A stretch of 44,371 nucleotides of DNA from Escherichia phage 6949. Both the position numbers and the translations under genes were made by a program. Shown here piece after piece: positions 1-44,371 of the stretch. The stretch is from sequence record OL362273.1. The stretch is one strand, 5' to 3'. The notes beneath the pieces are model-generated. The model was not told the DNA's origin, did no database searches, and was given only the letters and a program-made list of their open reading frames with translations. How positions within the stretch are numbered: position 1 is the stretch's first letter; every line of letters begins with the position of its first letter.

Positions 1-195
1 ATGATTAACTCCGAACTGGTAGATAGTGGTGTGAAGCTTGCGCCACCTGCACTCGTATCAGGTGGGTACTTCCTCGGTATCAGTTGGGATAATTGGGTGT
101 TAATAGCAACATTCATTTATACCGTGTTGCAAATTGGGGACTGGTTTTATAATAAGTTCAAGATTTGGAGGGAGAAGCGTGAGCGTACACAATAA
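1..195 (+). CDS. Holin (T7 gp17.5-like, class II)
   Basis: The 64 aa translation resembles T7 gp17.5 as I recall it (ELV..APP..G..FLGIS.D.W..IA.FIYTVLQIG), with a hydrophobic core and a basic C-terminal tail. It lies just upstream of the terminase genes, and its RBS AAGGAGGT sits at 44361-44368, the last bases of the permuted window. Confidence 0.7.
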   Translation: MINSELVDSGVKLAPPALVSGGYFLGISWDNWVLIATFIYTVLQIGDWFYNKFKIWREKRERTQ

Positions 196-478
196 ACATG
201 CAGCTACAGAGGATGAGGTTGGCATTCTGCATGGTGCTATTACCAAAATCTTCAATAAGAAAGCACAGGCAATACTGGACACTATAGAAGAAGACCCTGA
301 TGCAGCATTACATTTAGTGTCTGGTAAGGATATTGGTGCGATGTGTAAGTGGGTTCTTGATAACGGCATTACCGCCACACCTGCTGCACAGCAGGAAGAG
401 TCCAAGTTATCTAAGCGCCTCAAGGCTATCCGAGAGGCATCCAGTGGTAAGATAATTCAATTCACTAAGGAGGATTGA
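179..478 (+). CDS. Terminase small subunit (T7 gp18-like)
   Basis: The ORF lies directly upstream of the large terminase and overlaps it by a TGATG junction. I prefer the GTG start at 179 because it follows RBS GGAGGG (167-172). The track start at ATG 134 overlaps the holin by 62 nt and lacks an RBS. The assignment is by position and size only. Confidence 0.55.
   Translation: MSVHNKHAATEDEVGILHGAITKIFNKKAQAILDTIEEDPDAALHLVSGKDIGAMCKWVLDNGITATPAAQQEESKLSKRLKAIREASSGKIIQFTKED
270..292 (+). promoter_or_regulatory. Candidate SP6-type promoter inside the small terminase gene
   Basis: CAATACTGGACACTATA followed by GAAGAA. The core from -13 to +6 is perfect, and there are three mismatches in the upstream AT-rich part. 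Confidence 0.45.
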
Positions 479-2376
479 TGGCTAAGGCAAGAGAATCACA
501 AGCGGAGGCTCTTGCCAGATGGGAGATGCTACAGGAGTTACAGCAGACCTTTCCTTACACAGCGGAAGGTTTGCTTCTCTTTGCAGATACAGTTATTCAT
601 AACTTAATTGCAGGCAACCCTCATCTGATTCGTATGCAGGCTGATATCTTGAAGTTCCTATTTTACGGACACAAGTACCGCCTCATCGAAGCGCCTCGTG
701 GTATCGCTAAGACAACACTATCAGCAATCTATACGGTATTCCGTATTATTCATGAACCGCATAAGCGTATCATGGTTGTGTCCCAAAACGCCAAGCGAGC
801 AGAGGAGATCGCAGGTTGGGTAGTTAAAATCTTCCGTGGCTTAGACTTTCTTGAGTTTATGCTGCCGGATATCTACGCTGGGGATCGTGCATCCGTTAAG
901 GCGTTTGAGATTCATTACACCCTACGTGGTAGTGATAAGTCTCCTTCTGTATCCTGTTACTCAATCGAAGCAGGTATGCAGGGTGCTCGTGCTGATATTA
1001 TTCTAGCGGATGACGTAGAGTCGATGCAGAACGCTCGTACGGCAGCGGGCCGTGCCTTGCTTGAGGAACTGACTAAGGAGTTTGAATCTATCAACCAGTT
1101 TGGGGATATAATTTACCTTGGTACACCTCAGAACGTAAACTCTATCTACAACAACCTACCTGCTCGTGGTTACTCTGTTCGTATCTGGACTGCGCGTTAC
1201 CCTTCAGTAGAGCAAGAGCAATGTTATGGCGACTTCCTTGCACCTATGATTGTTCAAGATATGAAGGACAACCCAGCACTTCGCTCAGGGTACGGGTTGG
1301 ATGGTAATAGTGGTGCACCTTGTGCCCCTGAAATGTATGATGATGAAGTCCTGATTGAGAAGGAAATCTCTCAGGGTGCTGCTAAGTTCCAGCTTCAGTT
1401 CATGCTTAACACTCGCATGATGGATGCTGACAGATACCCATTACGCCTGAACAATCTAATCTTCACCTCGTTTGGTACAGAGGAAGTCCCTGTGATGCCT
1501 ACGTGGAGTAATGATTCCATAAACATCATTGGTGATGCACCTAAGTATGGTAACAAGCCTACAGACTTCATGTACAGACCTGTAGCTCGCCCATACGAAT
1601 GGGGTGCTGTCTCCCGCAAGATTATGTATATTGACCCTGCGGGTGGCGGTAAGAACGGGGATGAGACGGGTGTAGCCATCGTATTCCTGCACGGCACATT
1701 CATTTATGTGTATCAGTGCTTTGGTGTACCTGGCGGATACCGAGAATCGTCCCTGAATCGCATTGTGCAGGCCGCAAAGCAGGCTGGTGTTAAAGAGGTA
1801 TTCATTGAGAAGAACTTTGGTCATGGCGCGTTTGAGGCGGTAATTAAGCCGTACTTTGAACGAGAGTGGCCTGTAACTCTGGAAGAGGATTACGCCACCG
1901 GACAGAAAGAGTTGCGTATCATTGAGACGCTGGAGCCGCTCATGGCAGCCCATAGGCTTATCTTCAATGCAGAGATGGTGAAGTCAGACTTTGAGTCGGT
2001 ACAGCACTATCCGCTTGAACTACGCATGTCCTACAGTCTTTTCAATCAAATGTCGAACATAACGATTGAGAAGAACAGCCTCCGGCACGATGACCGCCTA
2101 GACGCCCTGTATGGCGCTATACGGCAATTAACTTCTCAGATAGACTATGACGAGGTTACTCGAATTAATCGCCTCAGAGCGCAGGAGATGCGTGATTACA
2201 TCCATGCTATGAACACACCTCATCTGCGCAGGGCAATGCTATATGGAGATTACGGTACGGAGCGAAGAGTGACCAACACTTCCGTAGCGATGCAGCAGCG
2301 AGTTTACGGGCAGAACTACCGAAATAAATCGGCAAGCAGAAATGCACTTTCTGCAAGGATTTCAAGGACTTATTAA
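478..2376 (+). CDS. Terminase large subunit (T7 gp19-like)
   Basis: A roughly 632 aa ORF with the size and position of the T7-group large terminase. ATG 478 follows RBS AAGGAGG (467-473); the track start at 475 is a TTG. Confidence 0.88.
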   Translation: MAKARESQAEALARWEMLQELQQTFPYTAEGLLLFADTVIHNLIAGNPHLIRMQADILKFLFYGHKYRLIEAPRGIAKTTLSAIYTVFRIIHEPHKRIMVVSQNAKRAEEIAGWVVKIFRGLDFLEFMLPDIYAGDRASVKAFEIHYTLRGSDKSPSVSCYSIEAGMQGARADIILADDVESMQNARTAAGRALLEELTKEFESINQFGDIIYLGTPQNVNSIYNNLPARGYSVRIWTARYPSVEQEQCYGDFLAPMIVQDMKDNPALRSGYGLDGNSGAPCAPEMYDDEVLIEKEISQGAAKFQLQFMLNTRMMDADRYPLRLNNLIFTSFGTEEVPVMPTWSNDSINIIGDAPKYGNKPTDFMYRPVARPYEWGAVSRKIMYIDPAGGGKNGDETGVAIVFLHGTFIYVYQCFGVPGGYRESSLNRIVQAAKQAGVKEVFIEKNFGHGAFEAVIKPYFEREWPVTLEEDYATGQKELRIIETLEPLMAAHRLIFNAEMVKSDFESVQHYPLELRMSYSLFNQMSNITIEKNSLRHDDRLDALYGAIRQLTSQIDYDEVTRINRLRAQEMRDYIHAMNTPHLRRAMLYGDYGTERRVTNTSVAMQQRVYGQNYRNKSASRNALSARISRTY

Positions 2377-2397
2377 TTACTGGACACTATAGAAGGA
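2375..2397 (+). promoter_or_regulatory. SP6-type phage promoter downstream of the terminase genes
   Basis: AATTACTGGACACTATA followed by GAAGGA; the predicted +1 G is at 2392. Confidence 0.8.
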
Positions 2398-2530
2398 AGA
2401 CCCAGATAATAAGAGAAATAATAGGTAATATAGGTTAACCTAGGTTATATAGGTATGCCTTAGTATGGGTGTACTCCTGTACACCCTATTCCTTACTTCC
2501 TTACTATATTTACATAATAGGAGAGAGACA

Positions 2531-2809
2531 ATGGCTAATGATTATAGTAGTCAACCATTAACAGGTAAGTCTAAGCGAAAGCAGGTACAACCTGTAAGTG
2601 AAGCACTAATGCTTCCGGTAATCTCAAAAGAGGAAGCTAGTAAGAAAATCAATGTTATTAATGATGCCACCAAATCAGGTAAACAGAAAGGGGCCATGGT
2701 GTGCCTTGAAGTGGAAGGTGGTGTATTGAAGATTGCTATCGCGGTTGATGGCAAAGAAGATTCAGAGTGGAAGTTAGTAACAGTGGAACCAACTGTTAAC
2801 CCAGTTTAA
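2531..2809 (+). CDS. Hypothetical protein, tandem paralog A (SGKQKGAMV motif)
   Basis: ATG 2531 follows RBS AGGAGAG. The protein shares the block SGKQKGAMVCLEVEGG..KIAIAV with the next gene. Confidence 0.55.
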   Translation: MANDYSSQPLTGKSKRKQVQPVSEALMLPVISKEEASKKINVINDATKSGKQKGAMVCLEVEGGVLKIAIAVDGKEDSEWKLVTVEPTVNPV

Positions 2810-2827
2810 GATAAGGAGGAAGATTAC

Positions 2828-3127
2828 ATGGCTAAATATGGTACTACAGGTTCTGTTACTGGTCAGGCTTTTCGAGTAAAAGCAGTACAAACTATTGCAA
2901 CGGCAATCCCGATGCCTGTTGTTAAAGAAGCAGACCTTAAGAGTAAAGATCACCCTATCAACATCAAACATTTATCAGGTAAACAGAAAGGTGCAATGGT
3001 TGCTCTTGAGAAAGGTGACATAACCTTACATATTGCTGTTGCACGTGGTAGTGAACCCACAGACCCTTGGGATGTAACTGGTATGGAAGAGGAAGCTGTT
3101 ACTCCAGCAGGGAATAATAATGCTTAA
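2828..3127 (+). CDS. Hypothetical protein, tandem paralog B (SGKQKGAMV motif)
   Basis: RBS AAGGAGGAAG precedes the ATG. It is a paralog of the preceding ORF (SGKQKGAMVALEKGDITLHIAVA). Confidence 0.6.
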   Translation: MAKYGTTGSVTGQAFRVKAVQTIATAIPMPVVKEADLKSKDHPINIKHLSGKQKGAMVALEKGDITLHIAVARGSEPTDPWDVTGMEEEAVTPAGNNNA

Positions 3128-3464
3128 TAAATACTTCAAGCGTAAAGAGTTTGCTTGCCGTTGTGGCTGCGGTACATCCACTGTTGATGCTGAATTACTA
3201 CAGGTAGTCACAGATGTGCGTGAGCACTTTGGTTCTCCTGTAGTTATCACTTCTGGGCACCGCTGTGCTAAGCACAATGCTAATGTAGGAGGAGCTAAGA
3301 ACTCCATGCATCTTACTGGTAAGGCTGCTGACATTAAGGTGTCTGGTGTTGGCCCAATGGAGGTGCGTGCATACCTCTGCAATAAATACCATGATAAGTA
3401 TGGTATTGGTGCTTATCCTACTTTTACCCATATCGACGTTAGAGATAACAAAGCAAGATGGTAA
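3120..3464 (+). CDS. Endolysin, peptidase M15-like zinc peptidoglycan peptidase
   Basis: The 114 aa translation carries SGHRC.KHN..VGG...S.H..G.A.D and FTHIDVRD motifs, which fit the H/D/H zinc-binding pattern of M15 family peptidases. It sits in the lysis region. Confidence 0.7.
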   Translation: MLNKYFKRKEFACRCGCGTSTVDAELLQVVTDVREHFGSPVVITSGHRCAKHNANVGGAKNSMHLTGKAADIKVSGVGPMEVRAYLCNKYHDKYGIGAYPTFTHIDVRDNKARW

Positions 3465-3572
3465 GATGCATTGAATGGTGTGAACGCATGGTTGCTAAGG
3501 CTTCAGAGGAAGGTAATTATGAAGATTGGCAGAACTACTCAACTTTATTAGCACAATGGAAAGGGAGGTGCA

Positions 3573-3722
3573 ATGAAAAAGCTGTTCAAATCTAAGAAGG
3601 TTGTAGGTGCACTAGTTGCATTGGCAATTGCTCTTGTTTCTGTAGGTCTTGGTGTAGACCTTGGCTCTGGCACGGAATCCTCTGTGACAGATGTGGTCTG
3701 CCAAGTGATCACCTGTGAATAA
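3573..3722 (+). CDS. Small membrane protein (49 aa), possible lysis accessory protein
   Basis: This ORF is below the track size cutoff. RBS GGGAGGTG precedes ATG 3573. The protein has a basic N-terminus (MKKLFKSKK), one hydrophobic helix, and a short C-terminal tail with two Cys. Confidence 0.4.
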   Translation: MKKLFKSKKVVGALVALAIALVSVGLGVDLGSGTESSVTDVVCQVITCE

Positions 3723-3936
3723 GTTTCTAGAAGTTCTGGCAGGTCTTATTGGCCTGCTTATTTCTGCTAAGAAGAAACAAGAAGAGAAGGAGGCACAAAG
3801 TGAAGCGAATCATGTTAGTGACAACCCTGCTGATTGGTTCGCTGACCACTTCCGGGTGTCAGCAGGCGTTACCAGAGAAAGCAATGGTGAAACCTCTGAG
3901 GCCGACGCTGACGGAAGTTTACGAGGTAGACGATAA
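3715..3936 (+). CDS. Putative i-spanin-like ORF (weak)
   Basis: A GTG-start ORF with an N-terminal hydrophobic segment (FLEVLAGLIGLLISA) followed by a charged region. It overlaps the o-spanin candidate in another frame. Both the start codon and the membrane topology are uncertain. Confidence 0.25.
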   Translation: MNKFLEVLAGLIGLLISAKKKQEEKEAQSEANHVSDNPADWFADHFRVSAGVTRESNGETSEADADGSLRGRR

Positions 3937-4009
3937 GGTCTGCTTTAGTAAGCCTGACGCTACAAAATTAGGTTTGTATATTCTTTCGCTAGAACGAGGG
4001 TATAATTAA
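3812..4009 (+). CDS. Putative o-spanin (Rz1-like outer-membrane lipoprotein)
   Basis: ATG 3812 opens MLVTTLLIGSLTTSGC, a signal peptide with a lipobox-like TSGC, followed by a Pro-rich mature region. It overlaps the preceding ORF in another frame, as Rz/Rz1 pairs do. Confidence 0.5.
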   Translation: MLVTTLLIGSLTTSGCQQALPEKAMVKPLRPTLTEVYEVDDKVCFSKPDATKLGLYILSLERGYN

Positions 4010-4038
4010 TACATAGCTTTATGTATCAGTGTCTTACG

Positions 4039-4061
4039 ATTTACTGGACACTATAGAAGAG
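4039..4061 (+). promoter_or_regulatory. SP6-type phage promoter upstream of tailspike 1
   Basis: ATTTACTGGACACTATA followed by GAAGAG, with the predicted +1 G at 4056. A leader hairpin lies at 4072-4089. Confidence 0.8.
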
Positions 4062-4140
4062 GTAAGATAGCGCCGTTCTTTTGAGCGGCCTATTACTAGC
4101 CAATCTTCATAGGGAGGGTTGGAAAGTAATAGGAGATAGC

Positions 4141-6039
4141 ATGGCTAAATTAACCAAACCTAATACTGAAGGAATCTTGCATAAAGGACAATCTTTGTAT
4201 GAGTACCTTGATGCGAGAGTTTTAACATCAAAGCCGTTTGGTGCTGCAGGTGACGCCACTACTGATGATACGGAGGTTATAGCTGCTTCATTAAACTCTC
4301 AGAAAGCTGTCACAGTCTCAGATGGTGTATTCTCTAGCTCTGGTATTAATAGTAATTACTGTAATTTAGACGGTAGGGGCAGTGGCGTGCTAAGTCACCG
4401 TTCCAGTACAGGTAACTACTTAGTATTTAACAATCTACGTGCAGGTCGCTTAAGTAATATTACGGTAGAAAGTAATAAGGAGACTGATACAACTCAGGGA
4501 CAGCAGGTATCTCTTGCTGGTGGAAGTGATGTTACTGTAAGTGACGTTAACTTCTCAAACGTTAAAGGTACTGGTTTCAGTTTAATCGCATACCCTAATG
4601 ATGCGCCACCTGATGGACTTATGATTAAAGGCATTCGAGGTAGCTATTCAGGCTATGCTACTAATAAGGCAGCCGGATGCGTACTTGCTGACTCCTCAGT
4701 TAACTCCCTCATAGATAACGTCATTGCTAAGAACTACCCTCAGTTCGGAGCAGTAGAGTTGAAAAGTACAGCCAGTTACAACATAGTCAGTAATGTTATA
4801 GGGGCAGATTGCCAGCATGTAACTTACAACGGCACTGAAGGGCCAATAGCCCCTTCTAATAACCTTATCAAGGGGGTGATGGCTAATAACCCTAAGTATG
4901 CAGCGGTTGTTGCAGGCAAAGGAAGTACGAACTTAATCTCAGACGTGCTCGTAGATTACTCAACTTCTGATGCTAGGCAGGCTCATGGTGTTACCGTAGA
5001 AGGGTCTGATAACGTCATAAATAATGTGCTTATGTCAGGATGTGATGGTACTAACTCTTTAGGACAAGGGCAGACTTCTACAATTGCACGCTTTATAGGT
5101 ACAGCTAATAACAACTATGCGTCTGTATTTCCTAGCTACAGTGCTACAGGTGTTATTACTTTCGAATCCGGCTCTACCCGTAACTTCGTAGAGGTAAAGC
5201 ACCCTGGCAGGAGAAACGACCTTCTCAGTTCTGCTAGTACTATTGACGGTGCAGCTACTATTGACGGCACTAATAATAGTAACGTAGTGCACGCACCTGC
5301 CTTAGGGCAGTACATAGGTAGTATGTCAGGTAGGTTCGAATGGCGGATTAAGTCCATGTCACTCCCTTCAGGAGTTCTTACTTCTGCTGATAAGTACAGA
5401 ATGCTTGGGGATGGTGCTGTATCATTAGCTTTAGGTGGGGGTACTTCTTCTCAAGTTCGCCTATTTACTTCTGATGGTGCTTCTCGGACAGTGTCCCTCA
5501 CCAACGGTAACGTGCGTCTTTCTACCAGTAGCACAGGCTATTTGCAGTTAGGTGCTGATGCAATGACCCCAGATAGTACTGGTACATACGCATTAGGTTC
5601 CGCCAGTCGAGCATGGTCTGGCGGTTTTACTCAAGCAGCATTCACTGTTACCTCAGATGCTCGGTGTAAAACAGAACCTCTTACTATCTCAGATGCCTTA
5701 CTGGATGCTTGGTCTGAAGTTGACTTTGTGCAGTTTCAGTATTTGGATCGTGTTGAGGAGAAGGGTGCAGACTCAGCTAGATGGCACTTCGGTATCATCG
5801 CTCAGCGAGCTAAGGAGGCTTTCGAACGTCACGGTATAGATGCACATCGCTATGGCTTCTTGTGCTTCGACAGTTGGGATGATGTATACGAGGAAGATGC
5901 CAATGGCTCTCGTAAACTGATTACACCAGCAGGTTCCCGCTACGGTATTCGTTACGAGGAAGTACTGATATTAGAGGCTGCGTTGATGCGGAGGACTATC
6001 AAGCGTATGCAGGAAGCACTAGCTTCCCTGCCTAAGTGA
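4141..6039 (+). CDS. Tailspike 1: beta-helix depolymerase with C-terminal intramolecular chaperone (peptidase S74-like) domain
   Basis: ATG 4141 follows RBS AGGAGA; the track start at 4081 is a TTG. The C-terminus carries SDARCK and HFGIIAQRAKEAF motifs, which are typical of auto-cleaving chaperone domains of endosialidase and K5-lyase type tailspikes. A phage promoter lies upstream and a terminator downstream. Confidence 0.8.
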   Translation: MAKLTKPNTEGILHKGQSLYEYLDARVLTSKPFGAAGDATTDDTEVIAASLNSQKAVTVSDGVFSSSGINSNYCNLDGRGSGVLSHRSSTGNYLVFNNLRAGRLSNITVESNKETDTTQGQQVSLAGGSDVTVSDVNFSNVKGTGFSLIAYPNDAPPDGLMIKGIRGSYSGYATNKAAGCVLADSSVNSLIDNVIAKNYPQFGAVELKSTASYNIVSNVIGADCQHVTYNGTEGPIAPSNNLIKGVMANNPKYAAVVAGKGSTNLISDVLVDYSTSDARQAHGVTVEGSDNVINNVLMSGCDGTNSLGQGQTSTIARFIGTANNNYASVFPSYSATGVITFESGSTRNFVEVKHPGRRNDLLSSASTIDGAATIDGTNNSNVVHAPALGQYIGSMSGRFEWRIKSMSLPSGVLTSADKYRMLGDGAVSLALGGGTSSQVRLFTSDGASRTVSLTNGNVRLSTSSTGYLQLGADAMTPDSTGTYALGSASRAWSGGFTQAAFTVTSDARCKTEPLTISDALLDAWSEVDFVQFQYLDRVEEKGADSARWHFGIIAQRAKEAFERHGIDAHRYGFLCFDSWDDVYEEDANGSRKLITPAGSRYGIRYEEVLILEAALMRRTIKRMQEALASLPK

Positions 6040-6046
6040 GAGACAG

Positions 6047-6069
6047 GCAGTGCGTAAGCACTGCTTTTC
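6047..6069 (+). terminator. Intrinsic terminator between the two tailspike genes
   Basis: A 7 bp stem GCAGTGC / GCACTGC with a GTAA loop, followed by TTTTC. Confidence 0.55.
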
Positions 6070-6124
6070 ACGCAACTTTTCTTAAAGGTTATCATGGTGG
6101 TAGCCTTTCAGAAGAGGAGGTTAC

Positions 6125-7837
6125 ATGCTTCAAAGATTAAGTGCTTACTTGGTGAAGTACAAGAGTAAACTAACAGGTACTATTGAGCGCCTGCTATCTG
6201 ATAAACTATCGGATACAATAGATGTTGCGGATTTTGGAGTTACTCCATCTTCCAATGACAACAGGCAAGCACTTCAAGCTGCGTTCAATGCAGTCAGAGT
6301 GTTAGGTGGTGGCACTGTATTAGTCACTAAAGCTGGAAAATACAAACTCAGTGGTACTGTTGAGATATTTGCTAATACACACTTCAAGGTTGCTAAAGGT
6401 GTAACATTTGTACGTGACTACGAAACAGGAGATACGCTATTCAGATTATCACAAGGGCAAGCTAGTAATGTAACAGTCAGTGGAGGTATCTATGAAGGCA
6501 ATGGTCACACTAAGGGAGATACACCTTTTGTAGTATTTGCATCTACTAGTAATAATGATTTGAAGTTTGAAGGCATAACAGTTAACAATGTAGTGGACTA
6601 CCACGCCATAGATTTAGCAGATTGGAACAACGTAGTTATTCGTGATTGTAAATTCCTAGGTTTTAAGAATACAGGCAGTCGTAACTTCTCAGAGGCTATA
6701 CAGTTAGACCCAGGTCTTATTACAGTTGGTCACTATGTGCAGTCAAGTGGTATGCTGGTGGAGAATTGCTATGCTGGTCCAAACATAGAATCAGGGTTTG
6801 GAGGTTATGGTGCACTAATTGGAAATCACGCCTCAGCTTACGGTGTACAGGACAACAATATCCGTATCTTGAATTGCACTACAGATGGTGCTCTCTTTGC
6901 AGGTGTACGTGTATTTAACTGGAAAAACTGGACAGTGCGTGGTTGCACATTTAGGAACTCTAATGCAAGAGGTGTCCATGTTACACCTGTCTCATCTCAG
7001 ACTAAACCGCAGGGTACTCGACAAGGTAATATTGTAGATTGCACTTTTGATGGCGTAAGGACACCAGTGCTAATTGCTGCACCATCTTGGCCTTTTACCG
7101 ATATTAGTGACATTTGGCATGACCATATTGAAATTTCTAATAATACTATGATCCTCACAGAGGATGTATCCTATGGTGTAGATGCAAGGTGGTGTAAGAA
7201 TTTAATTGTAAAAGGTAATACAGGCTCTGGTGGCTTAGGGTTAATAGGTTTACGCTTTGGGACAAAATACCACATCGAAGGTAATACTTGGGAAAACGGA
7301 AGAGGTAGTGGGATTTGGTTAGGTGAGTCTGATGCTACTACATTCATTGGTACTGGTTTATCAGGAGAAGGTATACTTAGTCGTAATATCTTCTCTAAAT
7401 TAGGGCAATATGGTATTCATGTAAACTGCAAGGCTAGCGGTCTAGTGATTAAAGCCAATAATATGAAGGAAGTATCTACAGATGAAGCAGGTAGGCACTT
7501 CATTAGTATAAACACAGGGGCTAACAACATCCTAGTAGAAGGTAATATTGGAGTAGACGGAGAAAGCCCTAACAAGCCAAGCCTTGGTATTCGTGTTACT
7601 TCTTCTTGTTCCAATATTAAACTCATTGGCAATGATTGCTATGGCACACAGGCGCCTCAGAATAACCAAGGAGTTGGTTCTAGTACGGTGATTGTTTATG
7701 GACTAAATGGCAACCCTACAACTTTAGGCGTAGGTGCACCTGTAGGCTCTTTAGCAACTGATATCAATGGTTCTGGTGGTAGTACATTGTACGTTAAAGA
7801 ATCTGGTACATCTGCTCAAGGTTGGGTTGCAAAGTAG
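6125..7837 (+). CDS. Tailspike 2: pectate-lyase-like right-handed beta-helix depolymerase
   Basis: RBS GAGGAGG precedes ATG 6125. The 570 aa protein has repetitive beta-helix coils (NNVVIRDCKF, IRILNCTTDG, WTVRGCTF, NIVDCTFDG, IKLIGNDCYG) and no C-terminal chaperone domain. Confidence 0.75.
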   Translation: MLQRLSAYLVKYKSKLTGTIERLLSDKLSDTIDVADFGVTPSSNDNRQALQAAFNAVRVLGGGTVLVTKAGKYKLSGTVEIFANTHFKVAKGVTFVRDYETGDTLFRLSQGQASNVTVSGGIYEGNGHTKGDTPFVVFASTSNNDLKFEGITVNNVVDYHAIDLADWNNVVIRDCKFLGFKNTGSRNFSEAIQLDPGLITVGHYVQSSGMLVENCYAGPNIESGFGGYGALIGNHASAYGVQDNNIRILNCTTDGALFAGVRVFNWKNWTVRGCTFRNSNARGVHVTPVSSQTKPQGTRQGNIVDCTFDGVRTPVLIAAPSWPFTDISDIWHDHIEISNNTMILTEDVSYGVDARWCKNLIVKGNTGSGGLGLIGLRFGTKYHIEGNTWENGRGSGIWLGESDATTFIGTGLSGEGILSRNIFSKLGQYGIHVNCKASGLVIKANNMKEVSTDEAGRHFISINTGANNILVEGNIGVDGESPNKPSLGIRVTSSCSNIKLIGNDCYGTQAPQNNQGVGSSTVIVYGLNGNPTTLGVGAPVGSLATDINGSGGSTLYVKESGTSAQGWVAK

Positions 7838-7848
7838 TAGGAAGCTGA

Positions 7849-7998
7849 ATGCCATTAATCAAATCAGTTAAGCAAAGTGCTGTACGCCAGAACACAGAAG
7901 GGCTTATTCAATCAGGACGTGACCCTAAGCAAGCCTATGCCATTGCCAAGGATGTACAACGTCGTGTTATGAAGAAACCTTCTGCATCTTCTGCGTAG
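7849..7998 (+). CDS. Small basic hypothetical protein (49 aa)
   Basis: This ORF is below the track cutoff. RBS AGGAAG precedes ATG 7849. The translation is MPLIKSVKQSAVRQNTEGLIQSGRDPKQAYAIAKDVQRRVMKKPSASSA. Confidence 0.3.
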   Translation: MPLIKSVKQSAVRQNTEGLIQSGRDPKQAYAIAKDVQRRVMKKPSASSA

Positions 7999-8067
7999 CA
8001 GGTTAATATCTTAGTATAAACAAGGGCAGACTTAGGTTTGTCCTTAGTGTATTCCAAAGGAGGTAAC

Positions 8068-8196
8068 ATGCTGAAAGATGGTTGGGTTTCATATGACCCT
8101 ACAGACCCTAAGAATTGGCTACAGGTTATCGCTATAGCTTGTGCAGGTAGCCTATTGGCTGCCCTGATGTATTCATTATGGATGTACACAAAGTAA
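8068..8196 (+). CDS. Small membrane protein (42 aa)
   Basis: RBS AAGGAGGT lies 3 nt upstream of ATG 8068. The protein has one hydrophobic helix (LQVIAIACAGSLLAALMYSLWMY). It is the last ORF before the presumed genome end. Confidence 0.4.
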   Translation: MLKDGWVSYDPTDPKNWLQVIAIACAGSLLAALMYSLWMYTK

Positions 8197-8231
8197 CCAA
8201 AGTCAAAATTTTGATGTAGGCGTGTGTCAGC

Positions 8232-8420
8232 TCTCTCGCCCTCGCCCTCGCCGGGTTGTCCCCATAGGGTGGCCTGAGGGAATCCGTCTTCGACGGGCAT
8301 GGCTGATGTACTCCTTGGATAGTACAAGGGAGGCGGAGGGAACGCCTAGGGAGGCCTAGGAATGGCTTAGTGGTGGACAAGGTGATTACCTTAGTGAAGC
8401 CTCTTAGTGCATTCCTGAGG
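8232..8420. repeat. Probable genome terminus and terminal-repeat region (one collapsed copy)
   Basis: TCTCTCGCCCTCGCCCTCGCCGGGTTGTCCCCATAGGG at 8232 parallels the T7 left end as I recall it (TCTCACAGTG...CCCCCATAGGGGG). The region is non-coding and the first early genes lie downstream. The exact boundaries cannot be set from one collapsed copy. Confidence 0.4.
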
Positions 8421-8794
8421 CCATTCAGGGCTTTTATGAGGTATTGACAGGGTGGATGGGCGTGGGCTATCTGTTCGTTTCGTTCACTCCGCTTGCGCTA
8501 CGTTCACTCGCTCACGTGTACCTTATGCTATTACTTGATGGATAGCTTAGGTTATAGCTTAGTGGCCTACCTTAGTTATAACCTTAGTGCATAGCTTAGT
8601 ATCAGCTTAGTAGTGTACCTTAGTAAGTCTTAGTGTCTTCTCTTAGTGATTGCACATGCAAGCATGTAAGATGCCATTAGGTCGCGGTCGGTAGACCGCT
8701 ACAGAAGGAGAATAGTAATAAGATGCAGTAGGAGGAACACCAGAAACCTAGCCAACCTAGCCTATCCTAGCTCTGTATCTATTGCTTTTCCTTA

Positions 8795-8810
8795 GTCTAA
8801 CATGTGAGAC
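8795..8810. repeat. Palindrome family copy, degenerate (GTCTAACATGTGAGAC)
   Basis: One mismatch from a perfect 16 bp palindrome. Its flank CTAGGTTGTCTCACATG (read on the minus strand) matches the copy at 14411-14428. Confidence 0.4.
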
Positions 8811-8844
8811 AACCTAGATTTATCTTAGTGATGATATCTTAGTG

Positions 8845-8876
8845 TTGACAAGGCCATCTCAATATAATACTATTCA
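8845..8876 (+). promoter_or_regulatory. Candidate host sigma70 early promoter
   Basis: A perfect TTGACA at 8845-8850 is followed by a TATAATACTAT block. Spacing to the exact TATAAT is only 12 bp, so the working -10 is more likely TACTAT or AATACT at 15-17 bp. It sits upstream of the first early genes. Confidence 0.35.
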
Positions 8877-9016
8877 TCACGTAGGCAGCACTGAGGTGCT
8901 TAGTAGCCAGCTAGTAAGGCATACGAAGAGACTAGCGCTTACATTGCTCTTTAACAATTTGCTTAGTGTAACCTATGTATGCCGTGGTCAATTACTTATT
9001 GAATGAGGGATTAACT

Positions 9017-9196
9017 ATGACATTAAACAACCGTGAACTATCCGTTCTCTTCACTCTGTTGTGCTACATGATTCGTAAAAACGAATTGCTTACAGATGAC
9101 GAGTTAGCCTTGTATCACCGCTTTCTTAACGAAGGTTGGACCGATACAGTTAATCAATACCGTAACATGATAGATGAGTTGAGGGAGGGTAAATAA
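9017..9196 (+). CDS. Early hypothetical protein
   Basis: RBS GAGGGA precedes ATG 9017, which is in frame within track ORF 8975-9196. It is the first gene of the early region. Confidence 0.5.
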   Translation: MTLNNRELSVLFTLLCYMIRKNELLTDDELALYHRFLNEGWTDTVNQYRNMIDELREGK

Positions 9197-9420
9197 TGTA
9201 TCAGCATGAGGTTTTCTTTGAGTCAGCTAGTGAAGCTATCCGCTTCCTTGAAGATATGCTACAAGCTGGCGTAGGTGTTGATGTACATCACTTCCTACTA
9301 GATTACGACACTGAATATCACCGAGTTACCTTAGTATCTGAGTATGACAACCAAGTCATTACTGAGTACCTAGGCAGTGAAGATTACGATTACGATGAAG
9401 TAATCACGACAAATCTCTAA
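9196..9420 (+). CDS. Early acidic hypothetical protein
   Basis: RBS GAGGGAGGG precedes the ATG, which is coupled to the upstream stop through TAATG. The C-terminus is acidic and aromatic-rich. Confidence 0.55.
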   Translation: MYQHEVFFESASEAIRFLEDMLQAGVGVDVHHFLLDYDTEYHRVTLVSEYDNQVITEYLGSEDYDYDEVITTNL

Positions 9421-9549
9421 ATTAACTGATGACAGCCACGGCATACAAGGTTACATTAAGCATCAAGACGGCGACGTCTTTAAACATCCCGCTCTTTAAC
9501 AATACGGTTTGTGTCTTGATAGGCTAACTAACTAACTAAGGTAATTATC

Positions 9550-9660
9550 ATGAAAGGGTTAATTTGTGTAGAACGTATGGTCAATGGTAAACTTGAAATT
9601 TTACCACTGGAAAACCAATCTAGCTTCAAAGAGTGGTATGGCTGTTTCTCACTGATTTAA
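9550..9660 (+). CDS. Small early ORF (36 aa)
   Basis: RBS TAAGGT precedes ATG 9550, itself preceded by a CTAACTAACTAA stop-rich spacer. The ORF is below the track cutoff. Confidence 0.35.
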   Translation: MKGLICVERMVNGKLEILPLENQSSFKEWYGCFSLI

Positions 9661-9811
9661 GGTAAAGGCTGGCACTAGTCAGCCTATCAAGGCGCAAACC
9701 AAGCTCTTTAACAATTTGGATGGTAGCTTCTTAGTCTGGATAGGTTAAACCTAGGAGATTCTCTTGAGTCTCCTATAATGTAACCTAACTAACTAAATGA
9801 GGATTAACAAC

Positions 9812-10171
9812 ATGGCTATGTCTAATATGACTTACTCTCAGGTTTACAACACTGCTCATGCTGCATTAGTTGAACGTATCTGGAATGATGCTATTGATTG
9901 TATTGATAACGCACATGATGCAATCCATGATGCGGCGGATAGTGCTGTACCAATCTATTATGCTGACATCTTCTCCGTGATGGCGAGTGAAGGAATTGAT
10001 CATTTCTTCGAAGACTCCGGCCTGATGCCAGACACTAAGGATGTAACCGTAGTATTGCAAGCCCGTATCTATGAGCAACTCACAGTTGATCTATGGGAAC
10101 GTGTTCAGTATATGATTGTTGAATACGTCAACTCCGCCGAATATTTAGAAAAAGAAGAAGAGGAAGAATAA
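9812..10171 (+). CDS. ocr: Ocr (T7 gp0.3-like DNA mimic, anti-restriction)
   Basis: The translation from ATG 9812 is MAMSNMTY...[41 protein letters not shown]...[15 protein letters not shown] with an acidic tail. These blocks match my recollection of T7 Ocr. RBS AGGA lies upstream. Confidence 0.85.
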
Positions 10172-10172
10172 G

Positions 10173-10286
10173 ATGGAAAAGCTATACAACTTCATCTTTT
10201 CAGACGGTGTAACCCTGAAGTGTTCCCTACGATTCGCTCAGATTCGTGAGGAAGTGCTAGGTACTACATACAAACTATTTAGCTGA
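10173..10286 (+). CDS. Small early ORF (37 aa)
   Basis: RBS GAGGAAGA precedes ATG 10173, which is tightly coupled to the ocr stop. The ORF is below the track cutoff. Confidence 0.35.
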   Translation: MEKLYNFIFSDGVTLKCSLRFAQIREEVLGTTYKLFS

Positions 10287-10299
10287 CACTATAAGAGAA
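10277..10299 (+). promoter_or_regulatory. SP6-type promoter variant (+1 A) in the early region
   Basis: ATTTAGCTGACACTATA followed by AGAGAAG. The -17 to -1 region is near-identical to the canonical SP6 promoter, but the +1 base is A rather than G. Confidence 0.5.
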
Positions 10300-10362
10300 G
10301 GCTTAACAAGGCGTTGCTACGGTAGCGCCTGATTAAACTTTCACTTACTAGAGGTTAAAATT

Positions 10363-10488
10363 ATGAAACTATCGCCATCCGCTAAAGGCCTCATTGCAGA
10401 ACTTAAAGACTCTTTGAGGAATCCAATCATTTGGGCACTTATCTACATACCTTATGGTATCTACCTATTTCACCTCATCACTGAGTAA
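10363..10488 (+). CDS. Small early membrane protein (41 aa)
   Basis: RBS GAGGT precedes ATG 10363. The C-terminal segment IIWALIYIPYGIYLFHLI is hydrophobic. Confidence 0.35.
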   Translation: MKLSPSAKGLIAELKDSLRNPIIWALIYIPYGIYLFHLITE

Positions 10489-10521
10489 ATAGCCTATAGC
10501 CTACCTATGTGGGCTATGTGA

Positions 10522-10544
10522 TATTTACTTACACTATAAGGTGA
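10522..10544 (+). promoter_or_regulatory. Degenerate phage-promoter-like sequence
   Basis: TATTTACTTACACTATA followed by AGGTGA. The ACACTATA core is present, but the upstream half is shifted by one base. Confidence 0.25.
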
Positions 10545-11473
10545 TTGATATGACTACGGAAAACATCCTTCTGTCTGTTCGTGAAGCTGCAACCGCTGAA
10601 ATCAAGCAGCACTTAGACAATATCGGCACTTCTTACATCAAAGTTGGCGCTTGTCTGAATGAATTACGCGGTGATTTCGAAGGTCAAAAAGACTTTTTAG
10701 CTTATGTAGAATCAGAGTTCGGCATCAAGAAAGCACAATGCTACAAGCTGATGAGTGTAGCCCGTGTCTTTGAAGGAGACGAACGCTTTAAAGGTGTGGC
10801 TATGCGTGTAATGCTGGCGCTTGTTCCTTTCGCTGATGAAAATATAATCATGGAGAAGGCCGCAGAACTCGCCGCAGAGGGCAAGCTGGACACTAACGCC
10901 GTAAACGCCCTGATTGATCCTAAGAAAGAGACAAAGGCCGAGACGGTACAATCTAAGGCTGAGGCGGTAAAACCGCAGGAGAATGCGACTGAGGCCGCAG
11001 AAACTATGCAAGGACATGCAACCTTTGAGGATTTCATATTAGAGAAGGCGAAAGAGGAGCTACAAAGTGTGCCGCCAGCAAGTGAGTCTGGTAACGACGA
11101 ATCCGCACCGTGGGAAGACAAAAGCAAGCAGGAAGACACAAAGGCAGCGCCACGGGATAACACGGCTAACACCGAGAGTGCCGCTATTGCTGGCCTTCTG
11201 GCACAAATTAAAGCACTGACCGAGCAATTACAGGCAGCTAATGACCGCATTGCCTCCTTAAGCAGCGCACGCGAAAGCAAGAAAGCAGCCGCGCCTATGC
11301 TGCCGCAATTCAAATCTTCCTGCTTCTATGCTCGCTTAGGTTTAAGCGCTGAGGAGGCAACGAAGAAAACAGCAGTTAACAAGGCACGCCGCGAACTGGT
11401 TAAGCTAGGATACGGCGAAGGCCATGAAGCATGGCCCTTAATCTCTGAGGCAGTAGAAGAATTAACTAAGTAA
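10541..11473 (+). CDS. Early hypothetical protein (310 aa) immediately upstream of the RNA polymerase gene
   Basis: RBS AAGGTGA precedes the ATG. The protein has a structured N-terminal domain, a low-complexity Ala/Glu/Lys-rich middle, and a C-terminal helical domain. It occupies the slot that T7 gp0.7 holds, but I see no kinase motifs. Confidence 0.6.
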   Translation: MIDMTTENILLSVREAATAEIKQHLDNIGTSYIKVGACLNELRGDFEGQKDFLAYVESEFGIKKAQCYKLMSVARVFEGDERFKGVAMRVMLALVPFADENIIMEKAAELAAEGKLDTNAVNALIDPKKETKAETVQSKAEAVKPQENATEAAETMQGHATFEDFILEKAKEELQSVPPASESGNDESAPWEDKSKQEDTKAAPRDNTANTESAAIAGLLAQIKALTEQLQAANDRIASLSSARESKKAAAPMLPQFKSSCFYARLGLSAEEATKKTAVNKARRELVKLGYGEGHEAWPLISEAVEELTK

Positions 11474-11536
11474 CCTTATCGGTGGCATCTTCTTAGGTGT
11501 CACCTATTAAGGTTTCTTTCACTAGGAGTAAACAAG

Positions 11537-14164
11537 ATGCAAGACCTACACGCTATTCAACTTCAACTTGAAGAAGAAATGTTTAACGGCGGTATCCGTC
11601 GCTTTGAAGCGGACCAACAACGCCAGATTGCATCCGGTAATGAATCAGACACGGCATGGAATCGCCGCTTATTGTCCGAGTTAATCGCGCCAATGGCTGA
11701 AGGTATTCAGGCATACAAGGAAGAGTATGAAGGTAAAAGAGGCCGTGCACCGCGTGCATTAGCTTTCATTAACTGCGTAGAAAACGAAGTGGCAGCATAT
11801 ATCACGATGAAAATCGTTATGGATATGCTGAACACGGATGTAACCTTGCAGGCTATAGCCATGAATGTAGCTGACCGCATTGAGGACCAAGTACGTTTTA
11901 GCAAGCTGGAAGGTCACGCCGCCAAATACTTTGAGAAAGTTAAGAAGTCACTTAAGGCAAGTAAGACTAAATCATATCGCCATGCGCACAACGTAGCGGT
12001 CGTGGCTGAGAAGTCAGTAGCTGACCGTGACGCTGATTTCTCTCGCTGGGAGGCATGGCCTAAAGACACCTTGCTGCAAATTGGGATGACCTTGCTTGAA
12101 ATCTTAGAGAATAGCGTATTCTTCAACGGGCAACCTGTCTTCCTCCGCACCTTGCGCACTAATGGCGGCAAACATGGTGTTTACTACCTACAGACTAGTG
12201 AACACGTAGGTGAGTGGATAACTGCATTTAAAGAACATGTAGCGCAACTTAGTCCAGCCTATGCACCTTGCGTTATTCCTCCGCGTCCGTGGGTATCACC
12301 CTTTAACGGTGGGTTTCATACTGAGAAAGTAGCAAGCCGTATTCGTCTGGTAAAAGGCAATCGTGAGCACGTCCGCAAGCTGACCAAAAAGCAAATGCCA
12401 GCGGTTTACAAGGCTGTTAACGCTTTGCAGGCGACTAAGTGGCAGGTTAATAAAGAGGTTTTACAGGTTGTGGAGGACGTTATACGTCTAGACCTCGGCT
12501 ATGGTGTACCTTCCTTTAAACCACTCATCGACCGTGAGAACAAGCCCGCTAATCCGGTGCCGTTAGAGTTCCAGCACCTGCGAGGCCGTGAACTGAAAGA
12601 AATGCTTACGCCGGAACAATGGCAAGCCTTTATCAACTGGAAAGGTGAATGTACTAAGCTGTACACCGCTGAAACTAAGCGCGGAAGCAAATCGGCGGCA
12701 ACCGTTCGCATGGTTGGTCAGGCCCGTAAATATAGCCAGTTCGACGCAATCTACTTCGTGTATGCACTGGACAGCCGCAGCCGTGTATACGCGCAATCTA
12801 GCACGCTCTCGCCGCAATCAAACGACTTAGGCAAGGCATTGCTCCGTTTTACCGAAGGGCAGCGTCTTGATAGCGCTGAGGCGCTTAAGTGGTTTTTGGT
12901 GAACGGGGCTAATAACTGGGGTTGGGATAAGAAAACTTTTGACGTGCGCACCGCTAACGTGCTGGATAGTGAATTTCAAGACATGTGCCGCGACATTGCA
13001 GCGGATCCGCTGACCTTCACTCAATGGGTAAATGCCGACTCCCCTTACGGCTTCCTTGCATGGTGCTTTGAATATGCGCGTTATCTGGATGCACTGGATG
13101 AAGGCACGCAAGACCAATTCATGACGCACCTCCCAGTCCATCAAGATGGTAGTTGTTCTGGTATCCAGCACTACAGTGCTATGCTACGCGATGCAGTAGG
13201 TGCGAAAGCAGTAAACCTTAAGCCCTCTGACTCCCCTCAAGATATTTATGGCGCGGTTGCGCAGGTTGTTATCCAGAAGAATTACGCCTACATGAATGCA
13301 GACGACGCAGTGACTTTCACATCTGGAAGCGTCACACTTACAGGTGCAGAACTGCGTAGCATGGCTAGTGCGTGGGATATGATAGGAATCACTCGCGGAT
13401 TGACCAAAAAGCCCGTAATGACACTACCTTATGGCAGCACACGTCTAACCTGCCGTGAATCAGTGATTGATTATATCGTTGATTTAGAAGAAAAAGAGGC
13501 CCAACGGGCTATTGCGGAAGGGCGTACCGCCAATCCTGTACACCCTTTTGATAATGACCGTAAAGACAGCCTGACACCTAGCGCAGCTTATAACTATATG
13601 ACAGCTTTAATCTGGCCTTCTATTTCGGAAGTGGTTAAAGCTCCTATAGTGGCAATGAAAATGATTCGTCAGCTTGCCCGTTTCGCAGCTAAAAGGAATG
13701 AAGGCTTAGAGTATACCCTGCCTACTGGCTTCATCTTGCAACAAAAGATTATGGCTACTGATATGCTACGCGTATCTACTTGCTTGATGGGAGAAATCAA
13801 GATGAGTCTACAGATTGAAACGGACGTAGTAGATGAAACGGCAATGATGGGCGCTGCTGCTCCTAACTTTGTGCATGGTCATGATGCCAGTCACCTTATC
13901 TTAACGGTCTGCGACCTTGTTGATAAAGGGATTACATCTATCGCAGTAATTCATGATTCTTTTGGCACTCATGCAGGCCGTACAGCCGATCTACGCAACA
14001 GCTTAAGGGCAGAAATGGTGAAGATGTATCAAGGCCGTAATGCACTGCAAAGCCTGCTAGATGAGCACGAAGAACGCTGGTTAGTTGATACAGGAATACA
14101 AGTACCAGAGCAAGGGGAGTTTGACCTTAACGAAATCTTAGTTTCAGACTATTGCTTCGCATAA
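11537..14164 (+). CDS. Single-subunit DNA-directed RNA polymerase (SP6-type)
   Basis: The 875 aa protein starts [32 protein letters not shown], matching the SP6 RNA polymerase N-terminus as I remember it. The catalytic region reads [19 protein letters not shown] and VIHDSFGTH, and the C-terminus ends ..FA. Confidence 0.97.
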
Positions 14165-14172
14165 TATTAATA

Positions 14173-14202
14173 GGCCATTCCTTCGGGAGTGGCCTTTCTT
14201 TT
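14173..14202 (+). terminator. Intrinsic terminator after the RNA polymerase gene
   Basis: The stem GGCCAUUCC / GGAGUGGCC (one G-U pair) encloses a UUCG tetraloop and is followed by TTTCTTTT. Confidence 0.65.
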
Positions 14203-14237
14203 ACCTACTACCTGTAACATTTCATTAACATAAAAGT

Positions 14238-14253
14238 GTCTCACATGTGAGGC
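14238..14253. repeat. Palindrome family copy (GTCTCACATGTGAGGC)
   Basis: The core CTCACATGTGAG is a perfect palindrome. It lies 3 bp upstream of the phage promoter at 14256. Confidence 0.5.
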
Positions 14254-14255
14254 TT

Positions 14256-14278
14256 ATTTACCGGACACTATAGGATAG
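14256..14278 (+). promoter_or_regulatory. SP6-type phage promoter
   Basis: ATTTACCGGACACTATA followed by GGATAG; the predicted +1 G is at 14273. Confidence 0.8.
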
Positions 14279-14439
14279 CCGTCGGAGACGGGAAAGAAAG
14301 GGAAGATAAAGGATATAAAGGAAGTAATAGGTATTAAAGGTTATATAGGTTATCTAGGAATACCTATTACCTTCTTCCTTCCTCTTATTACCACTCAGAG
14401 GAAGGGCAGACCTAGGTTGTCTCACATGTGAGACTTCGT
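14279..14439. other. Origin-like region between twin phage promoters (possible primary replication origin)
   Basis: A purine-rich tract (GGAAAGAAAGGGAAGATAAAGGATATAAAGGAAG) and its pyrimidine-rich mirror flank a 12 bp perfect inverted repeat (GTAATAGGTATT at 14324-14335 and AATACCTATTAC at 14359-14370) around an AT-rich spacer. The position matches the T7 primary origin between gene 1 and gene 1.1. Confidence 0.4.
14419..14434. repeat. Palindrome family copy (GTCTCACATGTGAGAC, perfect)
   Basis: A 16 bp perfect palindrome, 5 bp upstream of the promoter at 14440. Confidence 0.55.
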
Positions 14440-14462
14440 ATTTACCGGACAGTATAGATAAG
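14440..14462 (+). promoter_or_regulatory. SP6-type phage promoter variant (ACAGTATAG core)
   Basis: ATTTACCGGACAGTATA followed by GATAAG. It carries a C to G change in the core relative to the other copies. Confidence 0.6.
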
Positions 14463-14487
14463 ACTAACTTACTTTGGAGATTTAACC

Positions 14488-14616
14488 ATGCGTAACTTCG
14501 AAAAGATGACCCGTAAAGCTAACCGTTTTGACATGGAAGAAGGGCAGAAGAAAGGCAAGAAGCTAAATAAACCTGTCCGTGACCGTGCATCTAAACGCGC
14601 AGCGTGGGAGTTCTAA
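14488..14616 (+). CDS. Small basic protein, T7 gp1.1-like (42 aa)
   Basis: The translation is MRNFEKMTRKANRFDMEEGQKKGKKLNKPVRDRASKRAAWEF. Its N-terminus MRNFEKMT and basic composition match my recollection of T7 gp1.1. RBS GGAG lies upstream. The ORF is below the track cutoff. Confidence 0.55.
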   Translation: MRNFEKMTRKANRFDMEEGQKKGKKLNKPVRDRASKRAAWEF

Positions 14617-14619
14617 GTT

Positions 14620-16608
14620 ATGGCTATTATTCAGAATGTACCGTGTCCTGCCTGTCAAAAGAACGGACATGATATTACTGGCAATCATTTAATGATCTTT
14701 GACGACGGGGCAGGATACTGTAACCGTGGTCACTTCCATGATAACGGTAAACCTTATTACCACAAGCCGGAAGGTGGCATCGAGATAACCGAGTTACCTA
14801 TTACTGGCAATATCAAATATACACCTTCTCAATTCAAAGAAATGGAGAAGGAAGGGAAGATAAGCGACCCTAAATTACGTGCCATCGCACTAGGTGGTAT
14901 GCGTATGAAAGACCGTTGGGAGGTCATGAATGAGCAAGAAAGGGCAGACCAAGAAGCAGAGTGGAAACTTGATGTTGAATGGTTCCTCACGCTTAAGCGT
15001 AAGAACCTTGTTTCCCGACACATTCGCGGCGACATTTGCGCATTGTATGATGTACGTGTCGGACACGATGAAGAGGGTAGAGTCTCGCGGCATTACTATC
15101 CACGCTTCGAGAAAGGTGAGCTAGTAGGAGCTAAGTGTCGTACCTTACCTAAAGATTTCAAGTTTGGACACTTAGGTAAACTCTTTGGTATGCAAGATCT
15201 TTTCGGTATGAATACTTTGTCTCACGTGTTAGACAAGGGAAGACGAAAGGATTGCTTGCTTATTGTGGGTGGGGAACTGGATGCACTAGCAGCGCAGCAG
15301 ATGCTCCTTGATTCTGCCAAGGGTACTAAGTGGGAAGGTCAACCTTACCATGTATGGTCTGTTAACAAAGGGGAGTCTTGCCTTGAAGAGATTGTGCAGA
15401 ACCGTGAACACATCGCCCAATTCAAGAAGATTATTTGGGGCTTCGATGGGGATGAGGTAGGGCAGAAGCAGAACCAGCAAGCGGCTCGCCTGTTCCCTGG
15501 CAAATCCTATATCCTTGAGTACCCTTCTGGTTGCAAAGATGCCAACAAGGCATTGATGGCTGGCAAGGCTAAAGAGTTTGTTGATGCATGGTTTAATGCC
15601 AAGTCATCTGATGAAGTCTTTGGTAGCCAGATTAAATCTATCGCATCTCAAAGGGATAAGCTCAAGGCTGCACGTCCAGAGCAAGGACTATCATGGCCTT
15701 GGCCTAAGCTGAACAAGGTAACGCTAGGTATTCGTAAGAATCAGCTTATCATTGTAGGTGCAGGGTCTGGTGTAGGTAAGACTGAGTTCCTTCGTGAAGT
15801 AGTTAAGCACCTCATTGAAGAACACGGTGAATCTGTAGGCATCATTTCTACAGAAGACCCGATGGTCAAGGTGTCCCGTGCTTTTATCGGCAAGTGGATT
15901 GATAAGCGTATTGAGTTACCGCCAACCAACGACCCGAAAGAAGACGGATACCGTGAGGTGTTCGATTACACCGAGGAAGAAGCTAACGCCGCCATTGATT
16001 ATGTAGCTGATACAGGTAAGCTGTTTGTAGTTGACCTAGAGGGTGACTATTCGATGGAAAAGGTAGAGCAAACTTGCCTAGAGTTTGAGGCTATGGGTAT
16101 TTCTAATATCATCATTGATAACTTAACGGGGATTAAATTAGATGAGCGTGCTTTTGGTGGGAAGGTTGGTGCACTTGATGAATGCGTCAAGCGGATTGGT
16201 ACTATCAAAGACCGACACCCGGTTACTATATTCCTTGTATCACACCTTACACGTCCTCCGGCAAACCGTACCCAACACGAAGAAGGTGGCGAAGTTATCC
16301 TTTCTGACTTCCGAGGCTCAGGCGCTATCGGATTCTGGGCATCTTACGCCTTGGGGATTGAGCGTAATACAAGAGCTGAAACGCTTGACGAAAGGACTAC
16401 CACGTACATCTCATGTGTCAAAGACCGCGACCAAGGTATCTGGACTGGAACCAAGGTCATGCTTAAGGGTGACATTCAAACCGGACGTTTAATGGAACCA
16501 CAAGCCCGTACTAAGTCATTTGACACCGGCGAAGCAAGGCAACAAGAAGTACCGGATTTACCGGACACTATAGAAGAGACTAACTTCGATGAAGAAAGTG
16601 AGTTCTGA
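14620..16608 (+). CDS. DNA primase/helicase (T7 gp4-like)
   Basis: The N-terminus has a zinc-binding motif (CPACQ...C.RGH), and the helicase domain has a Walker A motif (GAGSGVGKTEF). The C-terminus is acidic and ends in Phe (DEESEF), as in T7 gp4. Confidence 0.93.
   Translation: MAIIQNVPCPACQKNGHDITGNHLMIFDDGAGYCNRGHFHDNGKPYYHKPEGGIEITELPITGNIKYTPSQFKEMEKEGKISDPKLRAIALGGMRMKDRWEVMNEQERADQEAEWKLDVEWFLTLKRKNLVSRHIRGDICALYDVRVGHDEEGRVSRHYYPRFEKGELVGAKCRTLPKDFKFGHLGKLFGMQDLFGMNTLSHVLDKGRRKDCLLIVGGELDALAAQQMLLDSAKGTKWEGQPYHVWSVNKGESCLEEIVQNREHIAQFKKIIWGFDGDEVGQKQNQQAARLFPGKSYILEYPSGCKDANKALMAGKAKEFVDAWFNAKSSDEVFGSQIKSIASQRDKLKAARPEQGLSWPWPKLNKVTLGIRKNQLIIVGAGSGVGKTEFLREVVKHLIEEHGESVGIISTEDPMVKVSRAFIGKWIDKRIELPPTNDPKEDGYREVFDYTEEEANAAIDYVADTGKLFVVDLEGDYSMEKVEQTCLEFEAMGISNIIIDNLTGIKLDERAFGGKVGALDECVKRIGTIKDRHPVTIFLVSHLTRPPANRTQHEEGGEVILSDFRGSGAIGFWASYALGIERNTRAETLDERTTTYISCVKDRDQGIWTGTKVMLKGDIQTGRLMEPQARTKSFDTGEARQQEVPDLPDTIEETNFDEESEF
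16556..16578 (+). promoter_or_regulatory. SP6-type phage promoter inside the 3' end of the primase/helicase gene
   Basis: ATTTACCGGACACTATA followed by GAAGAG; the predicted +1 G is at 16573. Confidence 0.75.
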
Positions 16609-16628
16609 TTAGTGTATTTATCAGGGCT

Positions 16629-16646
16629 TGTCTCACACGTGAGACA
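16629..16646. repeat. Palindrome family copy (TGTCTCAC-AC-GTGAGACA)
   Basis: Two 8 bp inverted arms separated by 2 bp, extendable with a G-U pair to about 11 bp, followed by CTCTTATT. Confidence 0.55.
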
Positions 16647-16684
16647 GGCTCTTATTAAGTACATTAAATAACTGGAGATTGATT

Positions 16685-17368
16685 ATGTATAAATTAGTAT
16701 TGAATGTAGGTGATTATGTTCGTAACATCAATGTAACCTCACGTAGATATCGTTGCCGTGGTACTGTGACTAATGTAAGTGAAAACAGCTACTATGTAGA
16801 ATACAGTAATGGTATTAGACAGGCTTATCAAAAGGAATCAGCACATAACTACCTTGAGAAGATTGGAGAGGTAAGCAATCAATGTAAGTGCGTACACGAT
16901 GAGATTTGCGATAAGTGTGCCCGCCAGCTGCATAAAATGCTATTATACCCTCTTCGCTATGGTGCTGGTGTTCAAACATTAGCAGAGGCATATGGCAAAA
17001 GTAAGACCACACTCAAGAAAGAGCGCCGCAATGTAATCACTGGTAAGACTCAAAGTGAAATGATTAAACTATGTGGCACTGCATTAGGTGTTACGCAGTT
17101 TAATACTCGTTCATTGGGTAAATCCACAGGGCAAGCTATGGTGAAGATTGGCGAAGCCATGATGCATCCAAATGTACCTGTACGAATCATGGATGTTGAC
17201 CATGCAATCACAGAACACGGTACGCAACGACGTGTAATTAATAAGCATTTTGCCGACACTATAGAAGGTATTATTCGTAAGCAAGAGTTGAAGGGTCTTC
17301 ACATCTTAAATGGTGAAGAATTACTGTACCTACCTATCGTTACTGAAGAAACATACGTGAATATCTAA
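16685..17368 (+). CDS. Hypothetical protein with Cys cluster and a possible helix-turn-helix segment
   Basis: RBS GGAG precedes ATG 16685; the track start at 16679 is a TTG. The protein has a CKCVHDEICDKC cluster and the segment YGAGVQTLAEAYGKSKTTL. Confidence 0.6.
   Translation: MYKLVLNVGDYVRNINVTSRRYRCRGTVTNVSENSYYVEYSNGIRQAYQKESAHNYLEKIGEVSNQCKCVHDEICDKCARQLHKMLLYPLRYGAGVQTLAEAYGKSKTTLKKERRNVITGKTQSEMIKLCGTALGVTQFNTRSLGKSTGQAMVKIGEAMMHPNVPVRIMDVDHAITEHGTQRRVINKHFADTIEGIIRKQELKGLHILNGEELLYLPIVTEETYVNI
17247..17269 (+). promoter_or_regulatory. Candidate internal SP6-type promoter (degenerate upstream half)
   Basis: ATTTTGCCGACACTATA followed by GAAGGT. The core from -12 to +5 is intact, and there are three mismatches upstream. 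Confidence 0.4.
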
Positions 17369-17378
17369 GGAGTTAATC

Positions 17379-17537
17379 ATGACTAAGGTATTAATTTATA
17401 TGCGTGGACCTCATAAATGCTATGCAGTTGTAGCACCAAATGGCGTTAAACCTTATCGTACTTCAAAAAGATTGGCATTAATAGGTGCTAGTAGTAGTGC
17501 AAGTTTCCAAATGGAACTTTTTTGGTCATTGGACTGA
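17379..17537 (+). CDS. Small hypothetical protein (52 aa)
   Basis: RBS AAGGAG precedes ATG 17379. The ORF is below the track cutoff. Confidence 0.45.
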   Translation: MTKVLIYMRGPHKCYAVVAPNGVKPYRTSKRLALIGASSSASFQMELFWSLD

Positions 17538-17587
17538 AAGGCAATTCCGTGAGGATTTTAAAGTCATTGGCAGTTTCATGGTGAAAT

Positions 17588-17764
17588 ATGCAGAATAAAC
17601 ATAGTCTTAGAATGTTCGATGGTCATGAAGACCTGCAAGCCAAGATTACTAACCAAGCCTTCCTGTTCGCACAGTTAACTATGGCTGAGGCCAAGAAGAA
17701 TAGTCTCACTCGTGAACAGGTTATCAAGGAAAGTGAAGTGAAACGTAAGATTCGCAGTCGATAA
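17588..17764 (+). CDS. Small hypothetical protein (58 aa)
   Basis: An ATG-start ORF with a weak RBS, ending just before a palindrome copy. It is below the track cutoff. Confidence 0.4.
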   Translation: MQNKHSLRMFDGHEDLQAKITNQAFLFAQLTMAEAKKNSLTREQVIKESEVKRKIRSR

Positions 17765-17773
17765 GTCAAGGGT

Positions 17774-17791
17774 TGTCTCACGTGTGAGACA
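17774..17791. repeat. Palindrome family copy (TGTCTCAC-GT-GTGAGACA)
   Basis: Two 8 bp inverted arms separated by 2 bp, followed by GCCTTTAT. Confidence 0.55.
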
Positions 17792-17820
17792 GCCTTTATC
17801 ATGTTGATTGGAGGTGCATT

Positions 17821-17928
17821 ATGCCACGTGATTATGATTCTGATTGGGACTACTATGACTCAATGAATCCAAAACCAGAACGTTCAGATGATTACTACGA
17901 AACAGAGGCAATGTATGAAAACTATTAA
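17821..17928 (+). CDS. Small acidic Tyr/Asp-rich peptide (35 aa)
   Basis: RBS GGAGGTG lies 4 nt upstream of ATG 17821. The ORF is below the track cutoff. Confidence 0.4.
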   Translation: MPRDYDSDWDYYDSMNPKPERSDDYYETEAMYENY

Positions 17929-18133
17929 AGTCAGTAAGGTTTGCTCTTGCGGTAAAGGTTATCGCAGTCGTATTGATGGTAAGTGTGGACATTGTAGGTC
18001 TAAGAAAGAGGCTGCTTTGTTTGACAAGTACCACAATGAATTAGCCTATAACTACCCACATCTAACACCTAATTCTTTATTAGGGCTTGGTTATAGAGCT
18101 AAATACTTTGGAGCAATCTATGAAATCAATTGA
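17915..18133 (+). CDS. Small Cys-rich (zinc-ribbon-like) protein
   Basis: ATG 17915 follows RBS GAGG and is in frame within track ORF 17888-18133. The protein has a CSCG...CGHC motif. Confidence 0.5.
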   Translation: MKTIKVSKVCSCGKGYRSRIDGKCGHCRSKKEAALFDKYHNELAYNYPHLTPNSLLGLGYRAKYFGAIYEIN

Positions 18134-20666
18134 TTGGAAGAAGGAGGCAGAAGGTCGTATCCTCGTGATGGATGCGGAAGCTAAAGGACTCCTTGACGCT
18201 ATCCGATATGGACACCGTGAAGATGTGCATATCATTTGCTGCATGGATTTGCTTACTACCGAGGAGTTTCTCTTCTTTGACCCGTATGAGATGCGCGACC
18301 CTGAGGCAAGGGAACGCCTGAAGGAGTGGGAAGGCCACCAAGACGGAACCTTGATTGATGGTGTTAACTTCCTGAAGCATTGTGAAGCTATTGTGTCACA
18401 GAACTTCCTAGGGTATGACGGACTTCTCTTTGAGAAAGCATTCCCTGATATTTGGAAAGGCTTTAACTATACCGAGAAGCGCGGTAAGGGCAGACTCCGT
18501 GCTGACCTGTGTCCGGTGCGAGTCATGGATACGCTGGTGATGAGTCGCCTGTTAAACCCCGATAGACGCCTTCCTCCGCAAGCATATGCCAAAGGTATGG
18601 GTAACGTCGCCCCTCACTCAATTGAGGCGCACGGCATCCGTATAGGTCGCTATAAACCGGAGAACGAGGACTGGTCTAAACTAACTGACCACATGGTTCA
18701 CCGTGTACGTGAGGACGTGGCGATTGGTCGTGACTTGTTCCTCTGGCTCTTTAACGGGGAATGGATGGAGCACAAACGCCGTGGCGTGAATAAACGCACG
18801 GGCCTAGGCATTGAGACAGCCTTCCACATGGAGTCCATTGTGGCGCTGGAGATGAGCCGTCAGGCCGAGCGTGGGTTCCGTCTGGACATCGACAAGGCTT
18901 TGGCCCGATGCGAAGAATTGGACGCTAAGATTGATGAGACAGTCGCAGCGTTCCGCCCTCACATGCCTATGCGTATCAAGTCTAAACCTTTTAAACCGGA
19001 AGAAAAGAATGAAGTATGCCAACGCGCAAATGAGTATGGAGCTAGCAACAATATACCTACTGTCCTTGACCCCTCACACTTTCTTCATGCCGAGAGACGA
19101 GGAGATCGCAAGACAGTATGGAGTGTCACTACTAAGTCTGGTGATTGGTCGGCTAGTGTCAAGAAAGACTTTCCTCACCTTAGAGGAAACCGTAATGACA
19201 CGCCAAGCATCAAGTGGATTGGCGCTTACTCGCCTGTTACTTTCGAAGAGATTCCCTTGGGTAACAGGGATACAGTTAAGCAAGTGCTCTATGATTATGG
19301 ATGGAAAGGTGTTGAATTTAACGATACCGAGCAAGCGCATCTCGATGAGCACGGAGTGTTACCCAAACCTTGGAGTGGTAAGATAAATGAAAAGTCCCTT
19401 ACTTTATGGCAAGAAAGAGCCGCACGTGAAGGTAAAACAGTCCCTGATTGGTGCTTGGGTATCGCTGCATGGTACATACTCGTATCCCGTCGTGGTCAGA
19501 TACTCAACCGTGGTGACGTTGAAGCCTTCAACGAGAAGGGAACGTGGCCCTCGCAGGCTGGTGTACGAAAGTGTCGCGGCCTTGTACCTGTAGCATTCAA
19601 CAAGGAGCTAGGAATCAATGCGCAGCAATACTACGAGAGGTACGGATGTTGGCCTACGTCTGACAAAGATGACGGAGAGTGGCGTGTTCCAGCTGTTGCT
19701 ATTAGCATTGGCACTTCTACGTTCCGTATGCGTCATCGTAACGTGGTCAATATTCCTGCCCGTGGCTTGTATCCTTTACGTGATTTATTCATAGCAGGGA
19801 AAGGCAAGCTAATCCTTGGTTGTGACGGTGCAGGTCTTGAACTGCGTGTCCTGTCTCACTTCATGAATGACCCTGAGTACCAAGAGATTGTACTGCACGG
19901 TGATATTCATACGCATAACCAGATGAAGGCTGGTCTTCCTAAGCGTGATATGGCGAAGACGTTTATATACGCCTTCCTCTATGGCTCTGGTATAGCCAAC
20001 CTTGCAGCAGTATGTGGTGTTACTGAGGAAGAAATGAAGGAAGTTGTGGCAAGATTCGAGATTGAACTGCCGTCTCTTGCACGTCTTCGTGAGAATGTTA
20101 TCGCACAAGGTAACAAGTTTGGCTACCTGCAAGCACCTGATGGGCATTGGGGTCGCATCCGCATGTCTGGTGGTGAACTTAAAGAGCACACGATGCTTAA
20201 CGTATTACTCCAGATGACTGGCTCTTTGTGTATGAAATATGCATTAGTCAAGGCATTTGCAGTAATGCGCAAGGAAGGTGTAGCTTTGGATGCTATGGGA
20301 AATCCTTGTGGTGTGGCTAACGTGCATGATGAAATCCAGATGGAAGTTCCTGAAGAGGAGGTCTTGTATCTTAACTACGACCTACCTTTCACCTTAGATG
20401 GGTTCGAAACAGAGAAGGCTGCTGTGAAAGCAGTTTTCGATGCAGAGGAGAAACGTGTTCATGTGGATTCTGAAGGACGTATGTGGTCTGCTGCAAACCT
20501 CGTTAGCGTTGATGCTGATGCTGGTGTGTTGCATTGCCAGCGCCGTTATCACCGTGCAGGTCATATCATTGCCGACGCCATGACTTGGGCAGGGCAGTAT
20601 CTGAAGATGCGTTGCCCGATGGCAGGAGAATATAAGATTGGCGCAAGCTGGAAGGAAACACACTGA
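18120..20666 (+). CDS. DNA polymerase, family A (T7 gp5-like) with 3'-5' exonuclease domain
   Basis: The N-terminus has the Exo I motif (VMDAEAKG). The polymerase motifs are GCDGAGLELRVLSHF, KTFIYAFLYGSG and VHDEIQ. ATG 18120 follows RBS GGAG; the track start at 18087 is a TTG. Confidence 0.93.
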   Translation: MKSIDWKKEAEGRILVMDAEAKGLLDAIRYGHREDVHIICCMDLLTTEEFLFFDPYEMRDPEARERLKEWEGHQDGTLIDGVNFLKHCEAIVSQNFLGYDGLLFEKAFPDIWKGFNYTEKRGKGRLRADLCPVRVMDTLVMSRLLNPDRRLPPQAYAKGMGNVAPHSIEAHGIRIGRYKPENEDWSKLTDHMVHRVREDVAIGRDLFLWLFNGEWMEHKRRGVNKRTGLGIETAFHMESIVALEMSRQAERGFRLDIDKALARCEELDAKIDETVAAFRPHMPMRIKSKPFKPEEKNEVCQRANEYGASNNIPTVLDPSHFLHAERRGDRKTVWSVTTKSGDWSASVKKDFPHLRGNRNDTPSIKWIGAYSPVTFEEIPLGNRDTVKQVLYDYGWKGVEFNDTEQAHLDEHGVLPKPWSGKINEKSLTLWQERAAREGKTVPDWCLGIAAWYILVSRRGQILNRGDVEAFNEKGTWPSQAGVRKCRGLVPVAFNKELGINAQQYYERYGCWPTSDKDDGEWRVPAVAISIGTSTFRMRHRNVVNIPARGLYPLRDLFIAGKGKLILGCDGAGLELRVLSHFMNDPEYQEIVLHGDIHTHNQMKAGLPKRDMAKTFIYAFLYGSGIANLAAVCGVTEEEMKEVVARFEIELPSLARLRENVIAQGNKFGYLQAPDGHWGRIRMSGGELKEHTMLNVLLQMTGSLCMKYALVKAFAVMRKEGVALDAMGNPCGVANVHDEIQMEVPEEEVLYLNYDLPFTLDGFETEKAAVKAVFDAEEKRVHVDSEGRMWSAANLVSVDADAGVLHCQRRYHRAGHIIADAMTWAGQYLKMRCPMAGEYKIGASWKETH

Positions 20667-20782
20667 TGGATAGGCTTGACATTATTTGCCTATTCTTCAC
20701 TCTCTTTCTTACACTCCTTATGCTTGCTTGTTATGGGAGTATGAGACTAGATATACCTGATGAAGAAGAGGGTTACGACTAA
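20666..20782 (+). CDS. Tiny hydrophobic peptide (38 aa)
   Basis: The ATG overlaps the polymerase stop (TGATG). The peptide has one transmembrane-like helix and ends ..GYD. It is below the track cutoff. Confidence 0.35.
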   Translation: MDRLDIICLFFTLFLTLLMLACYGSMRLDIPDEEEGYD

Positions 20783-20880
20783 TGCAAACTGCTTTTATTA
20801 TTCTTGGTATCATATTATTTATGGTAGTATTCTGGGCTTTCTCTGGCATTGACCCAGATTGTGATGGTAACTACGACTGA
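20782..20880 (+). CDS. Tiny hydrophobic peptide (32 aa)
   Basis: The ATG is coupled to the upstream stop through TAATG. The peptide has one transmembrane-like helix and ends ..NYD. It is below the track cutoff. Confidence 0.35.
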   Translation: MQTAFIILGIILFMVVFWAFSGIDPDCDGNYD

Positions 20881-20939
20881 GTTATACTCAAGGTCACTTA
20901 CGAGTGGCCTTTATGAATAACTTAACTGGAGGAAATATA

Positions 20940-21497
20940 ATGAATGAACTGAACACTAAGATGCTCAAGAAAGTTTATAATCTTGTATATAGTATCACGG
21001 GCCTACAATTCTACCCTGTAGGCGGTGCGGTTCGTGACACCCTGTACGGATTAACACCTAAAGACTATGATATGGTGTTGCCTGTAGGGTCTATGGCAGA
21101 TTCTCAGGCGCACGAAATCATGGAAAATATCTCTGAAGAGATGGCAATTATGGGATTTAGTACCAAACTCTACCAATCATACGGTATCAATTTAGGTTAT
21201 GAAATCAACCCTACCTCTTTTCAGGCTATGTTCCTTAGCTGCATGAAAGTGCAGATGCGTAATTGCCAACTTGATTTGCTTCTTTCTAAGGCTGAAACCA
21301 TCCAAGATCATGTACGTAAGCACGATTGCAATATGAATATGGTGTGGTTCGATGGTAAAGATATCAAGTGGGAGCACGGCGGTGTTACTCCTTTCGTTCC
21401 TGTGTTAGAGTTCAACCCTGACGGATGTGATCGTCGCATTGCTTACATGGACAAGAAGCGCCATGAACTTATCCGTCACAAATTAATGCATCTTTGA
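20940..21497 (+). CDS. Minimal nucleotidyltransferase, CCA-adding enzyme / poly(A) polymerase head-domain-like
   Basis: RBS GGAGGA lies 6 nt upstream of ATG 20940. The motif FYPVGGAVRDTLYGLTPKDYDMVL matches the class II tRNA nucleotidyltransferase signature GGxVRD...D.D. At 185 aa it has no room for the usual body and tail domains. Confidence 0.65.
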   Translation: MNELNTKMLKKVYNLVYSITGLQFYPVGGAVRDTLYGLTPKDYDMVLPVGSMADSQAHEIMENISEEMAIMGFSTKLYQSYGINLGYEINPTSFQAMFLSCMKVQMRNCQLDLLLSKAETIQDHVRKHDCNMNMVWFDGKDIKWEHGGVTPFVPVLEFNPDGCDRRIAYMDKKRHELIRHKLMHL

Positions 21498-21519
21498 TTT
21501 ACCGGACACTATAGAAGGA
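21497..21519 (+). promoter_or_regulatory. SP6-type phage promoter
   Basis: ATTTACCGGACACTATA followed by GAAGGA; the predicted +1 G is at 21514. Confidence 0.8.
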
Positions 21520-21583
21520 AGTCCTAGGTAATCTAGGTTTATAAGGTAGTATAGGTAATTAAGTAAATATAGGAGATATAAAC

Positions 21584-21961
21584 ATGTCTATGGTAACTAC
21601 TCTGGTATTTGTAGCTCAATACTTTCGTGGTCTGGCTAATAAGTTCAAGTCCAAGGCTATCAAAGCTATTGAGTCTCGCATCGAGGCAGTACAGGCAGAG
21701 CAAGTTAAAGTTGAAGAGCATCGTAGTTCTCAAATGATTGACTGCCATAACCGCTACTATGCATCTCGTGATGACCTTAATGCACGCCAAGTCAAAGAGG
21801 TTGAAGAGATGCTGGCACGTCACCAGCAAGAGCGCGACAGCCTGAAAGCTGAATTTGAAGAGAACAAGGCATCCATCGCCCTTGTACATCAAGCCGCATC
21901 TGACAACCTGAAGAAGGAGATTGTTATGCTGGAAATTGAGTTAGACAACCTGACCAAATAA
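21584..21961 (+). CDS. Hypothetical protein with N-terminal hydrophobic segment and coiled-coil region
   Basis: RBS AGGAG precedes the ATG. The protein has hydrophobic MSMVTTLVFVAQYF followed by a heptad-like charged helix. Confidence 0.6.
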   Translation: MSMVTTLVFVAQYFRGLANKFKSKAIKAIESRIEAVQAEQVKVEEHRSSQMIDCHNRYYASRDDLNARQVKEVEEMLARHQQERDSLKAEFEENKASIALVHQAASDNLKKEIVMLEIELDNLTK

Positions 21962-21982
21962 TTACTGGACACTATAGAACAA
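21960..21982 (+). promoter_or_regulatory. SP6-type phage promoter
   Basis: AATTACTGGACACTATA followed by GAACAA; the predicted +1 G is at 21977. Confidence 0.8.
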
Positions 21983-22038
21983 TAGGTCGGCTTAGTTCGG
22001 CCTATGATTGTGTAGTGTAACAACAGGAGACTAAATAA

Positions 22039-22845
22039 ATGGCACGTGGTGATTTTGATTTTGGTGCTCAGGTTACTAAAGCTGAAGGTAAGGTTTTTAA
22101 GAACCCTGAAGTTGGCGATCATGAAGCAGTAATCTCTGGCATCATTCATGTGGGTTCCTTCCAAGATATCTTTAAGAAAGGTAATACCACTGAAGCTAAG
22201 AAGCCAGCAAACTTTGTTCTTGTTAAGATTGTACTGATGGGTGACGATGACAAGAACGAAGATGATTCTCGCATGGAACAGTGGATGGCTGTGCCTCTGA
22301 AGTCTGGTGACAAGGCAACCTTGACTAAGTTCCTGAATGCAGTTGACCCTAAAGAGCTGCTTGGTGGTTTCGATGACTTCATCGGTGAATGCCTGACTGC
22401 AACTATGGTTGGCTCTGGCGACAAGAAGGATGATGGTACTTTCAAGTATGTTAACTGGAAAGGCTTTGGCGGTATGCCTGATAAGTTGAAGAAGCTTGTA
22501 CTGGCTCAGGTAGAAGAGGAAGGTCTGTCTATGACAGGTCATATCACCTTCGACAAGCTGACCAAAGAAATCCTTGATGACATTCCTGCTAACTTGGTGC
22601 GTCAATACTTCCTTAATGAAACACCTCGTGGTAAGAACCTGTCTGTTGCTGGTTCTCACGTAGAAGCAATCATTAAAGCTGCTCGTGAAGAAGACCCAGA
22701 GTGGAAGAAAGCCAAGAAGAAAGATGACGAGGATGCTACTCCAGCTAATCGTAAATCTCTGGATACTGGAGAGTCTGTTCCACAGGAAGTACCTGAAGCA
22801 GAAGATACTCCTGCACCGGAGATGGATGAGGACGCGGAATATTAA
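22039..22845 (+). CDS. Putative single-stranded DNA-binding protein (T7 gp2.5-like)
   Basis: A 268 aa protein with a strongly acidic C-terminal tail ending in an aromatic residue (..EMDEDAEY), which is the gp2.5 hallmark. It sits in the replication module. The assignment is by architecture only. Confidence 0.5.
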   Translation: MARGDFDFGAQVTKAEGKVFKNPEVGDHEAVISGIIHVGSFQDIFKKGNTTEAKKPANFVLVKIVLMGDDDKNEDDSRMEQWMAVPLKSGDKATLTKFLNAVDPKELLGGFDDFIGECLTATMVGSGDKKDDGTFKYVNWKGFGGMPDKLKKLVLAQVEEEGLSMTGHITFDKLTKEILDDIPANLVRQYFLNETPRGKNLSVAGSHVEAIIKAAREEDPEWKKAKKKDDEDATPANRKSLDTGESVPQEVPEAEDTPAPEMDEDAEY

Positions 22846-22854
22846 GGAGAAAGG

Positions 22855-23073
22855 ATGAAAGTACAAATCGTAACCCTGCACTGCAAGAAAGGTATCACAA
22901 CGCTAGTAGGTGGCACTTTTCACTCCTTCTCTGAAGGGGACACATATGCTGACCTGCACTACATCTGGCGCGACGGACAGCACGTGGTGAACTACAGCGA
23001 CCCAGCTACGGGGAAACGCCACGGCGTATCGCTTCCGGCGCATGACATTGCTCAGGTGAACACAGTTTTATAA
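22855..23073 (+). CDS. Hypothetical protein (72 aa)
   Basis: RBS AAGGAG precedes the ATG. No motif was recognised. Confidence 0.5.
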   Translation: MKVQIVTLHCKKGITTLVGGTFHSFSEGDTYADLHYIWRDGQHVVNYSDPATGKRHGVSLPAHDIAQVNTVL

Positions 23074-23074
23074 A

Positions 23075-23090
23075 GTCTCACGTGTGAGAC
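23075..23090. repeat. Palindrome family copy (GTCTCAC-GT-GTGAGAC)
   Basis: Two 7 bp inverted arms separated by 2 bp, lying between the stop at 23073 and the promoter at 23106. Confidence 0.5.
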
Positions 23091-23105
23091 AAATCGGTGT
23101 CCGGT

Positions 23106-23128
23106 ATTTACTGGACACTATAGAAGAG
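23106..23128 (+). promoter_or_regulatory. SP6-type phage promoter
   Basis: ATTTACTGGACACTATA followed by GAAGAG; the predicted +1 G is at 23123. Confidence 0.85.
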
Positions 23129-23178
23129 AAGAATTTTAATCGGCGATAATGCCATAACCAACAAAAGGAGAATTTAAT

Positions 23179-23553
23179 ATGTTCAAGATTGAAACTATCG
23201 TAAACCGTGTTGTTAAAGGTGCTGCTCTGGTATCCGTTGAGTCTTTCATTATCGTCGATGAAGCTGATCAACTGGTAGCTGGTACTAAGGCTTATGATAC
23301 TCGTGAAGAAGCTCAGGCTAAGATTGACAGCATGGGTAACTTCGCTGCGGGTCTGGAGTTCGCTCGTGCTTGCTTCCCTGAGCAGGCTGACAAAGCTCAG
23401 ATTGGTAAGGCTAATATCGTAGCTGAATATCTGGATTGGATTGCTGCTGGTAAGCCGGTGAAAGAAGTTAAAGCTGCGGAAGAAGTTGAAGCTCCGGCAG
23501 TAGAAGAAGTAGCTGCACCGGAAGTTCCGGTAAGCGAAGAAGAAGAGTTTTAA
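23179..23553 (+). CDS. Acidic hypothetical protein (124 aa) in a stand-alone promoter-gene-terminator unit
   Basis: RBS AAGGAG precedes the ATG. The C-terminal tail is acidic and ends SEEEEF. A terminator follows directly. Confidence 0.6.
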   Translation: MFKIETIVNRVVKGAALVSVESFIIVDEADQLVAGTKAYDTREEAQAKIDSMGNFAAGLEFARACFPEQADKAQIGKANIVAEYLDWIAAGKPVKEVKAAEEVEAPAVEEVAAPEVPVSEEEEF

Positions 23554-23559
23554 TTGATG

Positions 23560-23592
23560 CCCTGTCTGCCTTAGTGTAGGCAGGGTCTTTTG
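23560..23592 (+). terminator. Intrinsic terminator
   Basis: The stem CCCUGUCUG / UAGGCAGGG (two G-U pairs) encloses an 8 nt loop and is followed by TCTTTTG. It is a homolog of the terminator after the capsid gene. Confidence 0.55.
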
Positions 23593-23617
23593 CGTAATAG
23601 TTATTGGAGAATGAATT

Positions 23618-23908
23618 ATGCCGACTATTGAAGAACGTTTCCTGATTCACGTGAGCTTCTCATCCATACATCTTGGTTATCTTATCACTATTCTCTTAGG
23701 TGAAGAGATTTATCTGCATAACCACTTAATACCAGAGTATGTATGTCACCGAGATAAGATACACCCTGCTAATTGGGCGAAAGAGTGGCTGCGTGAACAT
23801 GTGCTGAAGGAGTGGCCTACATGCGACCAAACTTCGACTTCGGAGCTACAGTATCGGAAGACAATAACCTGTTGCTGTGGCCGACTGAAGGTAATCGAAT
23901 CGCTTTAA
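23618..23908 (+). CDS. Hypothetical ORF overlapping the exonuclease start (uncertain)
   Basis: RBS GGAG precedes ATG 23618. Its 3' end overlaps the exonuclease gene by about 88 nt in another frame, so it may be shorter than drawn or not expressed. Confidence 0.3.
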   Translation: MPTIEERFLIHVSFSSIHLGYLITILLGEEIYLHNHLIPEYVCHRDKIHPANWAKEWLREHVLKEWPTCDQTSTSELQYRKTITCCCGRLKVIESL

Positions 23909-24849
23909 TAGATGCTGATATGTTACCTTACATCGTCGGGTATACAATCAGTGACATGACTTATGTACGAGCCACAACTCGTGTTAAGTCAGGACAAGTC
24001 CTATCAATCAAAGATACCCCTGAGTGTAAGCAAGCGTGTGACCGTGTGAACTCCTTGCTTAACTCTTGGGTGTATGCAGCAGAGTGTGATGCTGCTAAGT
24101 TATTCATGACGAAATCAGAAGCTAACTTCCGAGTTCGCCTAGCCTTCACCAAACCTTATAAGGGTCAACGTAAGACCGAGAAGCCTCCGTTCTTCTATGA
24201 ATTGCGAGAGCATCTCTTAGAGGTTCATGGTGCAATATTGGCAGATGGAGAAGAGGCTGATGACCTCATGAGCATTGCACAATGGGACAGCCACCGCCGC
24301 TTCCAGCAAGATACAGGTAACGAGTTCCCTATCGGTAGTCCAGAGCATAAAGCATTCTCTGATACTTGCATCGTTTCCTTAGATAAGGATTTGATGATTG
24401 TTCCCGGTTGGCATCTTCAGCCGGGTCAAGAGAAGAAATGGGTAGAGCCTATGGGTTGGCTTGAGTTACGCCGTAAGGCTAATGGTCAGGTTAAAGACCT
24501 TAAAGGTGCTGGCCTCATGTTTCATTATGCACAGATGATTATCGGTGATGATATTGATAACTATGCTGGCATACCTGGACGTGGTGCTAAATACGCCTAT
24601 GATCTTCTCAAAGATTGTAAGACAGAGAAAGAGTTGTACATGGCAGTGCTTGGTGCTTACAAGGCTAAGTTCGGACATGGGCAAGTTAAGATTAAGAATT
24701 ACCGAGGTGGTTATCGTATCGGCAAGGCTTTTGACCTGATGCTCGAATGTGGTCGCCTAGCTCACATGGCAAGATTCAAAGGTGATATATGGCGAGCCGA
24801 TAAGAACCCAATCTTGTGGGGAGATGATGCGGAATGGTTAGCAAATTAA
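23821..24849 (+). CDS. 5'-3' exonuclease (T7 gp6-like, FEN family)
   Basis: The N-terminal acidic cluster IALIDADMLPY, plus EEADD, IVSLDKDL and GIPG motifs, are as in T7 gp6. ATG 23821 follows RBS AAGGAG; the track start is a GTG. Confidence 0.85.
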   Translation: MRPNFDFGATVSEDNNLLLWPTEGNRIALIDADMLPYIVGYTISDMTYVRATTRVKSGQVLSIKDTPECKQACDRVNSLLNSWVYAAECDAAKLFMTKSEANFRVRLAFTKPYKGQRKTEKPPFFYELREHLLEVHGAILADGEEADDLMSIAQWDSHRRFQQDTGNEFPIGSPEHKAFSDTCIVSLDKDLMIVPGWHLQPGQEKKWVEPMGWLELRRKANGQVKDLKGAGLMFHYAQMIIGDDIDNYAGIPGRGAKYAYDLLKDCKTEKELYMAVLGAYKAKFGHGQVKIKNYRGGYRIGKAFDLMLECGRLAHMARFKGDIWRADKNPILWGDDAEWLAN

Positions 24850-25244
24850 AATCATCGGAGGTAGCAGCTTATAAGAGGGAATTGCTAGAGAAGCAAGGAT
24901 GGAAGTGCCCCCTATGTGGCGGCAGTCTCAAGGCTGTTACTCCTATAAACCGTGTACTTGACCATGACCATGAGACAGGATTCTGCCGTGCTGTTGTATG
25001 CCGAGGCTGCAATGGTGCAGAAGGAAAGATTAAGGGTGTTATCTCTGGTTATGGTAAGGCTGGTAACAACCGTTACTTCCAGCTTCAATGGTTAGAGCGA
25101 CTATATGAATACTGGAAGTTACATAGTACGCCTCAGACAGATAAGTTATATCACAAACACCAAACGGAGGCAGAGAAGCGCGAGGCTAAGAACCGTAAGG
25201 CACGCCTTGCTTATGCAAGAAAGAAGGAGGTTAAAGTTGGGTAA
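24834..25244 (+). CDS. Endonuclease VII-like Holliday junction resolvase
   Basis: The motif CPLCGG...LDHDHETG...RAVVCRGCNGAEG matches the T4 endonuclease VII zinc/HNH-like core (C.IC...LDHDHE...RGLLC.LCN.AEG). Confidence 0.8.
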   Translation: MVSKLKSSEVAAYKRELLEKQGWKCPLCGGSLKAVTPINRVLDHDHETGFCRAVVCRGCNGAEGKIKGVISGYGKAGNNRYFQLQWLERLYEYWKLHSTPQTDKLYHKHQTEAEKREAKNRKARLAYARKKEVKVG

Positions 25245-26244
25245 GCTTCGCAGCTTGTACAAAGACTCCGAGGTACTTGATGCAATCGAGCAAGCTACCG
25301 ACGAGAAAGGTAATGTTAATTACAATGAGATGGCACGTGTATTATCGTGTCACCCTGTGGGTAAGAAGATTACCCGCCAGTTGGCTCGATACTGGCATGG
25401 TCAATTCAAGAAGACCAAGAAGAATGGTGATTATTACCAGACCCTTCTGCAAGAAGATAAGCGTATCAAAGAAGAGCGTAAGCTCAGGACTCCTGACCGC
25501 TACGAGGATTTGGCTATTGTGCCATTGCCTGACTCGCCTCATCGAAGTGTACTGGTGATCCCTGATACTCATGCACCTTATGAGCACCCAGATACCCTAG
25601 AGTTCCTTGCAGCCGTGGCAGCACGTTACCGTCCAGACACAGTGGTACACCTAGGAGATGAGGCAGACAAACATGCCTTGTCATTCCACGATTCGGACCC
25701 AAATCTGGATAGTGCTGGAATGGAGTTAGAGAAGGCTCGTATCTTCATGCACAAATTGCACAAGATGTTCCCTGTGATGCGCCTATGTCACTCCAACCAC
25801 GGCTCTATGCACTTCCGTAAGGCAAGCGCCAAGGGTATTCCAGTGCAATATCTTCGCACCTACCGTGAAGTCTTCTTCCCAAATGGAGGTGGCGACCAGT
25901 GGGATTGGCAGCATACACATGTTCTTGAGTTGCCGAATGGCGAACAGGTGGCATTCAAGCATCAACCTGCTGGCTCTGTCCTAGCAGATGCAGCGCATGA
26001 GCGTATGAACCTTGTGTGTGGTCACTTGCACGGTAAGATGTCTGTGGAGTACGCACGTAATACACATGAACAGTATTGGGCTGTGCAAGGTGGCTGCTTA
26101 ATTGATGAGTCATCCCGTGCATTTGCCTATGGGCGTGAGTCTAAATACAAGCCAGCATTAGGTTGTGTGGTTATTCTGGAGGGTGTACCTCATATTGTCC
26201 CGATGCAAACCAATAGCGACAACCGTTGGATTGGCAAGATTTAG
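25237..26244 (+). CDS. Calcineurin-like metallophosphoesterase
   Basis: The ordered motifs are PDTH (DxH), HLGDEAD (GDxxD), SNHG (GNH-like) and GHLHG (GHxH). I prefer the TTG start at 25237 because it follows RBS AAGGAGGT; the longer track ORF from 25105 overlaps the endonuclease VII gene. Confidence 0.7.
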   Translation: MGKLRSLYKDSEVLDAIEQATDEKGNVNYNEMARVLSCHPVGKKITRQLARYWHGQFKKTKKNGDYYQTLLQEDKRIKEERKLRTPDRYEDLAIVPLPDSPHRSVLVIPDTHAPYEHPDTLEFLAAVAARYRPDTVVHLGDEADKHALSFHDSDPNLDSAGMELEKARIFMHKLHKMFPVMRLCHSNHGSMHFRKASAKGIPVQYLRTYREVFFPNGGGDQWDWQHTHVLELPNGEQVAFKHQPAGSVLADAAHERMNLVCGHLHGKMSVEYARNTHEQYWAVQGGCLIDESSRAFAYGRESKYKPALGCVVILEGVPHIVPMQTNSDNRWIGKI

Positions 26245-26261
26245 TTGACACTATAGAACAA
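26239..26261 (+). promoter_or_regulatory. SP6-type phage promoter
   Basis: ATTTAGTTGACACTATA followed by GAACAA, which is very close to the canonical SP6 promoter. Confidence 0.8.
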
Positions 26262-26344
26262 AGGGCTAGATAAGACTTTATCGGCTGGCGTATCCAAATG
26301 ATATTGCACTAGCCCTTGATTGTATAGTGAATGGAGGATTCAAT

Positions 26345-26848
26345 ATGTCACACTATGAATGTAAGAAGTGTCATAAGCGTTATGATTACTGTACTTGTGG
26401 TCAAGAGAAAACATCTTTTAAAGTTGGAGACAAGGTATTTCGTAATGAAAAAGATTCTATTCCTTGGAATCAATTCTGCAAAGAAGCTGGTATTGACCCT
26501 GATAGCCCTGTAACCATAGATGATATTGATGGCATTAACTTGTGCTTTCGTGAGGTGAGGGGTACAGGTTGGGATTCCAAAAAATTCAAACTTGCATCTG
26601 ATAAGTTAGACAACAATATGGTAACTCAGCCTAAGCACTACGAGTTCTTTGATGGTGTAGAGGCAATCACTATCATTGCCCGCAGTATGACTGAAAAGCA
26701 ATTCGCTGGGTACTGCATGGGTAATACCCTTAAGTATCGCCTGCGTGCAGGTAAGAAGTTCAATACTGAAGAAGACTTGAAGAAGGCAGACTATTATAAA
26801 GAGTTATTCCAGAAGCATCGTCACGAATGTATTGATGAGGATATTTAA
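26345..26848 (+). CDS. Hypothetical protein with N-terminal Cys cluster and a conserved phage domain of unknown function
   Basis: ATG 26345 follows RBS GGAGGA; the track start is a GTG. The N-terminus has CKKCHKRYDYCTC, and the C-terminal block reads PKHYEFFDGVEAITII....F..YCMGNTLKYRLRAGKK. Confidence 0.6.
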   Translation: MSHYECKKCHKRYDYCTCGQEKTSFKVGDKVFRNEKDSIPWNQFCKEAGIDPDSPVTIDDIDGINLCFREVRGTGWDSKKFKLASDKLDNNMVTQPKHYEFFDGVEAITIIARSMTEKQFAGYCMGNTLKYRLRAGKKFNTEEDLKKADYYKELFQKHRHECIDEDI

Positions 26849-26849
26849 T

Positions 26850-27023
26850 ATGGAAGGTAAACTGTATAGAGGGTACTTCGGTAACTTATATAAAGTAAGC
26901 TCTCGCGGTTTTGTATTGACCTCTGATGATGAAGGTGCAATGTGGCACCTAAGTGCATATGGTTCTAACTTAGCACACTTTAAAGAGGCAATAGTCAAAG
27001 GTGTGATGAAGGAGGTGAAATGA
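26850..27023 (+). CDS. Small hypothetical protein (57 aa)
   Basis: ATG 26850 is coupled to the upstream stop and is in frame within track ORF 26832-27023. Confidence 0.45.
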   Translation: MEGKLYRGYFGNLYKVSSRGFVLTSDDEGAMWHLSAYGSNLAHFKEAIVKGVMKEVK

Positions 27024-27967
27024 ACATCTTCCAATTCCTAGGTCTTCCAGAAGACCACCGCAATCATCCATTCATGCTGGTGAAGCATCGCGGTGAAGTT
27101 CCTGAGAAGAAATTAACTTTTCCATGTTATGCACAGGTGAAACGAGATGGAATATTCAGTGCTGTTGTGGTGCGTAATGATGGTGTTGTTGCCATCTTTG
27201 GTCGTACTGGTAAGAAGCTCGCAAATGTTGAAGCCTTGGAAAAGACATTTAGTGTATTTCCTGTCGGGTTGTATCTTGGTGAGTTGCAATCTATGGCTGT
27301 TGATGTTTATCTTGAAGCTCTGTCAGGAGTGGTAAACCCTAATCGTACAGAGCCACTTGATTTCATAGGGCAGCAGATTAAAGACAACCTATATATCGAC
27401 TTCTTCGATATGTTAACCATTAAGGCATTCCATGATGGATTCACTGATGTTTCTTATCTCAAACGTTACGATGCTTTACATCGTCGCATCGGCACTCATC
27501 TTAGCGGGTACAACGCTATTCTTCCTATTACTCCTTGCCATAATGAGCGAGAGGTTGAAGCGTTTGCTCAAGAGCAAATAGATGCAGGCAGAGAAGGTGC
27601 GGTATTTAAACTTGACGTGGAGTACGAAAGTGGGCACAAGGGCTATCGTCAAACGAAGATTGTTCGTATGGTATCTTATGACCTCACCTGCATTGGGTGG
27701 GAGGAAGGAAAAGGTAAGTATAAAGGTAAAGTAGCTAATTTAATCTTTAAATGGAAAGGTGGTAAGTCCGTTAAGGCTATGCTGGGGCGTGGCTGGTCAC
27801 ATGAGGATGCAGCACAGATGTATCACGATATTAAGCACGGTGGCGAACTAAACGTCATTGGGAAAATCTTCGCTGTTAAGGCGTTACAGGAATCTAGTAA
27901 GGGAGTCCTGAGACTCCCCAAGGTTTCTGAACTTAGGTTTGATAAGGAAGTCCCTGATGTCTTCTAA
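27020..27967 (+). CDS. ATP-dependent DNA ligase (T7 gp1.3-like)
   Basis: RBS AAGGAGGTG precedes the ATG. The adenylation motif I is present as KRDG (AQVKRDGIFSAV), together with EGAVFK. The size fits phage ligases. Confidence 0.9.
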   Translation: MNIFQFLGLPEDHRNHPFMLVKHRGEVPEKKLTFPCYAQVKRDGIFSAVVVRNDGVVAIFGRTGKKLANVEALEKTFSVFPVGLYLGELQSMAVDVYLEALSGVVNPNRTEPLDFIGQQIKDNLYIDFFDMLTIKAFHDGFTDVSYLKRYDALHRRIGTHLSGYNAILPITPCHNEREVEAFAQEQIDAGREGAVFKLDVEYESGHKGYRQTKIVRMVSYDLTCIGWEEGKGKYKGKVANLIFKWKGGKSVKAMLGRGWSHEDAAQMYHDIKHGGELNVIGKIFAVKALQESSKGVLRLPKVSELRFDKEVPDVF

Positions 27968-28442
27968 TCCAAATTATCGAAAACCACCTCGTACACCGCC
28001 AAGACCACTTGCCTACTGTCCTTTTACTGGAAAGCTTTTCCGTAAGTTCAAAGATGGCTGGAGAGAAACAGGACTTAGCAGAAAGAGTGATGGATATTTA
28101 CAGTATAAAGTCGATGGTAAGACTGTAAGTGTTCATGTTTTAGCAATGAATATGATGGGTTATGACACTACCGGCTTTACAGTAGATCACATAAATCATA
28201 TACGCTGGGATAATAGGTTTATTAATCTACGTCTACTATCTCATAAAGATAATTGTTTAAATAGAGAGGCGATACATACAAGTAAGCTGCCGAGTGGTAA
28301 CTACAGAGCGCGATGTGGAAATGTTCATCTTGGCGTATTTGAGGATAAGTTACTTGCTCGTGGTGCTATCCTATGGTATCGCCATAGGAGATTTAATAAT
28401 GTTAAATTCAATGAAGGCAACGCGTGCCGTAGAAGTAGCTGA
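27957..28442 (+). CDS. HNH homing endonuclease
   Basis: The motif SVHVLAMNMMGYDTTGFTVDHINHIRWDNRFINLRLLSHKDN is an HNH signature. The ORF overlaps both neighbours, as a compact insertion would. Confidence 0.8.
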   Translation: MSSNPNYRKPPRTPPRPLAYCPFTGKLFRKFKDGWRETGLSRKSDGYLQYKVDGKTVSVHVLAMNMMGYDTTGFTVDHINHIRWDNRFINLRLLSHKDNCLNREAIHTSKLPSGNYRARCGNVHLGVFEDKLLARGAILWYRHRRFNNVKFNEGNACRRSS

Positions 28443-28593
28443 AGCTATATTTGAAACTTTATCCTGTGGCATGGAAGTGCCATATACTTTACTGGCTGAT
28501 GCAGAAGAACTTGGTCTTTCTGTAGAAGCTATCCAAGAGAAGGTTGACGAATTATATGGTACAGACGAAGAAGAAACCGACGATTTCATTTGA
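28399..28593 (+). CDS. Small acidic hypothetical protein (64 aa)
   Basis: RBS AGGAG lies 8 nt upstream of ATG 28399. The C-terminus is acidic (EEETDDFI). The 5' end overlaps the HNH gene. Confidence 0.45.
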   Translation: MLNSMKATRAVEVAEAIFETLSCGMEVPYTLLADAEELGLSVEAIQEKVDELYGTDEEETDDFI

Positions 28594-28597
28594 AGGA

Positions 28598-28726
28598 ATG
28601 GAGATGCTTGAGATGATTCTCAAGCCTTCTTCTCCTAAGGTGACTAAGACTCATGAAGAGTTAATCGTTGATGAGGTTAAGCGTTACATCATGGATTGTG
28701 TCAGAGCACAACTGGTGATCCAATGA
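28598..28726 (+). CDS. Small hypothetical ORF (start uncertain)
   Basis: Several in-frame ATGs (28598, 28604, 28613) lie near a GAAGGA/GGAG RBS. The stop overlaps the GNAT start (ATGA). Confidence 0.3.
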   Translation: MEMLEMILKPSSPKVTKTHEELIVDEVKRYIMDCVRAQLVIQ

Positions 28727-29184
28727 TACGTCCAGCTTCCTTCCTAGATATTCCTGAGATTATAAACCTTGGGAATAAATATGTGGAAGAGGAAGTCAAG
28801 GTTGTAGCCCACCACTCAGCCTCATGGAATGCAGAACAAAGTGCACATAACCTTTGTGCATCTCTTAGTAGAGAAGATTTATTCCTATGGGTTGCTGTAG
28901 ATGAAGGGCAGATTGTAGGGTTCCTGTGGGCTGGCTATCACGAGTTGGCCCCTTGGACACCTGTAAGAGTTGCCTCTGACATTCTCTTTTATATTATACC
29001 AGAGAGGCGAGGAACACTTCTTGGTATGCGTCTCATCAAAGCCCTAAAGCAATGGGCTAGTGATAATGAATGCTCTGAGGTTCGCCTGTCTATCGCCTCT
29101 GGTATTAATGAAGAACGTGTCGGACGTATGTATAAGCGACTTGGCTTTGAACCGTTTGGCACTGTGTATAACATGAAGTTCTAA
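28723..29184 (+). CDS. GNAT family N-acetyltransferase
   Basis: The acetyl-CoA binding motif A is present (QIVGFLWAG ... RRGTLLGMRLIKALKQWA), followed by the RLGFEP motif. ATG 28723 is coupled to the upstream stop. Confidence 0.72.
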   Translation: MIRPASFLDIPEIINLGNKYVEEEVKVVAHHSASWNAEQSAHNLCASLSREDLFLWVAVDEGQIVGFLWAGYHELAPWTPVRVASDILFYIIPERRGTLLGMRLIKALKQWASDNECSEVRLSIASGINEERVGRMYKRLGFEPFGTVYNMKF

Positions 29185-29193
29185 GGAGATAAC

Positions 29194-29403
29194 ATGGGTG
29201 TTGTAAAGAAAGCATTTAAGGCTATCGGTCTTGCTCAAGATGCACCACGTATTGAAGCCAAAGTACCAGCACAGCAGCTTGAGCGTAAGCCTGAGACTGA
29301 AGCTGAAGATATTCAAATTGGTGCAGGTGGTGATGATGCGACTGCATCTGCAAAAGGTAAGCGCGGCCTTGTCCGTCCGGTAGCTTCTAGCTTGAAGGTG
29401 TAA
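29194..29403 (+). CDS. Small Gly/Ala-rich protein upstream of portal (possible minor virion protein)
   Basis: RBS AAGGAG precedes the ATG. It is position-equivalent to the small head proteins of T7 (the 6.7/7.3 region). The assignment is by position only. Confidence 0.45.
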   Translation: MGVVKKAFKAIGLAQDAPRIEAKVPAQQLERKPETEAEDIQIGAGGDDATASAKGKRGLVRPVASSLKV

Positions 29404-29404
29404 T

Positions 29405-30955
29405 ATGAAACAGAGCACAGATTTGGAGTATGGAGGTAAGCGGTCTAAGATACCTAAGCTATGGGAGAAATTCTCCACTAAACGTAGCTCTTTCCTTGAT
29501 AGGGCGAAGCATTACTCCAAATTAACCTTGCCCTATCTGATGAATGACAAAGGTGATAACGAGACTTCGCAGAATGGATGGCAAGGTGTAGGTGCTCAGG
29601 CAACCAACCATCTAGCCAACAAGCTAGCGCAAGTACTATTCCCTGCACAGCGTTCCTTCTTCCGTGTAGACTTAACTGCACAAGGTGAGAAGGTTCTTAA
29701 TCAGCGTGGCCTGAAGAAGACAGAGCTAGCTACCATCTTCGCTCAAGTGGAAACACGGGCAATGAAAGAGTTAGAGCAACGTCAATTCCGACCTGCTGTA
29801 GTAGAAGCATTTAAGCATCTTATTGTTGCTGGCAGCTGTATGCTATACAAGCCGAGCAAAGGTGCAATCAGTGCTATCCCAATGCATCACTACGTAGTTA
29901 ACCGTGATACCAATGGCGACCTGTTAGACATTATCTTGCTACAAGAGAAAGCCTTACGTACCTTTGACCCAGCTACACGTGCTGTAGTAGAGGTTGGCCT
30001 GAAAGGTAAGAAGTGCAAAGAAGATGACAGCGTTAAGCTGTACACACATGCTAAGTATCTTGGTGATGGATTTTGGGAACTCAAGCAATCTGCTGATGAT
30101 ATCCCTGTGGGTAAGGTGAGTAAAATCAAATCAGAAAAGCTACCTTTCATCCCATTAACTTGGAAGCGAAGCTATGGTGAGGATTGGGGTCGCCCTCTTG
30201 CAGAGGATTACTCCGGTGATTTATTCGTTATCCAATTCTTATCTGAAGCGGTTGCCCGTGGTGCTGCGCTGATGGCAGATATCAAGTACCTGATTCGTCC
30301 GGGTGCTCAAACTGATGTTGACCACTTTGTTAACTCTGGCACTGGTGAGGTTATCACTGGTGTAGAAGAAGACATCCATATTGTACAGTTAGGTAAGTAT
30401 GCAGATCTCACACCCATTAGCGCGGTTCTAGAGGTATACACTCGCCGTATCGGTGTTGTCTTCATGATGGAGACAATGACACGCCGTGACGCCGAACGTG
30501 TTACTGCTGTAGAAATCCAGCGAGATGCGTTAGAGATTGAGCAGAACATGGGTGGTGTATACTCCCTCTTTGCTACTACTATGCAATCGCCAGTAGCGAT
30601 GTGGGGTCTGCTGGAGGCAGGGGAGTCCTTCACTAGTGACCTAGTGGACCCTGTGATTATCACAGGTATTGAAGCTTTAGGACGCATGGCTGAGTTGGAT
30701 AAACTGGCTAACTTTGCTCAGTATATGTCACTGCCATTACAATGGCCTGAGCCTGTCCTAGCTGCTGTGAAATGGCCTGACTATATGGATTGGGTGCGTG
30801 GTCAAATCTCTGCTGAACTGCCGTTCCTTAAATCAGCTGAAGAGATGGCACAAGAACAGGAAGCACAGATGCAAGCACAGCAAGCACAGATGCTTGAAGA
30901 AGGTGTGGCTAAGGCCGTGCCGGGTGTAATTCAACAAGAACTTAAGGAGGCGTAA
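29405..30955 (+). CDS. Head-tail connector (portal) protein (T7 gp8-like)
   Basis: A 516 aa ORF in the gp8 position, immediately upstream of scaffold and capsid. Its C-terminus is acidic and Gln-rich. Confidence 0.88.
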   Translation: MKQSTDLEYGGKRSKIPKLWEKFSTKRSSFLDRAKHYSKLTLPYLMNDKGDNETSQNGWQGVGAQATNHLANKLAQVLFPAQRSFFRVDLTAQGEKVLNQRGLKKTELATIFAQVETRAMKELEQRQFRPAVVEAFKHLIVAGSCMLYKPSKGAISAIPMHHYVVNRDTNGDLLDIILLQEKALRTFDPATRAVVEVGLKGKKCKEDDSVKLYTHAKYLGDGFWELKQSADDIPVGKVSKIKSEKLPFIPLTWKRSYGEDWGRPLAEDYSGDLFVIQFLSEAVARGAALMADIKYLIRPGAQTDVDHFVNSGTGEVITGVEEDIHIVQLGKYADLTPISAVLEVYTRRIGVVFMMETMTRRDAERVTAVEIQRDALEIEQNMGGVYSLFATTMQSPVAMWGLLEAGESFTSDLVDPVIITGIEALGRMAELDKLANFAQYMSLPLQWPEPVLAAVKWPDYMDWVRGQISAELPFLKSAEEMAQEQEAQMQAQQAQMLEEGVAKAVPGVIQQELKEA

Positions 30956-31875
30956 TGTCTTTCTCATTTACTGAACCGTCAACCACTCACCCTACTACTG
31001 AAGAGGGTCCGGTAGAAACCAAGGAGGTAACAACTGATGCTGCTACTACTGATGCTACTGCTGACGCTGGCACTGCTGTACAAGATGACAATGCTGGTGC
31101 ACAACCTACTGAAGACACCGGAGGAGAAGCTTCTGGACAGCCTTCAGAAAAAGGAGACAATGGCGGAGAGAATGGTGAATCTAAGCCAGATGATACCGCG
31201 ACCGACACTGAGGAAGTGCAATACTTCTTCGGAGAACATGAAGTAACAATAGACATCCCACAGGATGTAACTGACAGCCTTAAAGAGAAAGGCATTGATG
31301 CCAAGCAGGTTGCCAAGGAACTATATTCCAAAGGTGGCAAGTTTGAACTGTCAGATGCAACCAAGCAGAAATTGTATGATGCTTTTGGCAAGTTTGCGGT
31401 AGATGCTTACCTGTCAGGTCTTAAGGCTCAAAATGAAGCCTTCTTCCTGAAAGAAGCCAACGCAGCTAAAGAGTTGGAAGCAGCTAACACCCAACGCTTC
31501 TCTGATGTTTCTAAGGAAATTGGTGGCGAAGAAGGTTGGTCCCGTCTTGAGGAGTGGGCGCTTGAAACGCTATCCGATGACGAACTCACGGCATTCAATG
31601 CTGTGATGGAGTCTGGCAACCAGTACCTCCAGCAGTACGCTGTGCGTGAACTGGAGAGCCGCCGTAAGGCTGCACAGGGTGATGATAGGCCATCCCTGAT
31701 TGAGCCATCAGCACCTGCTAAGGCTAATGAAGAGAATGGCCCACTGACGCGAGATCAGTACGTTCAAGCAATCGCAACTCTTAGCCAGAAGTACGGCAAT
31801 GACCGTAAAGCTATGGCAGAAGCTCAGGCTAAACTGGACGCCCGTCGCCGTGCTGGCATGGCTCGCGGTATCTAA
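30955..31875 (+). CDS. Capsid assembly scaffolding protein (T7 gp9-like)
   Basis: A highly acidic, low-complexity N-terminal half and a helical C-terminal half, lying between portal and capsid. RBS AAGGAGG precedes the ATG. Confidence 0.75.
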   Translation: MSFSFTEPSTTHPTTEEGPVETKEVTTDAATTDATADAGTAVQDDNAGAQPTEDTGGEASGQPSEKGDNGGENGESKPDDTATDTEEVQYFFGEHEVTIDIPQDVTDSLKEKGIDAKQVAKELYSKGGKFELSDATKQKLYDAFGKFAVDAYLSGLKAQNEAFFLKEANAAKELEAANTQRFSDVSKEIGGEEGWSRLEEWALETLSDDELTAFNAVMESGNQYLQQYAVRELESRRKAAQGDDRPSLIEPSAPAKANEENGPLTRDQYVQAIATLSQKYGNDRKAMAEAQAKLDARRRAGMARGI

Positions 31876-31882
31876 TTCAGTA

Positions 31883-31905
31883 TTTACTGGACACTATAGA
31901 AGGGA
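31883..31905 (+). promoter_or_regulatory. SP6-type phage promoter for the capsid gene (phi10 analog)
   Basis: ATTTACTGGACACTATA followed by GAAGGG, with the predicted +1 G at 31900. A leader stem-loop GGGAGAA-AAG-TTCTCCC follows at 31902-31918. Confidence 0.85.
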
Positions 31906-31954
31906 GAAAAGTTCTCCCTAGTTATCAATTTGATTTATAAGGAGATTATAATAC

Positions 31955-33163
31955 ATGTCTACACCGAATACTCTGACTAACGTTGCTGTATCTGCATCCG
32001 GTGAGGTTGACAGCCTTCTCATTGAGAAGTTTAATGGTAAGGTCAATGAGCAGTACCTGAAAGGTGAGAACATTCTGTCCTACTTTGATGTACAAACTGT
32101 TACTGGCACTAACACAGTGAGCAACAAATATTTGGGCGAAACTGAGTTGCAGGTGCTAGCACCGGGTCAGTCTCCTAATGCCACCCCTACTCAGGCGGAT
32201 AAAAACCAGTTGGTAATTGATACCACTGTCATTGCTCGTAACACTGTGGCTCACATCCACGATGTACAAGGTGACATCGATAGCCTGAAACCAAAATTGG
32301 CTATGAACCAAGCCAAGCAACTGAAACGTCTGGAAGACCAGATGGCAATTCAGCAGATGCTGTTAGGCGGTATTGCTAACACCAAGGCCAAACGTAACAA
32401 GCCGCGTGTTAAAGGGCATGGCTTCTCTATCAACGTTAACGTAACTGAGAGTGAAGCACTGGCTAACCCTCAGTATGTTATGGCTGCGGTAGAGTATGCT
32501 CTGGAGCAACAGCTTGAGCAGGAAGTGGACATCTCTGATGTAGCTATCATGATGCCGTGGAAGTTCTTCAATGCTCTGCGTGATGCAGACCGAATTGTAG
32601 ATAAGACTTACACTATCAGCCAGTCTGGTGCAACCATTAATGGCTTCGTTCTCTCTTCTTATAACTGCCCTGTGATCCCGTCTAACCGATTCCCTACCTT
32701 CGCTCAGAATCAGGCTCACCACCTGTTGTCTAATGAAGATAACGGCTATCGTTATGACCCTATCGCAGAGATGAATGGTGCAGTTGCTGTTCTGTTCACT
32801 GCCGACGCACTGCTGGTGGGTCGTACCATTGAAGTGACTGGTGACATCTTCTATGAGAAGAAAGAGAAGACTTATTACATTGACACCTTCATGGCTGAGG
32901 GTGCAATCCCTGACCGTTGGGAAGCAGTGTCTGTAGTTACCACTAAACGTAATGCAACTACTGGTGCTGCTGAAGTTTCTGGTGATGATCACGCAACCGT
33001 ACTGGCTCGTGCACAGCGTAAGGCTGTATATGTCAAAACCGAAGGTGCTGCGGCTGCATTCTCTGCTGCCCCAGCAGGTATCCAAGCGGAAGACCTTGTA
33101 GCGGCGGTACGTGCTGTAATGGCAAATGACATTAAGCCGACTGCAATGAAACCTACTGAGTAA
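31955..33163 (+). CDS. Major capsid protein (T7 gp10-like)
   Basis: A 402 aa ORF with RBS AAGGAG, bracketed by a strong promoter with a stabilising leader hairpin and a strong terminator. Confidence 0.9.
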   Translation: MSTPNTLTNVAVSASGEVDSLLIEKFNGKVNEQYLKGENILSYFDVQTVTGTNTVSNKYLGETELQVLAPGQSPNATPTQADKNQLVIDTTVIARNTVAHIHDVQGDIDSLKPKLAMNQAKQLKRLEDQMAIQQMLLGGIANTKAKRNKPRVKGHGFSINVNVTESEALANPQYVMAAVEYALEQQLEQEVDISDVAIMMPWKFFNALRDADRIVDKTYTISQSGATINGFVLSSYNCPVIPSNRFPTFAQNQAHHLLSNEDNGYRYDPIAEMNGAVAVLFTADALLVGRTIEVTGDIFYEKKEKTYYIDTFMAEGAIPDRWEAVSVVTTKRNATTGAAEVSGDDHATVLARAQRKAVYVKTEGAAAAFSAAPAGIQAEDLVAAVRAVMANDIKPTAMKPTE

Positions 33164-33171
33164 CACCTATG

Positions 33172-33207
33172 CCCTATCTACCTTGCGTAGGTAGGGTTCT
33201 TTTTGTT
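33172..33207 (+). terminator. Intrinsic terminator after the capsid gene (T-phi analog)
   Basis: The 9 bp stem CCCUAUCUA / UAGGUAGGG (one G-U pair) encloses a 7 nt loop and is followed by TTCTTTTTGTT. Confidence 0.7.
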
Positions 33208-33217
33208 AGGAGGATTC

Positions 33218-33955
33218 ATGCCTGTAATTAGACAAACCAGTAAATTAGGACATATGATGGAAGATGTGGCCTTCCAGATTATTGATAGTAAGCTGGAAGC
33301 GGTAAACTTGTGTATGCGAGCTATTGGTCGTGAGGGTGTGGATTCCCTCGACTCAGGGGACTTGGACGCAGAAGATGCAAGCAAAATGATCGACATCGTA
33401 TCCCAGCGGTTCCAGTACAACAAAGGAGGTGGCTGGTGGTTCAATCGTGAACCAAACTGGCAACTTGCACCAGACACTAACGGTGAAGTTAATTTACCTA
33501 ACAACTGCCTAGCAGTATTGCAGTGTTATGCTTTAGGTGAAAAGAAAGTACCTATGACTATGCGAGCAGGTAAGCTCTACTCTACTTGGAGTCACACCTT
33601 TGATATGCGTAAGCATGTTAATGCTAATGGTATGATTCGTCTTACCTTACTCACCTTACTACCCTACGAGCATCTACCTACAAGTGTAATGCAGGCTATT
33701 GCCTATCAAGCTGCTGTAGAGTTTATTGTGTCTAAGGATGCAGATCAGACTAAGCTAGCCACTGCGCAGCAGATAGCCACTCAGCTTCTTATGGATGTAC
33801 AATCTGAGCAAATGTCACAGAAGCGATTAAACATGCTGGTACATAACCCTACTCAGCGTCAGTTTGGTATCATGGCTGGTGGCTCTCAGAATGTACCTGC
33901 TTACTCTCATTCACCTTATGAGAGTTGGGCGCTCCGTCCGTGGGAGGATCGTTAA
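33218..33955 (+). CDS. Tail tubular protein A (T7 gp11-like)
   Basis: ATG 33218 follows RBS AGGAGG. It is coupled to the next gene through TAATG. Confidence 0.8.
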   Translation: MPVIRQTSKLGHMMEDVAFQIIDSKLEAVNLCMRAIGREGVDSLDSGDLDAEDASKMIDIVSQRFQYNKGGGWWFNREPNWQLAPDTNGEVNLPNNCLAVLQCYALGEKKVPMTMRAGKLYSTWSHTFDMRKHVNANGMIRLTLLTLLPYEHLPTSVMQAIAYQAAVEFIVSKDADQTKLATAQQIATQLLMDVQSEQMSQKRLNMLVHNPTQRQFGIMAGGSQNVPAYSHSPYESWALRPWEDR

Positions 33956-36357
33956 TGGAAGTACAAGGTTCATTAGGTAGACAAATCCAAGGGATTAGCC
34001 AGCAGCCGCCAGCGGTACGCTTGGATGGTCAGTGCACAGCTATGGTTAATATGATACCTGATGTAGTGAATGGTACTCAATCACGCATGGGTACAACTCA
34101 TATTGCAAAGATACTTGATGCGGGGACTGATGACATGGCTACCCATCATTATCGCAGAGGTGATGGTGATGAAGAGTATTTCTTCACGTTGAAGAAAGGA
34201 CAAGTTCCTGAGATATTTGATAAGTATGGGCGCAAATGTAATGTGACTTCACAAGATGCACCTATGACCTACCTCTCTGAGGTTGTTAATCCAAGGGAAG
34301 ATGTGCAATTCATGACGATAGCTGATGTTACTTTCATGCTTAATCGTAGGAAAGTAGTTAAAGCTAGTAGCAGTAAGTCACCTAAAGTTGGAAACAAAGC
34401 CATTGTGTTTTGTGCGTATGGTCAATATGGTACATCTTATTCCATTGTAATTAATGGGGCCAACGCTGCTAGTTTTAAAACACCGGATGGTGGAAGTGCA
34501 GACCATGTTGAACAAATTCGAACTGAACGTATCACTTCTGAATTGTACTCTAAGTTGCAGCAATGGAGCGGTGTGAGTGACTATGAAATACAAAGAGACG
34601 GTACTAGTATATTTATCGAGAGACGGGATGGTGCTAGCTTTACAATAACAACCACCGATGGTGCAAAAGGTAAGGACTTAGTGGCTATCAAGAATAAAGT
34701 TAGCTCTACTGACCTACTCCCTTCTCGTGCGCCTGCTGGTTATAAAGTACAAGTGTGGCCTACTGGCAGCAAACCTGAGTCTCGTTACTGGCTGCAAGCT
34801 GAGCCTAAAGAGGGAAACCTTGTGTCTTGGAAAGAAACAATAGCTGCTGATGTATTACTTGGGTTTGATAAAGGCACAATGCCTTACATTATTGAACGTA
34901 CAGATATCATCAACGGCATAGCTCAATTCAAGATAAGACAAGGTGATTGGGAAGATCGTAAAGTAGGGGATGACTTGACTAACCCTATGCCCTCTTTTAT
35001 TGATGAGGAAGTACCCCAGACAATAGGTGGAATGTTCATGGTGCAGAACCGCCTATGCTTTACAGCAGGTGAAGCGGTTATTGCTTCTCGTACATCCTAC
35101 TTCTTCGATTTCTTTCGTTATACGGTTATCTCTGCATTGGCAACTGACTCCTTTGATATTTTCTCAGATGCTAGTGAAGTCTACCAGCTAAAACATGCAG
35201 TGACCTTAGATGGCGCTACCGTGTTGTTCTCTGATAAGTCACAATTCATACTGCCAGGCGATAAGCCTTTAGAGAAGTCAAATGCACTGCTTAAGCCTGT
35301 TACAACATTTGAAGTGAACAATAAAGTGAAGCCAGTAGTAACTGGTGAATCGGTAATGTTTGCCACTAATGATGGTTCTTACTCTGGTGTACGAGAGTTC
35401 TATACAGACTCTTATAGTGACACTAAGAAGGCACAAGCAATCACAAGTCATGTGAATAAACTCATCGAAGGTAACATTACCAACATGGCAGCAAGCACCA
35501 ATGTCAACAGGTTACTTGTCACTACCGATAAGTATCGTAACATAATCTACTGCTACGATTGGTTATGGCAAGGAACAGACCGTGTACAATCAGCATGGCA
35601 TGTATGGAAGTGGCCTATAGGTACAAAGGTGCGAGGTATGTTTTATTCTGGTGAATTACTTTACCTGCTCCTTGAGCGAGGAGATGGCGTGTATCTGGAG
35701 AAGATGGACATGGGTGATGCACTAACCTATGGTTTGAATGGCCGCATCAGAATGGATAGGCAAGCAGAGTTAGTCTTCAAGCATTTCAAAGCAGAAGATG
35801 AATGGGTATCTGAGCCGCTCCCTTGGGTTCCTACTAACCCAGAACTTTTAGATTGCATCTTAATCGAGGGTTGGGATTCATATATTGGCGGCTCTTTCTT
35901 ATTCAAGTACAACCCTAGTGACAATACTTTGTCTACAACCTTTGATATATATGATGACAGCCATGTAAAAGCGAAGGTTATTGTTGGTCAGATTTACCCT
36001 CAAGAGTTTGAACCTACGCCTGTGGTTATCAGAGACAATCAAGACCGTGTATCCTACATTGATGTACCAGTTGTAGGATTGGTTCACCTTAATCTTGACA
36101 TGTACCCCGATTTCTCCGTAGAAGTTAAGAATGTGAAGAGTGGTAAAGTACGTAGAGTATTAGCGTCAAACCGTATAGGTGGTGCTCTCAATAATACAGT
36201 AGGCTATGTTGAACCGAGAGAAGGTGTCTTCAGATTTCCACTGAGAGCTAAGAGCATGGATGTTGTTTATCGTATTATTGTAGAGTCACCTCACACATTC
36301 CAGCTTCGTGATATTGAGTGGGAAGGGAGCTACAATCCAACCAAAAGGAGGGTCTAA
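33955..36357 (+). CDS. Tail tubular protein B (T7 gp12-like)
   Basis: The N-terminus LGRQIQGISQQPPAVRLDGQ carries the GISQQP motif seen in T7 gp12. The size is about 800 aa. Confidence 0.85.
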   Translation: MEVQGSLGRQIQGISQQPPAVRLDGQCTAMVNMIPDVVNGTQSRMGTTHIAKILDAGTDDMATHHYRRGDGDEEYFFTLKKGQVPEIFDKYGRKCNVTSQDAPMTYLSEVVNPREDVQFMTIADVTFMLNRRKVVKASSSKSPKVGNKAIVFCAYGQYGTSYSIVINGANAASFKTPDGGSADHVEQIRTERITSELYSKLQQWSGVSDYEIQRDGTSIFIERRDGASFTITTTDGAKGKDLVAIKNKVSSTDLLPSRAPAGYKVQVWPTGSKPESRYWLQAEPKEGNLVSWKETIAADVLLGFDKGTMPYIIERTDIINGIAQFKIRQGDWEDRKVGDDLTNPMPSFIDEEVPQTIGGMFMVQNRLCFTAGEAVIASRTSYFFDFFRYTVISALATDSFDIFSDASEVYQLKHAVTLDGATVLFSDKSQFILPGDKPLEKSNALLKPVTTFEVNNKVKPVVTGESVMFATNDGSYSGVREFYTDSYSDTKKAQAITSHVNKLIEGNITNMAASTNVNRLLVTTDKYRNIIYCYDWLWQGTDRVQSAWHVWKWPIGTKVRGMFYSGELLYLLLERGDGVYLEKMDMGDALTYGLNGRIRMDRQAELVFKHFKAEDEWVSEPLPWVPTNPELLDCILIEGWDSYIGGSFLFKYNPSDNTLSTTFDIYDDSHVKAKVIVGQIYPQEFEPTPVVIRDNQDRVSYIDVPVVGLVHLNLDMYPDFSVEVKNVKSGKVRRVLASNRIGGALNNTVGYVEPREGVFRFPLRAKSMDVVYRIIVESPHTFQLRDIEWEGSYNPTKRRV

Positions 36358-37079
36358 TGGCTATAGGTTCAGCCGTTATGGCTGGTATGTCTTCTATTGG
36401 TAGCATGTTTGCAGGCAGTGGTGCAGCAGCCGCTGCTGGAGGTGCTGCCGCAGGTGGCGGAGGTTTGCTAGGTTCACTAGGTGGATTCCTAAGTGGCTCT
36501 ACTGCTGGTTTCTCTAATGCTGGCCTTCTTGGTGCTGGCCTTCAAGGGTTAGGCTTGATTGGTGATCTATTTGGTGGAAGTGATGAAGCCAAGGCGATGA
36601 AGAAAGCACAAGAAGAGCAATGGCGGCAGCAGCTTATTGCTACACAAGAGGCGTACAAGACAGTGGCAGACGCAGAACGTTCTGCTGCTAAACAATATCA
36701 TGCAGATGCAATCAGTAATCAGGCTTCACTGCTACAGCAGCGAGCACAGGTTGCATTACTTGCTGGGGCTACTGGTACTGGTGGTAATTCTGTGTCCTCT
36801 ATGCTTAATGACTTAGCAGCAGATGGCGGCAGGAACCAGAGTACTATCATTGATAACTATGAGAATCAGAAGATTAATTTCACCAACCAGCTTAAGTCTA
36901 TCCAACGTGGTGGTCAGATGCAGATGCGTGAGTTTAAGAAGCCTTCTGCTATGAATACCTTGGTTAAAGGTATTCCAAGTCTGGCATCTGCCTATGTAAC
37001 TGGTAGTAAGTCTGGCAAGGCATTGGGTAAAGTCTTAACTGATTCTCGCACATATTCATCTGGAACAAGAGGTATTTAA
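36357..37079 (+). CDS. Internal virion protein (small, Gly-rich N-terminus)
   Basis: RBS AAGGAGGG precedes the ATG, which is coupled through TAATG. The protein has a Gly/Ala-rich N-terminus and a helical C-terminal half. Confidence 0.65.
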   Translation: MAIGSAVMAGMSSIGSMFAGSGAAAAAGGAAAGGGGLLGSLGGFLSGSTAGFSNAGLLGAGLQGLGLIGDLFGGSDEAKAMKKAQEEQWRQQLIATQEAYKTVADAERSAAKQYHADAISNQASLLQQRAQVALLAGATGTGGNSVSSMLNDLAADGGRNQSTIIDNYENQKINFTNQLKSIQRGGQMQMREFKKPSAMNTLVKGIPSLASAYVTGSKSGKALGKVLTDSRTYSSGTRGI

Positions 37080-40027
37080 TGGCAATTGAGCGACAAGCAG
37101 TACAAGGTCTGCCACAAGTGCAGGCCACTTCTCCTAATGTCATGACCTTTGCACCTCAACAAGTGGGAGGTGTGGAGGCTGGCGTGGCTTCTACCTCCGG
37201 TAGTAGGTTTATCGAAGACCTTATTCGTGCAGCAAGCAGCGTGGCTGATGTTACCACTGGTATCCTTAATCAGAAGATTGAGGAAGATAAGGTTGTTCAA
37301 ATGGAACGGGCATATAACGGATTAATGCCTTCTGAGGATGCAACTCGTGGTGGCGCTCGTGCTAACATGCTTGTCAAAGCTCAACTGCTAGCTAATGATG
37401 AAGCAGCACGAATGAAAGACATGGCTACTCGTTTCCAAGGAACGGATGACGAATGGACACAACTTATGGTTGACTCTCGTAATGAGATGCAGAATAAGCT
37501 GTTCCAGCAATACCCTGAGTTGCAAGGTGACAAAGATACTATGCGTATGGTCACTAATGTCTTCCAAGAACAGCAGCCTCAGATTTGGGCTACACGAACC
37601 CAGCATAAACTTGACCGTGAACAAGCAGACCGTGAGGATACCTTTGACGGGCGAGTGGCTTCTACTTGGGATTCTAATATTGACCCTGAAGCCTCTGGCT
37701 ATGCTTTACAGGAACGAATCCGCGAAGGTCTTACTCAAGGATTACTACCTGAACAGATGCACAAGAAGTTAGTCCAGCGAGCAATTTCACTTGCACAAGG
37801 CGGTGATGTTAGCATGGCTGAAGCCCTGAAGTATGTGAAGGACGATAAGGGTGTTTCTGTTTATGCTAAGAATCCACAGCTTATCACAGCCATCACTAGT
37901 GGTAATGCAGTTTGGGCTAGGAATAATGTAGCTGATGTAACTCGTATGTCTTTCGAAGTTAAAGAATCCTACCTTGCAGGTGATTTAACTGATGAAGAAC
38001 TGTTGGAACGAGCACAGCACATTAATAATCTGACAGGTAACTCTGTCTTCTCTAATCCAGAGCTAGAGGCACTGATGCGCCAACGGGCTAAGCAGAATGC
38101 AGAGCTAGGTGCAATGCAGGATATGCGACGTGAGCTTTACTCTGACCGCCTGACTGGCTTCCAAGGTAAGACTGATAAAGAGAAGAAGGCTTACATTGAT
38201 GTTATCAAACAGGATAGCCAACTTTATGCAGACCAGCAAATCAAACAACGTGGCTTGGACCCTTACAGTCAAGAGGCTGAAGCTATTCGTGGTGCAGTGG
38301 AAGTGCAGCGCCTGCAATTCATGAACTCCAAAGGCTTAGTGGATGATACCTTTGAGTCTCGTATCAAAGCCATGGAATCTATGCTATCGCCTGAGCACTT
38401 TGCCAAGGGCGAACCACAGGAGTTGATGACTATTCGCCAGTTGTGGGAACAGTTGCCAGAAGAGAGCCGAGGTGTCTTTGGTGACACGGTGAATGGCTAC
38501 ATGGATAACTACAACACTGCACTACAAATGGGAGAGACACCTTTGCAGGCTGCAAGGTTTGCGCGTGAAGCACAGCAGAAATTCTCTCGTACTGAGAAGG
38601 AAACCAAGAAGTTCAACTCAGCTATTGGAGATGCACTGGATGAGGTATCTGGTGCTGGCTGGTTTGATGGTAAAACCGAAGTGTCAGACTTAGGTAAAGC
38701 TATTGCGGAAGAAGAGTTACGAGCTAAGGCCAATATGTTGTGGTCTAGTGGTATGCGTAACATGGATTCTATCAAGAGGGCTTTAATTACTTGGGGCAAT
38801 AAACGCTACACTCAAACAGAGGATGCAAAGACTTCCGGTGGCTATTTCATTAAAGGTGATTACACTTCTGCATCTGATATGCTTATGTCAGTTGGGAAAG
38901 GCGTAAACCCTACCGATGTACCTCTTGCGCTTGGTAGGTATGTAGAAACACAGATGCCAGAATTGAAGAAGGAGCTTCAAGAGTGGGAAACTAAAGATGA
39001 TATATACATTGATTACAATGAACAGAAAGGTACTTTCGTGATTCGTGCTGGTGCAGCAGGTCGCCCTCTTTCTGGAGTAATCCCTGTAACCTCTTTAGAT
39101 ACCACTTCACTACTAGATTCTGCCTATCAGAAGAAAGTAGAGGAACGAGATAAAGGCGAGTATGTTCACCCTTATCGTACAGATATTGGTGCACAAGAGC
39201 CTATGCCAGCTAAACCAACTGCCAAAGATATTGGTAAATTTGGACTAGCTAACTTCCTCATGTCTTCTGCTTTTGCTTCTGGTGAGAATCTGCCTTCTAA
39301 CTTCGAGATTAACTATCGAGGTAATATGCAACAATTCTATGACAAGCTAGCTATGGATGAGAATAAAGATAAAGTTGGCTTTAATAAGGCAACTGGAACC
39401 TTTACTCCATATAAAGATGCTCACGGTGAGTCTATCGGTTACGGTCATTTCTTAACGGAAGAAGAGAAGCGAAACGGGTATATTAAGATTGGTGATGAAC
39501 TAGTTCCCTATCGAGGGTCTATGTCTCAGCTTACAGAGAGCAAGGCTCGCGCTCTTATGGAGCAAGATGCCAAGAAGCATGTGCCTCCTACTCGTGACTG
39601 GAAGATTCCGTTTGACCAGATGCATCCTGCACAGCAACGTGGCTTGATGGATTTAACCTACAATTTAGGTAAAGGTGGAATCCAGAACTCACCGCGTGCT
39701 CTTGCTGCATTCAAAGCTGGTAAGCTTACGGAAGGCTTTATCGAAATGCTGGGCACTGCATCAAGTGAAGGTAAGCGTATCCATGGTTTACTGAAGCGAC
39801 GCGCTGAGGCATACAATATGGCATCTGCTGGTGGTGTGCCTAAGATTACCGAAGTGGAGACTCGTGAAGATGGCTCCATGTGGGTTAGGTTTGGTGGACC
39901 TATGCCAGCAGGTTCTGTCTCGGCATGGACTCATAAACGTATTGGCGCGGATGGTTGGTATCAGGTTTATGAGGCTGCACCTACCAAGTTAGCTAAAGGT
40001 TCTAAGGTGGGTAAATTTAAGTTGTAG
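37079..40027 (+). CDS. Internal virion (ejection) protein with C-terminal lysozyme-like peptidoglycan hydrolase domain
   Basis: A 982 aa ORF in the internal-protein block. The C-terminal region has YKDAHGESIGYGHFLTEEE, which resembles the T4 lysozyme core (YKDTEGYYTIGIGHLLT). Confidence 0.75.
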   Translation: MAIERQAVQGLPQVQATSPNVMTFAPQQVGGVEAGVASTSGSRFIEDLIRAASSVADVTTGILNQKIEEDKVVQMERAYNGLMPSEDATRGGARANMLVKAQLLANDEAARMKDMATRFQGTDDEWTQLMVDSRNEMQNKLFQQYPELQGDKDTMRMVTNVFQEQQPQIWATRTQHKLDREQADREDTFDGRVASTWDSNIDPEASGYALQERIREGLTQGLLPEQMHKKLVQRAISLAQGGDVSMAEALKYVKDDKGVSVYAKNPQLITAITSGNAVWARNNVADVTRMSFEVKESYLAGDLTDEELLERAQHINNLTGNSVFSNPELEALMRQRAKQNAELGAMQDMRRELYSDRLTGFQGKTDKEKKAYIDVIKQDSQLYADQQIKQRGLDPYSQEAEAIRGAVEVQRLQFMNSKGLVDDTFESRIKAMESMLSPEHFAKGEPQELMTIRQLWEQLPEESRGVFGDTVNGYMDNYNTALQMGETPLQAARFAREAQQKFSRTEKETKKFNSAIGDALDEVSGAGWFDGKTEVSDLGKAIAEEELRAKANMLWSSGMRNMDSIKRALITWGNKRYTQTEDAKTSGGYFIKGDYTSASDMLMSVGKGVNPTDVPLALGRYVETQMPELKKELQEWETKDDIYIDYNEQKGTFVIRAGAAGRPLSGVIPVTSLDTTSLLDSAYQKKVEERDKGEYVHPYRTDIGAQEPMPAKPTAKDIGKFGLANFLMSSAFASGENLPSNFEINYRGNMQQFYDKLAMDENKDKVGFNKATGTFTPYKDAHGESIGYGHFLTEEEKRNGYIKIGDELVPYRGSMSQLTESKARALMEQDAKKHVPPTRDWKIPFDQMHPAQQRGLMDLTYNLGKGGIQNSPRALAAFKAGKLTEGFIEMLGTASSEGKRIHGLLKRRAEAYNMASAGGVPKITEVETREDGSMWVRFGGPMPAGSVSAWTHKRIGADGWYQVYEAAPTKLAKGSKVGKFKL

Positions 40028-40043
40028 TATCTAACTCAAGGCT

Positions 40044-40061
40044 TGTCTCACATGTGAGACA
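40044..40061. repeat. Palindrome family copy (TGTCTCACATGTGAGACA, perfect 18 bp)
   Basis: A perfect 18 bp palindrome between the two large internal virion protein genes, followed by GGTCTTTAT. Confidence 0.55.
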
Positions 40062-40091
40062 GGTCTTTATGATAGGCACTATGGAGGAATT

Positions 40092-43000
40092 ATGGAACAA
40101 GACATTAAGACTAATTGGGCTGGATATGTCCAGTCTACTCCTGAGCCGTTTTCTATTGAGGCGGCTCCGGTATCGGCTCCTACGATACGCCAGCGTAATG
40201 AGTTACAAGAGCAAGTTCTTGAAGCTAAAGCTGATGCTGATATCTTAGGTGCTGTAGGTGCTGCCTTCCAGAATGAGTGGTTGGCATTCGGAGGCAAGCG
40301 GTGGTATGACCGTGCCACTGCTGATTTCACACCTCAACCAGACTTCGAGATACAACCTGAGCAACGTGAAGCACTACGTTTCAAATATGGTACAGATATG
40401 ATGCAGACAATCACTGAGGGTGTTCGTTCTGAGGATGAATTGAACTTCCGTATTCAGAATGCTGATGAAGACCTTGAGCGCAATAAGCGCATTGCTCGGG
40501 CTGGCTGGGTTGGCTCTGTGGCGACGATTGGCGCTGCTGTGCTTGACCCTGTGGGATGGGTTGCCTCTATTCCAACCGGTGGTGCCGCTAAAGTTGGACT
40601 CGTAGGCCGTGCTGTGCGTGGCGCTATCGCCGCTGGCGTAAGTAATGCCGCTATTGAATCCGTATTGGTCCAAGGTGACATGACTCGTGATTTAGATGAC
40701 ATTATGGTAGCACTAGGCGCCGGTATGGCTATGGGTGGCGTTATTGGAGCTGTAGCGCGTGGTAGGGCCACTAAGCTCAGTGAGCAAGGAGATGACAGGG
40801 CTGCGAGCATTGTGCGCAGTGCAGACGCAGGGGACCGCTATGTGCGTGCTGTTGCTGATGATAGTATCGGTGCGATGCGTGTTAAGGGTGAAGAGGTACT
40901 CACTGAGGGTGCATTTGATATCTCTAGCAAAGGTGAAGATTTGCTGAAAACCCTACAGCGGGAAGGTAATGCAATTGATATGACCCCTCGCCGCTGGGCC
41001 GGAACTCTGTCTGCCCTTGGTACTGTCGTACATTCCTCTCAGGATGCAAGTGTACGCGGCCTTGGTGCTCGCCTGTTTGAGTCCCCCCAAGGCTTAGGTA
41101 TGCAGAAGGCATCTGCTAGTCTCATGCAGAATACTAACTTGAACCGTCTGAAATCTGCTGATATGAATCGTTTCAACGATGGGTTCGATTTATGGCTCAA
41201 AGAGAATAATATCAATCCGGTTGCAGGTCATACTAACTCTCACTATGTGCAGCAATATAATGAGAAGGTATGGGAAGCTGTACGCATCGGTATGGATGAG
41301 TCTACGCCTAAGTCTATCCGTATGGCAGCAGAGGGGCAGCAAGCTATGTATCGTGAAGCATTAGCATTACGTCAACGCTCTGGTGAATCTGGGTTTGAAA
41401 AGGTTAAAGCAGATGATAAGTACATGCCTGATATTTTTGACAGTATGAAGGCTCGTCGTCAATTCAGTATGCACGATAAAGAGGACATCATTGAGTTATT
41501 CTCTCGTGCATACCAGAATGGTTCTCGTAAGGTTCCAAAGGAAGTGGCTGATGATATTGCACGAGCACAAGTAAACCGCGTTGCTGATGCCACCTTGACC
41601 GGACAGCTTAGCTTTGAAAAGGCTATGTCTGGTCAAACCAAAGCAGAATATGAAGCACTAATGCGCAAAGCAGGCTTTAGTGATGAAGAGATTGAAAAGA
41701 TGGTAGAAGCTCTGGATAATAAAGAAACCAGAGATAATATCTCTAACCGAGCTAAGATGAGTTTAGGCTTAGATGTTACTCAAGAGTACAATGGCATTCG
41801 TATGCGTGACTTTATGAACACTAACGTGGAAGAGTTAACAGATAACTACATGAAGGAAGCGGCAGGTGGTGCTGCCTTGGCTCGTCAAGGCTTCTCTACC
41901 TATCAGGCTGCACTTAATGCAATTGATCTTGTAGAGCGAAATGCACGAAATGCAGCTAAAGATACAAAAGCACACGCACAATTTGAAGCGGAGTCGGCTA
42001 AGATCCGTCAATCAGAGCCTGATTACAAGAAGGCACAAGAGAAGATTGAAGAGTTAAAGAAGCGACTTAAATTGAAAGAGAAAGATGAAGCAGCTGGTCT
42101 GGCTATTGATGAAGAAATCCGTCAGATGCGAGAAGGGCTTCGCTTGATTATGGGTAAATCTATCGATTCAAACCCACAAGATTTGTCTACTAAAATGCTG
42201 CGTCGTGGGCGTGACATTACAGGTGTACTTCGCTTAGGTCAGATGGGCTTCGCACAGCTAGGTGAACTTGCTAACTTCATGGGTGAGTTTGGTATTGCTG
42301 CCACCACTATGGCTTTAGGTAAGCAATTCCGCTTCACCTCTAAGGCGTTGCGTAATGGCGATGGCTTCTTTCGAGATAAGAATTTAGCTGAGGTTGAGCG
42401 AATGGTAGGTTACATTGGTGAAGACAACTGGCTGACAACTAAGGGTGCGCGTCCCGATGAGTTTGGTGATGTAACCACAGTGCGAGGTATGATGGCCCAT
42501 TTTGACCAGTCCATGAACTCTATACGACGTGCTCAGACAAACCTATCCCTCTTCCGCATGGCACAGGGTTCTCTGGAGCGAATGACCAATAGGCAAATAG
42601 CTTTGTCTTTCATTGACCACCTTGAAGGCAAGAAGATTATTCCTCAGAAGAAACTGGAGGAACTTGGTCTTACTCAGGAGTTCATGACTAACCTACAGAA
42701 GCACTATGATGCTAACTCTAAAGGTTCTGGCTTGCTTGGCTTTGATACAATGCCTTATGCCATGGGTGAAACTTTAGCTAATGCTATTCGTCGTAAGTCA
42801 GGTCTAATTATCCAACGTAACTTCATTGGTGATGAAGGTATCTGGATGAACAAAGCACTAGGTAAGACATTTGCACAGCTTAAGTCATTCTCTCTTGTAT
42901 CTGGTGAGAAGCAATTTGGTCGAGGGATTCGCCACGATAAAATTGGTCTTGCTAAGAAGACAGCTTATGGTTTTGCTTTGGGTTCAATAGTGTATGCGGC

Positions 43001-43400
43001 AAAAGCCTATGTTAACTCTATTGGTCGAGAAGACCAAGATGAATATTTGGAAGAGAAGTTATCGCCTAAAGGGTTGGCCTTTGGTGCAATGGGTATGATG
43101 AGTACAACTGCTGTATTTAGTCTAGGTGGAGATTTCTTAGGTGGCCTAGGTGTTCTACCTTCTGAGTTAGTACAATCCCGTTATGAGGCTGGCTTTCAGA
43201 CTAAGGGTTTGATAGACCAAATACCACTAGTAGGTGTTGGTCAAGATGCATATCGTTTAGCAGATTCTATAACTAAATACGCAGAGGGCGATACAGAAGG
43301 TGTAGATGTGGCACGTAGGGCTTTACGCTTAGTGCCTCTAGCTAATGTAATAGGAATCCAGAACGCATTGCGTTATGGCTTAGATGAACTGGAGGATTAA
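40092..43400 (+). CDS. Internal virion (ejection) protein, largest core protein (T7 gp16 position)
   Basis: A 1102 aa ORF with RBS GGAGGA, last of the internal-protein block before the tail adaptor. Confidence 0.75.
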   Translation: MEQDIKTNWAGYVQSTPEPFSIEAAPVSAPTIRQRNELQEQVLEAKADADILGAVGAAFQNEWLAFGGKRWYDRATADFTPQPDFEIQPEQREALRFKYGTDMMQTITEGVRSEDELNFRIQNADEDLERNKRIARAGWVGSVATIGAAVLDPVGWVASIPTGGAAKVGLVGRAVRGAIAAGVSNAAIESVLVQGDMTRDLDDIMVALGAGMAMGGVIGAVARGRATKLSEQGDDRAASIVRSADAGDRYVRAVADDSIGAMRVKGEEVLTEGAFDISSKGEDLLKTLQREGNAIDMTPRRWAGTLSALGTVVHSSQDASVRGLGARLFESPQGLGMQKASASLMQNTNLNRLKSADMNRFNDGFDLWLKENNINPVAGHTNSHYVQQYNEKVWEAVRIGMDESTPKSIRMAAEGQQAMYREALALRQRSGESGFEKVKADDKYMPDIFDSMKARRQFSMHDKEDIIELFSRAYQNGSRKVPKEVADDIARAQVNRVADATLTGQLSFEKAMSGQTKAEYEALMRKAGFSDEEIEKMVEALDNKETRDNISNRAKMSLGLDVTQEYNGIRMRDFMNTNVEELTDNYMKEAAGGAALARQGFSTYQAALNAIDLVERNARNAAKDTKAHAQFEAESAKIRQSEPDYKKAQEKIEELKKRLKLKEKDEAAGLAIDEEIRQMREGLRLIMGKSIDSNPQDLSTKMLRRGRDITGVLRLGQMGFAQLGELANFMGEFGIAATTMALGKQFRFTSKALRNGDGFFRDKNLAEVERMVGYIGEDNWLTTKGARPDEFGDVTTVRGMMAHFDQSMNSIRRAQTNLSLFRMAQGSLERMTNRQIALSFIDHLEGKKIIPQKKLEELGLTQEFMTNLQKHYDANSKGSGLLGFDTMPYAMGETLANAIRRKSGLIIQRNFIGDEGIWMNKALGKTFAQLKSFSLVSGEKQFGRGIRHDKIGLAKKTAYGFALGSIVYAAKAYVNSIGREDQDEYLEEKLSPKGLAFGAMGMMSTTAVFSLGGDFLGGLGVLPSELVQSRYEAGFQTKGLIDQIPLVGVGQDAYRLADSITKYAEGDTEGVDVARRALRLVPLANVIGIQNALRYGLDELED

Positions 43401-44362
43401 TGAGTTATACTTTCACAGAACATATAGCCAACGGTACGCAAGTAACCTATCCCTTTAGCTTTGCTGGTAGGGATAAAGGTTATCTTCGTGCCTCAGATGT
43501 GATAGTGGAGTCTCTTCAAGGTAACACTTGGATTGAGGTTACATCTGGCTGGCAACTAACTGGCACGCACCAGATTACTTTTGATGTAGCACCAGTTGCA
43601 GGTTTGAAGTTCCGTATTAGAAGGGAAGTACAAAAGGAGTATCCATACGCTGAGTTTGACCGTGGTGTTACCTTGGATATGAAGTCTTTAAATGGTTCTT
43701 TCATTCATATACTGGAGATTACACAGGAGTTACTTGACGGGTTTTATCCAGAAGGATACTTCATTAAACAGAATGTAAGCTGGGGCGGCAATAAGATTAC
43801 TGATTTGGCTGATGGCACAAATCCGGGAGATGCAGTAAATAAAGGGCAGCTTGATGCCATCGACAAGAAGCATACAGATTGGAACGCCAAACAGGACATT
43901 GAGATTGCTGGCCTTAAGGCTGGTATGACTTCTGGTATTGCGCACAGAACTGTTCCTTGGTACACGATAGCCCAAGGTGGTGAGATTTCCGTAAAACCAC
44001 CTTATGAATTTCAAGATGCACTAGTTTTCCTTAATGGGGTGTTGCAGCACCAAATTGTAGGCGCATACTCTATAAGCAACAACACTATCACTTTCGCAGA
44101 GCCGCTTGTGGCTGGTACAGAGGTGTATGTGCTGATTGGTAGTCGTGTGGCTACATCTGAACCTAATATTCAGTTAGAGTTGAACTTTGACTTAGTAGAA
44201 GGCCAACAAGTAGTACAGATTGGCTCTGCATTTAAGTACATTGAGGTCTACCTTGATGGATTATTACAACCTAAACTTGCTTATCAGGTAGACGGTGACA
44301 TTGTTACTTTCTCAGAAAGAGTACCAGAATGCCGGATGACTGCTAAGATTATCACAGCATAA
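43400..44362 (+). CDS. Tailspike adaptor protein (T7 gp17 N-terminal domain-like)
   Basis: The N-terminus (VTYPFSFAGRDKGYLRASDVIV ... GNKITDLADGTNPGDAVNKGQLDA) resembles the tail-attachment domain of the T7 fibre. It has no receptor-binding domain, and the tailspikes are encoded separately. Confidence 0.7.
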   Translation: MSYTFTEHIANGTQVTYPFSFAGRDKGYLRASDVIVESLQGNTWIEVTSGWQLTGTHQITFDVAPVAGLKFRIRREVQKEYPYAEFDRGVTLDMKSLNGSFIHILEITQELLDGFYPEGYFIKQNVSWGGNKITDLADGTNPGDAVNKGQLDAIDKKHTDWNAKQDIEIAGLKAGMTSGIAHRTVPWYTIAQGGEISVKPPYEFQDALVFLNGVLQHQIVGAYSISNNTITFAEPLVAGTEVYVLIGSRVATSEPNIQLELNFDLVEGQQVVQIGSAFKYIEVYLDGLLQPKLAYQVDGDIVTFSERVPECRMTAKIITA

Positions 44363-44371
44363 GGAGGTGGG

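Follow-up and report, generated by a model that had tools for sequence, protein, structure and literature searches.

A predicted DNA-tethered metallophosphoesterase of the PHROG 221 family in a K1-5-like coliphage

The window analyzed here, a 44,371-nucleotide stretch of Escherichia phage 6949 (OL362273.1), is by its sequence the genome of a lytic K1-5-like (Vectrevirus) coliphage, and it carries an ortholog of K1-5 gene 22. We propose, tentatively and with slightly less than even confidence, that the product of this gene is a metal-dependent nuclease, tethered to DNA, that serves the replication or recombination of DNA or the breakdown of host DNA. The evidence points most to a nucleic-acid-directed enzyme: the protein shares PHROG 221 with Bxb1 gp47, D29 gp54, and, by a published alignment, A10ZJ24 gp48; it has an HTH-like head; and it is coupled to two nucleases. 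The gene is already annotated as a phosphoesterase in K1-5 and is not new as an object; it is a known, ordinary-looking phage gene whose nuclease function is predicted. Our literature searches found nothing on gene 22 of K1-5 or SP6, nor on fusions of HTH domains with metallophosphoesterases.

The gene, its neighbors, and its relatives

The phosphoesterase gene lies among genes of DNA metabolism, with the following features.

23106..23125, + strand: SP6-type promoter, the closest one preceding the unit of exonuclease, endonuclease VII, and phosphoesterase genes
23821..24849, + strand: 5'-3' exonuclease gene, T7 gp6-like, with a 16-nt overlap with the endonuclease VII start
24834..25244, + strand: endonuclease VII gene (phrog_423, E 2e-47), its last 8 nt overlapping the phosphoesterase start
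25225..25230, + strand: Shine-Dalgarno sequence AGGAGG, read from the sequence, 6 nt before the TTG start at 25237-25239
25237..26244, + strand: phosphoesterase CDS, 335 codons and a TAG stop, K1-5 gene 22 ortholog (YP_654123), PHROG 221
26239..26258, + strand: SP6-type promoter of perfect consensus, overlapping the phosphoesterase stop codon and starting the next transcription unit
26345..26848, + strand: T7 gp1.7-like nucleotide kinase (DUF3310), the downstream neighbor
27020-27967: ATP-dependent DNA ligase gene, 0.8 kb downstream of the phosphoesterase, with the kinase-annotated gene between

The preliminary description placed the gene at 25237-26244 with a TTG start. In the ORF listing, the gene is nested in a longer stop-to-stop frame starting at 25105. 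The preliminary placement was borne out by the AGGAGG upstream and by the K1-5 annotation, in which a CDS with identical coordinates is named 'metallo-phosphoesterase'. The KpV74 ortholog also starts with TTG, and the ortholog of Pseudomonas phage Nerthus has ATG at the homologous position. Codon differences between the window gene and its K1-5 counterpart comprise 26 synonymous and 2 non-synonymous changes, and the gene 22 ortholog is, on sequence comparison, under strong purifying selection.

The phosphoesterase is translationally coupled to the exonuclease and endonuclease VII, and the stop codon of the latter (25242-25244) lies inside the phosphoesterase gene. The match of the exonuclease product to the Pfam domain "5'-3' exonuclease, SAM-fold" stayed below threshold (24 bits vs a cut-off of 40). 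Ten SP6-type promoter sites, all on the + strand, were found in the window, where 0.01 would be expected by chance. A T7 gp3-type endonuclease I was absent from the window (best tblastn E 2.0), which leaves that activity against host DNA without another assigned gene. Besides its exonuclease and endonuclease VII, the phage encodes an HNH protein.

The family was detected by tblastn in 669 of 50,697 phage records, and a profile search returned about 3,100 clusters at 50% identity. An exonuclease and an endonuclease VII occurred within 3.5 kb in all Autographiviridae-type IMG/VR loci (32/32), which were collected with closer sequences as the query. Endonuclease VII is also found near the family gene in Bxb1, D29, JSwag, and a 56-kb metagenomic phage, and a T7 gp1.7-like kinase adjoins the phosphoesterase in Gordonia phage JSwag and in three marine loci (L043, L045, and L080). 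In KP34-like phages, the gene adjoins the DNA polymerase, and no ligase was detected within 7 kb. In a stand-alone marine clade, it follows the endolysin gene and is not placed with replication genes, and in one prophage it stands beside the integrase. Some homologs contain inteins inside their catalytic motifs; inteins are mostly found in DNA-metabolism enzymes. Relatives are annotated only as "phosphoesterase" or "hypothetical", with the name 'phosphatase 2a-like protein' in some (AAPEc6, Vibrio phage Vc1, and Aeromonas phage Tola).

The catalytic domain and its family

The motifs of the catalytic domain were located from the sequence and alignment as follows.

25537..26241, + strand: catalytic metallophosphoesterase domain, residues 101-335, assigned by PHROG 221
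25564..25572, + strand: motif I, D110-T-H112
25654..25668, + strand: motif II, G140-D141-E-A-D144
25672..25728, + strand: family-specific loop H146..L164 (H.LSFHDSDPNLDSAG.EL), with H146 and H151 invariant
25792..25803, + strand: motif III, S186-N187-H188-G189
25960..25962, + strand: motif IV, H242
26020..26034, + strand: motif V, G262-H263-L-H265-G266

The protein had been described as a calcineurin-like metallophosphoesterase with the metal-binding motifs in order, and both statements were upheld. The match to Pfam Metallophos (PF00149) is above the gathering cut-off, if borderline (22.0 bits vs 21.5, residues 105-213 only), the predicted model has the superfamily fold, and all five motifs are present; their metal-ligand residues do not vary among 24 aligned sequences with identities as low as 49%. 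By analogy with the superfamily, metal 1 would be held by D110, H112, and H265, and metal 2 by N187, H242, and H263, with D141 bridging both metals and H188 acting as the catalytic histidine. That none of the seven metal ligands varies in the clade, nor the catalytic histidine, points to selection for catalysis, and the gene 22 product looks, from its sequence, like an active two-metal enzyme. The loop H146..L164 was modelled poorly (pLDDT <50 at 145-149; block means 54-57 over residues 141-160) and may be a substrate-binding lid.

The protein matched PHROG 221 with an E value of 4.6e-105 over profile positions 16-358 of 367, and the same profile matched Bxb1 gp47 (E 4.5e-116), D29 gp54 (2.6e-113), and JSwag gp60 (1.4e-112). 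Profile-to-sequence comparison with hhalign gave 95.8% for JSwag gp60 (E 6.6e-9, 203 columns) and 88.8% for Bxb1 gp47 (E 2.5e-6). By these profile matches, the catalytic domain (residues ~101-335) is a member of PHROG 221 together with Bxb1 gp47 and D29 gp54. The catalytic unit of ~235 residues is found alone in many phages.

Classification by profile and by structure had been proposed as a check; the profiles gave a placement in PHROG 221, whereas the fold comparison left the sub-family unassigned. Sequence and profile searches of the PDB returned no relative. In the fold comparison, the small-molecule phosphodiesterases YfcE and MJ0936 tied with DP1, and nucleases were not singled out; scores to Mre11/SbcD and the archaeal PolD DP1 exonuclease were not above those to non-nuclease metallophosphoesterases. 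The sub-family is not assignable by fold search, as nucleases and small-molecule phosphodiesterases score alike. The best Foldseek match was LpxH, a lipid A pathway enzyme that is implausible in a phage replication operon. Membership in the YfcE/MJ0936 family (TIGR00040, PF12850) was rejected on 11.1 bits for TIGR00040 vs a cut-off of 56, and membership in PdeM, a DNA damage response endonuclease associated with ligase (TIGR04123), on 19.3 bits vs 150 over residues 114-146 only. TM-scores to YfcE, MJ0936, and LpxH were only ~0.5. The Mre11/SbcD family profiles were unmatched and the protein lacks a capping or OB domain; the examined K1-5 region has no annotated partner of the Rad50/SbcC type. 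Homology to T5 A1 and to D29 gp66, a 2',3'-cyclic nucleotide phosphodiesterase, was also rejected (hhalign probabilities of 0.4% and 0.8%, respectively); T5 A1 matches phrog_1745 only, and gp66 belongs to phrog_547, not phrog_221. D29 gp66 and lambda phosphatase are likewise phage-encoded and of the same superfamily, but the signatures of PPP protein phosphatases (lambda phosphatase, PP1/PP2A) are missing in the window protein, which has PDTHA, GDEADKH, and SNHG, not GDxHG, GDxVDRG, and GNHE. Against the PADLOC models, neither the window protein nor P0143 nor Bxb1 gp47 had a match at E <= 0.1, and the window protein was without a match there to known anti-CBASS or anti-Pycsar enzymes.

The N-terminal extension

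Two conserved segments precede the catalytic domain.

25258..25407, + strand: predicted three-helix HTH-like domain, residues ~8-57 (helices 10-20, 29-37, and 47-57)
25408..25536, + strand: conserved basic linker, residues 58-100 (consensus KKNGe.Y.TL..ANR.LK..R.LR.P; helix 71-80)

The extension of about 100 residues had been called basic, and residues 1-100 are indeed mildly so (pI 9.2; 20 K+R vs 16 D+E). It had also been said to carry no recognizable motif. This is true of Pfam, since residues 1-100 gave no match, HTH families included, but the region is conserved and is confidently modelled as a domain of three helices. The N-terminal model has a pLDDT of 83, and residues ~8-57 are predicted to adopt a Myb/homeodomain-like, HTH-type fold that resembles the DNA-binding domains of transcription factors and terminases. 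In the 24-sequence alignment, the third helix (47-57) holds the invariant residues L49, Y52, W53, and Q56, and L36 is invariant too.

The extension is conserved across the Autographiviridae. As a homolog query, residues 1-100 returned only three proteins, which were short or split, and in Klebsiella phage IME184 the gene is split at the boundary between the linker and catalytic domain (P0390 and P0046). An obvious N-terminal HTH is present in many relatives that share the catalytic domain, and it exceeded the Pfam gathering scores in P0150 (HTH_23, 33.7 bits) and P0185 (HTH_24, 27.4 bits). Alignment of the window extension with these classical-HTH N-termini by hhalign gave the expected register, but with a P value of 0.0067 and a probability of 5.7%.

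Predicted function and significance

The characterized relatives of the window protein are actinophage proteins, and reports on their activity conflict. Bxb1 gp47, D29 gp54, L5 gp54, and JSwag gp60 align with it over the whole catalytic domain at ~22% identity, but they lack the N-terminal extension and have D-T-Q in motif I in place of D-T-H. Bxb1 gp47 is a recombination directionality factor that acts by protein binding (PMC1470463, PMC11795197); this moonlighting role with a serine integrase has no obvious counterpart in a lytic K1-5-like phage. The protein has also been reported as necessary for phage DNA replication and as a weak exonuclease, for which the authors could not exclude contamination, and another paper describes gp47 as without phosphoesterase activity. 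In A10ZJ24, gp48 was reported as a phosphodiesterase/DNase that breaks down the DNA of the host in vivo and, in vitro, linear, plasmid, and genomic DNA, and point mutants of its motifs abolished the biological function (PMC12287305). The mutated residues D10, D41, and H175 are the gp47 residues of motifs I, II, and V, and gp48, by the alignment with Bxb1 in that paper, appears to be the cluster A gp47 ortholog and a PHROG 221 member. No other experimental precedent speaks as directly for a nuclease role in the family, although gp48 has no HTH-like head and comes from a phage of different host and lifestyle. T5 A1, a predicted metallophosphatase reported to be necessary and sufficient for host chromosome digestion, with homologs in some T7-like podophages, offers a functional analogy only, as it belongs to a different family (phrog_1745), has 556 residues, and is encoded by a pre-early gene.

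For the DNA-tethered nuclease that we favor, the N-terminal module would tether the enzyme to DNA, and the catalytic domain would hydrolyze DNA phosphodiester bonds in an Mn2+/Mg2+-dependent manner, as an exonuclease, endonuclease, or both. The protein would be co-expressed with the 5'-3' exonuclease and endonuclease VII in the DNA-metabolism phase of infection. Their joint task might be the processing of replication and recombination intermediates, or the breakdown of the host chromosome, which would supply nucleotides and silence host genes, including defense genes. The gp47 family, the gp48 DNase, the HTH-like head, the nuclease context, the lack of a T7 gp3, and the inteins speak for a nuclease. 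Against it stand the ~22% identity to characterized relatives with their D-T-Q motif I, the conflicting gp47 reports, the tie in the fold comparison, the homologs beside endolysin and integrase genes, and the other nucleases already encoded by the phage. Of the four activities that the preliminary description offered without choosing among them, a nucleic-acid-directed one is favored here, with none proven, and its Mre11/SbcD form is set aside by the unmatched profiles.

It is unlikely, though credible, that the enzyme is a nucleotide or small-molecule phosphoesterase acting on dNMP/dNDP, dinucleoside polyphosphates, or cyclic or other immune-signal nucleotides. Such an enzyme could shape the nucleotide pool with the adjacent gp1.7-like kinase, which neighbors it directly in several lineages (the window, JSwag, and the three marine loci), or destroy a defense signal or its precursor, and the accessory positions of the stand-alone homologs suit this role. 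There is also precedent for a phage phosphatase that counters kinase-triggered defense: T5 Dmp destroys the defense signal or its precursor against the Kongming system. This link is weak because the triggering kinases are apparently P-loop dNMP kinases (K15A mutant in the paper), not DUF3310. The recurrent HTH-type fusion is hard to explain for a hydrolase of soluble metabolites, and the characterized family members act on DNA. Cleavage of cyclic nucleotides has been shown for only one phage metallophosphoesterase, D29 gp66, which is of another family; this counts against the 2',3'-cyclic phosphodiesterase suggested earlier. The cyclic-nucleotide defense-signal hydrolase also put forward is not favored, as nothing, the PADLOC models included, links the protein to that activity. 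Healing of nucleic-acid ends, in which the enzyme would be a 3'-phosphatase or 2',3'-cyclic phosphodiesterase and prepare broken DNA or RNA ends for the downstream phage ligase, seems improbable to us. The phosphoesterase domain of bacterial PnkP heals broken nucleic-acid ends, and the nearby ATP-dependent ligase, the kinase-annotated gene between, the weak NCBIfam match to PdeM, and an HTH-type domain suited to a nucleic-acid substrate would all agree with such a role. However, the PdeM score is far under its cut-off, the neighbor is a gp1.7-type nucleotide kinase and not a polynucleotide kinase, T7 also pairs ligase with gp1.7 yet has no phosphoesterase, and the KP34-like gene lies beside the DNA polymerase with no ligase detected nearby.

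A mainly non-catalytic role, in which an HTH-bearing DNA-binding regulator or enzyme cofactor uses the phosphoesterase fold as a scaffold or sensor, is slightly more doubtful still. The well-documented protein binding of Bxb1 gp47, the report of gp47 without phosphoesterase activity, and the likeness of the N-terminal domain to those of transcription factors and terminases are consistent with it, but the invariant metal ligands and catalytic histidine and the loss of function in the gp48 motif mutants argue against it. Moreover, the annotation surrounding the K1-5 ortholog shows no serine-integrase or lysogeny genes, which leaves no obvious use for a directionality factor. A protein serine/threonine (or tyrosine) phosphatase resembling lambda phosphatase, which would dephosphorylate host or phage proteins, had been another of the candidates and is now very improbable: it shares the superfamily and finds an echo in the GenBank 'phosphatase 2a-like protein' names, but the PPP signatures are missing from the translation, and neither the HTH fusions nor the nuclease operon fits.

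A bolder extension of the DNA-tethered nuclease, which we regard as unlikely but worth stating, is that the HTH-tethered PHROG 221 phosphoesterase is the missing host-chromosome-degrading nuclease of non-T7 Autographiviridae (SP6/K1-5-like, KP34-like, Colwellvirinae, and others), the counterpart of T7 gp3 and T5 A1. If so, early destruction of host DNA would also shut off inducible defense genes, the abundant, intein-invaded family would be a general factor for counter-defense and nucleotide scavenging, and the DNA-binding head may distinguish host from phage DNA.

Experimental data on the family come only from distant actinophage members and are mutually conflicting; the gp47/gp48 family link, together with the HTH-like head and the coupling to the exonuclease and endonuclease VII, provides a testable hypothesis for the enterobacterial branch. 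Carriers of the gene include many therapeutic-candidate podophages of Klebsiella, E. coli, Salmonella, and Proteus. Should it prove to be a nuclease of host DNA, the gene 22 product would bear on host takeover, defense evasion, and the safety and efficacy of therapeutic phages.

Gene, start codon, and genomic setting

The window is, as judged from its sequence, a circularly permuted K1-5-like genome (Autographiviridae, Molineuxvirinae), because the 1,008-base query was 96-98% identical to the Escherichia phages AAPEc6, K1-5, LL11, and VEc3 and to many unannotated Vectrevirus genomes, and because the SP6-type promoter pattern ATTTAnnnGACACTATAGAA occurred ten times, always on the plus strand (chance expectation 0.01). 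The promoter at 26239-26258 (+), which overlaps the phosphoesterase stop codon, alone matched the query consensus perfectly.

Features of the window and of related loci
2375, 4039, 10277, 16556, 17247, 21497, 21960, 23106, 26239, 31882 (+), SP6-type promoter starts from the consensus search
23821..24849, 5'-3' exonuclease, 16 nt overlap with endonuclease VII
24834..25244, endonuclease VII, 8 nt overlap with the phosphoesterase gene
26345..26848 (+), T7 gp1.7-like nucleotide kinase (DUF3310, 85 bits), downstream of the phosphoesterase gene
5567-6001 in locus L008, and marine loci L043, L045, and L080: DUF3310 genes beside phosphoesterases of PHROG family phrog_221
36020-36787 and 35875-36015 in NC_002656 (L007), Bxb1 gp46/gp47 entries with RefSeq labels

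The phosphoesterase gene lies in a stop-to-stop frame of 25105..26244 and starts with TTG at 25237, 6 nt after AGGAGG and overlapping the end of the endonuclease VII gene, with its stop codon, by 8 nt. Its limits are identical to those of the K1-5 CDS YP_654123, annotated as "metallo-phosphoesterase", and the start position is common to all 335-residue homologs (ATG at the homologous site in the Nerthus ortholog, TTG in KpV74), which bears out the start codon proposed in the preliminary description. The metal-binding motifs DTH, GDEAD, SNHG, and GHLHG were all present in the order it gave, together with the motif IV histidine H242, and their metal-ligand residues were invariant in an alignment of 24 homologs down to 49% identity; the two-metal site is intact. 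The gene is under selection, with 26 of 28 codon differences from K1-5 being synonymous. These results confirm the earlier observation of a metallophosphoesterase ORF with an N-terminal extension.

The exonuclease, endonuclease VII, and phosphoesterase genes are bracketed by phage promoters at 23106 and 26239, and the phosphoesterase gene is co-transcribed and overlapping with the two nucleases. A strong terminator-like hairpin (23559..23586, +), with 11 pairs followed by a T-run, comes just past a small gene (23179..23553), between promoter 23106 and these three genes, and may attenuate transcription into them. The downstream genes include the gp1.7-like kinase (64% identity to gp1.7 residues 122-194; cysteine-rich N-terminus, CKKC...CTC) and an ATP-dependent DNA ligase, and no T7 gp3-type endonuclease I was found in the window. 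Overlapping the ligase gene end, a 167-codon ORF (27939..28442, +) carries an HNH_3 homing-endonuclease domain (35.4 bits); only three of the searched phage records (two of Vectrevirus LI10P3, and EEc2) contained the 475 bases past the ligase stop, compared with 94 matching the phosphoesterase gene, and the ORF looks like a sporadic mobile insertion.

We surveyed 80 IMG/VR loci, 32 of Autographiviridae type and 48 of stand-alone marine type (L043-L090). The exonuclease and endonuclease VII lay within 3.5 kb in all 32 of the former, with endonuclease VII directly upstream in 24 and DNA polymerase there instead in the 8 KP34-like loci; endonuclease VII is also near the phosphoesterase in Bxb1, D29, JSwag, and a 56-kb metagenomic phage. 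In the marine-type loci, by contrast with the Autographiviridae and actinophage members, an endolysin gene of the lysozyme or M15 peptidase type stands directly upstream, and about 2-2.5 kb away lie two genes on which the phosphoesterase gene converges, a YqaJ-like exonuclease and a RecT/Erf-like gene; these assignments were made from the sequences by eye. In one prophage, the phosphoesterase gene likewise departs from those members in lying beside an integrase at the prophage edge. The stand-alone proteins of these loci and of an ENA contig (L005) were 232-251 residues long. The context of the gene family is not uniform.

Family assignment, fold, and characterized relatives

The most informative result of the analysis was the link to phrog_221, which places the protein in the gp47 family. 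The window protein matched phrog_221 with an E-value of 4.6e-105, as did Bxb1 gp47 (4.5e-116), D29 gp54 (2.6e-113), Gordonia phage JSwag gp60 (1.4e-112), the KP34-like KpV74 protein, and stand-alone metagenomic members. The 24-sequence profile aligned with JSwag gp60 at 95.8% probability over 203 columns and with Bxb1 gp47 at 88.8%, and the catalytic domain alone already reached Gordonia phages by tblastn. The Pfam Metallophos score was only just above threshold (22.0 versus 21.5 bits), and PDB sequences contained no relative detectable by sequence or profile search. A confident AlphaFold2 model built from the alignment (pLDDT 84, pTM 0.81) matched LpxH, Vps29, YmdB, SapH, Mre11, YfcE, and Dbr1 in Foldseek (probability 1.00, TM ~0.5). 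The metallophosphoesterase fold is certain. The classification suggested in the preliminary description led by profile to phrog_221 and by structure to the fold, the sub-family not being readable from the model.

Several candidates were rejected as closer relatives. T5 A1 (phrog_1745; hhalign 0.4%) shares no more than the superfamily with the window protein, D29 gp66, a phage 2',3'-cyclic nucleotide phosphodiesterase, is likewise unrelated (phrog_547; hhalign 0.8%), and NCBIfam matches to PdeM and YfcE were far below threshold; PADLOC models gave no match to the window protein. An A1-type metallophosphatase (37-38% identity) occurs in the early region of some Autographiviridae-like phages of alphaproteobacteria, namely Agrobacterium/Rhizobium T7-like podophages (H121, H122; phage Palo), and podophage lineages therefore differ in the metallophosphoesterase family that they carry.

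In Bxb1, gp47 serves the serine integrase as its recombination directionality factor (RDF; PMC1470463). The predicted structure of gp47 matches Mre11, DP1, and LpxH. The protein had a limited 3' exonuclease activity dependent on Mn2+/Mg2+, for which the authors could not exclude contamination (PMC11795197). A10ZJ24 gp48 was aligned to gp47 by its authors and mutated at D10, D41, and H175, which coincide exactly with the residues of motifs I, II, and V in gp47. This phosphodiesterase breaks down DNA in vitro, whether linear, plasmid, or genomic, as well as host DNA in vivo, and killing of M. tuberculosis depends on it (PMC12287305). The same paper describes gp47 as lacking phosphoesterase activity, and the literature is therefore not uniform. 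The actinophage proteins differ from the window protein in overall sequence (~22% identity) and in motif I (D-T-Q rather than the canonical D-T-H). In the RefSeq entry for Bxb1, gp46 is labelled 'recombination directionality factor RDF' and gp47 'metallo-phosphoesterase'; the former label appears misplaced, since the literature names gp47 itself as the RDF.

The N-terminal head and inserts in homologs

The N-terminal 100 residues, previously described as basic and without recognizable motif, were mildly basic (pI 9.2) and had no match in Pfam, yet they are conserved and modelled as a folded three-helix head. Helices 10-20, 29-37, and 47-57 appeared in both models (pLDDT ~90), and L36, L49, Y52, W53, and Q56 were invariant in the 24-sequence alignment. 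The extension was present in all 32 Autographiviridae-type loci and is conserved as far as the KP34-like proteins, which share the segment "VSRQLVRYW...ANR.L.EARKL"; on these comparisons, it is no start-codon artefact. Klebsiella phage IME184 has its ortholog annotated as a pair of proteins (P0390 and P0046, of 106 and 229 residues), divided where head plus linker meets the catalytic domain; a frameshift or a sequencing error could account for this, or the split could be natural.

Among the best 150 representatives of ~3,100 clusters, about half were the catalytic unit as a stand-alone protein (230-245 residues), a minority had the K1-5-type head, and many others began with a different extension bearing a plain HTH motif, two of these exceeding Pfam gathering scores (P0150, HTH_23, 33.7 bits; P0185, HTH_24, 27.4 bits). 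When the K1-5-type head was compared by profile with classical HTH heads, the expected helix register emerged, in a statistically weak match (P 0.0067, probability 5.7%). From fold and architecture, we interpret the head as a divergent, long-turned HTH that probably binds DNA.

Several homologs outside the window (among P0121, P0161, P0265, P0269, and P0132) were 470-635 residues long because of an intein-like insert within a catalytic motif: after GDE of motif II in P0121 (GDE|C...GN|CD), after H of motif I in P0161 (PDLH|C...), and near motif III in P0265. The P0161 insert contains a LAGLIDADG_3 domain (30 bits, above the Pfam threshold). The inserts thus occupy three independent sites in one small enzyme.

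Putative role of the phosphoesterase

We tentatively favor, at somewhat below an even chance, a protein whose head would bind DNA and whose catalytic domain would cut it with Mn2+ or Mg2+, acting in the processing of replication or recombination intermediates and/or in host-chromosome breakdown. A10ZJ24 gp48 and T5 A1 are precedents for this reading, as is T4 gp46/47.

The DUF3310 kinase gene also adjoins the phosphoesterase in JSwag and a few marine stand-alone loci, so that the pairing recurs; a hydrolase of nucleotides or small molecules that is paired with the gp1.7-like kinase, and perhaps serves in counter-defence, seems unlikely. An end-healing enzyme serving the ligase encoded downstream is quite improbable, and a mainly non-catalytic or regulatory protein is very improbable. 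We give hardly any weight to a protein phosphatase.

The gene is an already known object, ordinary in kind, annotated publicly for K1-5 and dozens of relatives, and its family is catalogued. In the searchable literature, we did not find it stated that the enterobacterial podophage "phosphoesterase" groups with the Bxb1 directionality factor/replication protein, that its extension is HTH-like and belongs among several HTH heads joined to this catalytic unit, or that inteins have invaded the family at catalytic motifs. The family link, the HTH-like extension, and the inteins amount to a testable hypothesis of modest scope and hold no surprise.

Follow-up and report, generated by a model that had tools for sequence, protein, structure and literature searches.

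In this study, we show that the open reading frame at positions 27957-28442 (plus strand) of the window, that is, of the whole 44,371-nucleotide stretch analyzed here (OL362273.1, Escherichia phage 6949), is a free-standing gene for an HNH protein of 161 amino acid residues (ATG start, stop codon included in the coordinates), forming a separate reading frame between two intact genes. Judged by its sequence, the protein belongs to the I-HmuI-like HNH_3 group of homing endonucleases, and it is probable that the locus is a free-standing homing endonuclease gene, made up of an I-HmuI-like HNH_3 domain and a short, possibly AP2-like domain, that occupies the slot between the ligase gene and gp25. 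The best reading is that of a homing element which is active or was so recently, cleavage and homing being what we infer. The gene is a previously unannotated addition to a well-known kind of homing endonuclease, and no description of it was found in the published literature on K1E, K1-5, SP6, and Vectrevirus. The same gene at the same position in phage EEc2 (EEc2_0030, URP75078.1) was deposited as a 'hypothetical protein', and the copies in OZ035798 and OZ035807 are unannotated.

Gene setting and expression

The window represents an essentially complete genome, in a rotated arrangement, of a K1-5/K1E-like Vectrevirus (Autographiviridae, Molineuxvirinae), and the best match among the 86 phage records found with a 3.2-kb query around the HNH gene is Vectrevirus LI10P3 (OZ035798, 98.9%). 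The left flank is an ATP-dependent DNA ligase gene (27020-27967, plus strand; Pfam DNA_ligase_A_M and DNA_ligase_OB_2) and the right flank is a conserved 64-aa gene (28399-28593, plus strand; phrog_5860), the homolog of K1-5 gp25, beyond which lie a 42-aa gene, a GNAT acetyltransferase gene (28723-29184), and the portal gene. Both flanking genes are full length compared with those of relatives. The initial annotation had described a free-standing HNH gene wedged after the ligase, overlapping the ligase gene by 11 nt and the 64-aa gene by 44 nt; this description is borne out by the coordinates of both overlaps, by matches to Pfam HNH_3 and phrog_99, by the intact flanks, and by the absence of any intron or other RNA family match in 26000-30000 (Rfam, E ≤ 1). 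The last two findings rule out an intron- or intein-encoded endonuclease. The two family matches, together with conserved homologs under purifying selection, indicate that the reading frame is not a chance one. There is no second copy of the gene in the window, the gene itself being the sole tblastn match at E ≤ 10. The GC content of the gene (0.37-0.39 vs. 0.43-0.46 in the flanks) was considered as a mark of foreign origin and dropped, because other stretches of small genes in the window are just as low.

It appears from the arrangement of signals that the HNH gene is expressed within a transcription unit extending from the ligase to the portal gene, and that translational coupling is probably involved. 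Sites resembling promoters of the phage RNA polymerase (TACYGGACACTATAG type) number 14 against 1.25 expected. The nearest one upstream (TAGTTGACACTATAG) is at 26242-26256 (plus strand) and the next one downstream is at 31885, so that none adjoins the HNH gene, and sigma-70-like and terminator-like sites in 26000-30000 are at chance level with no enrichment. A Shine-Dalgarno-like AAGGAAG lies in the 3' end of the ligase gene (27944-27950, plus strand), 6 nt before the HNH ATG, and would act as the ribosome-binding site of the HNH gene; in HNH-less alleles, AAGGAGG at the same site precedes whichever gene comes after the ligase. At the other end, the 3' end of the HNH gene contains AGGAG (28386-28390) followed after 8 nt by an ATG (28386-28401 as a whole, plus strand), which provides a replacement start for the 64-aa gene. 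The N-terminus of the 64-aa protein reads MLNS-MKATR in the window vs. MSFDS-MKATR or MNQISFDS-MKATR in HNH-less alleles.

The predicted protein and its family

The protein matches Pfam HNH_3 (PF13392) at residues 59-99 with 35.5 bits against a cut-off of 24.8 (E = 7.5e-9) and the PHROGs family phrog_99 'HNH endonuclease' with E = 2.5e-26. The catalytic core so defined lies at 28131-28253 (plus strand), with D77-H78 at 28185-28190 and N90 and N99 downstream. These four residues are invariant across a seven-sequence alignment of the family and pair with D74, H75, N87, and N96 of I-HmuI (1U3E), residues with catalytic and metal-binding roles in that enzyme, in an alignment that is marginal (phmmer E = 0.63). 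As the sequence search of solved structures returned I-HmuI alone, at this same marginal E of 0.63, a comparison of folds was needed. An AlphaFold model made from the shallow alignment of seven sequences has a mean pLDDT of 77.6, with values below 50 confined to the first 4 and the last 14 residues. The predicted structure has the beta-beta-alpha-metal fold of the His-Me finger endonucleases, and its closest structural match is the homing endonuclease I-HmuI. The C-terminus (residues ~104-147; 28266-28397, plus strand) is modeled as a beta-beta-beta-helix domain that is possibly an AP2-like DNA-binding module; the likeness is based on structure and alignment, includes a 10-residue deletion, and is accompanied by no match to Pfam AP2 (PF00847).

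The wider superfamily is large (4141 cluster representatives at E ≤ 1e-3) and the close subfamily small (3 at E ≤ 1e-30; 6 proteins at E ≤ 1e-5 in a collection clustered at 90%). Homologs in the family end in ...RFNNV* and overlap the next gene by 8 nt. In the window, this usual stop has been lost, and 12 poorly modeled codons run on into the next gene, so that the 44-nt overlap is specific to this lineage. In EEc2_0030, a change at position 28440 makes 4 residues of this C-terminal tail different. The lost stop and the predicted disorder of the 12-codon tail may hint at some decay.

I-HmuI is an HNH nicking homing endonuclease of Bacillus phage SPO1, encoded inside a group I intron of the DNA polymerase gene, and its C-terminal domain is a helix-turn-helix. 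The gene described here differs from it in being free-standing between genes with no intron and in its short, possibly AP2-like C-terminus. The combination of HNH-3 and AP2 is a recognized architecture of homing endonucleases in ICP1 and other phages (Barth, Dunham, & Seed, 2023, PMC10448857). With these the gene shares the N-terminal HNH-3, possibly the C-terminal AP2-type domain, and an exchange boundary beside essential genes; it differs from them in host and phage lineage and in that AP2 is assigned here by structure and alignment, with a 10-residue deletion. Among free-standing genes, homing with co-conversion of an HNH endonuclease is established for mobE of phage T4 (PMC2790892), and the Seg and Mob genes of T4 lie between conserved genes of DNA metabolism, occur sporadically, co-convert their flanks, and cause marker exclusion (PMC2790892, PMC2988022). 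Like MobE and Seg, the gene in the window is wedged between conserved genes, is sporadic, and has a linked block of flanking sequence (27739-28452) as expected of co-conversion. Unlike them, it belongs to an SP6-like podovirus, has no promoter of its own that we found, and is translationally nested at both ends.

Alleles of the slot and the linked flanking block

The initial annotation had proposed that the interval from ligase to GNAT be compared with that of relatives. In this comparison HNH-less alleles are the rule and the boundaries of the exchanged segment can be defined (27739-28452), the gene being carried by 3 of the 86 related phage records (EEc2, OZ035798, and OZ035807, at 99% nucleotide identity) rather than by all of them. 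It is thus missing from about 97% of close relatives. The DNA of the gene itself (431 nt) was matched in four phage records, namely the same three at 99% and Klebsiella phage ZK1 at 68%, whereas the ligase is encoded by 204 records, 103 of them at ≥80% identity. Among 35 ligase loci from IMG/VR, a homolog is present at one (L034, ZK1-like). The HNH-less OZ035735 was even deposited under the species name of the carriers OZ035798 and OZ035807. EEc2 carries the gene in a different background, which lacks a 170-bp cassette found at 26850-27019 of the window.

The HNH-less alleles, which include those of VEc3, EEc4, K1-5, K1E, and OZ035735, are of two main forms. In the compact form (EEc4, K1-5, and most IMG/VR loci), gp25 overlaps the end of the ligase gene directly and the gap from ligase to GNAT is ~320 nt. 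In the cassette form (17 records, among them VEc3, K1E, and OZ035735), an unrelated 125-bp insert with a 41-aa ORF fills the same slot and the gap is 448 nt, so that the nearest HNH-less alleles are not 'empty'. The possibility that the 41-aa cassette of VEc3 is a degraded HNH gene was rejected, as it shows neither similarity to the HNH gene nor a family match. The overlaps had been taken in the initial annotation as the sign of a compact selfish insertion, of which they are not diagnostic in themselves. In HNH-less relatives the next gene also overlaps the ligase (by 29 nt in K1-5 and 20 nt in EEc4), and the 41-aa ORF of VEc3 begins at the same ATG as the HNH gene with the same 11-nt overlap, so that overlapping the ligase is characteristic of the slot and not of the HNH gene; the 44-nt overlap, as described above, is lineage-specific.

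The HNH gene is part of a haplotype block of 714 bp (27739-28452), delimited by linkage of variable sites, which contains the gene, ~218-229 bp of the 3' end of the ligase gene, and ~55 bp of the 64-aa gene, and which we regard as a putative co-conversion tract. Linkage was compared in an alignment of six genomes, with the carriers (the window, OZ035798, OZ035807, and EEc2) on one side and the HNH-less OZ035735 and VEc3 on the other. All variable sites in 27739-28452 separate the four carriers from the two HNH-less genomes, whereas polymorphisms at or before 27691 and from 28459 onward assort independently of the HNH gene. OZ035798 (HNH+) and OZ035735 (HNH-) have just 2 mismatches over the 1.35 kb of 26353-27700 and 4 over the 0.87 kb of 28460-29328, and this near-identity on both sides identifies 27739-28452 as the segment exchanged. 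Within the block, differences in the ligase gene are mostly synonymous and are densest at 27932-27971. At the other end, the 64-aa gene has 9 HNH-linked synonymous third-position changes at 28422-28452 (plus strand), past which no change occurs until 28675 relative to OZ035735 or until 28633 relative to VEc3. Of the 45 loci compared, only the Vectrevirus carriers have the states ACG, GTA, GAA, and ATA in this stretch. The stretch 28422-28452 is a candidate for the target or for a region of self-immunity, or may be the mere end of a conversion tract, and together with the ligase/gp25 junction and 27932-27971 it is one of the candidate regions for the cleavage site.

Carriers outside Vectrevirus are arranged differently. 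SP6-like and Klebsiella-phage carriers lack the private recoding of 28422-28452, and their downstream flank is identical to that of HNH-less alleles. The cassette of the Klebsiella-phage lineage ends immediately in front of the gp25 ATG, and the HNH+ and HNH- alleles of this lineage differ in the last ~45 nt of the ligase gene alone. A target-site duplication was also considered, as the junctions share the 7-nt AATYCAA; a match of this kind was equaled in 1925 of 2000 shuffles, which leaves it with no statistical support. That the left junction looks like the 'empty' junction is explained for the most part by the conserved C-terminus of the ligase.

Pairs of carriers diverge by 0.3-1.1% in the block vs. 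1.5-2.6% in the surrounding 3.3-3.5 kb, and this lower divergence is significant in the three carrier pairs that exclude the window (Fisher p = 5e-5 to 5e-4). It fits a block that has spread recently among different backgrounds, and the block looks like a conversion tract that would have carried the gene together with its flanks. The linkage is supportive of co-conversion, not proof of it, and is compatible with ordinary recombination as well: Vectrevirus genomes are mosaic in general, as exemplified by another block, 25638-25986, in which OZ035798 and OZ035735 differ although no nuclease gene adjoins it, and 27739-28452 could have the same kind of origin.

History of the gene and proposed homing

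The closer homologs all lie directly after the ligase gene of SP6-like phages, usually overlapping it, and represent five further lineages with 44-80% amino acid identity to the protein of the window: L043 (78-80%), ZK1 with L034 and L044 (65-69%), L045 and L046 (57%), L051-53 (51%), and L050, which has a ligase fragment upstream (44-47%). In the same interval, the relatives L018, L043, and L051 also have neighboring endonuclease genes, a further parallel to the HNH-3 and AP2 enzymes of ICP1 and other phages. A paralog of 46% identity occurs elsewhere, with a T7-type RNA polymerase gene downstream of it. The ZK1-like lineage (L034 and L044, compared with L033 and L035-37) and the L043 lineage (compared with L026, L027, and L029) are those for which the sample included loci that have a similar ligase but no HNH gene, and on the evidence of these loci the homologs are sporadic. 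The pN/pS of the HNH gene is 0.20-0.39 vs. 0.15-0.49 for the ligase, pN/pS being given instead of dN/dS because synonymous sites are saturated (pS 0.73-0.84); these values, similar to those of the ligase, indicate that the protein has been kept functional. In our reading, the HNH family is an old resident of the same slot across the Molineuxvirinae which has spread recently within Vectrevirus. The recent horizontal transfer postulated in the initial annotation is thus upheld within Vectrevirus and is not upheld for the gene family, which is old in this position.

It is conceivable that the gene is an old accessory gene of the Molineuxvirinae that is inherited vertically, is immobile, and has been lost repeatedly, in which case its patchiness and the linked block would be products of deletion and general recombination. 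The identity of the HNH protein roughly tracks that of the ligase and GNAT in most lineages (78/83/73%, 68/68/66%, and 57/49%), as this explanation would have it, and both the mosaic blocks that have no nuclease and the loss of the normal stop with its disordered tail agree with it. However, L051 is discordant, with a ligase of 78% identity but an HNH protein of 51% (both are 68% in ZK1), which speaks in favor of transfer between lineages, at least to some extent, and carriers of different backgrounds are more alike in the block than in its flanks. Moreover, a selfish gene that has neither benefit nor drive is expected to decay, whereas here purifying selection has held over a saturated synonymous divergence and the catalytic residues are invariant. 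We consider this explanation unlikely for these reasons. An HNH protein that aids the terminase in packaging, as in HK97-like cos phages, was rejected and has next to no likelihood in our estimation. Membership of the HNH superfamily in a tailed phage is all that speaks for it, and to our knowledge packaging of the T7/SP6 type has no HNH requirement. The initial annotation had already discounted this role on account of the distance from the terminase, correctly so: the genes of the small and large subunits (134-478 and 475-2376) are ~25 kb away in the window, and the gene, which an HK97 gp74-like function would place beside the terminase and conserve across the phage group, is lacking from most Vectrevirus and other relatives, which are viable. 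Its top structural match is also to a homing endonuclease, I-HmuI.

The long-term purifying selection on the gene might alternatively reflect a domesticated or dual-use nuclease that benefits the phage by interference with co-infecting relatives or by local recombination or amplification. Homing endonucleases of phages do act in competition between viruses (PMC11620839) and in the amplification of anti-defense loci (PMC13096335). On the other hand, about 97% of close relatives, which are viable isolates, do without the gene, and the genes of the neighborhood give no sign of defense or anti-defense in Pfam and PHROGs, so that we hold such a role to be quite improbable as the explanation of the locus. 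A dual use is compatible with homing and could exist in addition to it, without replacing it.

We favor homing, which may proceed as follows. Transcription of the gene would start at the phage promoter at 26242, as part of the ligase operon, and translation would use the ribosome site that lies within the 3' end of the ligase gene. In a mixed infection, the protein would nick (as I-HmuI does) or cut the ligase/gp25 junction of HNH-less genomes, or a site near it, and recombinational repair from an HNH+ genome would transfer a copy of the gene, together with its flanks (27739-28452), to the recipient, the outcome of such homing with co-conversion being a local marker exclusion. The carrier's own genome would escape cleavage because its junction is split by the insertion, because the flanks are recoded (27932-27971 and 28422-28452), or both. 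Since the 3' end of the cassette brings a new Shine-Dalgarno sequence and ATG, the downstream gene would stay expressed. A more far-reaching proposal, which is possible though doubtful, is that one endonuclease lineage has held the slot where ligase stop and gp25 start overlap in at least six Molineuxvirinae lineages by taking over both the ribosome site and the start codon of the downstream gene and supplying a replacement Shine-Dalgarno sequence and ATG at its own 3' end, that the Vectrevirus carriers protect themselves by the recoding of 28422-28452, and that the slot is a hot spot of exchange. If this were true, the recognition site would be located precisely by the private changes at 28422-28452, in a part of gp25 that is otherwise highly conserved (its start), and the slot, which also takes the 41-aa cassette, would be an exchange hot spot for the engineering of K1-specific therapeutic phages.

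These findings make no conceptual addition to the biology of homing endonucleases. They do provide a natural pair of HNH+ and HNH- genomes, near-identical on both sides of a 714-bp tract, in which the target site and co-conversion are directly testable. Vectreviruses such as K1-5, K1E, and their relatives are employed, and also engineered, for phage therapy against capsulated E. coli. For these phages, the HNH gene marks a slot in which insertions are tolerated, and a mobile nuclease that overwrites the region from ligase to gp25 would bias both phage cocktails and recombination-based engineering.

The ligase/gp25 junction

The slot between the ligase gene and gp25, a conserved 64-aa gene homologous to gp25 of K1-5, takes at least two different inserts, because the position of the putative HNH homing endonuclease gene (27957-28442) is occupied exactly, in the HNH-less relative VEc3, by a 125-bp cassette carrying a 41-aa ORF (2158-2283 of its locus, L002). 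This cassette is unrelated to the HNH gene and is found in VEc3, OZ035735 and K1E (17 phage records), and a family match sought for the 41-aa ORF of VEc3 gave none. The ORF begins at the same ATG as the HNH gene, 11 nt within the ligase end, and on its 3' side the cassette supplies its own AGGAGG and ATG, which serve gp25.

At the 3' end of the HNH gene, the stop codon usual for the subfamily, following RFNNV, is gone in the Vectrevirus copies (28408-28442 in the window). This loss gives a 12-codon read-through tail into gp25, predicted with a pLDDT below 50, and in the HNH carrier EEc2 a change at 28440 makes the tail four residues longer still. The subfamily is also exemplified at another site by a paralogue, 46% identical, which overlaps a T7-type RNA polymerase gene and lies immediately upstream of it in two loci (L054, 291-701; L055, 337-747).

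Nucleotide conservation at the start of gp25

Across the HNH-less alleles among 45 loci compared, synonymous positions are unusually conserved in the first ~16 codons of gp25 past its MKATR motif (28411-28460). This holds even for alleles whose ligase identity is no more than 68-90%; nearly all of the HNH-less alleles, for instance, have GAG at 28432-28434. Such conservation of synonymous positions hints that the nucleotide sequence itself is constrained, for example as the target of a nuclease or as a signal in the RNA or for translation.

Polymorphism and other genes in the window

A second small indel polymorphism beside ligase is a 170-bp cassette on its 5' side (26850-27019), flanked on the other side by the DUF3310 gene; the ORF at 26832-27023 encodes a 63-aa protein, phrog_15259. 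The window, VEc3, EEc4 and the OZ0357xx genomes carry the cassette; EEc2 and K1-5 lack it. In the phosphoesterase gene (25105-26244), OZ035798 is set apart from OZ035735 and OZ035807 by a mosaic block in which substitutions are dense (25638-25986); no nuclease gene adjoins it, which shows that these phages recombine block by block as a general rule. Elsewhere, the ocr DNA-mimic anti-restriction gene is clearly matched at 9797-10171 (E 2.2e-41), and a 197-aa ORF at 20904-21497 has a borderline match to the PolyA_pol head domain, a nucleotidyltransferase (E 8.6e-5, 23.3 versus 23 bits).

Endonuclease genes around the Endo VII-to-portal interval

Different HNH-type genes occur nearby in related phages: between gp25 and the 42-aa gene that follows it in L018 (1169-1597), between Endo VII and phosphoesterase in L043 (1132-1569), and in L051 both before Endo VII at the left end and between the small genes and the GNAT gene (3758-4165). 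In the Molineuxvirinae, the stretch from Endo VII to portal has the look of a hot spot for endonuclease genes.

Follow-up and report, generated by a model that had tools for sequence, protein, structure and literature searches.

Among the small GNAT acetyltransferases that podoviruses encode close to their portal genes, the one that has been studied experimentally is Rac, the RNA polymerase alpha cleavage protein of phage LUZ19 (gp28). Rac is toxic when expressed alone; it leads to a cut in the RNAP alpha linker at Gln244-Glu245 together with a global rise in lysine acetylation, its effect is lost when the predicted acetyl-CoA pocket is mutated, and no cleavage of alpha is seen in vitro (PMC7552054). 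Phage LKA1 carries a GNAT homologue at the same position and leaves alpha intact (PMC7552054). An acetyltransferase gene is also present in the Zobellviridae, where Hardies et al. (2016) classified it as non-structural, and the same authors reported that T7 gp13 (IVP-A), which is encoded at the same position in T7, also matches acetyltransferases (PMC4819975). Upstream of the portal gene of T7 (gene order 6.7, 7, 7.3, 8), the place between gp6.7 and gp7.3 is taken by gene 7, which encodes 133 aa and is annotated "host range". T7 gp7.3 is present in six copies at the adaptor-nozzle junction, where it touches the DNA end; it is ejected at infection, and particles without it do not adsorb (PMC11784390). 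Like gp6.7, gp7.3 is a small protein of the virion that enters the cell by ejection at infection and is sensitive to proteases there; the N-terminal part of gp7.3, which is unresolved, is positively charged (PMC11784390). Finally, K1-5 gp27 (YP_654128), K1E gp27 and SP6 gp28 bear the RefSeq label "acetyltransferase"; no functional study of any of the three was found in the literature searched.

Here we analysed a 44,371-nucleotide stretch of DNA from Escherichia phage 6949 (sequence record OL362273.1), referred to as the window, in which a preliminary description had placed a GNAT acetyltransferase gene between the replication and structural modules. The open reading frame at 28723-29184 proved to be exactly as described, with its ATG at 28723, its TAA at 29182-29184 and a product of 153 aa, and both peptide blocks singled out in that description lie where it had placed them, RRGTLLGMRLIKALKQWA at residues 95-112 and RLGFEP at residues 139-144 (nt 29137-29154). 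Over the 2 kb around the gene, identity is 99.3% to Escherichia phage EEc2 and 98.4% to K1-5, and all strong matches of this stretch are to Vectrevirus (Autographiviridae, Molineuxvirinae), so that the window comes from a coliphage of the K1-5/K1E type. Copies of the GNAT that are 100% identical occur in phages EC120 and PDP21P6. At the same position, the K1E gp27 copies are 95.4% and 97.4% identical to the window protein and SP6 gp28 is 74.5% identical, while K1-5 gp27 shows 86% identity by tblastn and 99% once a 22-aa duplication is set aside. No difference of substance separates the window GNAT from these three orthologues. The gene is already known and annotated, and the GNAT finding is correct but ordinary; what the present analysis adds is comparative context. 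The features of the locus are collected in Table 1.

Table 1. Features of the acetyltransferase locus and of related parts of the window
Feature	Position	Strand	Remarks
Promoter-like sites, SP6/K1-5-type, core GACACTATAGAA[GC]	2375, 4039, 16556, 17247, 21497, 23106, 26239, 31882	+	
Nearest upstream phage-RNAP promoter-like site, ATTTAGTTGACACTATAGAAC	26239..26259	+	3 mismatches to query pattern
ATP-dependent DNA ligase	27020..27967		
HNH_3 homing-endonuclease ORF	27939..28442	+	Insertion relative to K1-5 and most relatives; outside GNAT module
60-aa acidic ORF, K1-5 gp25 homologue, PHROG 5860	28411..28593	+	Overlaps HNH upstream and gp26 downstream
56-aa ORF, K1-5 gp26 homologue, PHROG 6507	28556..28726	+	Stop overlaps GNAT start
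GNAT N-acetyltransferase CDS, 153 aa, PHROG 1249	28723..29184	+	ORF list, Pfam, PHROG, AlphaFold2, dN/dS
Motif A and helix alpha3, RRGTLLGMRLIKALKQWA, residues 95-112	29005..29058	+	Predicted acetyl-CoA pyrophosphate-binding loop; SSAT2 and family alignments
SIASGINEERVGRMYKRLGFEP, residues 123-144	29089..29154	+	beta5-alpha4 loop, helix alpha4, L-G-F block
69-aa gp7.3-like ORF (gp28), PHROG 1320	29194..29403	+	Shine-Dalgarno overlaps GNAT stop
Portal (head-tail connector), 516 aa	29405..30955	+	PF12236, E 1.2e-87
Next phage-RNAP promoter-like site, 5' of major capsid gene	31882..31902	+	Pattern search
Strong terminator-like hairpin, 11 bp stem then T-run	33171-33197	+	Directly after major capsid gene
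Tubular tail B	33925..36357		
First internal virion protein, PHROG 805	36318..37079		

A 66-nt tandem duplication lengthens the deposited K1-5 GNAT to 175 aa, all other relatives having about 153 aa. In NC_008152 the duplication lies at about 3398-3529 of the locus extracted from that genome (corresponding to about 28808-28873 of the window) and contains a 37-nt exact repeat at a spacing of 66. It adds 22 aa to the alpha1-alpha2 acceptor-site loop, is absent from all other relatives, and is either a lesion of the laboratory strain or an indication that growth in culture does not require the gene.

The assignment to the GNATs rests on several lines of evidence. The protein exceeds the gathering thresholds of three Pfam models (PF00583, 40.6 vs. 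20.7; PF13508, 38.1 vs. 27; PF13673, 25.6 vs. 23.6) and matches the PHROG 1249 "acetyltransferase" profile over its full length (E 4.8e-54, residues 1-152). An AlphaFold2 model built from 20 homologues (pLDDT 86.8) has the canonical GNAT topology b1-a1-a2-b2-b3-b4-a3-b5-a4-b6-b7. Motif A, which the preliminary description had called clear, reads R96-G97-T98-L99-L100-G101; its residues R96, G97 and G101 are indeed in place, but the middle Gly of the R/Q-x-x-G-x-G/A consensus is replaced by Leu. Across an alignment of 185 family members, R96 is conserved in 98%, G97 in 90% and Gly or Ala at 101 in 92%, and the fourth position of the motif is variable and never Gly. Since CoA is contacted at this position through the backbone, a residue other than Gly is probably tolerated there. 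In an alignment with human SSAT2, R96, G97 and G101 match the RG.G.G pattern (RGQGIG), N129 aligns with a conserved Asn and Y137 with the catalytic Tyr. N129 is also conserved in the window family, and of the 185 sequences 73% have Tyr and 15% have Phe at position 137. In SIASGINEERVGRMYKRLGFEP a near-invariant S-G-I-N in the beta5-alpha4 loop is followed by alpha4 with Y137 and then by the L-G-F block. Moreover, pairwise dN/dS values of 0.04-0.20 against 22 relatives indicate purifying selection. As judged from these data, the gene is real and under selection and appears to have what an active GNAT needs, its product being a compact single-domain enzyme with apparently intact acetyl-CoA-binding and catalytic positions that is probably active. 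The GNAT reading of the preliminary description is thus backed by profile, fold and conserved residues, and neither of the outcomes that it had named as counting against the reading, a profile comparison pointing to another fold or a lack of the conserved acetyl-CoA-binding residues, was seen.

The preliminary description had left the substrate open among host proteins, virion proteins, aminoglycoside-like small molecules, and tRNA or nucleotides, stating that it could not be read from the sequence, and had proposed a profile search to place the protein in a subfamily. We ran that search, and it assigns no substrate either, all NCBIfam matches being far below cut-off: the models for ArsN1/PAT, AAC(6'), RimI and MshD gave 20-28 bits, where 86-170 or more would be required, with 27.7 vs. 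170 and 24.3 vs. 210 for PAT/ArsN1, a best score of 25.3 vs. 140 for aminoglycoside 6'-N-acetyltransferase and 22.7 vs. 86.4 for RimI (ribosomal protein S18 alanine acetyltransferase). Among structures in the PDB, the best match of the single sequence was a Brucella GNAT (7e-6), with SSAT1/2 and PAT also appearing; with a profile, the best matches were the 1,3-diaminopropane acetyltransferase Dpa (E 1.2e-5) and SSAT2 (1.4e-4), which scored no better than uncharacterised GNATs. The top Foldseek TM-scores, 0.79-0.81, went to PAT, BAR, ArsN and PA4866, in flat rankings in which enzymes acting on proteins and on small molecules (Ard1, Hpa2, Naa60, AAC(6')-Iy) were mixed. No substrate subfamily can be assigned to the window GNAT. 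Its identity to the small bacterial and eukaryotic GNATs PAT/BAR/ArsN1, PA4866, SSAT1/2, Dpa, AAC(6')-Iy and Ard1/Naa is just 14-27%, and its acceptor-site loops (residues 29-36 and 124-129) are specific to the family.

These matches bear on the possibility that the enzyme acetylates a small amine, such as a polyamine or diamine (spermidine, putrescine), an aminoglycoside-like compound or an analogue of an amino acid. The consequence would be an altered pool of cations while DNA is being packaged, or the removal of a toxic inhibitor. The high places of Dpa, SSAT1/2 and PAT in the PDB searches, the leading Foldseek structures and the weak ArsN1 and AAC(6') matches all agree with such a role, and phages that encode spermidine acetyltransferases do exist (PMC9992855). 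However, the curated NCBIfam cut-offs are missed by a wide margin in every case, the fold rankings do not separate small-molecule from protein acetyltransferases, and no SP6-like phage is among the enzymes named in a conservative BLASTP/PSI-BLAST survey of phage spermidine acetyltransferases, which comprised eight confirmed enzymes and one failed candidate (PMC9992855). Further, the conserved coupling of the gene to those of ejection proteins would be left unexplained, and we consider a small-amine substrate unlikely.

GNATs of toxin systems acetylate aminoacyl-tRNA. The window protein might likewise serve in counter-defence, by acetylating aminoacyl-tRNA (cf. TacT/AtaT), nucleotides, a defence signal or a defence protein; the preliminary description had suggested such a role with tRNA and nucleotides as targets, and nothing specific in its favour emerged here. 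The PADLOC defence and toxin models gave no meaningful match (best E 0.015, 12 bits), and the gene, in contrast to accessory anti-defence genes, keeps a conserved core position in phages of several subfamilies and hosts. Its expression, as far as the sequence indicates, coincides with that of late genes, at a time when a block of translation would harm the phage; a counter-defence role is therefore very unlikely.

The family itself is large and uniform. An exhaustive profile search of 1.84 billion representatives returned 1,183 clusters at E<=1e-10, nearly all of about 150 aa. Longer representatives were inspected as a source of fusion partners and rejected, as they are tandem GNATs without an informative partner domain; four distant ones (P0064, P0072, P0074 and P0102) measure 320-385 aa and hold two GNAT stretches each. 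With the window protein as query, tblastn matched 248 phage records, and a scan of 185,579 genomes with two family peptide patterns found no bacterial or archaeal relatives; these patterns being narrow, the scan is only weak evidence for a phage-restricted family. So far, the sequences place the PHROG 1249 family only in podoviruses.

Considering the surroundings of the gene, the local order is metallophosphoesterase, DUF3310, ligase, HNH_3, two small ORFs, GNAT, 69-aa ORF, portal, scaffold and major capsid. The HNH endonuclease named in the preliminary description is real; its ORF shares nucleotides with the 3' end of the ligase gene on one side and with the beginning of the gp25 homologue on the other, and is covered by just 3 of 80 matching records. 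The same description had the GNAT gene lying directly upstream of the portal gene, which needs amending, as the 69-aa gp7.3-like gene stands between them. Its claim of translational coupling, on the other hand, is borne out on both sides, since the GNAT start overlaps the stop of the upstream 56-aa ORF in an ATGA (28723-28726), and the next gene, with its ATG at 29194, has an AAGGAGA Shine-Dalgarno sequence 9 nt upstream of that ATG which extends across the GNAT stop codon. The 69-aa protein has a Lys-rich N-terminus (MGVVKKAFKA) and the C-terminal motif KGKRGL...SSLKV, and it matches PHROG 1320 at E 1.9e-11, the PHROG that T7 gp7.3 matches at 9.7e-30. It shares with T7 gp7.3 an N-terminal MG..KKA.K and a basic C-terminal motif ending in G-L/I-x-V/I; pairwise BLAST of window gp28 against T7 gp7.3, and of gp26 against T7 gp6.7, gave no significant match, and the assignment is based on the PHROG 1320 match and the common C-terminal motif.

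The window contains eight phage-RNAP promoter-like sites, where chance alone would give 0.01. The GNAT gene lies between those at 26239 and 31882, with no further site between the two, and no convincing terminator follows it before 33171; it therefore probably shares a transcript with the ligase gene upstream and the gp7.3-like, portal and scaffold genes downstream. Of the eight sites, that at 26239 deviates most. The hairpin at 33171-33197 has a position analogous to that of T7 Tphi, and scanning the window for Rfam families and tRNA genes returned nothing.

The block of a small ORF, GNAT, gp7.3-like gene, portal and scaffold (followed by promoter and capsid) recurs across the Autographiviridae, usually with start/stop overlaps. 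A PHROG 1249 GNAT occupies the slot in Vibrio phage phi-A318 and Pseudomonas phage uligo (Colwellvirinae), and the arrangement is also found in a 37%-identical IMG/VR metagenomic contig and in Rhizobium phage RHEph15; all small proteins downstream of the GNAT in these blocks have the gp7.3 C-terminal motif in common. The Rac family (PHROG 3986) takes this slot in phiKMV-like and gh-1-like phages. In LUZ19, Axy23, LIMEzero, phiB1_1 and MR8 the slot holds a GNAT of PHROG 3986 instead, and in the T7-like Pseudomonas phages KNP and Lepni01 a PHROG 3986 GNAT sits between gp6.7-like and gp7.3-like genes. The order in LUZ19 is small ORF, Rac, small virion protein, portal, scaffold, promoter and capsid, and Rac, like the window protein a GNAT of about 150 aa, is encoded by a gene whose 3' end overlaps the gene for the small virion protein.

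The relation of the window GNAT to Rac can be seen only at the level of deep profiles. The window protein does not match PHROG 3986, and neither BLASTP nor hhalign with shallow profiles matched it to LUZ19 gp28. When a window-family profile of 185 sequences was compared with a Rac-family profile of 11, hhalign gave E 9.3e-10 over 148 columns (probability 96.5%); of the ORFs in the six reading frames of the window, the Rac-family HMM matched the GNAT alone (E 1e-5), and PHROG 1249 was the only PHROG outside its own family that Rac matched (E 4.9e-4). In a control, however, the window family matched the bacterial PAT-like GNAT 4j3g with hhalign E 3.5e-13, better than Rac. These comparisons indicate that the two families are homologous as GNATs and occupy the same slot. 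Specific orthology to Rac was considered and is not claimed, because there was no direct match and the bacterial control scored better. Further, as the window family is nearer to a bacterial PAT-like GNAT than to Rac or T7 gp7, the common slot could reflect replacement rather than common descent. In the alignment, the beta5-alpha4 segment of the window family stands opposite HR.G.GRYEI.Y, with which the Rac family ends; the Rac family may therefore lack alpha4. A search for Rac homologues in an index of 5.8 billion proteins returned a single, uninformative match. One tblastn match of Rac within the GNAT gene, antisense at 28916-28740 (-) with E 8e-4 and 25% identity over 59 aa, was judged to be due to chance.

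Rac is nevertheless the only experimental precedent for this slot, its effect requiring the acetyl-CoA pocket (PMC7552054). By analogy, the window GNAT could acetylate host proteins (RNAP, protease unfoldases or others) after takeover by the phage RNAP and so turn off host transcription or metabolism. The identical slot of LUZ19 Rac and the profile-level homology described above speak for such an action. Against it, a direct comparison of the two proteins was empty, they fall into different PHROGs, and the window family resembles bacterial GNATs more than Rac. Moreover, the Rac phenotype has been found only in Phikmvvirus on P. aeruginosa, and the intact alpha in infection by LKA1, despite its GNAT homologue, argues that the phenotype is genus-specific even within the Krylovirinae (PMC7552054). 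Nor would a host target explain the tail/internal-virion position of the gene in Zobellviridae. We regard a Rac-like action on host proteins as possible but doubtful, and as the closest rival to the explanation that we prefer.

T7 gp7 also appears to belong in this comparison. It has no Pfam match, but a weak collinear match to the Rac PHROG (E 0.025) is accompanied by hhalign values of 6.7e-3 to the Rac family and 1.3e-2 to the window family, and gp7 resembles the Rac family at its C-terminus and in a D-x-H-[VH]-[GK] signature. The gp7 family was modelled with AlphaFold2 from an 11-sequence alignment; the model has a pLDDT of 90.6 and the topology b1-a1-a2-b2-b3-b4-a3-b5-b6, and motif A is degenerate both in T7 gp7 (NPEADSKG) and in the Ghunavirus KNP (PEAPAGT). 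On the strength of this model and the Rac-family matches, T7 gp7 is predicted to be a GNAT-fold protein without alpha4 and with a degenerate motif A. No paper stating a GNAT fold for T7 gp7 was found in the literature set consulted, which was incomplete. Unlike the window GNAT, T7 gp7 and gp13 are probably both not enzymes. Within the window, no second GNAT-like ORF was found, nor, between tubular tail B (33925..36357) and the first internal virion protein (36318..37079), any ORF of the size of gp13.

That equivalent-slot proteins with a degenerate motif A, as in T7 gp7 and KNP, have been kept, and that T7 gp13 was reported as an acetyltransferase-like internal virion protein (PMC4819975), would suit a mainly non-catalytic role, in which the GNAT fold would help the ejection proteins to assemble, as their chaperone or scaffold, and acetyl transfer would not be needed. 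In the window family, however, R96, G97, Gly or Ala at 101, N129 and an aromatic residue at 137 (Tyr 73%, Phe 15%) are conserved, and the conservation of motif A, N129 and Y137 would be unexpected if catalysis were irrelevant. We therefore hold a mainly non-catalytic role of the window protein to be highly improbable.

The Zobellviridae provide a second context for the same family. The window protein matched SIO1 gp26.2 by tblastn, and gp26.2 in turn matches PHROG 1249 at E 2e-36 and the window family by hhalign at E 1.3e-29. This gene of about 150 aa, in SIO1 and in phiRIO-1-like phages, lies in the virion module immediately ahead of genes for internal or ejected proteins. Its slot differs from that in the window: in Zobellviridae the PHROG 1249 gene follows tubular tail B and precedes IVP-B, in the position of T7 gene 13, and not gp7.3 and portal.

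Keeping in mind that this family or this slot recurs beside ejection or internal virion genes in two podovirus families, we favour, with a probability of roughly one in three, the reading that the window GNAT is a protein N-acetyltransferase that belongs by function with the genes for virion ejection and assembly. The enzyme would act late in infection and use acetyl-CoA to modify, at their N-termini or Lys side chains, small proteins encoded alongside it that are disordered and rich in Lys, namely the gp7.3-like protein here and IVP-B-type proteins in Zobellviridae; alternatively, its target would be a host factor that acts on ejection proteins. The charge, the stability or the assembly into the portal-tail channel of the ejection proteins would thereby be tuned, with consequences for particle infectivity. 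A protein target is our best guess because of the conserved place beside genes for ejected proteins; the gene order of T7-like phages, however, varies so little that being neighbours says little about a link in function. Several other points weigh against the ejection and assembly reading: the literature searched contained no acetylated virion protein of these phages, the Zobellviridae gene has been called non-structural, Rac, as the only slot protein studied experimentally, hits host proteins, and the best PDB profile matches are diamine and polyamine acetyltransferases. This reading and its rivals are not mutually exclusive.

A broader proposal, which we consider rather unlikely, is that GNAT-fold proteins have long accompanied the ejection apparatus of podoviruses and have mostly escaped recognition in this role. 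PHROG 1249 would be an active family, placed immediately ahead of the gp7.3-like gene in SP6-like and Colwellvirinae phages and ahead of IVP-B in Zobellviridae, and Rac, T7 gp7 and gp13 would be diverged or inactivated versions. Active enzymes would then acetylate, and degenerate ones only bind, the disordered, Lys-rich ejection proteins or the host proteases that degrade them, and the RNAP alpha cleavage triggered by Rac would be a side-effect of the same activity.

The gene holds a conserved core position in hundreds of sequenced podoviruses, and some of the SP6/K1-5-type phages are being explored for therapy. The analysis joins the SP6-type acetyltransferase, Rac of phiKMV-like phages and the T7 gene 7 annotated for host range, along with gp13, in a joint context that could help to explain the role of protein acetylation in T7-supergroup infection. 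As a minor observation on the same slot, RHEph15 carries three tandem small ORFs of the gp6.7/gp7.3 type between GNAT and portal (4294-5074 of its extracted locus, L067); two of them start with MCF or MCS, and all end in a basic G-L-x-[LI] motif.

Follow-up and report, generated by a model that had tools for sequence, protein, structure and literature searches.

Does the lysozyme-like segment near the C terminus of a 982-aa internal virion protein of Escherichia phage 6949 represent a working enzyme, and at which stage of infection would such an enzyme act? The window, i.e., the whole stretch of DNA analyzed here (44,371 nucleotides; sequence record OL362273.1), contains almost the whole genome, circularly permuted, of a member of Vectrevirus (K1-5/K1E-like, Autographiviridae). 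We conclude with high confidence that the segment encodes an active GH24 muramidase fused to the C terminus of gp35, an ejection protein found at the position of T7 gp15. The evidence gathered here comes from homology, the predicted fold, conserved residues, the neighboring genes, and the match to K1-5 gp35; for the muralytic activity of this virion protein and for its assignment to the ejectosome, we rely on the literature.

The gp35 protein and its gene neighborhood

The domain in question is part of a single long open reading frame (ORF), most of which has no recognizable domains.

37079..40027, plus strand: gp35-type ejection (internal virion) protein of 982 aa, at the gp15 (“periplasmic tunnel”) position and ending in a lysozyme module (ORF)
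37079..39178, plus strand: gp15-like body, approximately aa 1 to 700 (end approximate), with no Pfam or PDB sequence match outside the lysozyme

This ORF shows 99.2% DNA identity to gene 35 of phage K1-5, and the two proteins share 973 of 982 residues (9 substitutions); the K1-5 record (YP_654136.1) is named “lysozyme domain-containing protein.” The gp35 of K1-5 and K1E is thus the same 982-aa protein with the same neighbors, whereas elsewhere K1-5 and the window diverge at the tailspike genes and by an indel of 41 aa in gp36. The phrog_4290 family covers the window gp35 over its full length (E=0). The domain is the T4-lysozyme-type wall-cutting domain of gp35 of a K1-5/K1E-like coliphage and is already known; the initial annotation overlooked that this arrangement is textbook for the K1-5/K1E-like group. 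For K1-5, K1E, and SP6, the protein, its lysozyme domain, and the virion-associated muralytic activity were described in 2004 to 2007, and the 2004 study by Moak and Molineux is said to be zymogram based. A minus-strand ORF of 73 aa (39658-39879) was rejected: nothing supports it, and all K1-5 genes lie on the plus strand of the aligned genome.

A Pfam search with aa 1 to 775 of gp35 returned no family, and a phmmer search with the entire gp35 sequence, run on the complete set of PDB sequences (E<=1), retrieved lysozyme chains only, with no similarity to T7 gp15 in aa 1 to 735. Accordingly, the “gp15-like” label rests on gene position and on the literature, where K1E gp35 is grouped with gp15-like proteins (review, PMC8954989). 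The N-terminal 180 aa of gp35 are 28% identical (E=9e-13) to a stand-alone gp15-position protein of 724 aa encoded by an uncultured relative (L010), which ends approximately where aa 700 of the window gp35 falls.

The genes are arranged in the order nozzle (PF25675), gp14 family, gp35, gp16-like, and tail-fiber adaptor. The immediate neighbors of gp35 are as follows.

36318..37079, plus strand: gp14-family internal virion protein (Pfam PF24072, T7_gp14, E=2.2e-32; phrog_805); K1-5 annotates a 240-aa version
40092..43400, plus strand: gp16-like internal virion protein of 1,102 aa that lacks an N-terminal lytic transglycosylase of the T7 type (phrog_342, E=4e-245)

The gp16 homolog aligns to phrog_342 only from position 162 of the 1235-position profile; no SLT-type domain was found in its first ~160 residues, and the protein has no Pfam match. 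The initial annotation had placed the muralytic domain on a different core protein than in T7, and the gene context bears this out: the GH24 domain is located at the C terminus of gp35, between the gp14-family gene and a gp16 homolog that lacks the transglycosylase part. A second transglycosylase on SP6 gp37 was considered and rejected, as the “endolysin domain” label is only a PHROG family name, a Pfam search of SP6 gp37 gave no match, and its extra length comes from an internal insertion.

The lysozyme domain

39296..39823, plus strand: GH24 (T4-lysozyme-type) muramidase domain, approximately aa 740 to 915 (sequence matches and predicted fold)
39407..39466, plus strand: the motif singled out in the initial annotation, PYKDAHGESIGYGHFLTEEE, aa 777 to 796, containing Asp780 (39416-39418) and Ser785 (39431-39433)

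The T4-lysozyme-like motif that had been noticed near the gp35 C terminus lies in a significant Pfam match. The Pfam domain Phage_lysozyme (PF00959, GH24) matches aa 776 to 910 with E=5e-10 (40.2 bits versus the gathering cutoff of 22.3). In the phmmer search against PDB sequences, whole gp35 hits only T4-lysozyme-type chains, which are aligned from aa 777 (residue 17 of T4 lysozyme [T4L]) onward. A profile built from 17 family sequences matches GH24 lysozymes in PDB at 1.4e-8 and the lysozyme domain of T4 gp5 at 4e-5. At the sequence level, the resemblance to T4 lysozyme is far above chance.

Protein homolog searches retrieved few sequences (7 proteins with the C-terminal 265 aa and 12 with an alignment query) and missed full-length orthologs; homologs were therefore collected by tblastn on phage genomes and from a representative library (1.8 billion proteins). 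A first AlphaFold2 (AF2) model, based on 8 sequences and starting at aa 716, was dropped; its first 74 residues, Glu761 among them, had pLDDT below 50, and its Foldseek E-values were weak. The model used here comes from a trimmed, deeper alignment. The initial annotation had proposed structure prediction as a check, and the predicted structure of the gp35 C-terminal part displays the two-lobed lysozyme fold. The N-terminal helix of this domain is predicted to begin at approximately aa 740 (nucleotide 39296) and the fold to end at approximately aa 915 (nucleotide 39823). The originally proposed span of 39340-39860 (aa 754 to 928) thus located the lysozyme correctly, although its boundaries need a slight revision, with the domain opening on the earlier helix. 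By both sequence and predicted fold, the domain belongs to the GH24/T4-lysozyme type.

Putative catalytic residues

39359..39361, plus strand: GAG codon of Glu761, which closes the first helix at its C-terminal end and is the putative catalytic acid (conservation and predicted helix)
39362..39406, plus strand: insertion, aa 762 to 776, NKDKVGFNKATGTFT, separating the Glu from the YKD strand in comparison with the T4 and P22 lysozymes (MAFFT/hhalign alignments)

As stated in the initial annotation, the catalytic Glu is not found where a simple alignment would put it. All local alignments begin at T4L residue 16 or 17, and their ungapped extension sets Ala771 opposite Glu11; none of the supported local profile alignments (hhalign with default settings, hmmsearch against PDB, and phmmer) reaches Glu761. 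Forced alignments give conflicting results: MAFFT and hhalign -glob pair T4L Glu11 with Glu761, hhalign -mact 0 pairs Glu11 and the corresponding Glu of P22 lysozyme with Thr772, and hhalign -glob with P22 lysozyme produces a nonsensical alignment. Because the local alignments stop short and the forced ones disagree, the assignment of Glu761 rests on conservation and predicted secondary structure rather than on a scored alignment.

Conservation at this position is strong. Glu761 is invariant in 17 of 17 family sequences, its position is occupied by Glu in 64 of the 69 distant homologs from the representative library that align there, and the next residue is Asn in 61 of 70 homologs, giving an “EN...G” signature. 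The predicted helix 740-761 ends on Glu761, just as the first helix of T4L ends on Glu11, with moderate AF2 confidence around aa 756 to 765 (block pLDDT, 64). Asp780 and Ser785 are aligned with T4L Asp20 and Thr26 in HMMER alignments to T4L. All three residues are unchanged between the window gp35 and K1-5 gp35, as checked at the codon level. Glu761, the putative catalytic acid, is very likely the counterpart of T4L Glu11.

The ~10-residue insertion separates Glu761 from the β-sheet and from Asp780 and Ser785, and short additional strands are predicted within aa 762 to 776. The spacing from the Glu to the GYGH motif is 28 residues in gp35, 28 to 39 in its homologs, and 19 in T4L; likewise, Glu761 and Asp780 are 19 residues apart, versus 9 for Glu11 and Asp20 of T4L. 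The insertion is typical of the subfamily.

Could the domain be a degenerate, catalytically dead lysozyme fold, retained in the ejectosome for structural reasons or to bind peptidoglycan? Such an explanation would fit the lack of a partner for T4L Glu11 in all local alignments with statistical support, the placement of Thr772 opposite this residue in one extended alignment, and the presence of Ser instead of Asp at position 780 in many homologs (56 S versus 42 D). However, Glu761 remains invariant or nearly so in homologs down to ~25 to 30% identity, which is unexpected for a dead site, and both Asp780 and Ser785 are present. In addition, Table 2 of PMC5380687 lists the K1-5 ortholog (YP_654136.1; 109 kDa), in which none of the 9 differences from the window protein falls on a putative catalytic residue, and SP6 gp36 (107 kDa) as virion-associated lysozymes, citing Moak and Molineux 2004, and PMC8954989 assigns the lysozyme activity to gp35 in K1E and K1-5, as opposed to gp16 in T7. 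A dead fold is therefore very unlikely. Of the two options offered in the initial annotation, “divergent or inactive,” the first stands, in view of the insertion that follows the putative Glu, and the second does not: with Glu761 as the likely catalytic Glu, displaced by the insertion, the suspicion of inactivity can go. The domain is divergent, not degenerate.

Proposed role in phage entry

An active muramidase might, in principle, serve mainly late in infection, as a second endolysin supplied by unassembled gp35. Its predicted fold is the same as in the true endolysins P22 gp19, R21, and RrrD, and PHROGs files the phrog_4290 family under “lysis.” But lysis is served by a dedicated cassette in this phage, which includes the following endolysin gene.

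3120..3464, plus strand: separate endolysin, Peptidase_M15_3 (Pfam PF08291, E=3.1e-33)

Near this locus, the K1-5 annotation shows an endolysin, holins, and a spanin, and the gp35 lysozyme, judging from the encoded domains, is not the sole wall enzyme of the phage. Furthermore, the domain is covalently joined to the rest of a virion protein of 109 kDa, whose gene is flanked by those for the gp14 and gp16 homologs. The domain carries neither a signal nor a SAR sequence of its own and is treated as a virion-associated lysin in PMC8954989 and PMC5380687. There is, accordingly, little chance that its main action is in lysis.

Under the preferred reading of gp35 as an entry muramidase, the protein would be stored in the capsid’s internal core alongside the gp14-like and gp16-like proteins and would leave through the tail at infection. 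The lysozyme domain would then cut peptidoglycan locally during assembly of the trans-envelope channel, allowing the channel to reach the inner membrane. Glu761 would serve as the acid, with Asp780 and Ser785 as putative counterparts of T4L Asp20 and Thr26. The order of these events and the exact catalytic roles are what we infer here.

Comparison with other phages

Besides K1-5/K1E gp35, the closest known systems include SP6 gp36, whose C-terminal module is 63% identical to that of the window and has in common with it the EN...YKD...GYGH pattern and the C-terminal β domain. The same layout, with a T4-lysozyme-like C-terminal domain encoded by a gene between the gp14-like and gp16-like ones, is found in phiKMV gp36 (gp36C) and Ar-KM gp42. 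A C-terminal lysozyme on the tunnel protein has been reported in 31 of 127 Autographivirales and shown in the phiKMV-like Ar-KM (bioRxiv 10.64898/2026.05.18.726046). While phiKMV gp36C shares the YKDAxGxSxGxGH motif with the window gp35, BLASTP finds no homology beyond this GH24 motif (a single 15-residue match, YKDA.G.S.G.GH.L), and there are no Pseudomonas phages among the named tblastn matches. Moreover, phiKMV gp36C has the canonical 9-residue Glu-Asp spacing and a T4L-like C-terminal end, with no counterpart of the β domain, and represents a different GH24 subtype. The two types of lysozyme fusion probably arose independently.

Both the GH24 fold and the Asp/Thr(Ser) motif of gp35 recur in T4 gp5 and T4 lysozyme (gpe). 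Like gp35, gp5 is a virion-borne entry lysozyme, but it belongs to the spike of a contractile-tail baseplate and not to an internal core. In T7, the task of gp35 lysozyme, local cleavage of peptidoglycan by an ejected core protein as the channel crosses the periplasm, is performed by gp16 (PMC8954989). The T7 enzyme is an N-terminal SLT-type transglycosylase with Glu37 in its active site, whereas the window enzyme is a C-terminal GH24 domain on a gp15-position carrier. Given that T7 carries out this step with a transglycosylase and that reaction chemistry is not fixed by sequence alone, gp35 might cut the glycan strand by lytic transglycosylase chemistry, like lambda R, instead of hydrolyzing it; we regard this as unlikely and favor a muramidase.

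The C-terminal β domain

39827..40024, plus strand: conserved β-rich domain, aa 917 to 982, which accompanies this lysozyme type (AF2 strands, pLDDT ~90 or above)

The last ~65 aa of gp35, up to its C terminus, form a domain that is conserved in both fused and stand-alone homologs, with an invariant G959-W960 pair; a Pfam search with this domain gave no match. In the uncultured 44-kb relatives L010 and L011, the lysozyme and the β domain constitute a separate 376-aa gene flanked by the gp15-like and gp16-like genes.

The lysozyme with the “EN” insertion and the 65-aa β domain might tentatively be viewed as a dedicated, mobile “ejectosome lysozyme” module. In that case, the ejection proteins of some podoviruses would number four, gp35 of K1-5 and its SP6 counterpart would represent a gene fusion, and the β domain could dock the enzyme onto the tunnel. 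The identity of the window domain stays the same whether or not this holds.

Implications

As a discovery, this finding carries little weight: the protein, its lysozyme domain, and its activity have been described, and a catalogue of the arrangement throughout Autographivirales now exists. What is useful is a clean annotation, a GH24 domain with Glu761 as the likely catalytic residue; the module is also an example of wall cutting shifting from one ejection protein to another.

Phage identity and the gp35 lysozyme domain

The window spans an essentially complete genome; compared with the K1-5 record, it is circularly permuted. In a megablast search, the 2949-nt gp35 ORF matches 64 phage records, each at no less than 80% coverage and 90 to 99.7% identity, namely K1-5, K1E, and other Vectrevirus phages (Autographiviridae, Molineuxvirinae). 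Its K1-5 RefSeq counterpart (gene 28049-30997, YP_654136.1), annotated as "lysozyme domain-containing protein" and flanked by gene 34 ("internal virion protein") and gene 36, is identical to gp35 at 973 of 982 residues; none of the nine differences affects the residues discussed below as putatively catalytic (Glu761, Asp780, and Ser785).

37079-40027, + strand: gp35 ORF, 982 aa
39407-39466, + strand: motif PYKDAHGESIGYGHFLTEEE within the gp35 ORF, aa 777-796

The resemblance of this motif to T4 lysozyme, noticed in the initial annotation, is confirmed and its interpretation supported. Residues 776 to 910 match the Pfam Phage_lysozyme domain (PF00959; E=5e-10, 40.2 bits, gathering score 22.3), the PDB sequences matched by the entire protein are exclusively T4-lysozyme-type chains, a 17-member family profile retrieves GH24 (T4-lysozyme-type muramidase) lysozymes at 1.4e-8 and the lysozyme domain of T4 gp5 at 4e-5, and the entire protein is assigned in PHROGs to phrog_4290, "lysozyme domain-containing protein." The resemblance is thus not due to chance.

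A C-terminal lysozyme in gp35 is already known. Latka et al. (PMC5380687) include K1-5 gp35 (109 kDa) and SP6 gp36 (107 kDa) among virion-associated lysozymes, with Moak & Molineux 2004 cited for both, Swanson et al. (PMC8954989) state that gp35 of K1E and K1-5 bears the lysozyme activity that T7 has on gp16, and PMC4837284 describes the C terminus of SP6 gp36 as similar to lysozyme. An activity test on the virion protein, as proposed in the initial annotation, appears to have been carried out about two decades ago, and the reviews cite it as positive.

Two putative tailspike genes encode a 652-aa protein with a C-terminal Peptidase_S74 chaperone domain (window 4081-6039) and a 570-aa right-handed beta-helix protein (6125-7837). 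Their sizes are unlike those of K1-5 gp46 and gp47, and they are 97.6 to 98.8% identical to phages EEc2, 6948, Sem1-4, and Vectrevirus LI10P3/LI10P5, so the capsule specificity of this phage probably differs from that of K1-5.

Putative catalytic glutamate and the insertion

All supported local alignments start at residue 16 or 17 of T4 lysozyme (T4L), with T4L Asp20 and Thr26 aligned to Asp780 and Ser785, and ungapped extension sets Ala771 opposite the catalytic Glu11; the glutamate is indeed missed by a simple alignment, as had been observed. The upstream MDEN (aa 759-762) is similar to IDEG of T4L, and both MAFFT and global-mode hhalign open a gap of ~10 residues to match Glu761 to Glu11, whereas hhalign -mact 0 pairs Thr772, not Glu761, with Glu11. 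Glu761 is unchanged in 17/17 family members, one group of which is only ~25% identical. When 1.8 billion representatives were searched exhaustively with HMMER, 295 homologs were retrieved (E<=0.001). The best 150 of these include 69 that align at this position, 64 of them with Glu; the next residue is Asn in 61 of 70, and five residues past the Asn there is a conserved Gly. In the predicted model, the first helix (aa 740-761) stops exactly at Glu761, just as helix A of T4L stops at Glu11, and YKD and ES occupy the two strands that follow. Conservation and the end of the model helix make Glu761 very likely, though not proven, to be the counterpart of Glu11 and the putative catalytic residue.

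In gp35, 28 residues separate Glu761 from the glycine of GYGH; the corresponding spacing is 28 to 39 in the homologs and 19 in T4L, so the insertion characterizes a whole GH24 subfamily and is not a lesion. Of the earlier suggestion that the domain may be "divergent or inactive," divergence stands, in the form of this subfamily-wide insertion; inactivity is not supported, as the putative catalytic glutamate is kept.

Distant homologs share the subfamily signature EN-x4-G ... [YH]-K-[DS]-x2-G-x-[TS]-[IV]-[GA]-Y-G-H (window 39359-39448, aa 761-790). Of the homologs aligned at Asp780, 56 have Ser there and 42 have Asp; those with Ser mostly carry Asp in place of Glu784 (34 cases), a hint that the second acidic residue may be shifted.

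Gene neighborhood and wall-degrading enzymes

The gp35 gene is preceded by a nozzle gene (PF25675) and a gp14-family gene (PF24072) and followed by genes for a 1102-aa phrog_342 protein (T7 gp16 family) and then a T7-type tail-fiber N-terminal adaptor. T7 gp16 bears a transglycosylase part (PMC8954989). The window gp16 homolog has no Pfam match and aligns to the phrog_342 profile only from position 162, and thus lacks this ~160-residue part.

3120-3464, + strand: endolysin, Peptidase_M15_3, 114 aa (E=3e-33)

This endolysin belongs to a conventional lysis cassette, in line with the K1-5 annotation. With a separate cassette of this kind, the predicted gp35 lysozyme is an enzyme of entry, not of lysis, and since the endolysin is a Peptidase_M15_3 rather than a second lysozyme, this phage's wall enzymes would cleave different bonds.

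The gp16-like protein (window 40092-43400) has the same length as in K1E and is 41 residues longer than K1-5 gp36 (1061 aa). When placed by alignment to SP6 gp37, the gap lies at aa 628-668, where Lys and Glu are abundant. An internal insertion of ~210 aa is present in SP6 gp37, and the transglycosylase domain is absent there too. The gp14-family ORF as called (253 aa) begins at a GTG within the nozzle gene (window 36318). The K1-5 product is annotated as 240 aa, and the 9030-nt coordinate offset places its start near window 36357; the longer form is probably not used.

Domain organization and relatives

A stand-alone version of the lysozyme and the beta domain that follows it is encoded on two ~44-kb metagenome contigs.

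L010, 8001-9131: lysozyme + beta module, 376 aa
L011, 509-1639: lysozyme + beta module, 376 aa

On both contigs, this gene is flanked by the genes in the gp15 position (724 aa) and the gp16 position (1324 aa). The 724-aa protein is homologous to gp35 in its N terminus (E=9e-13) and terminates in a "...KGT.R...P.PLSEI"-type segment, the same type of segment being found near aa 650-673 of gp35. Together, these similarities support a view of gp35 as a gp15-like body of ~700 aa joined to a lysozyme module of ~250 aa, and the stand-alone module suggests gene fusion or fission.

The beta-rich domain (~65 aa; aa 917-982, window 39827-40024) is predicted with pLDDT of ~90 or above and has no Pfam match. 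Fused and stand-alone homologs alike retain it, and G959-W960 is invariant; a role in docking or wall binding is possible.

According to a 2026 preprint (bioRxiv 10.64898/2026.05.18.726046), cryo-EM of the tunnel protein of the phiKMV-like phage Ar-KM reveals a T4-lysozyme-like domain, and three placements are tallied in 127 Autographivirales: the gp16-like N terminus (86), the gp15-like C terminus (31), and mid-gp15-like (10). The split arrangement of the two contigs is absent from these three placements.

phiKMV gp36 has the same arrangement as gp35, a C-terminal lysozyme on a gp15-position protein. However, the sequence common to the two domains is limited to a 15-residue YKDA.G.S.G.GH.L stretch, and the named matches of a tblastn search across 50,697 phage genomes include no Pseudomonas phage. 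In the phiKMV domain (gp36C), Glu and Asp have the canonical nine-residue spacing and the C-terminal end resembles that of T4L, whereas the window domain has the insertion, ends in a "GLLKRR" like that of the P22 and R21 endolysins, and is followed by the extra beta domain. From these sequence differences, we infer two independent fusions of different GH24 subtypes to one carrier, in phiKMV gp36 and in gp35.
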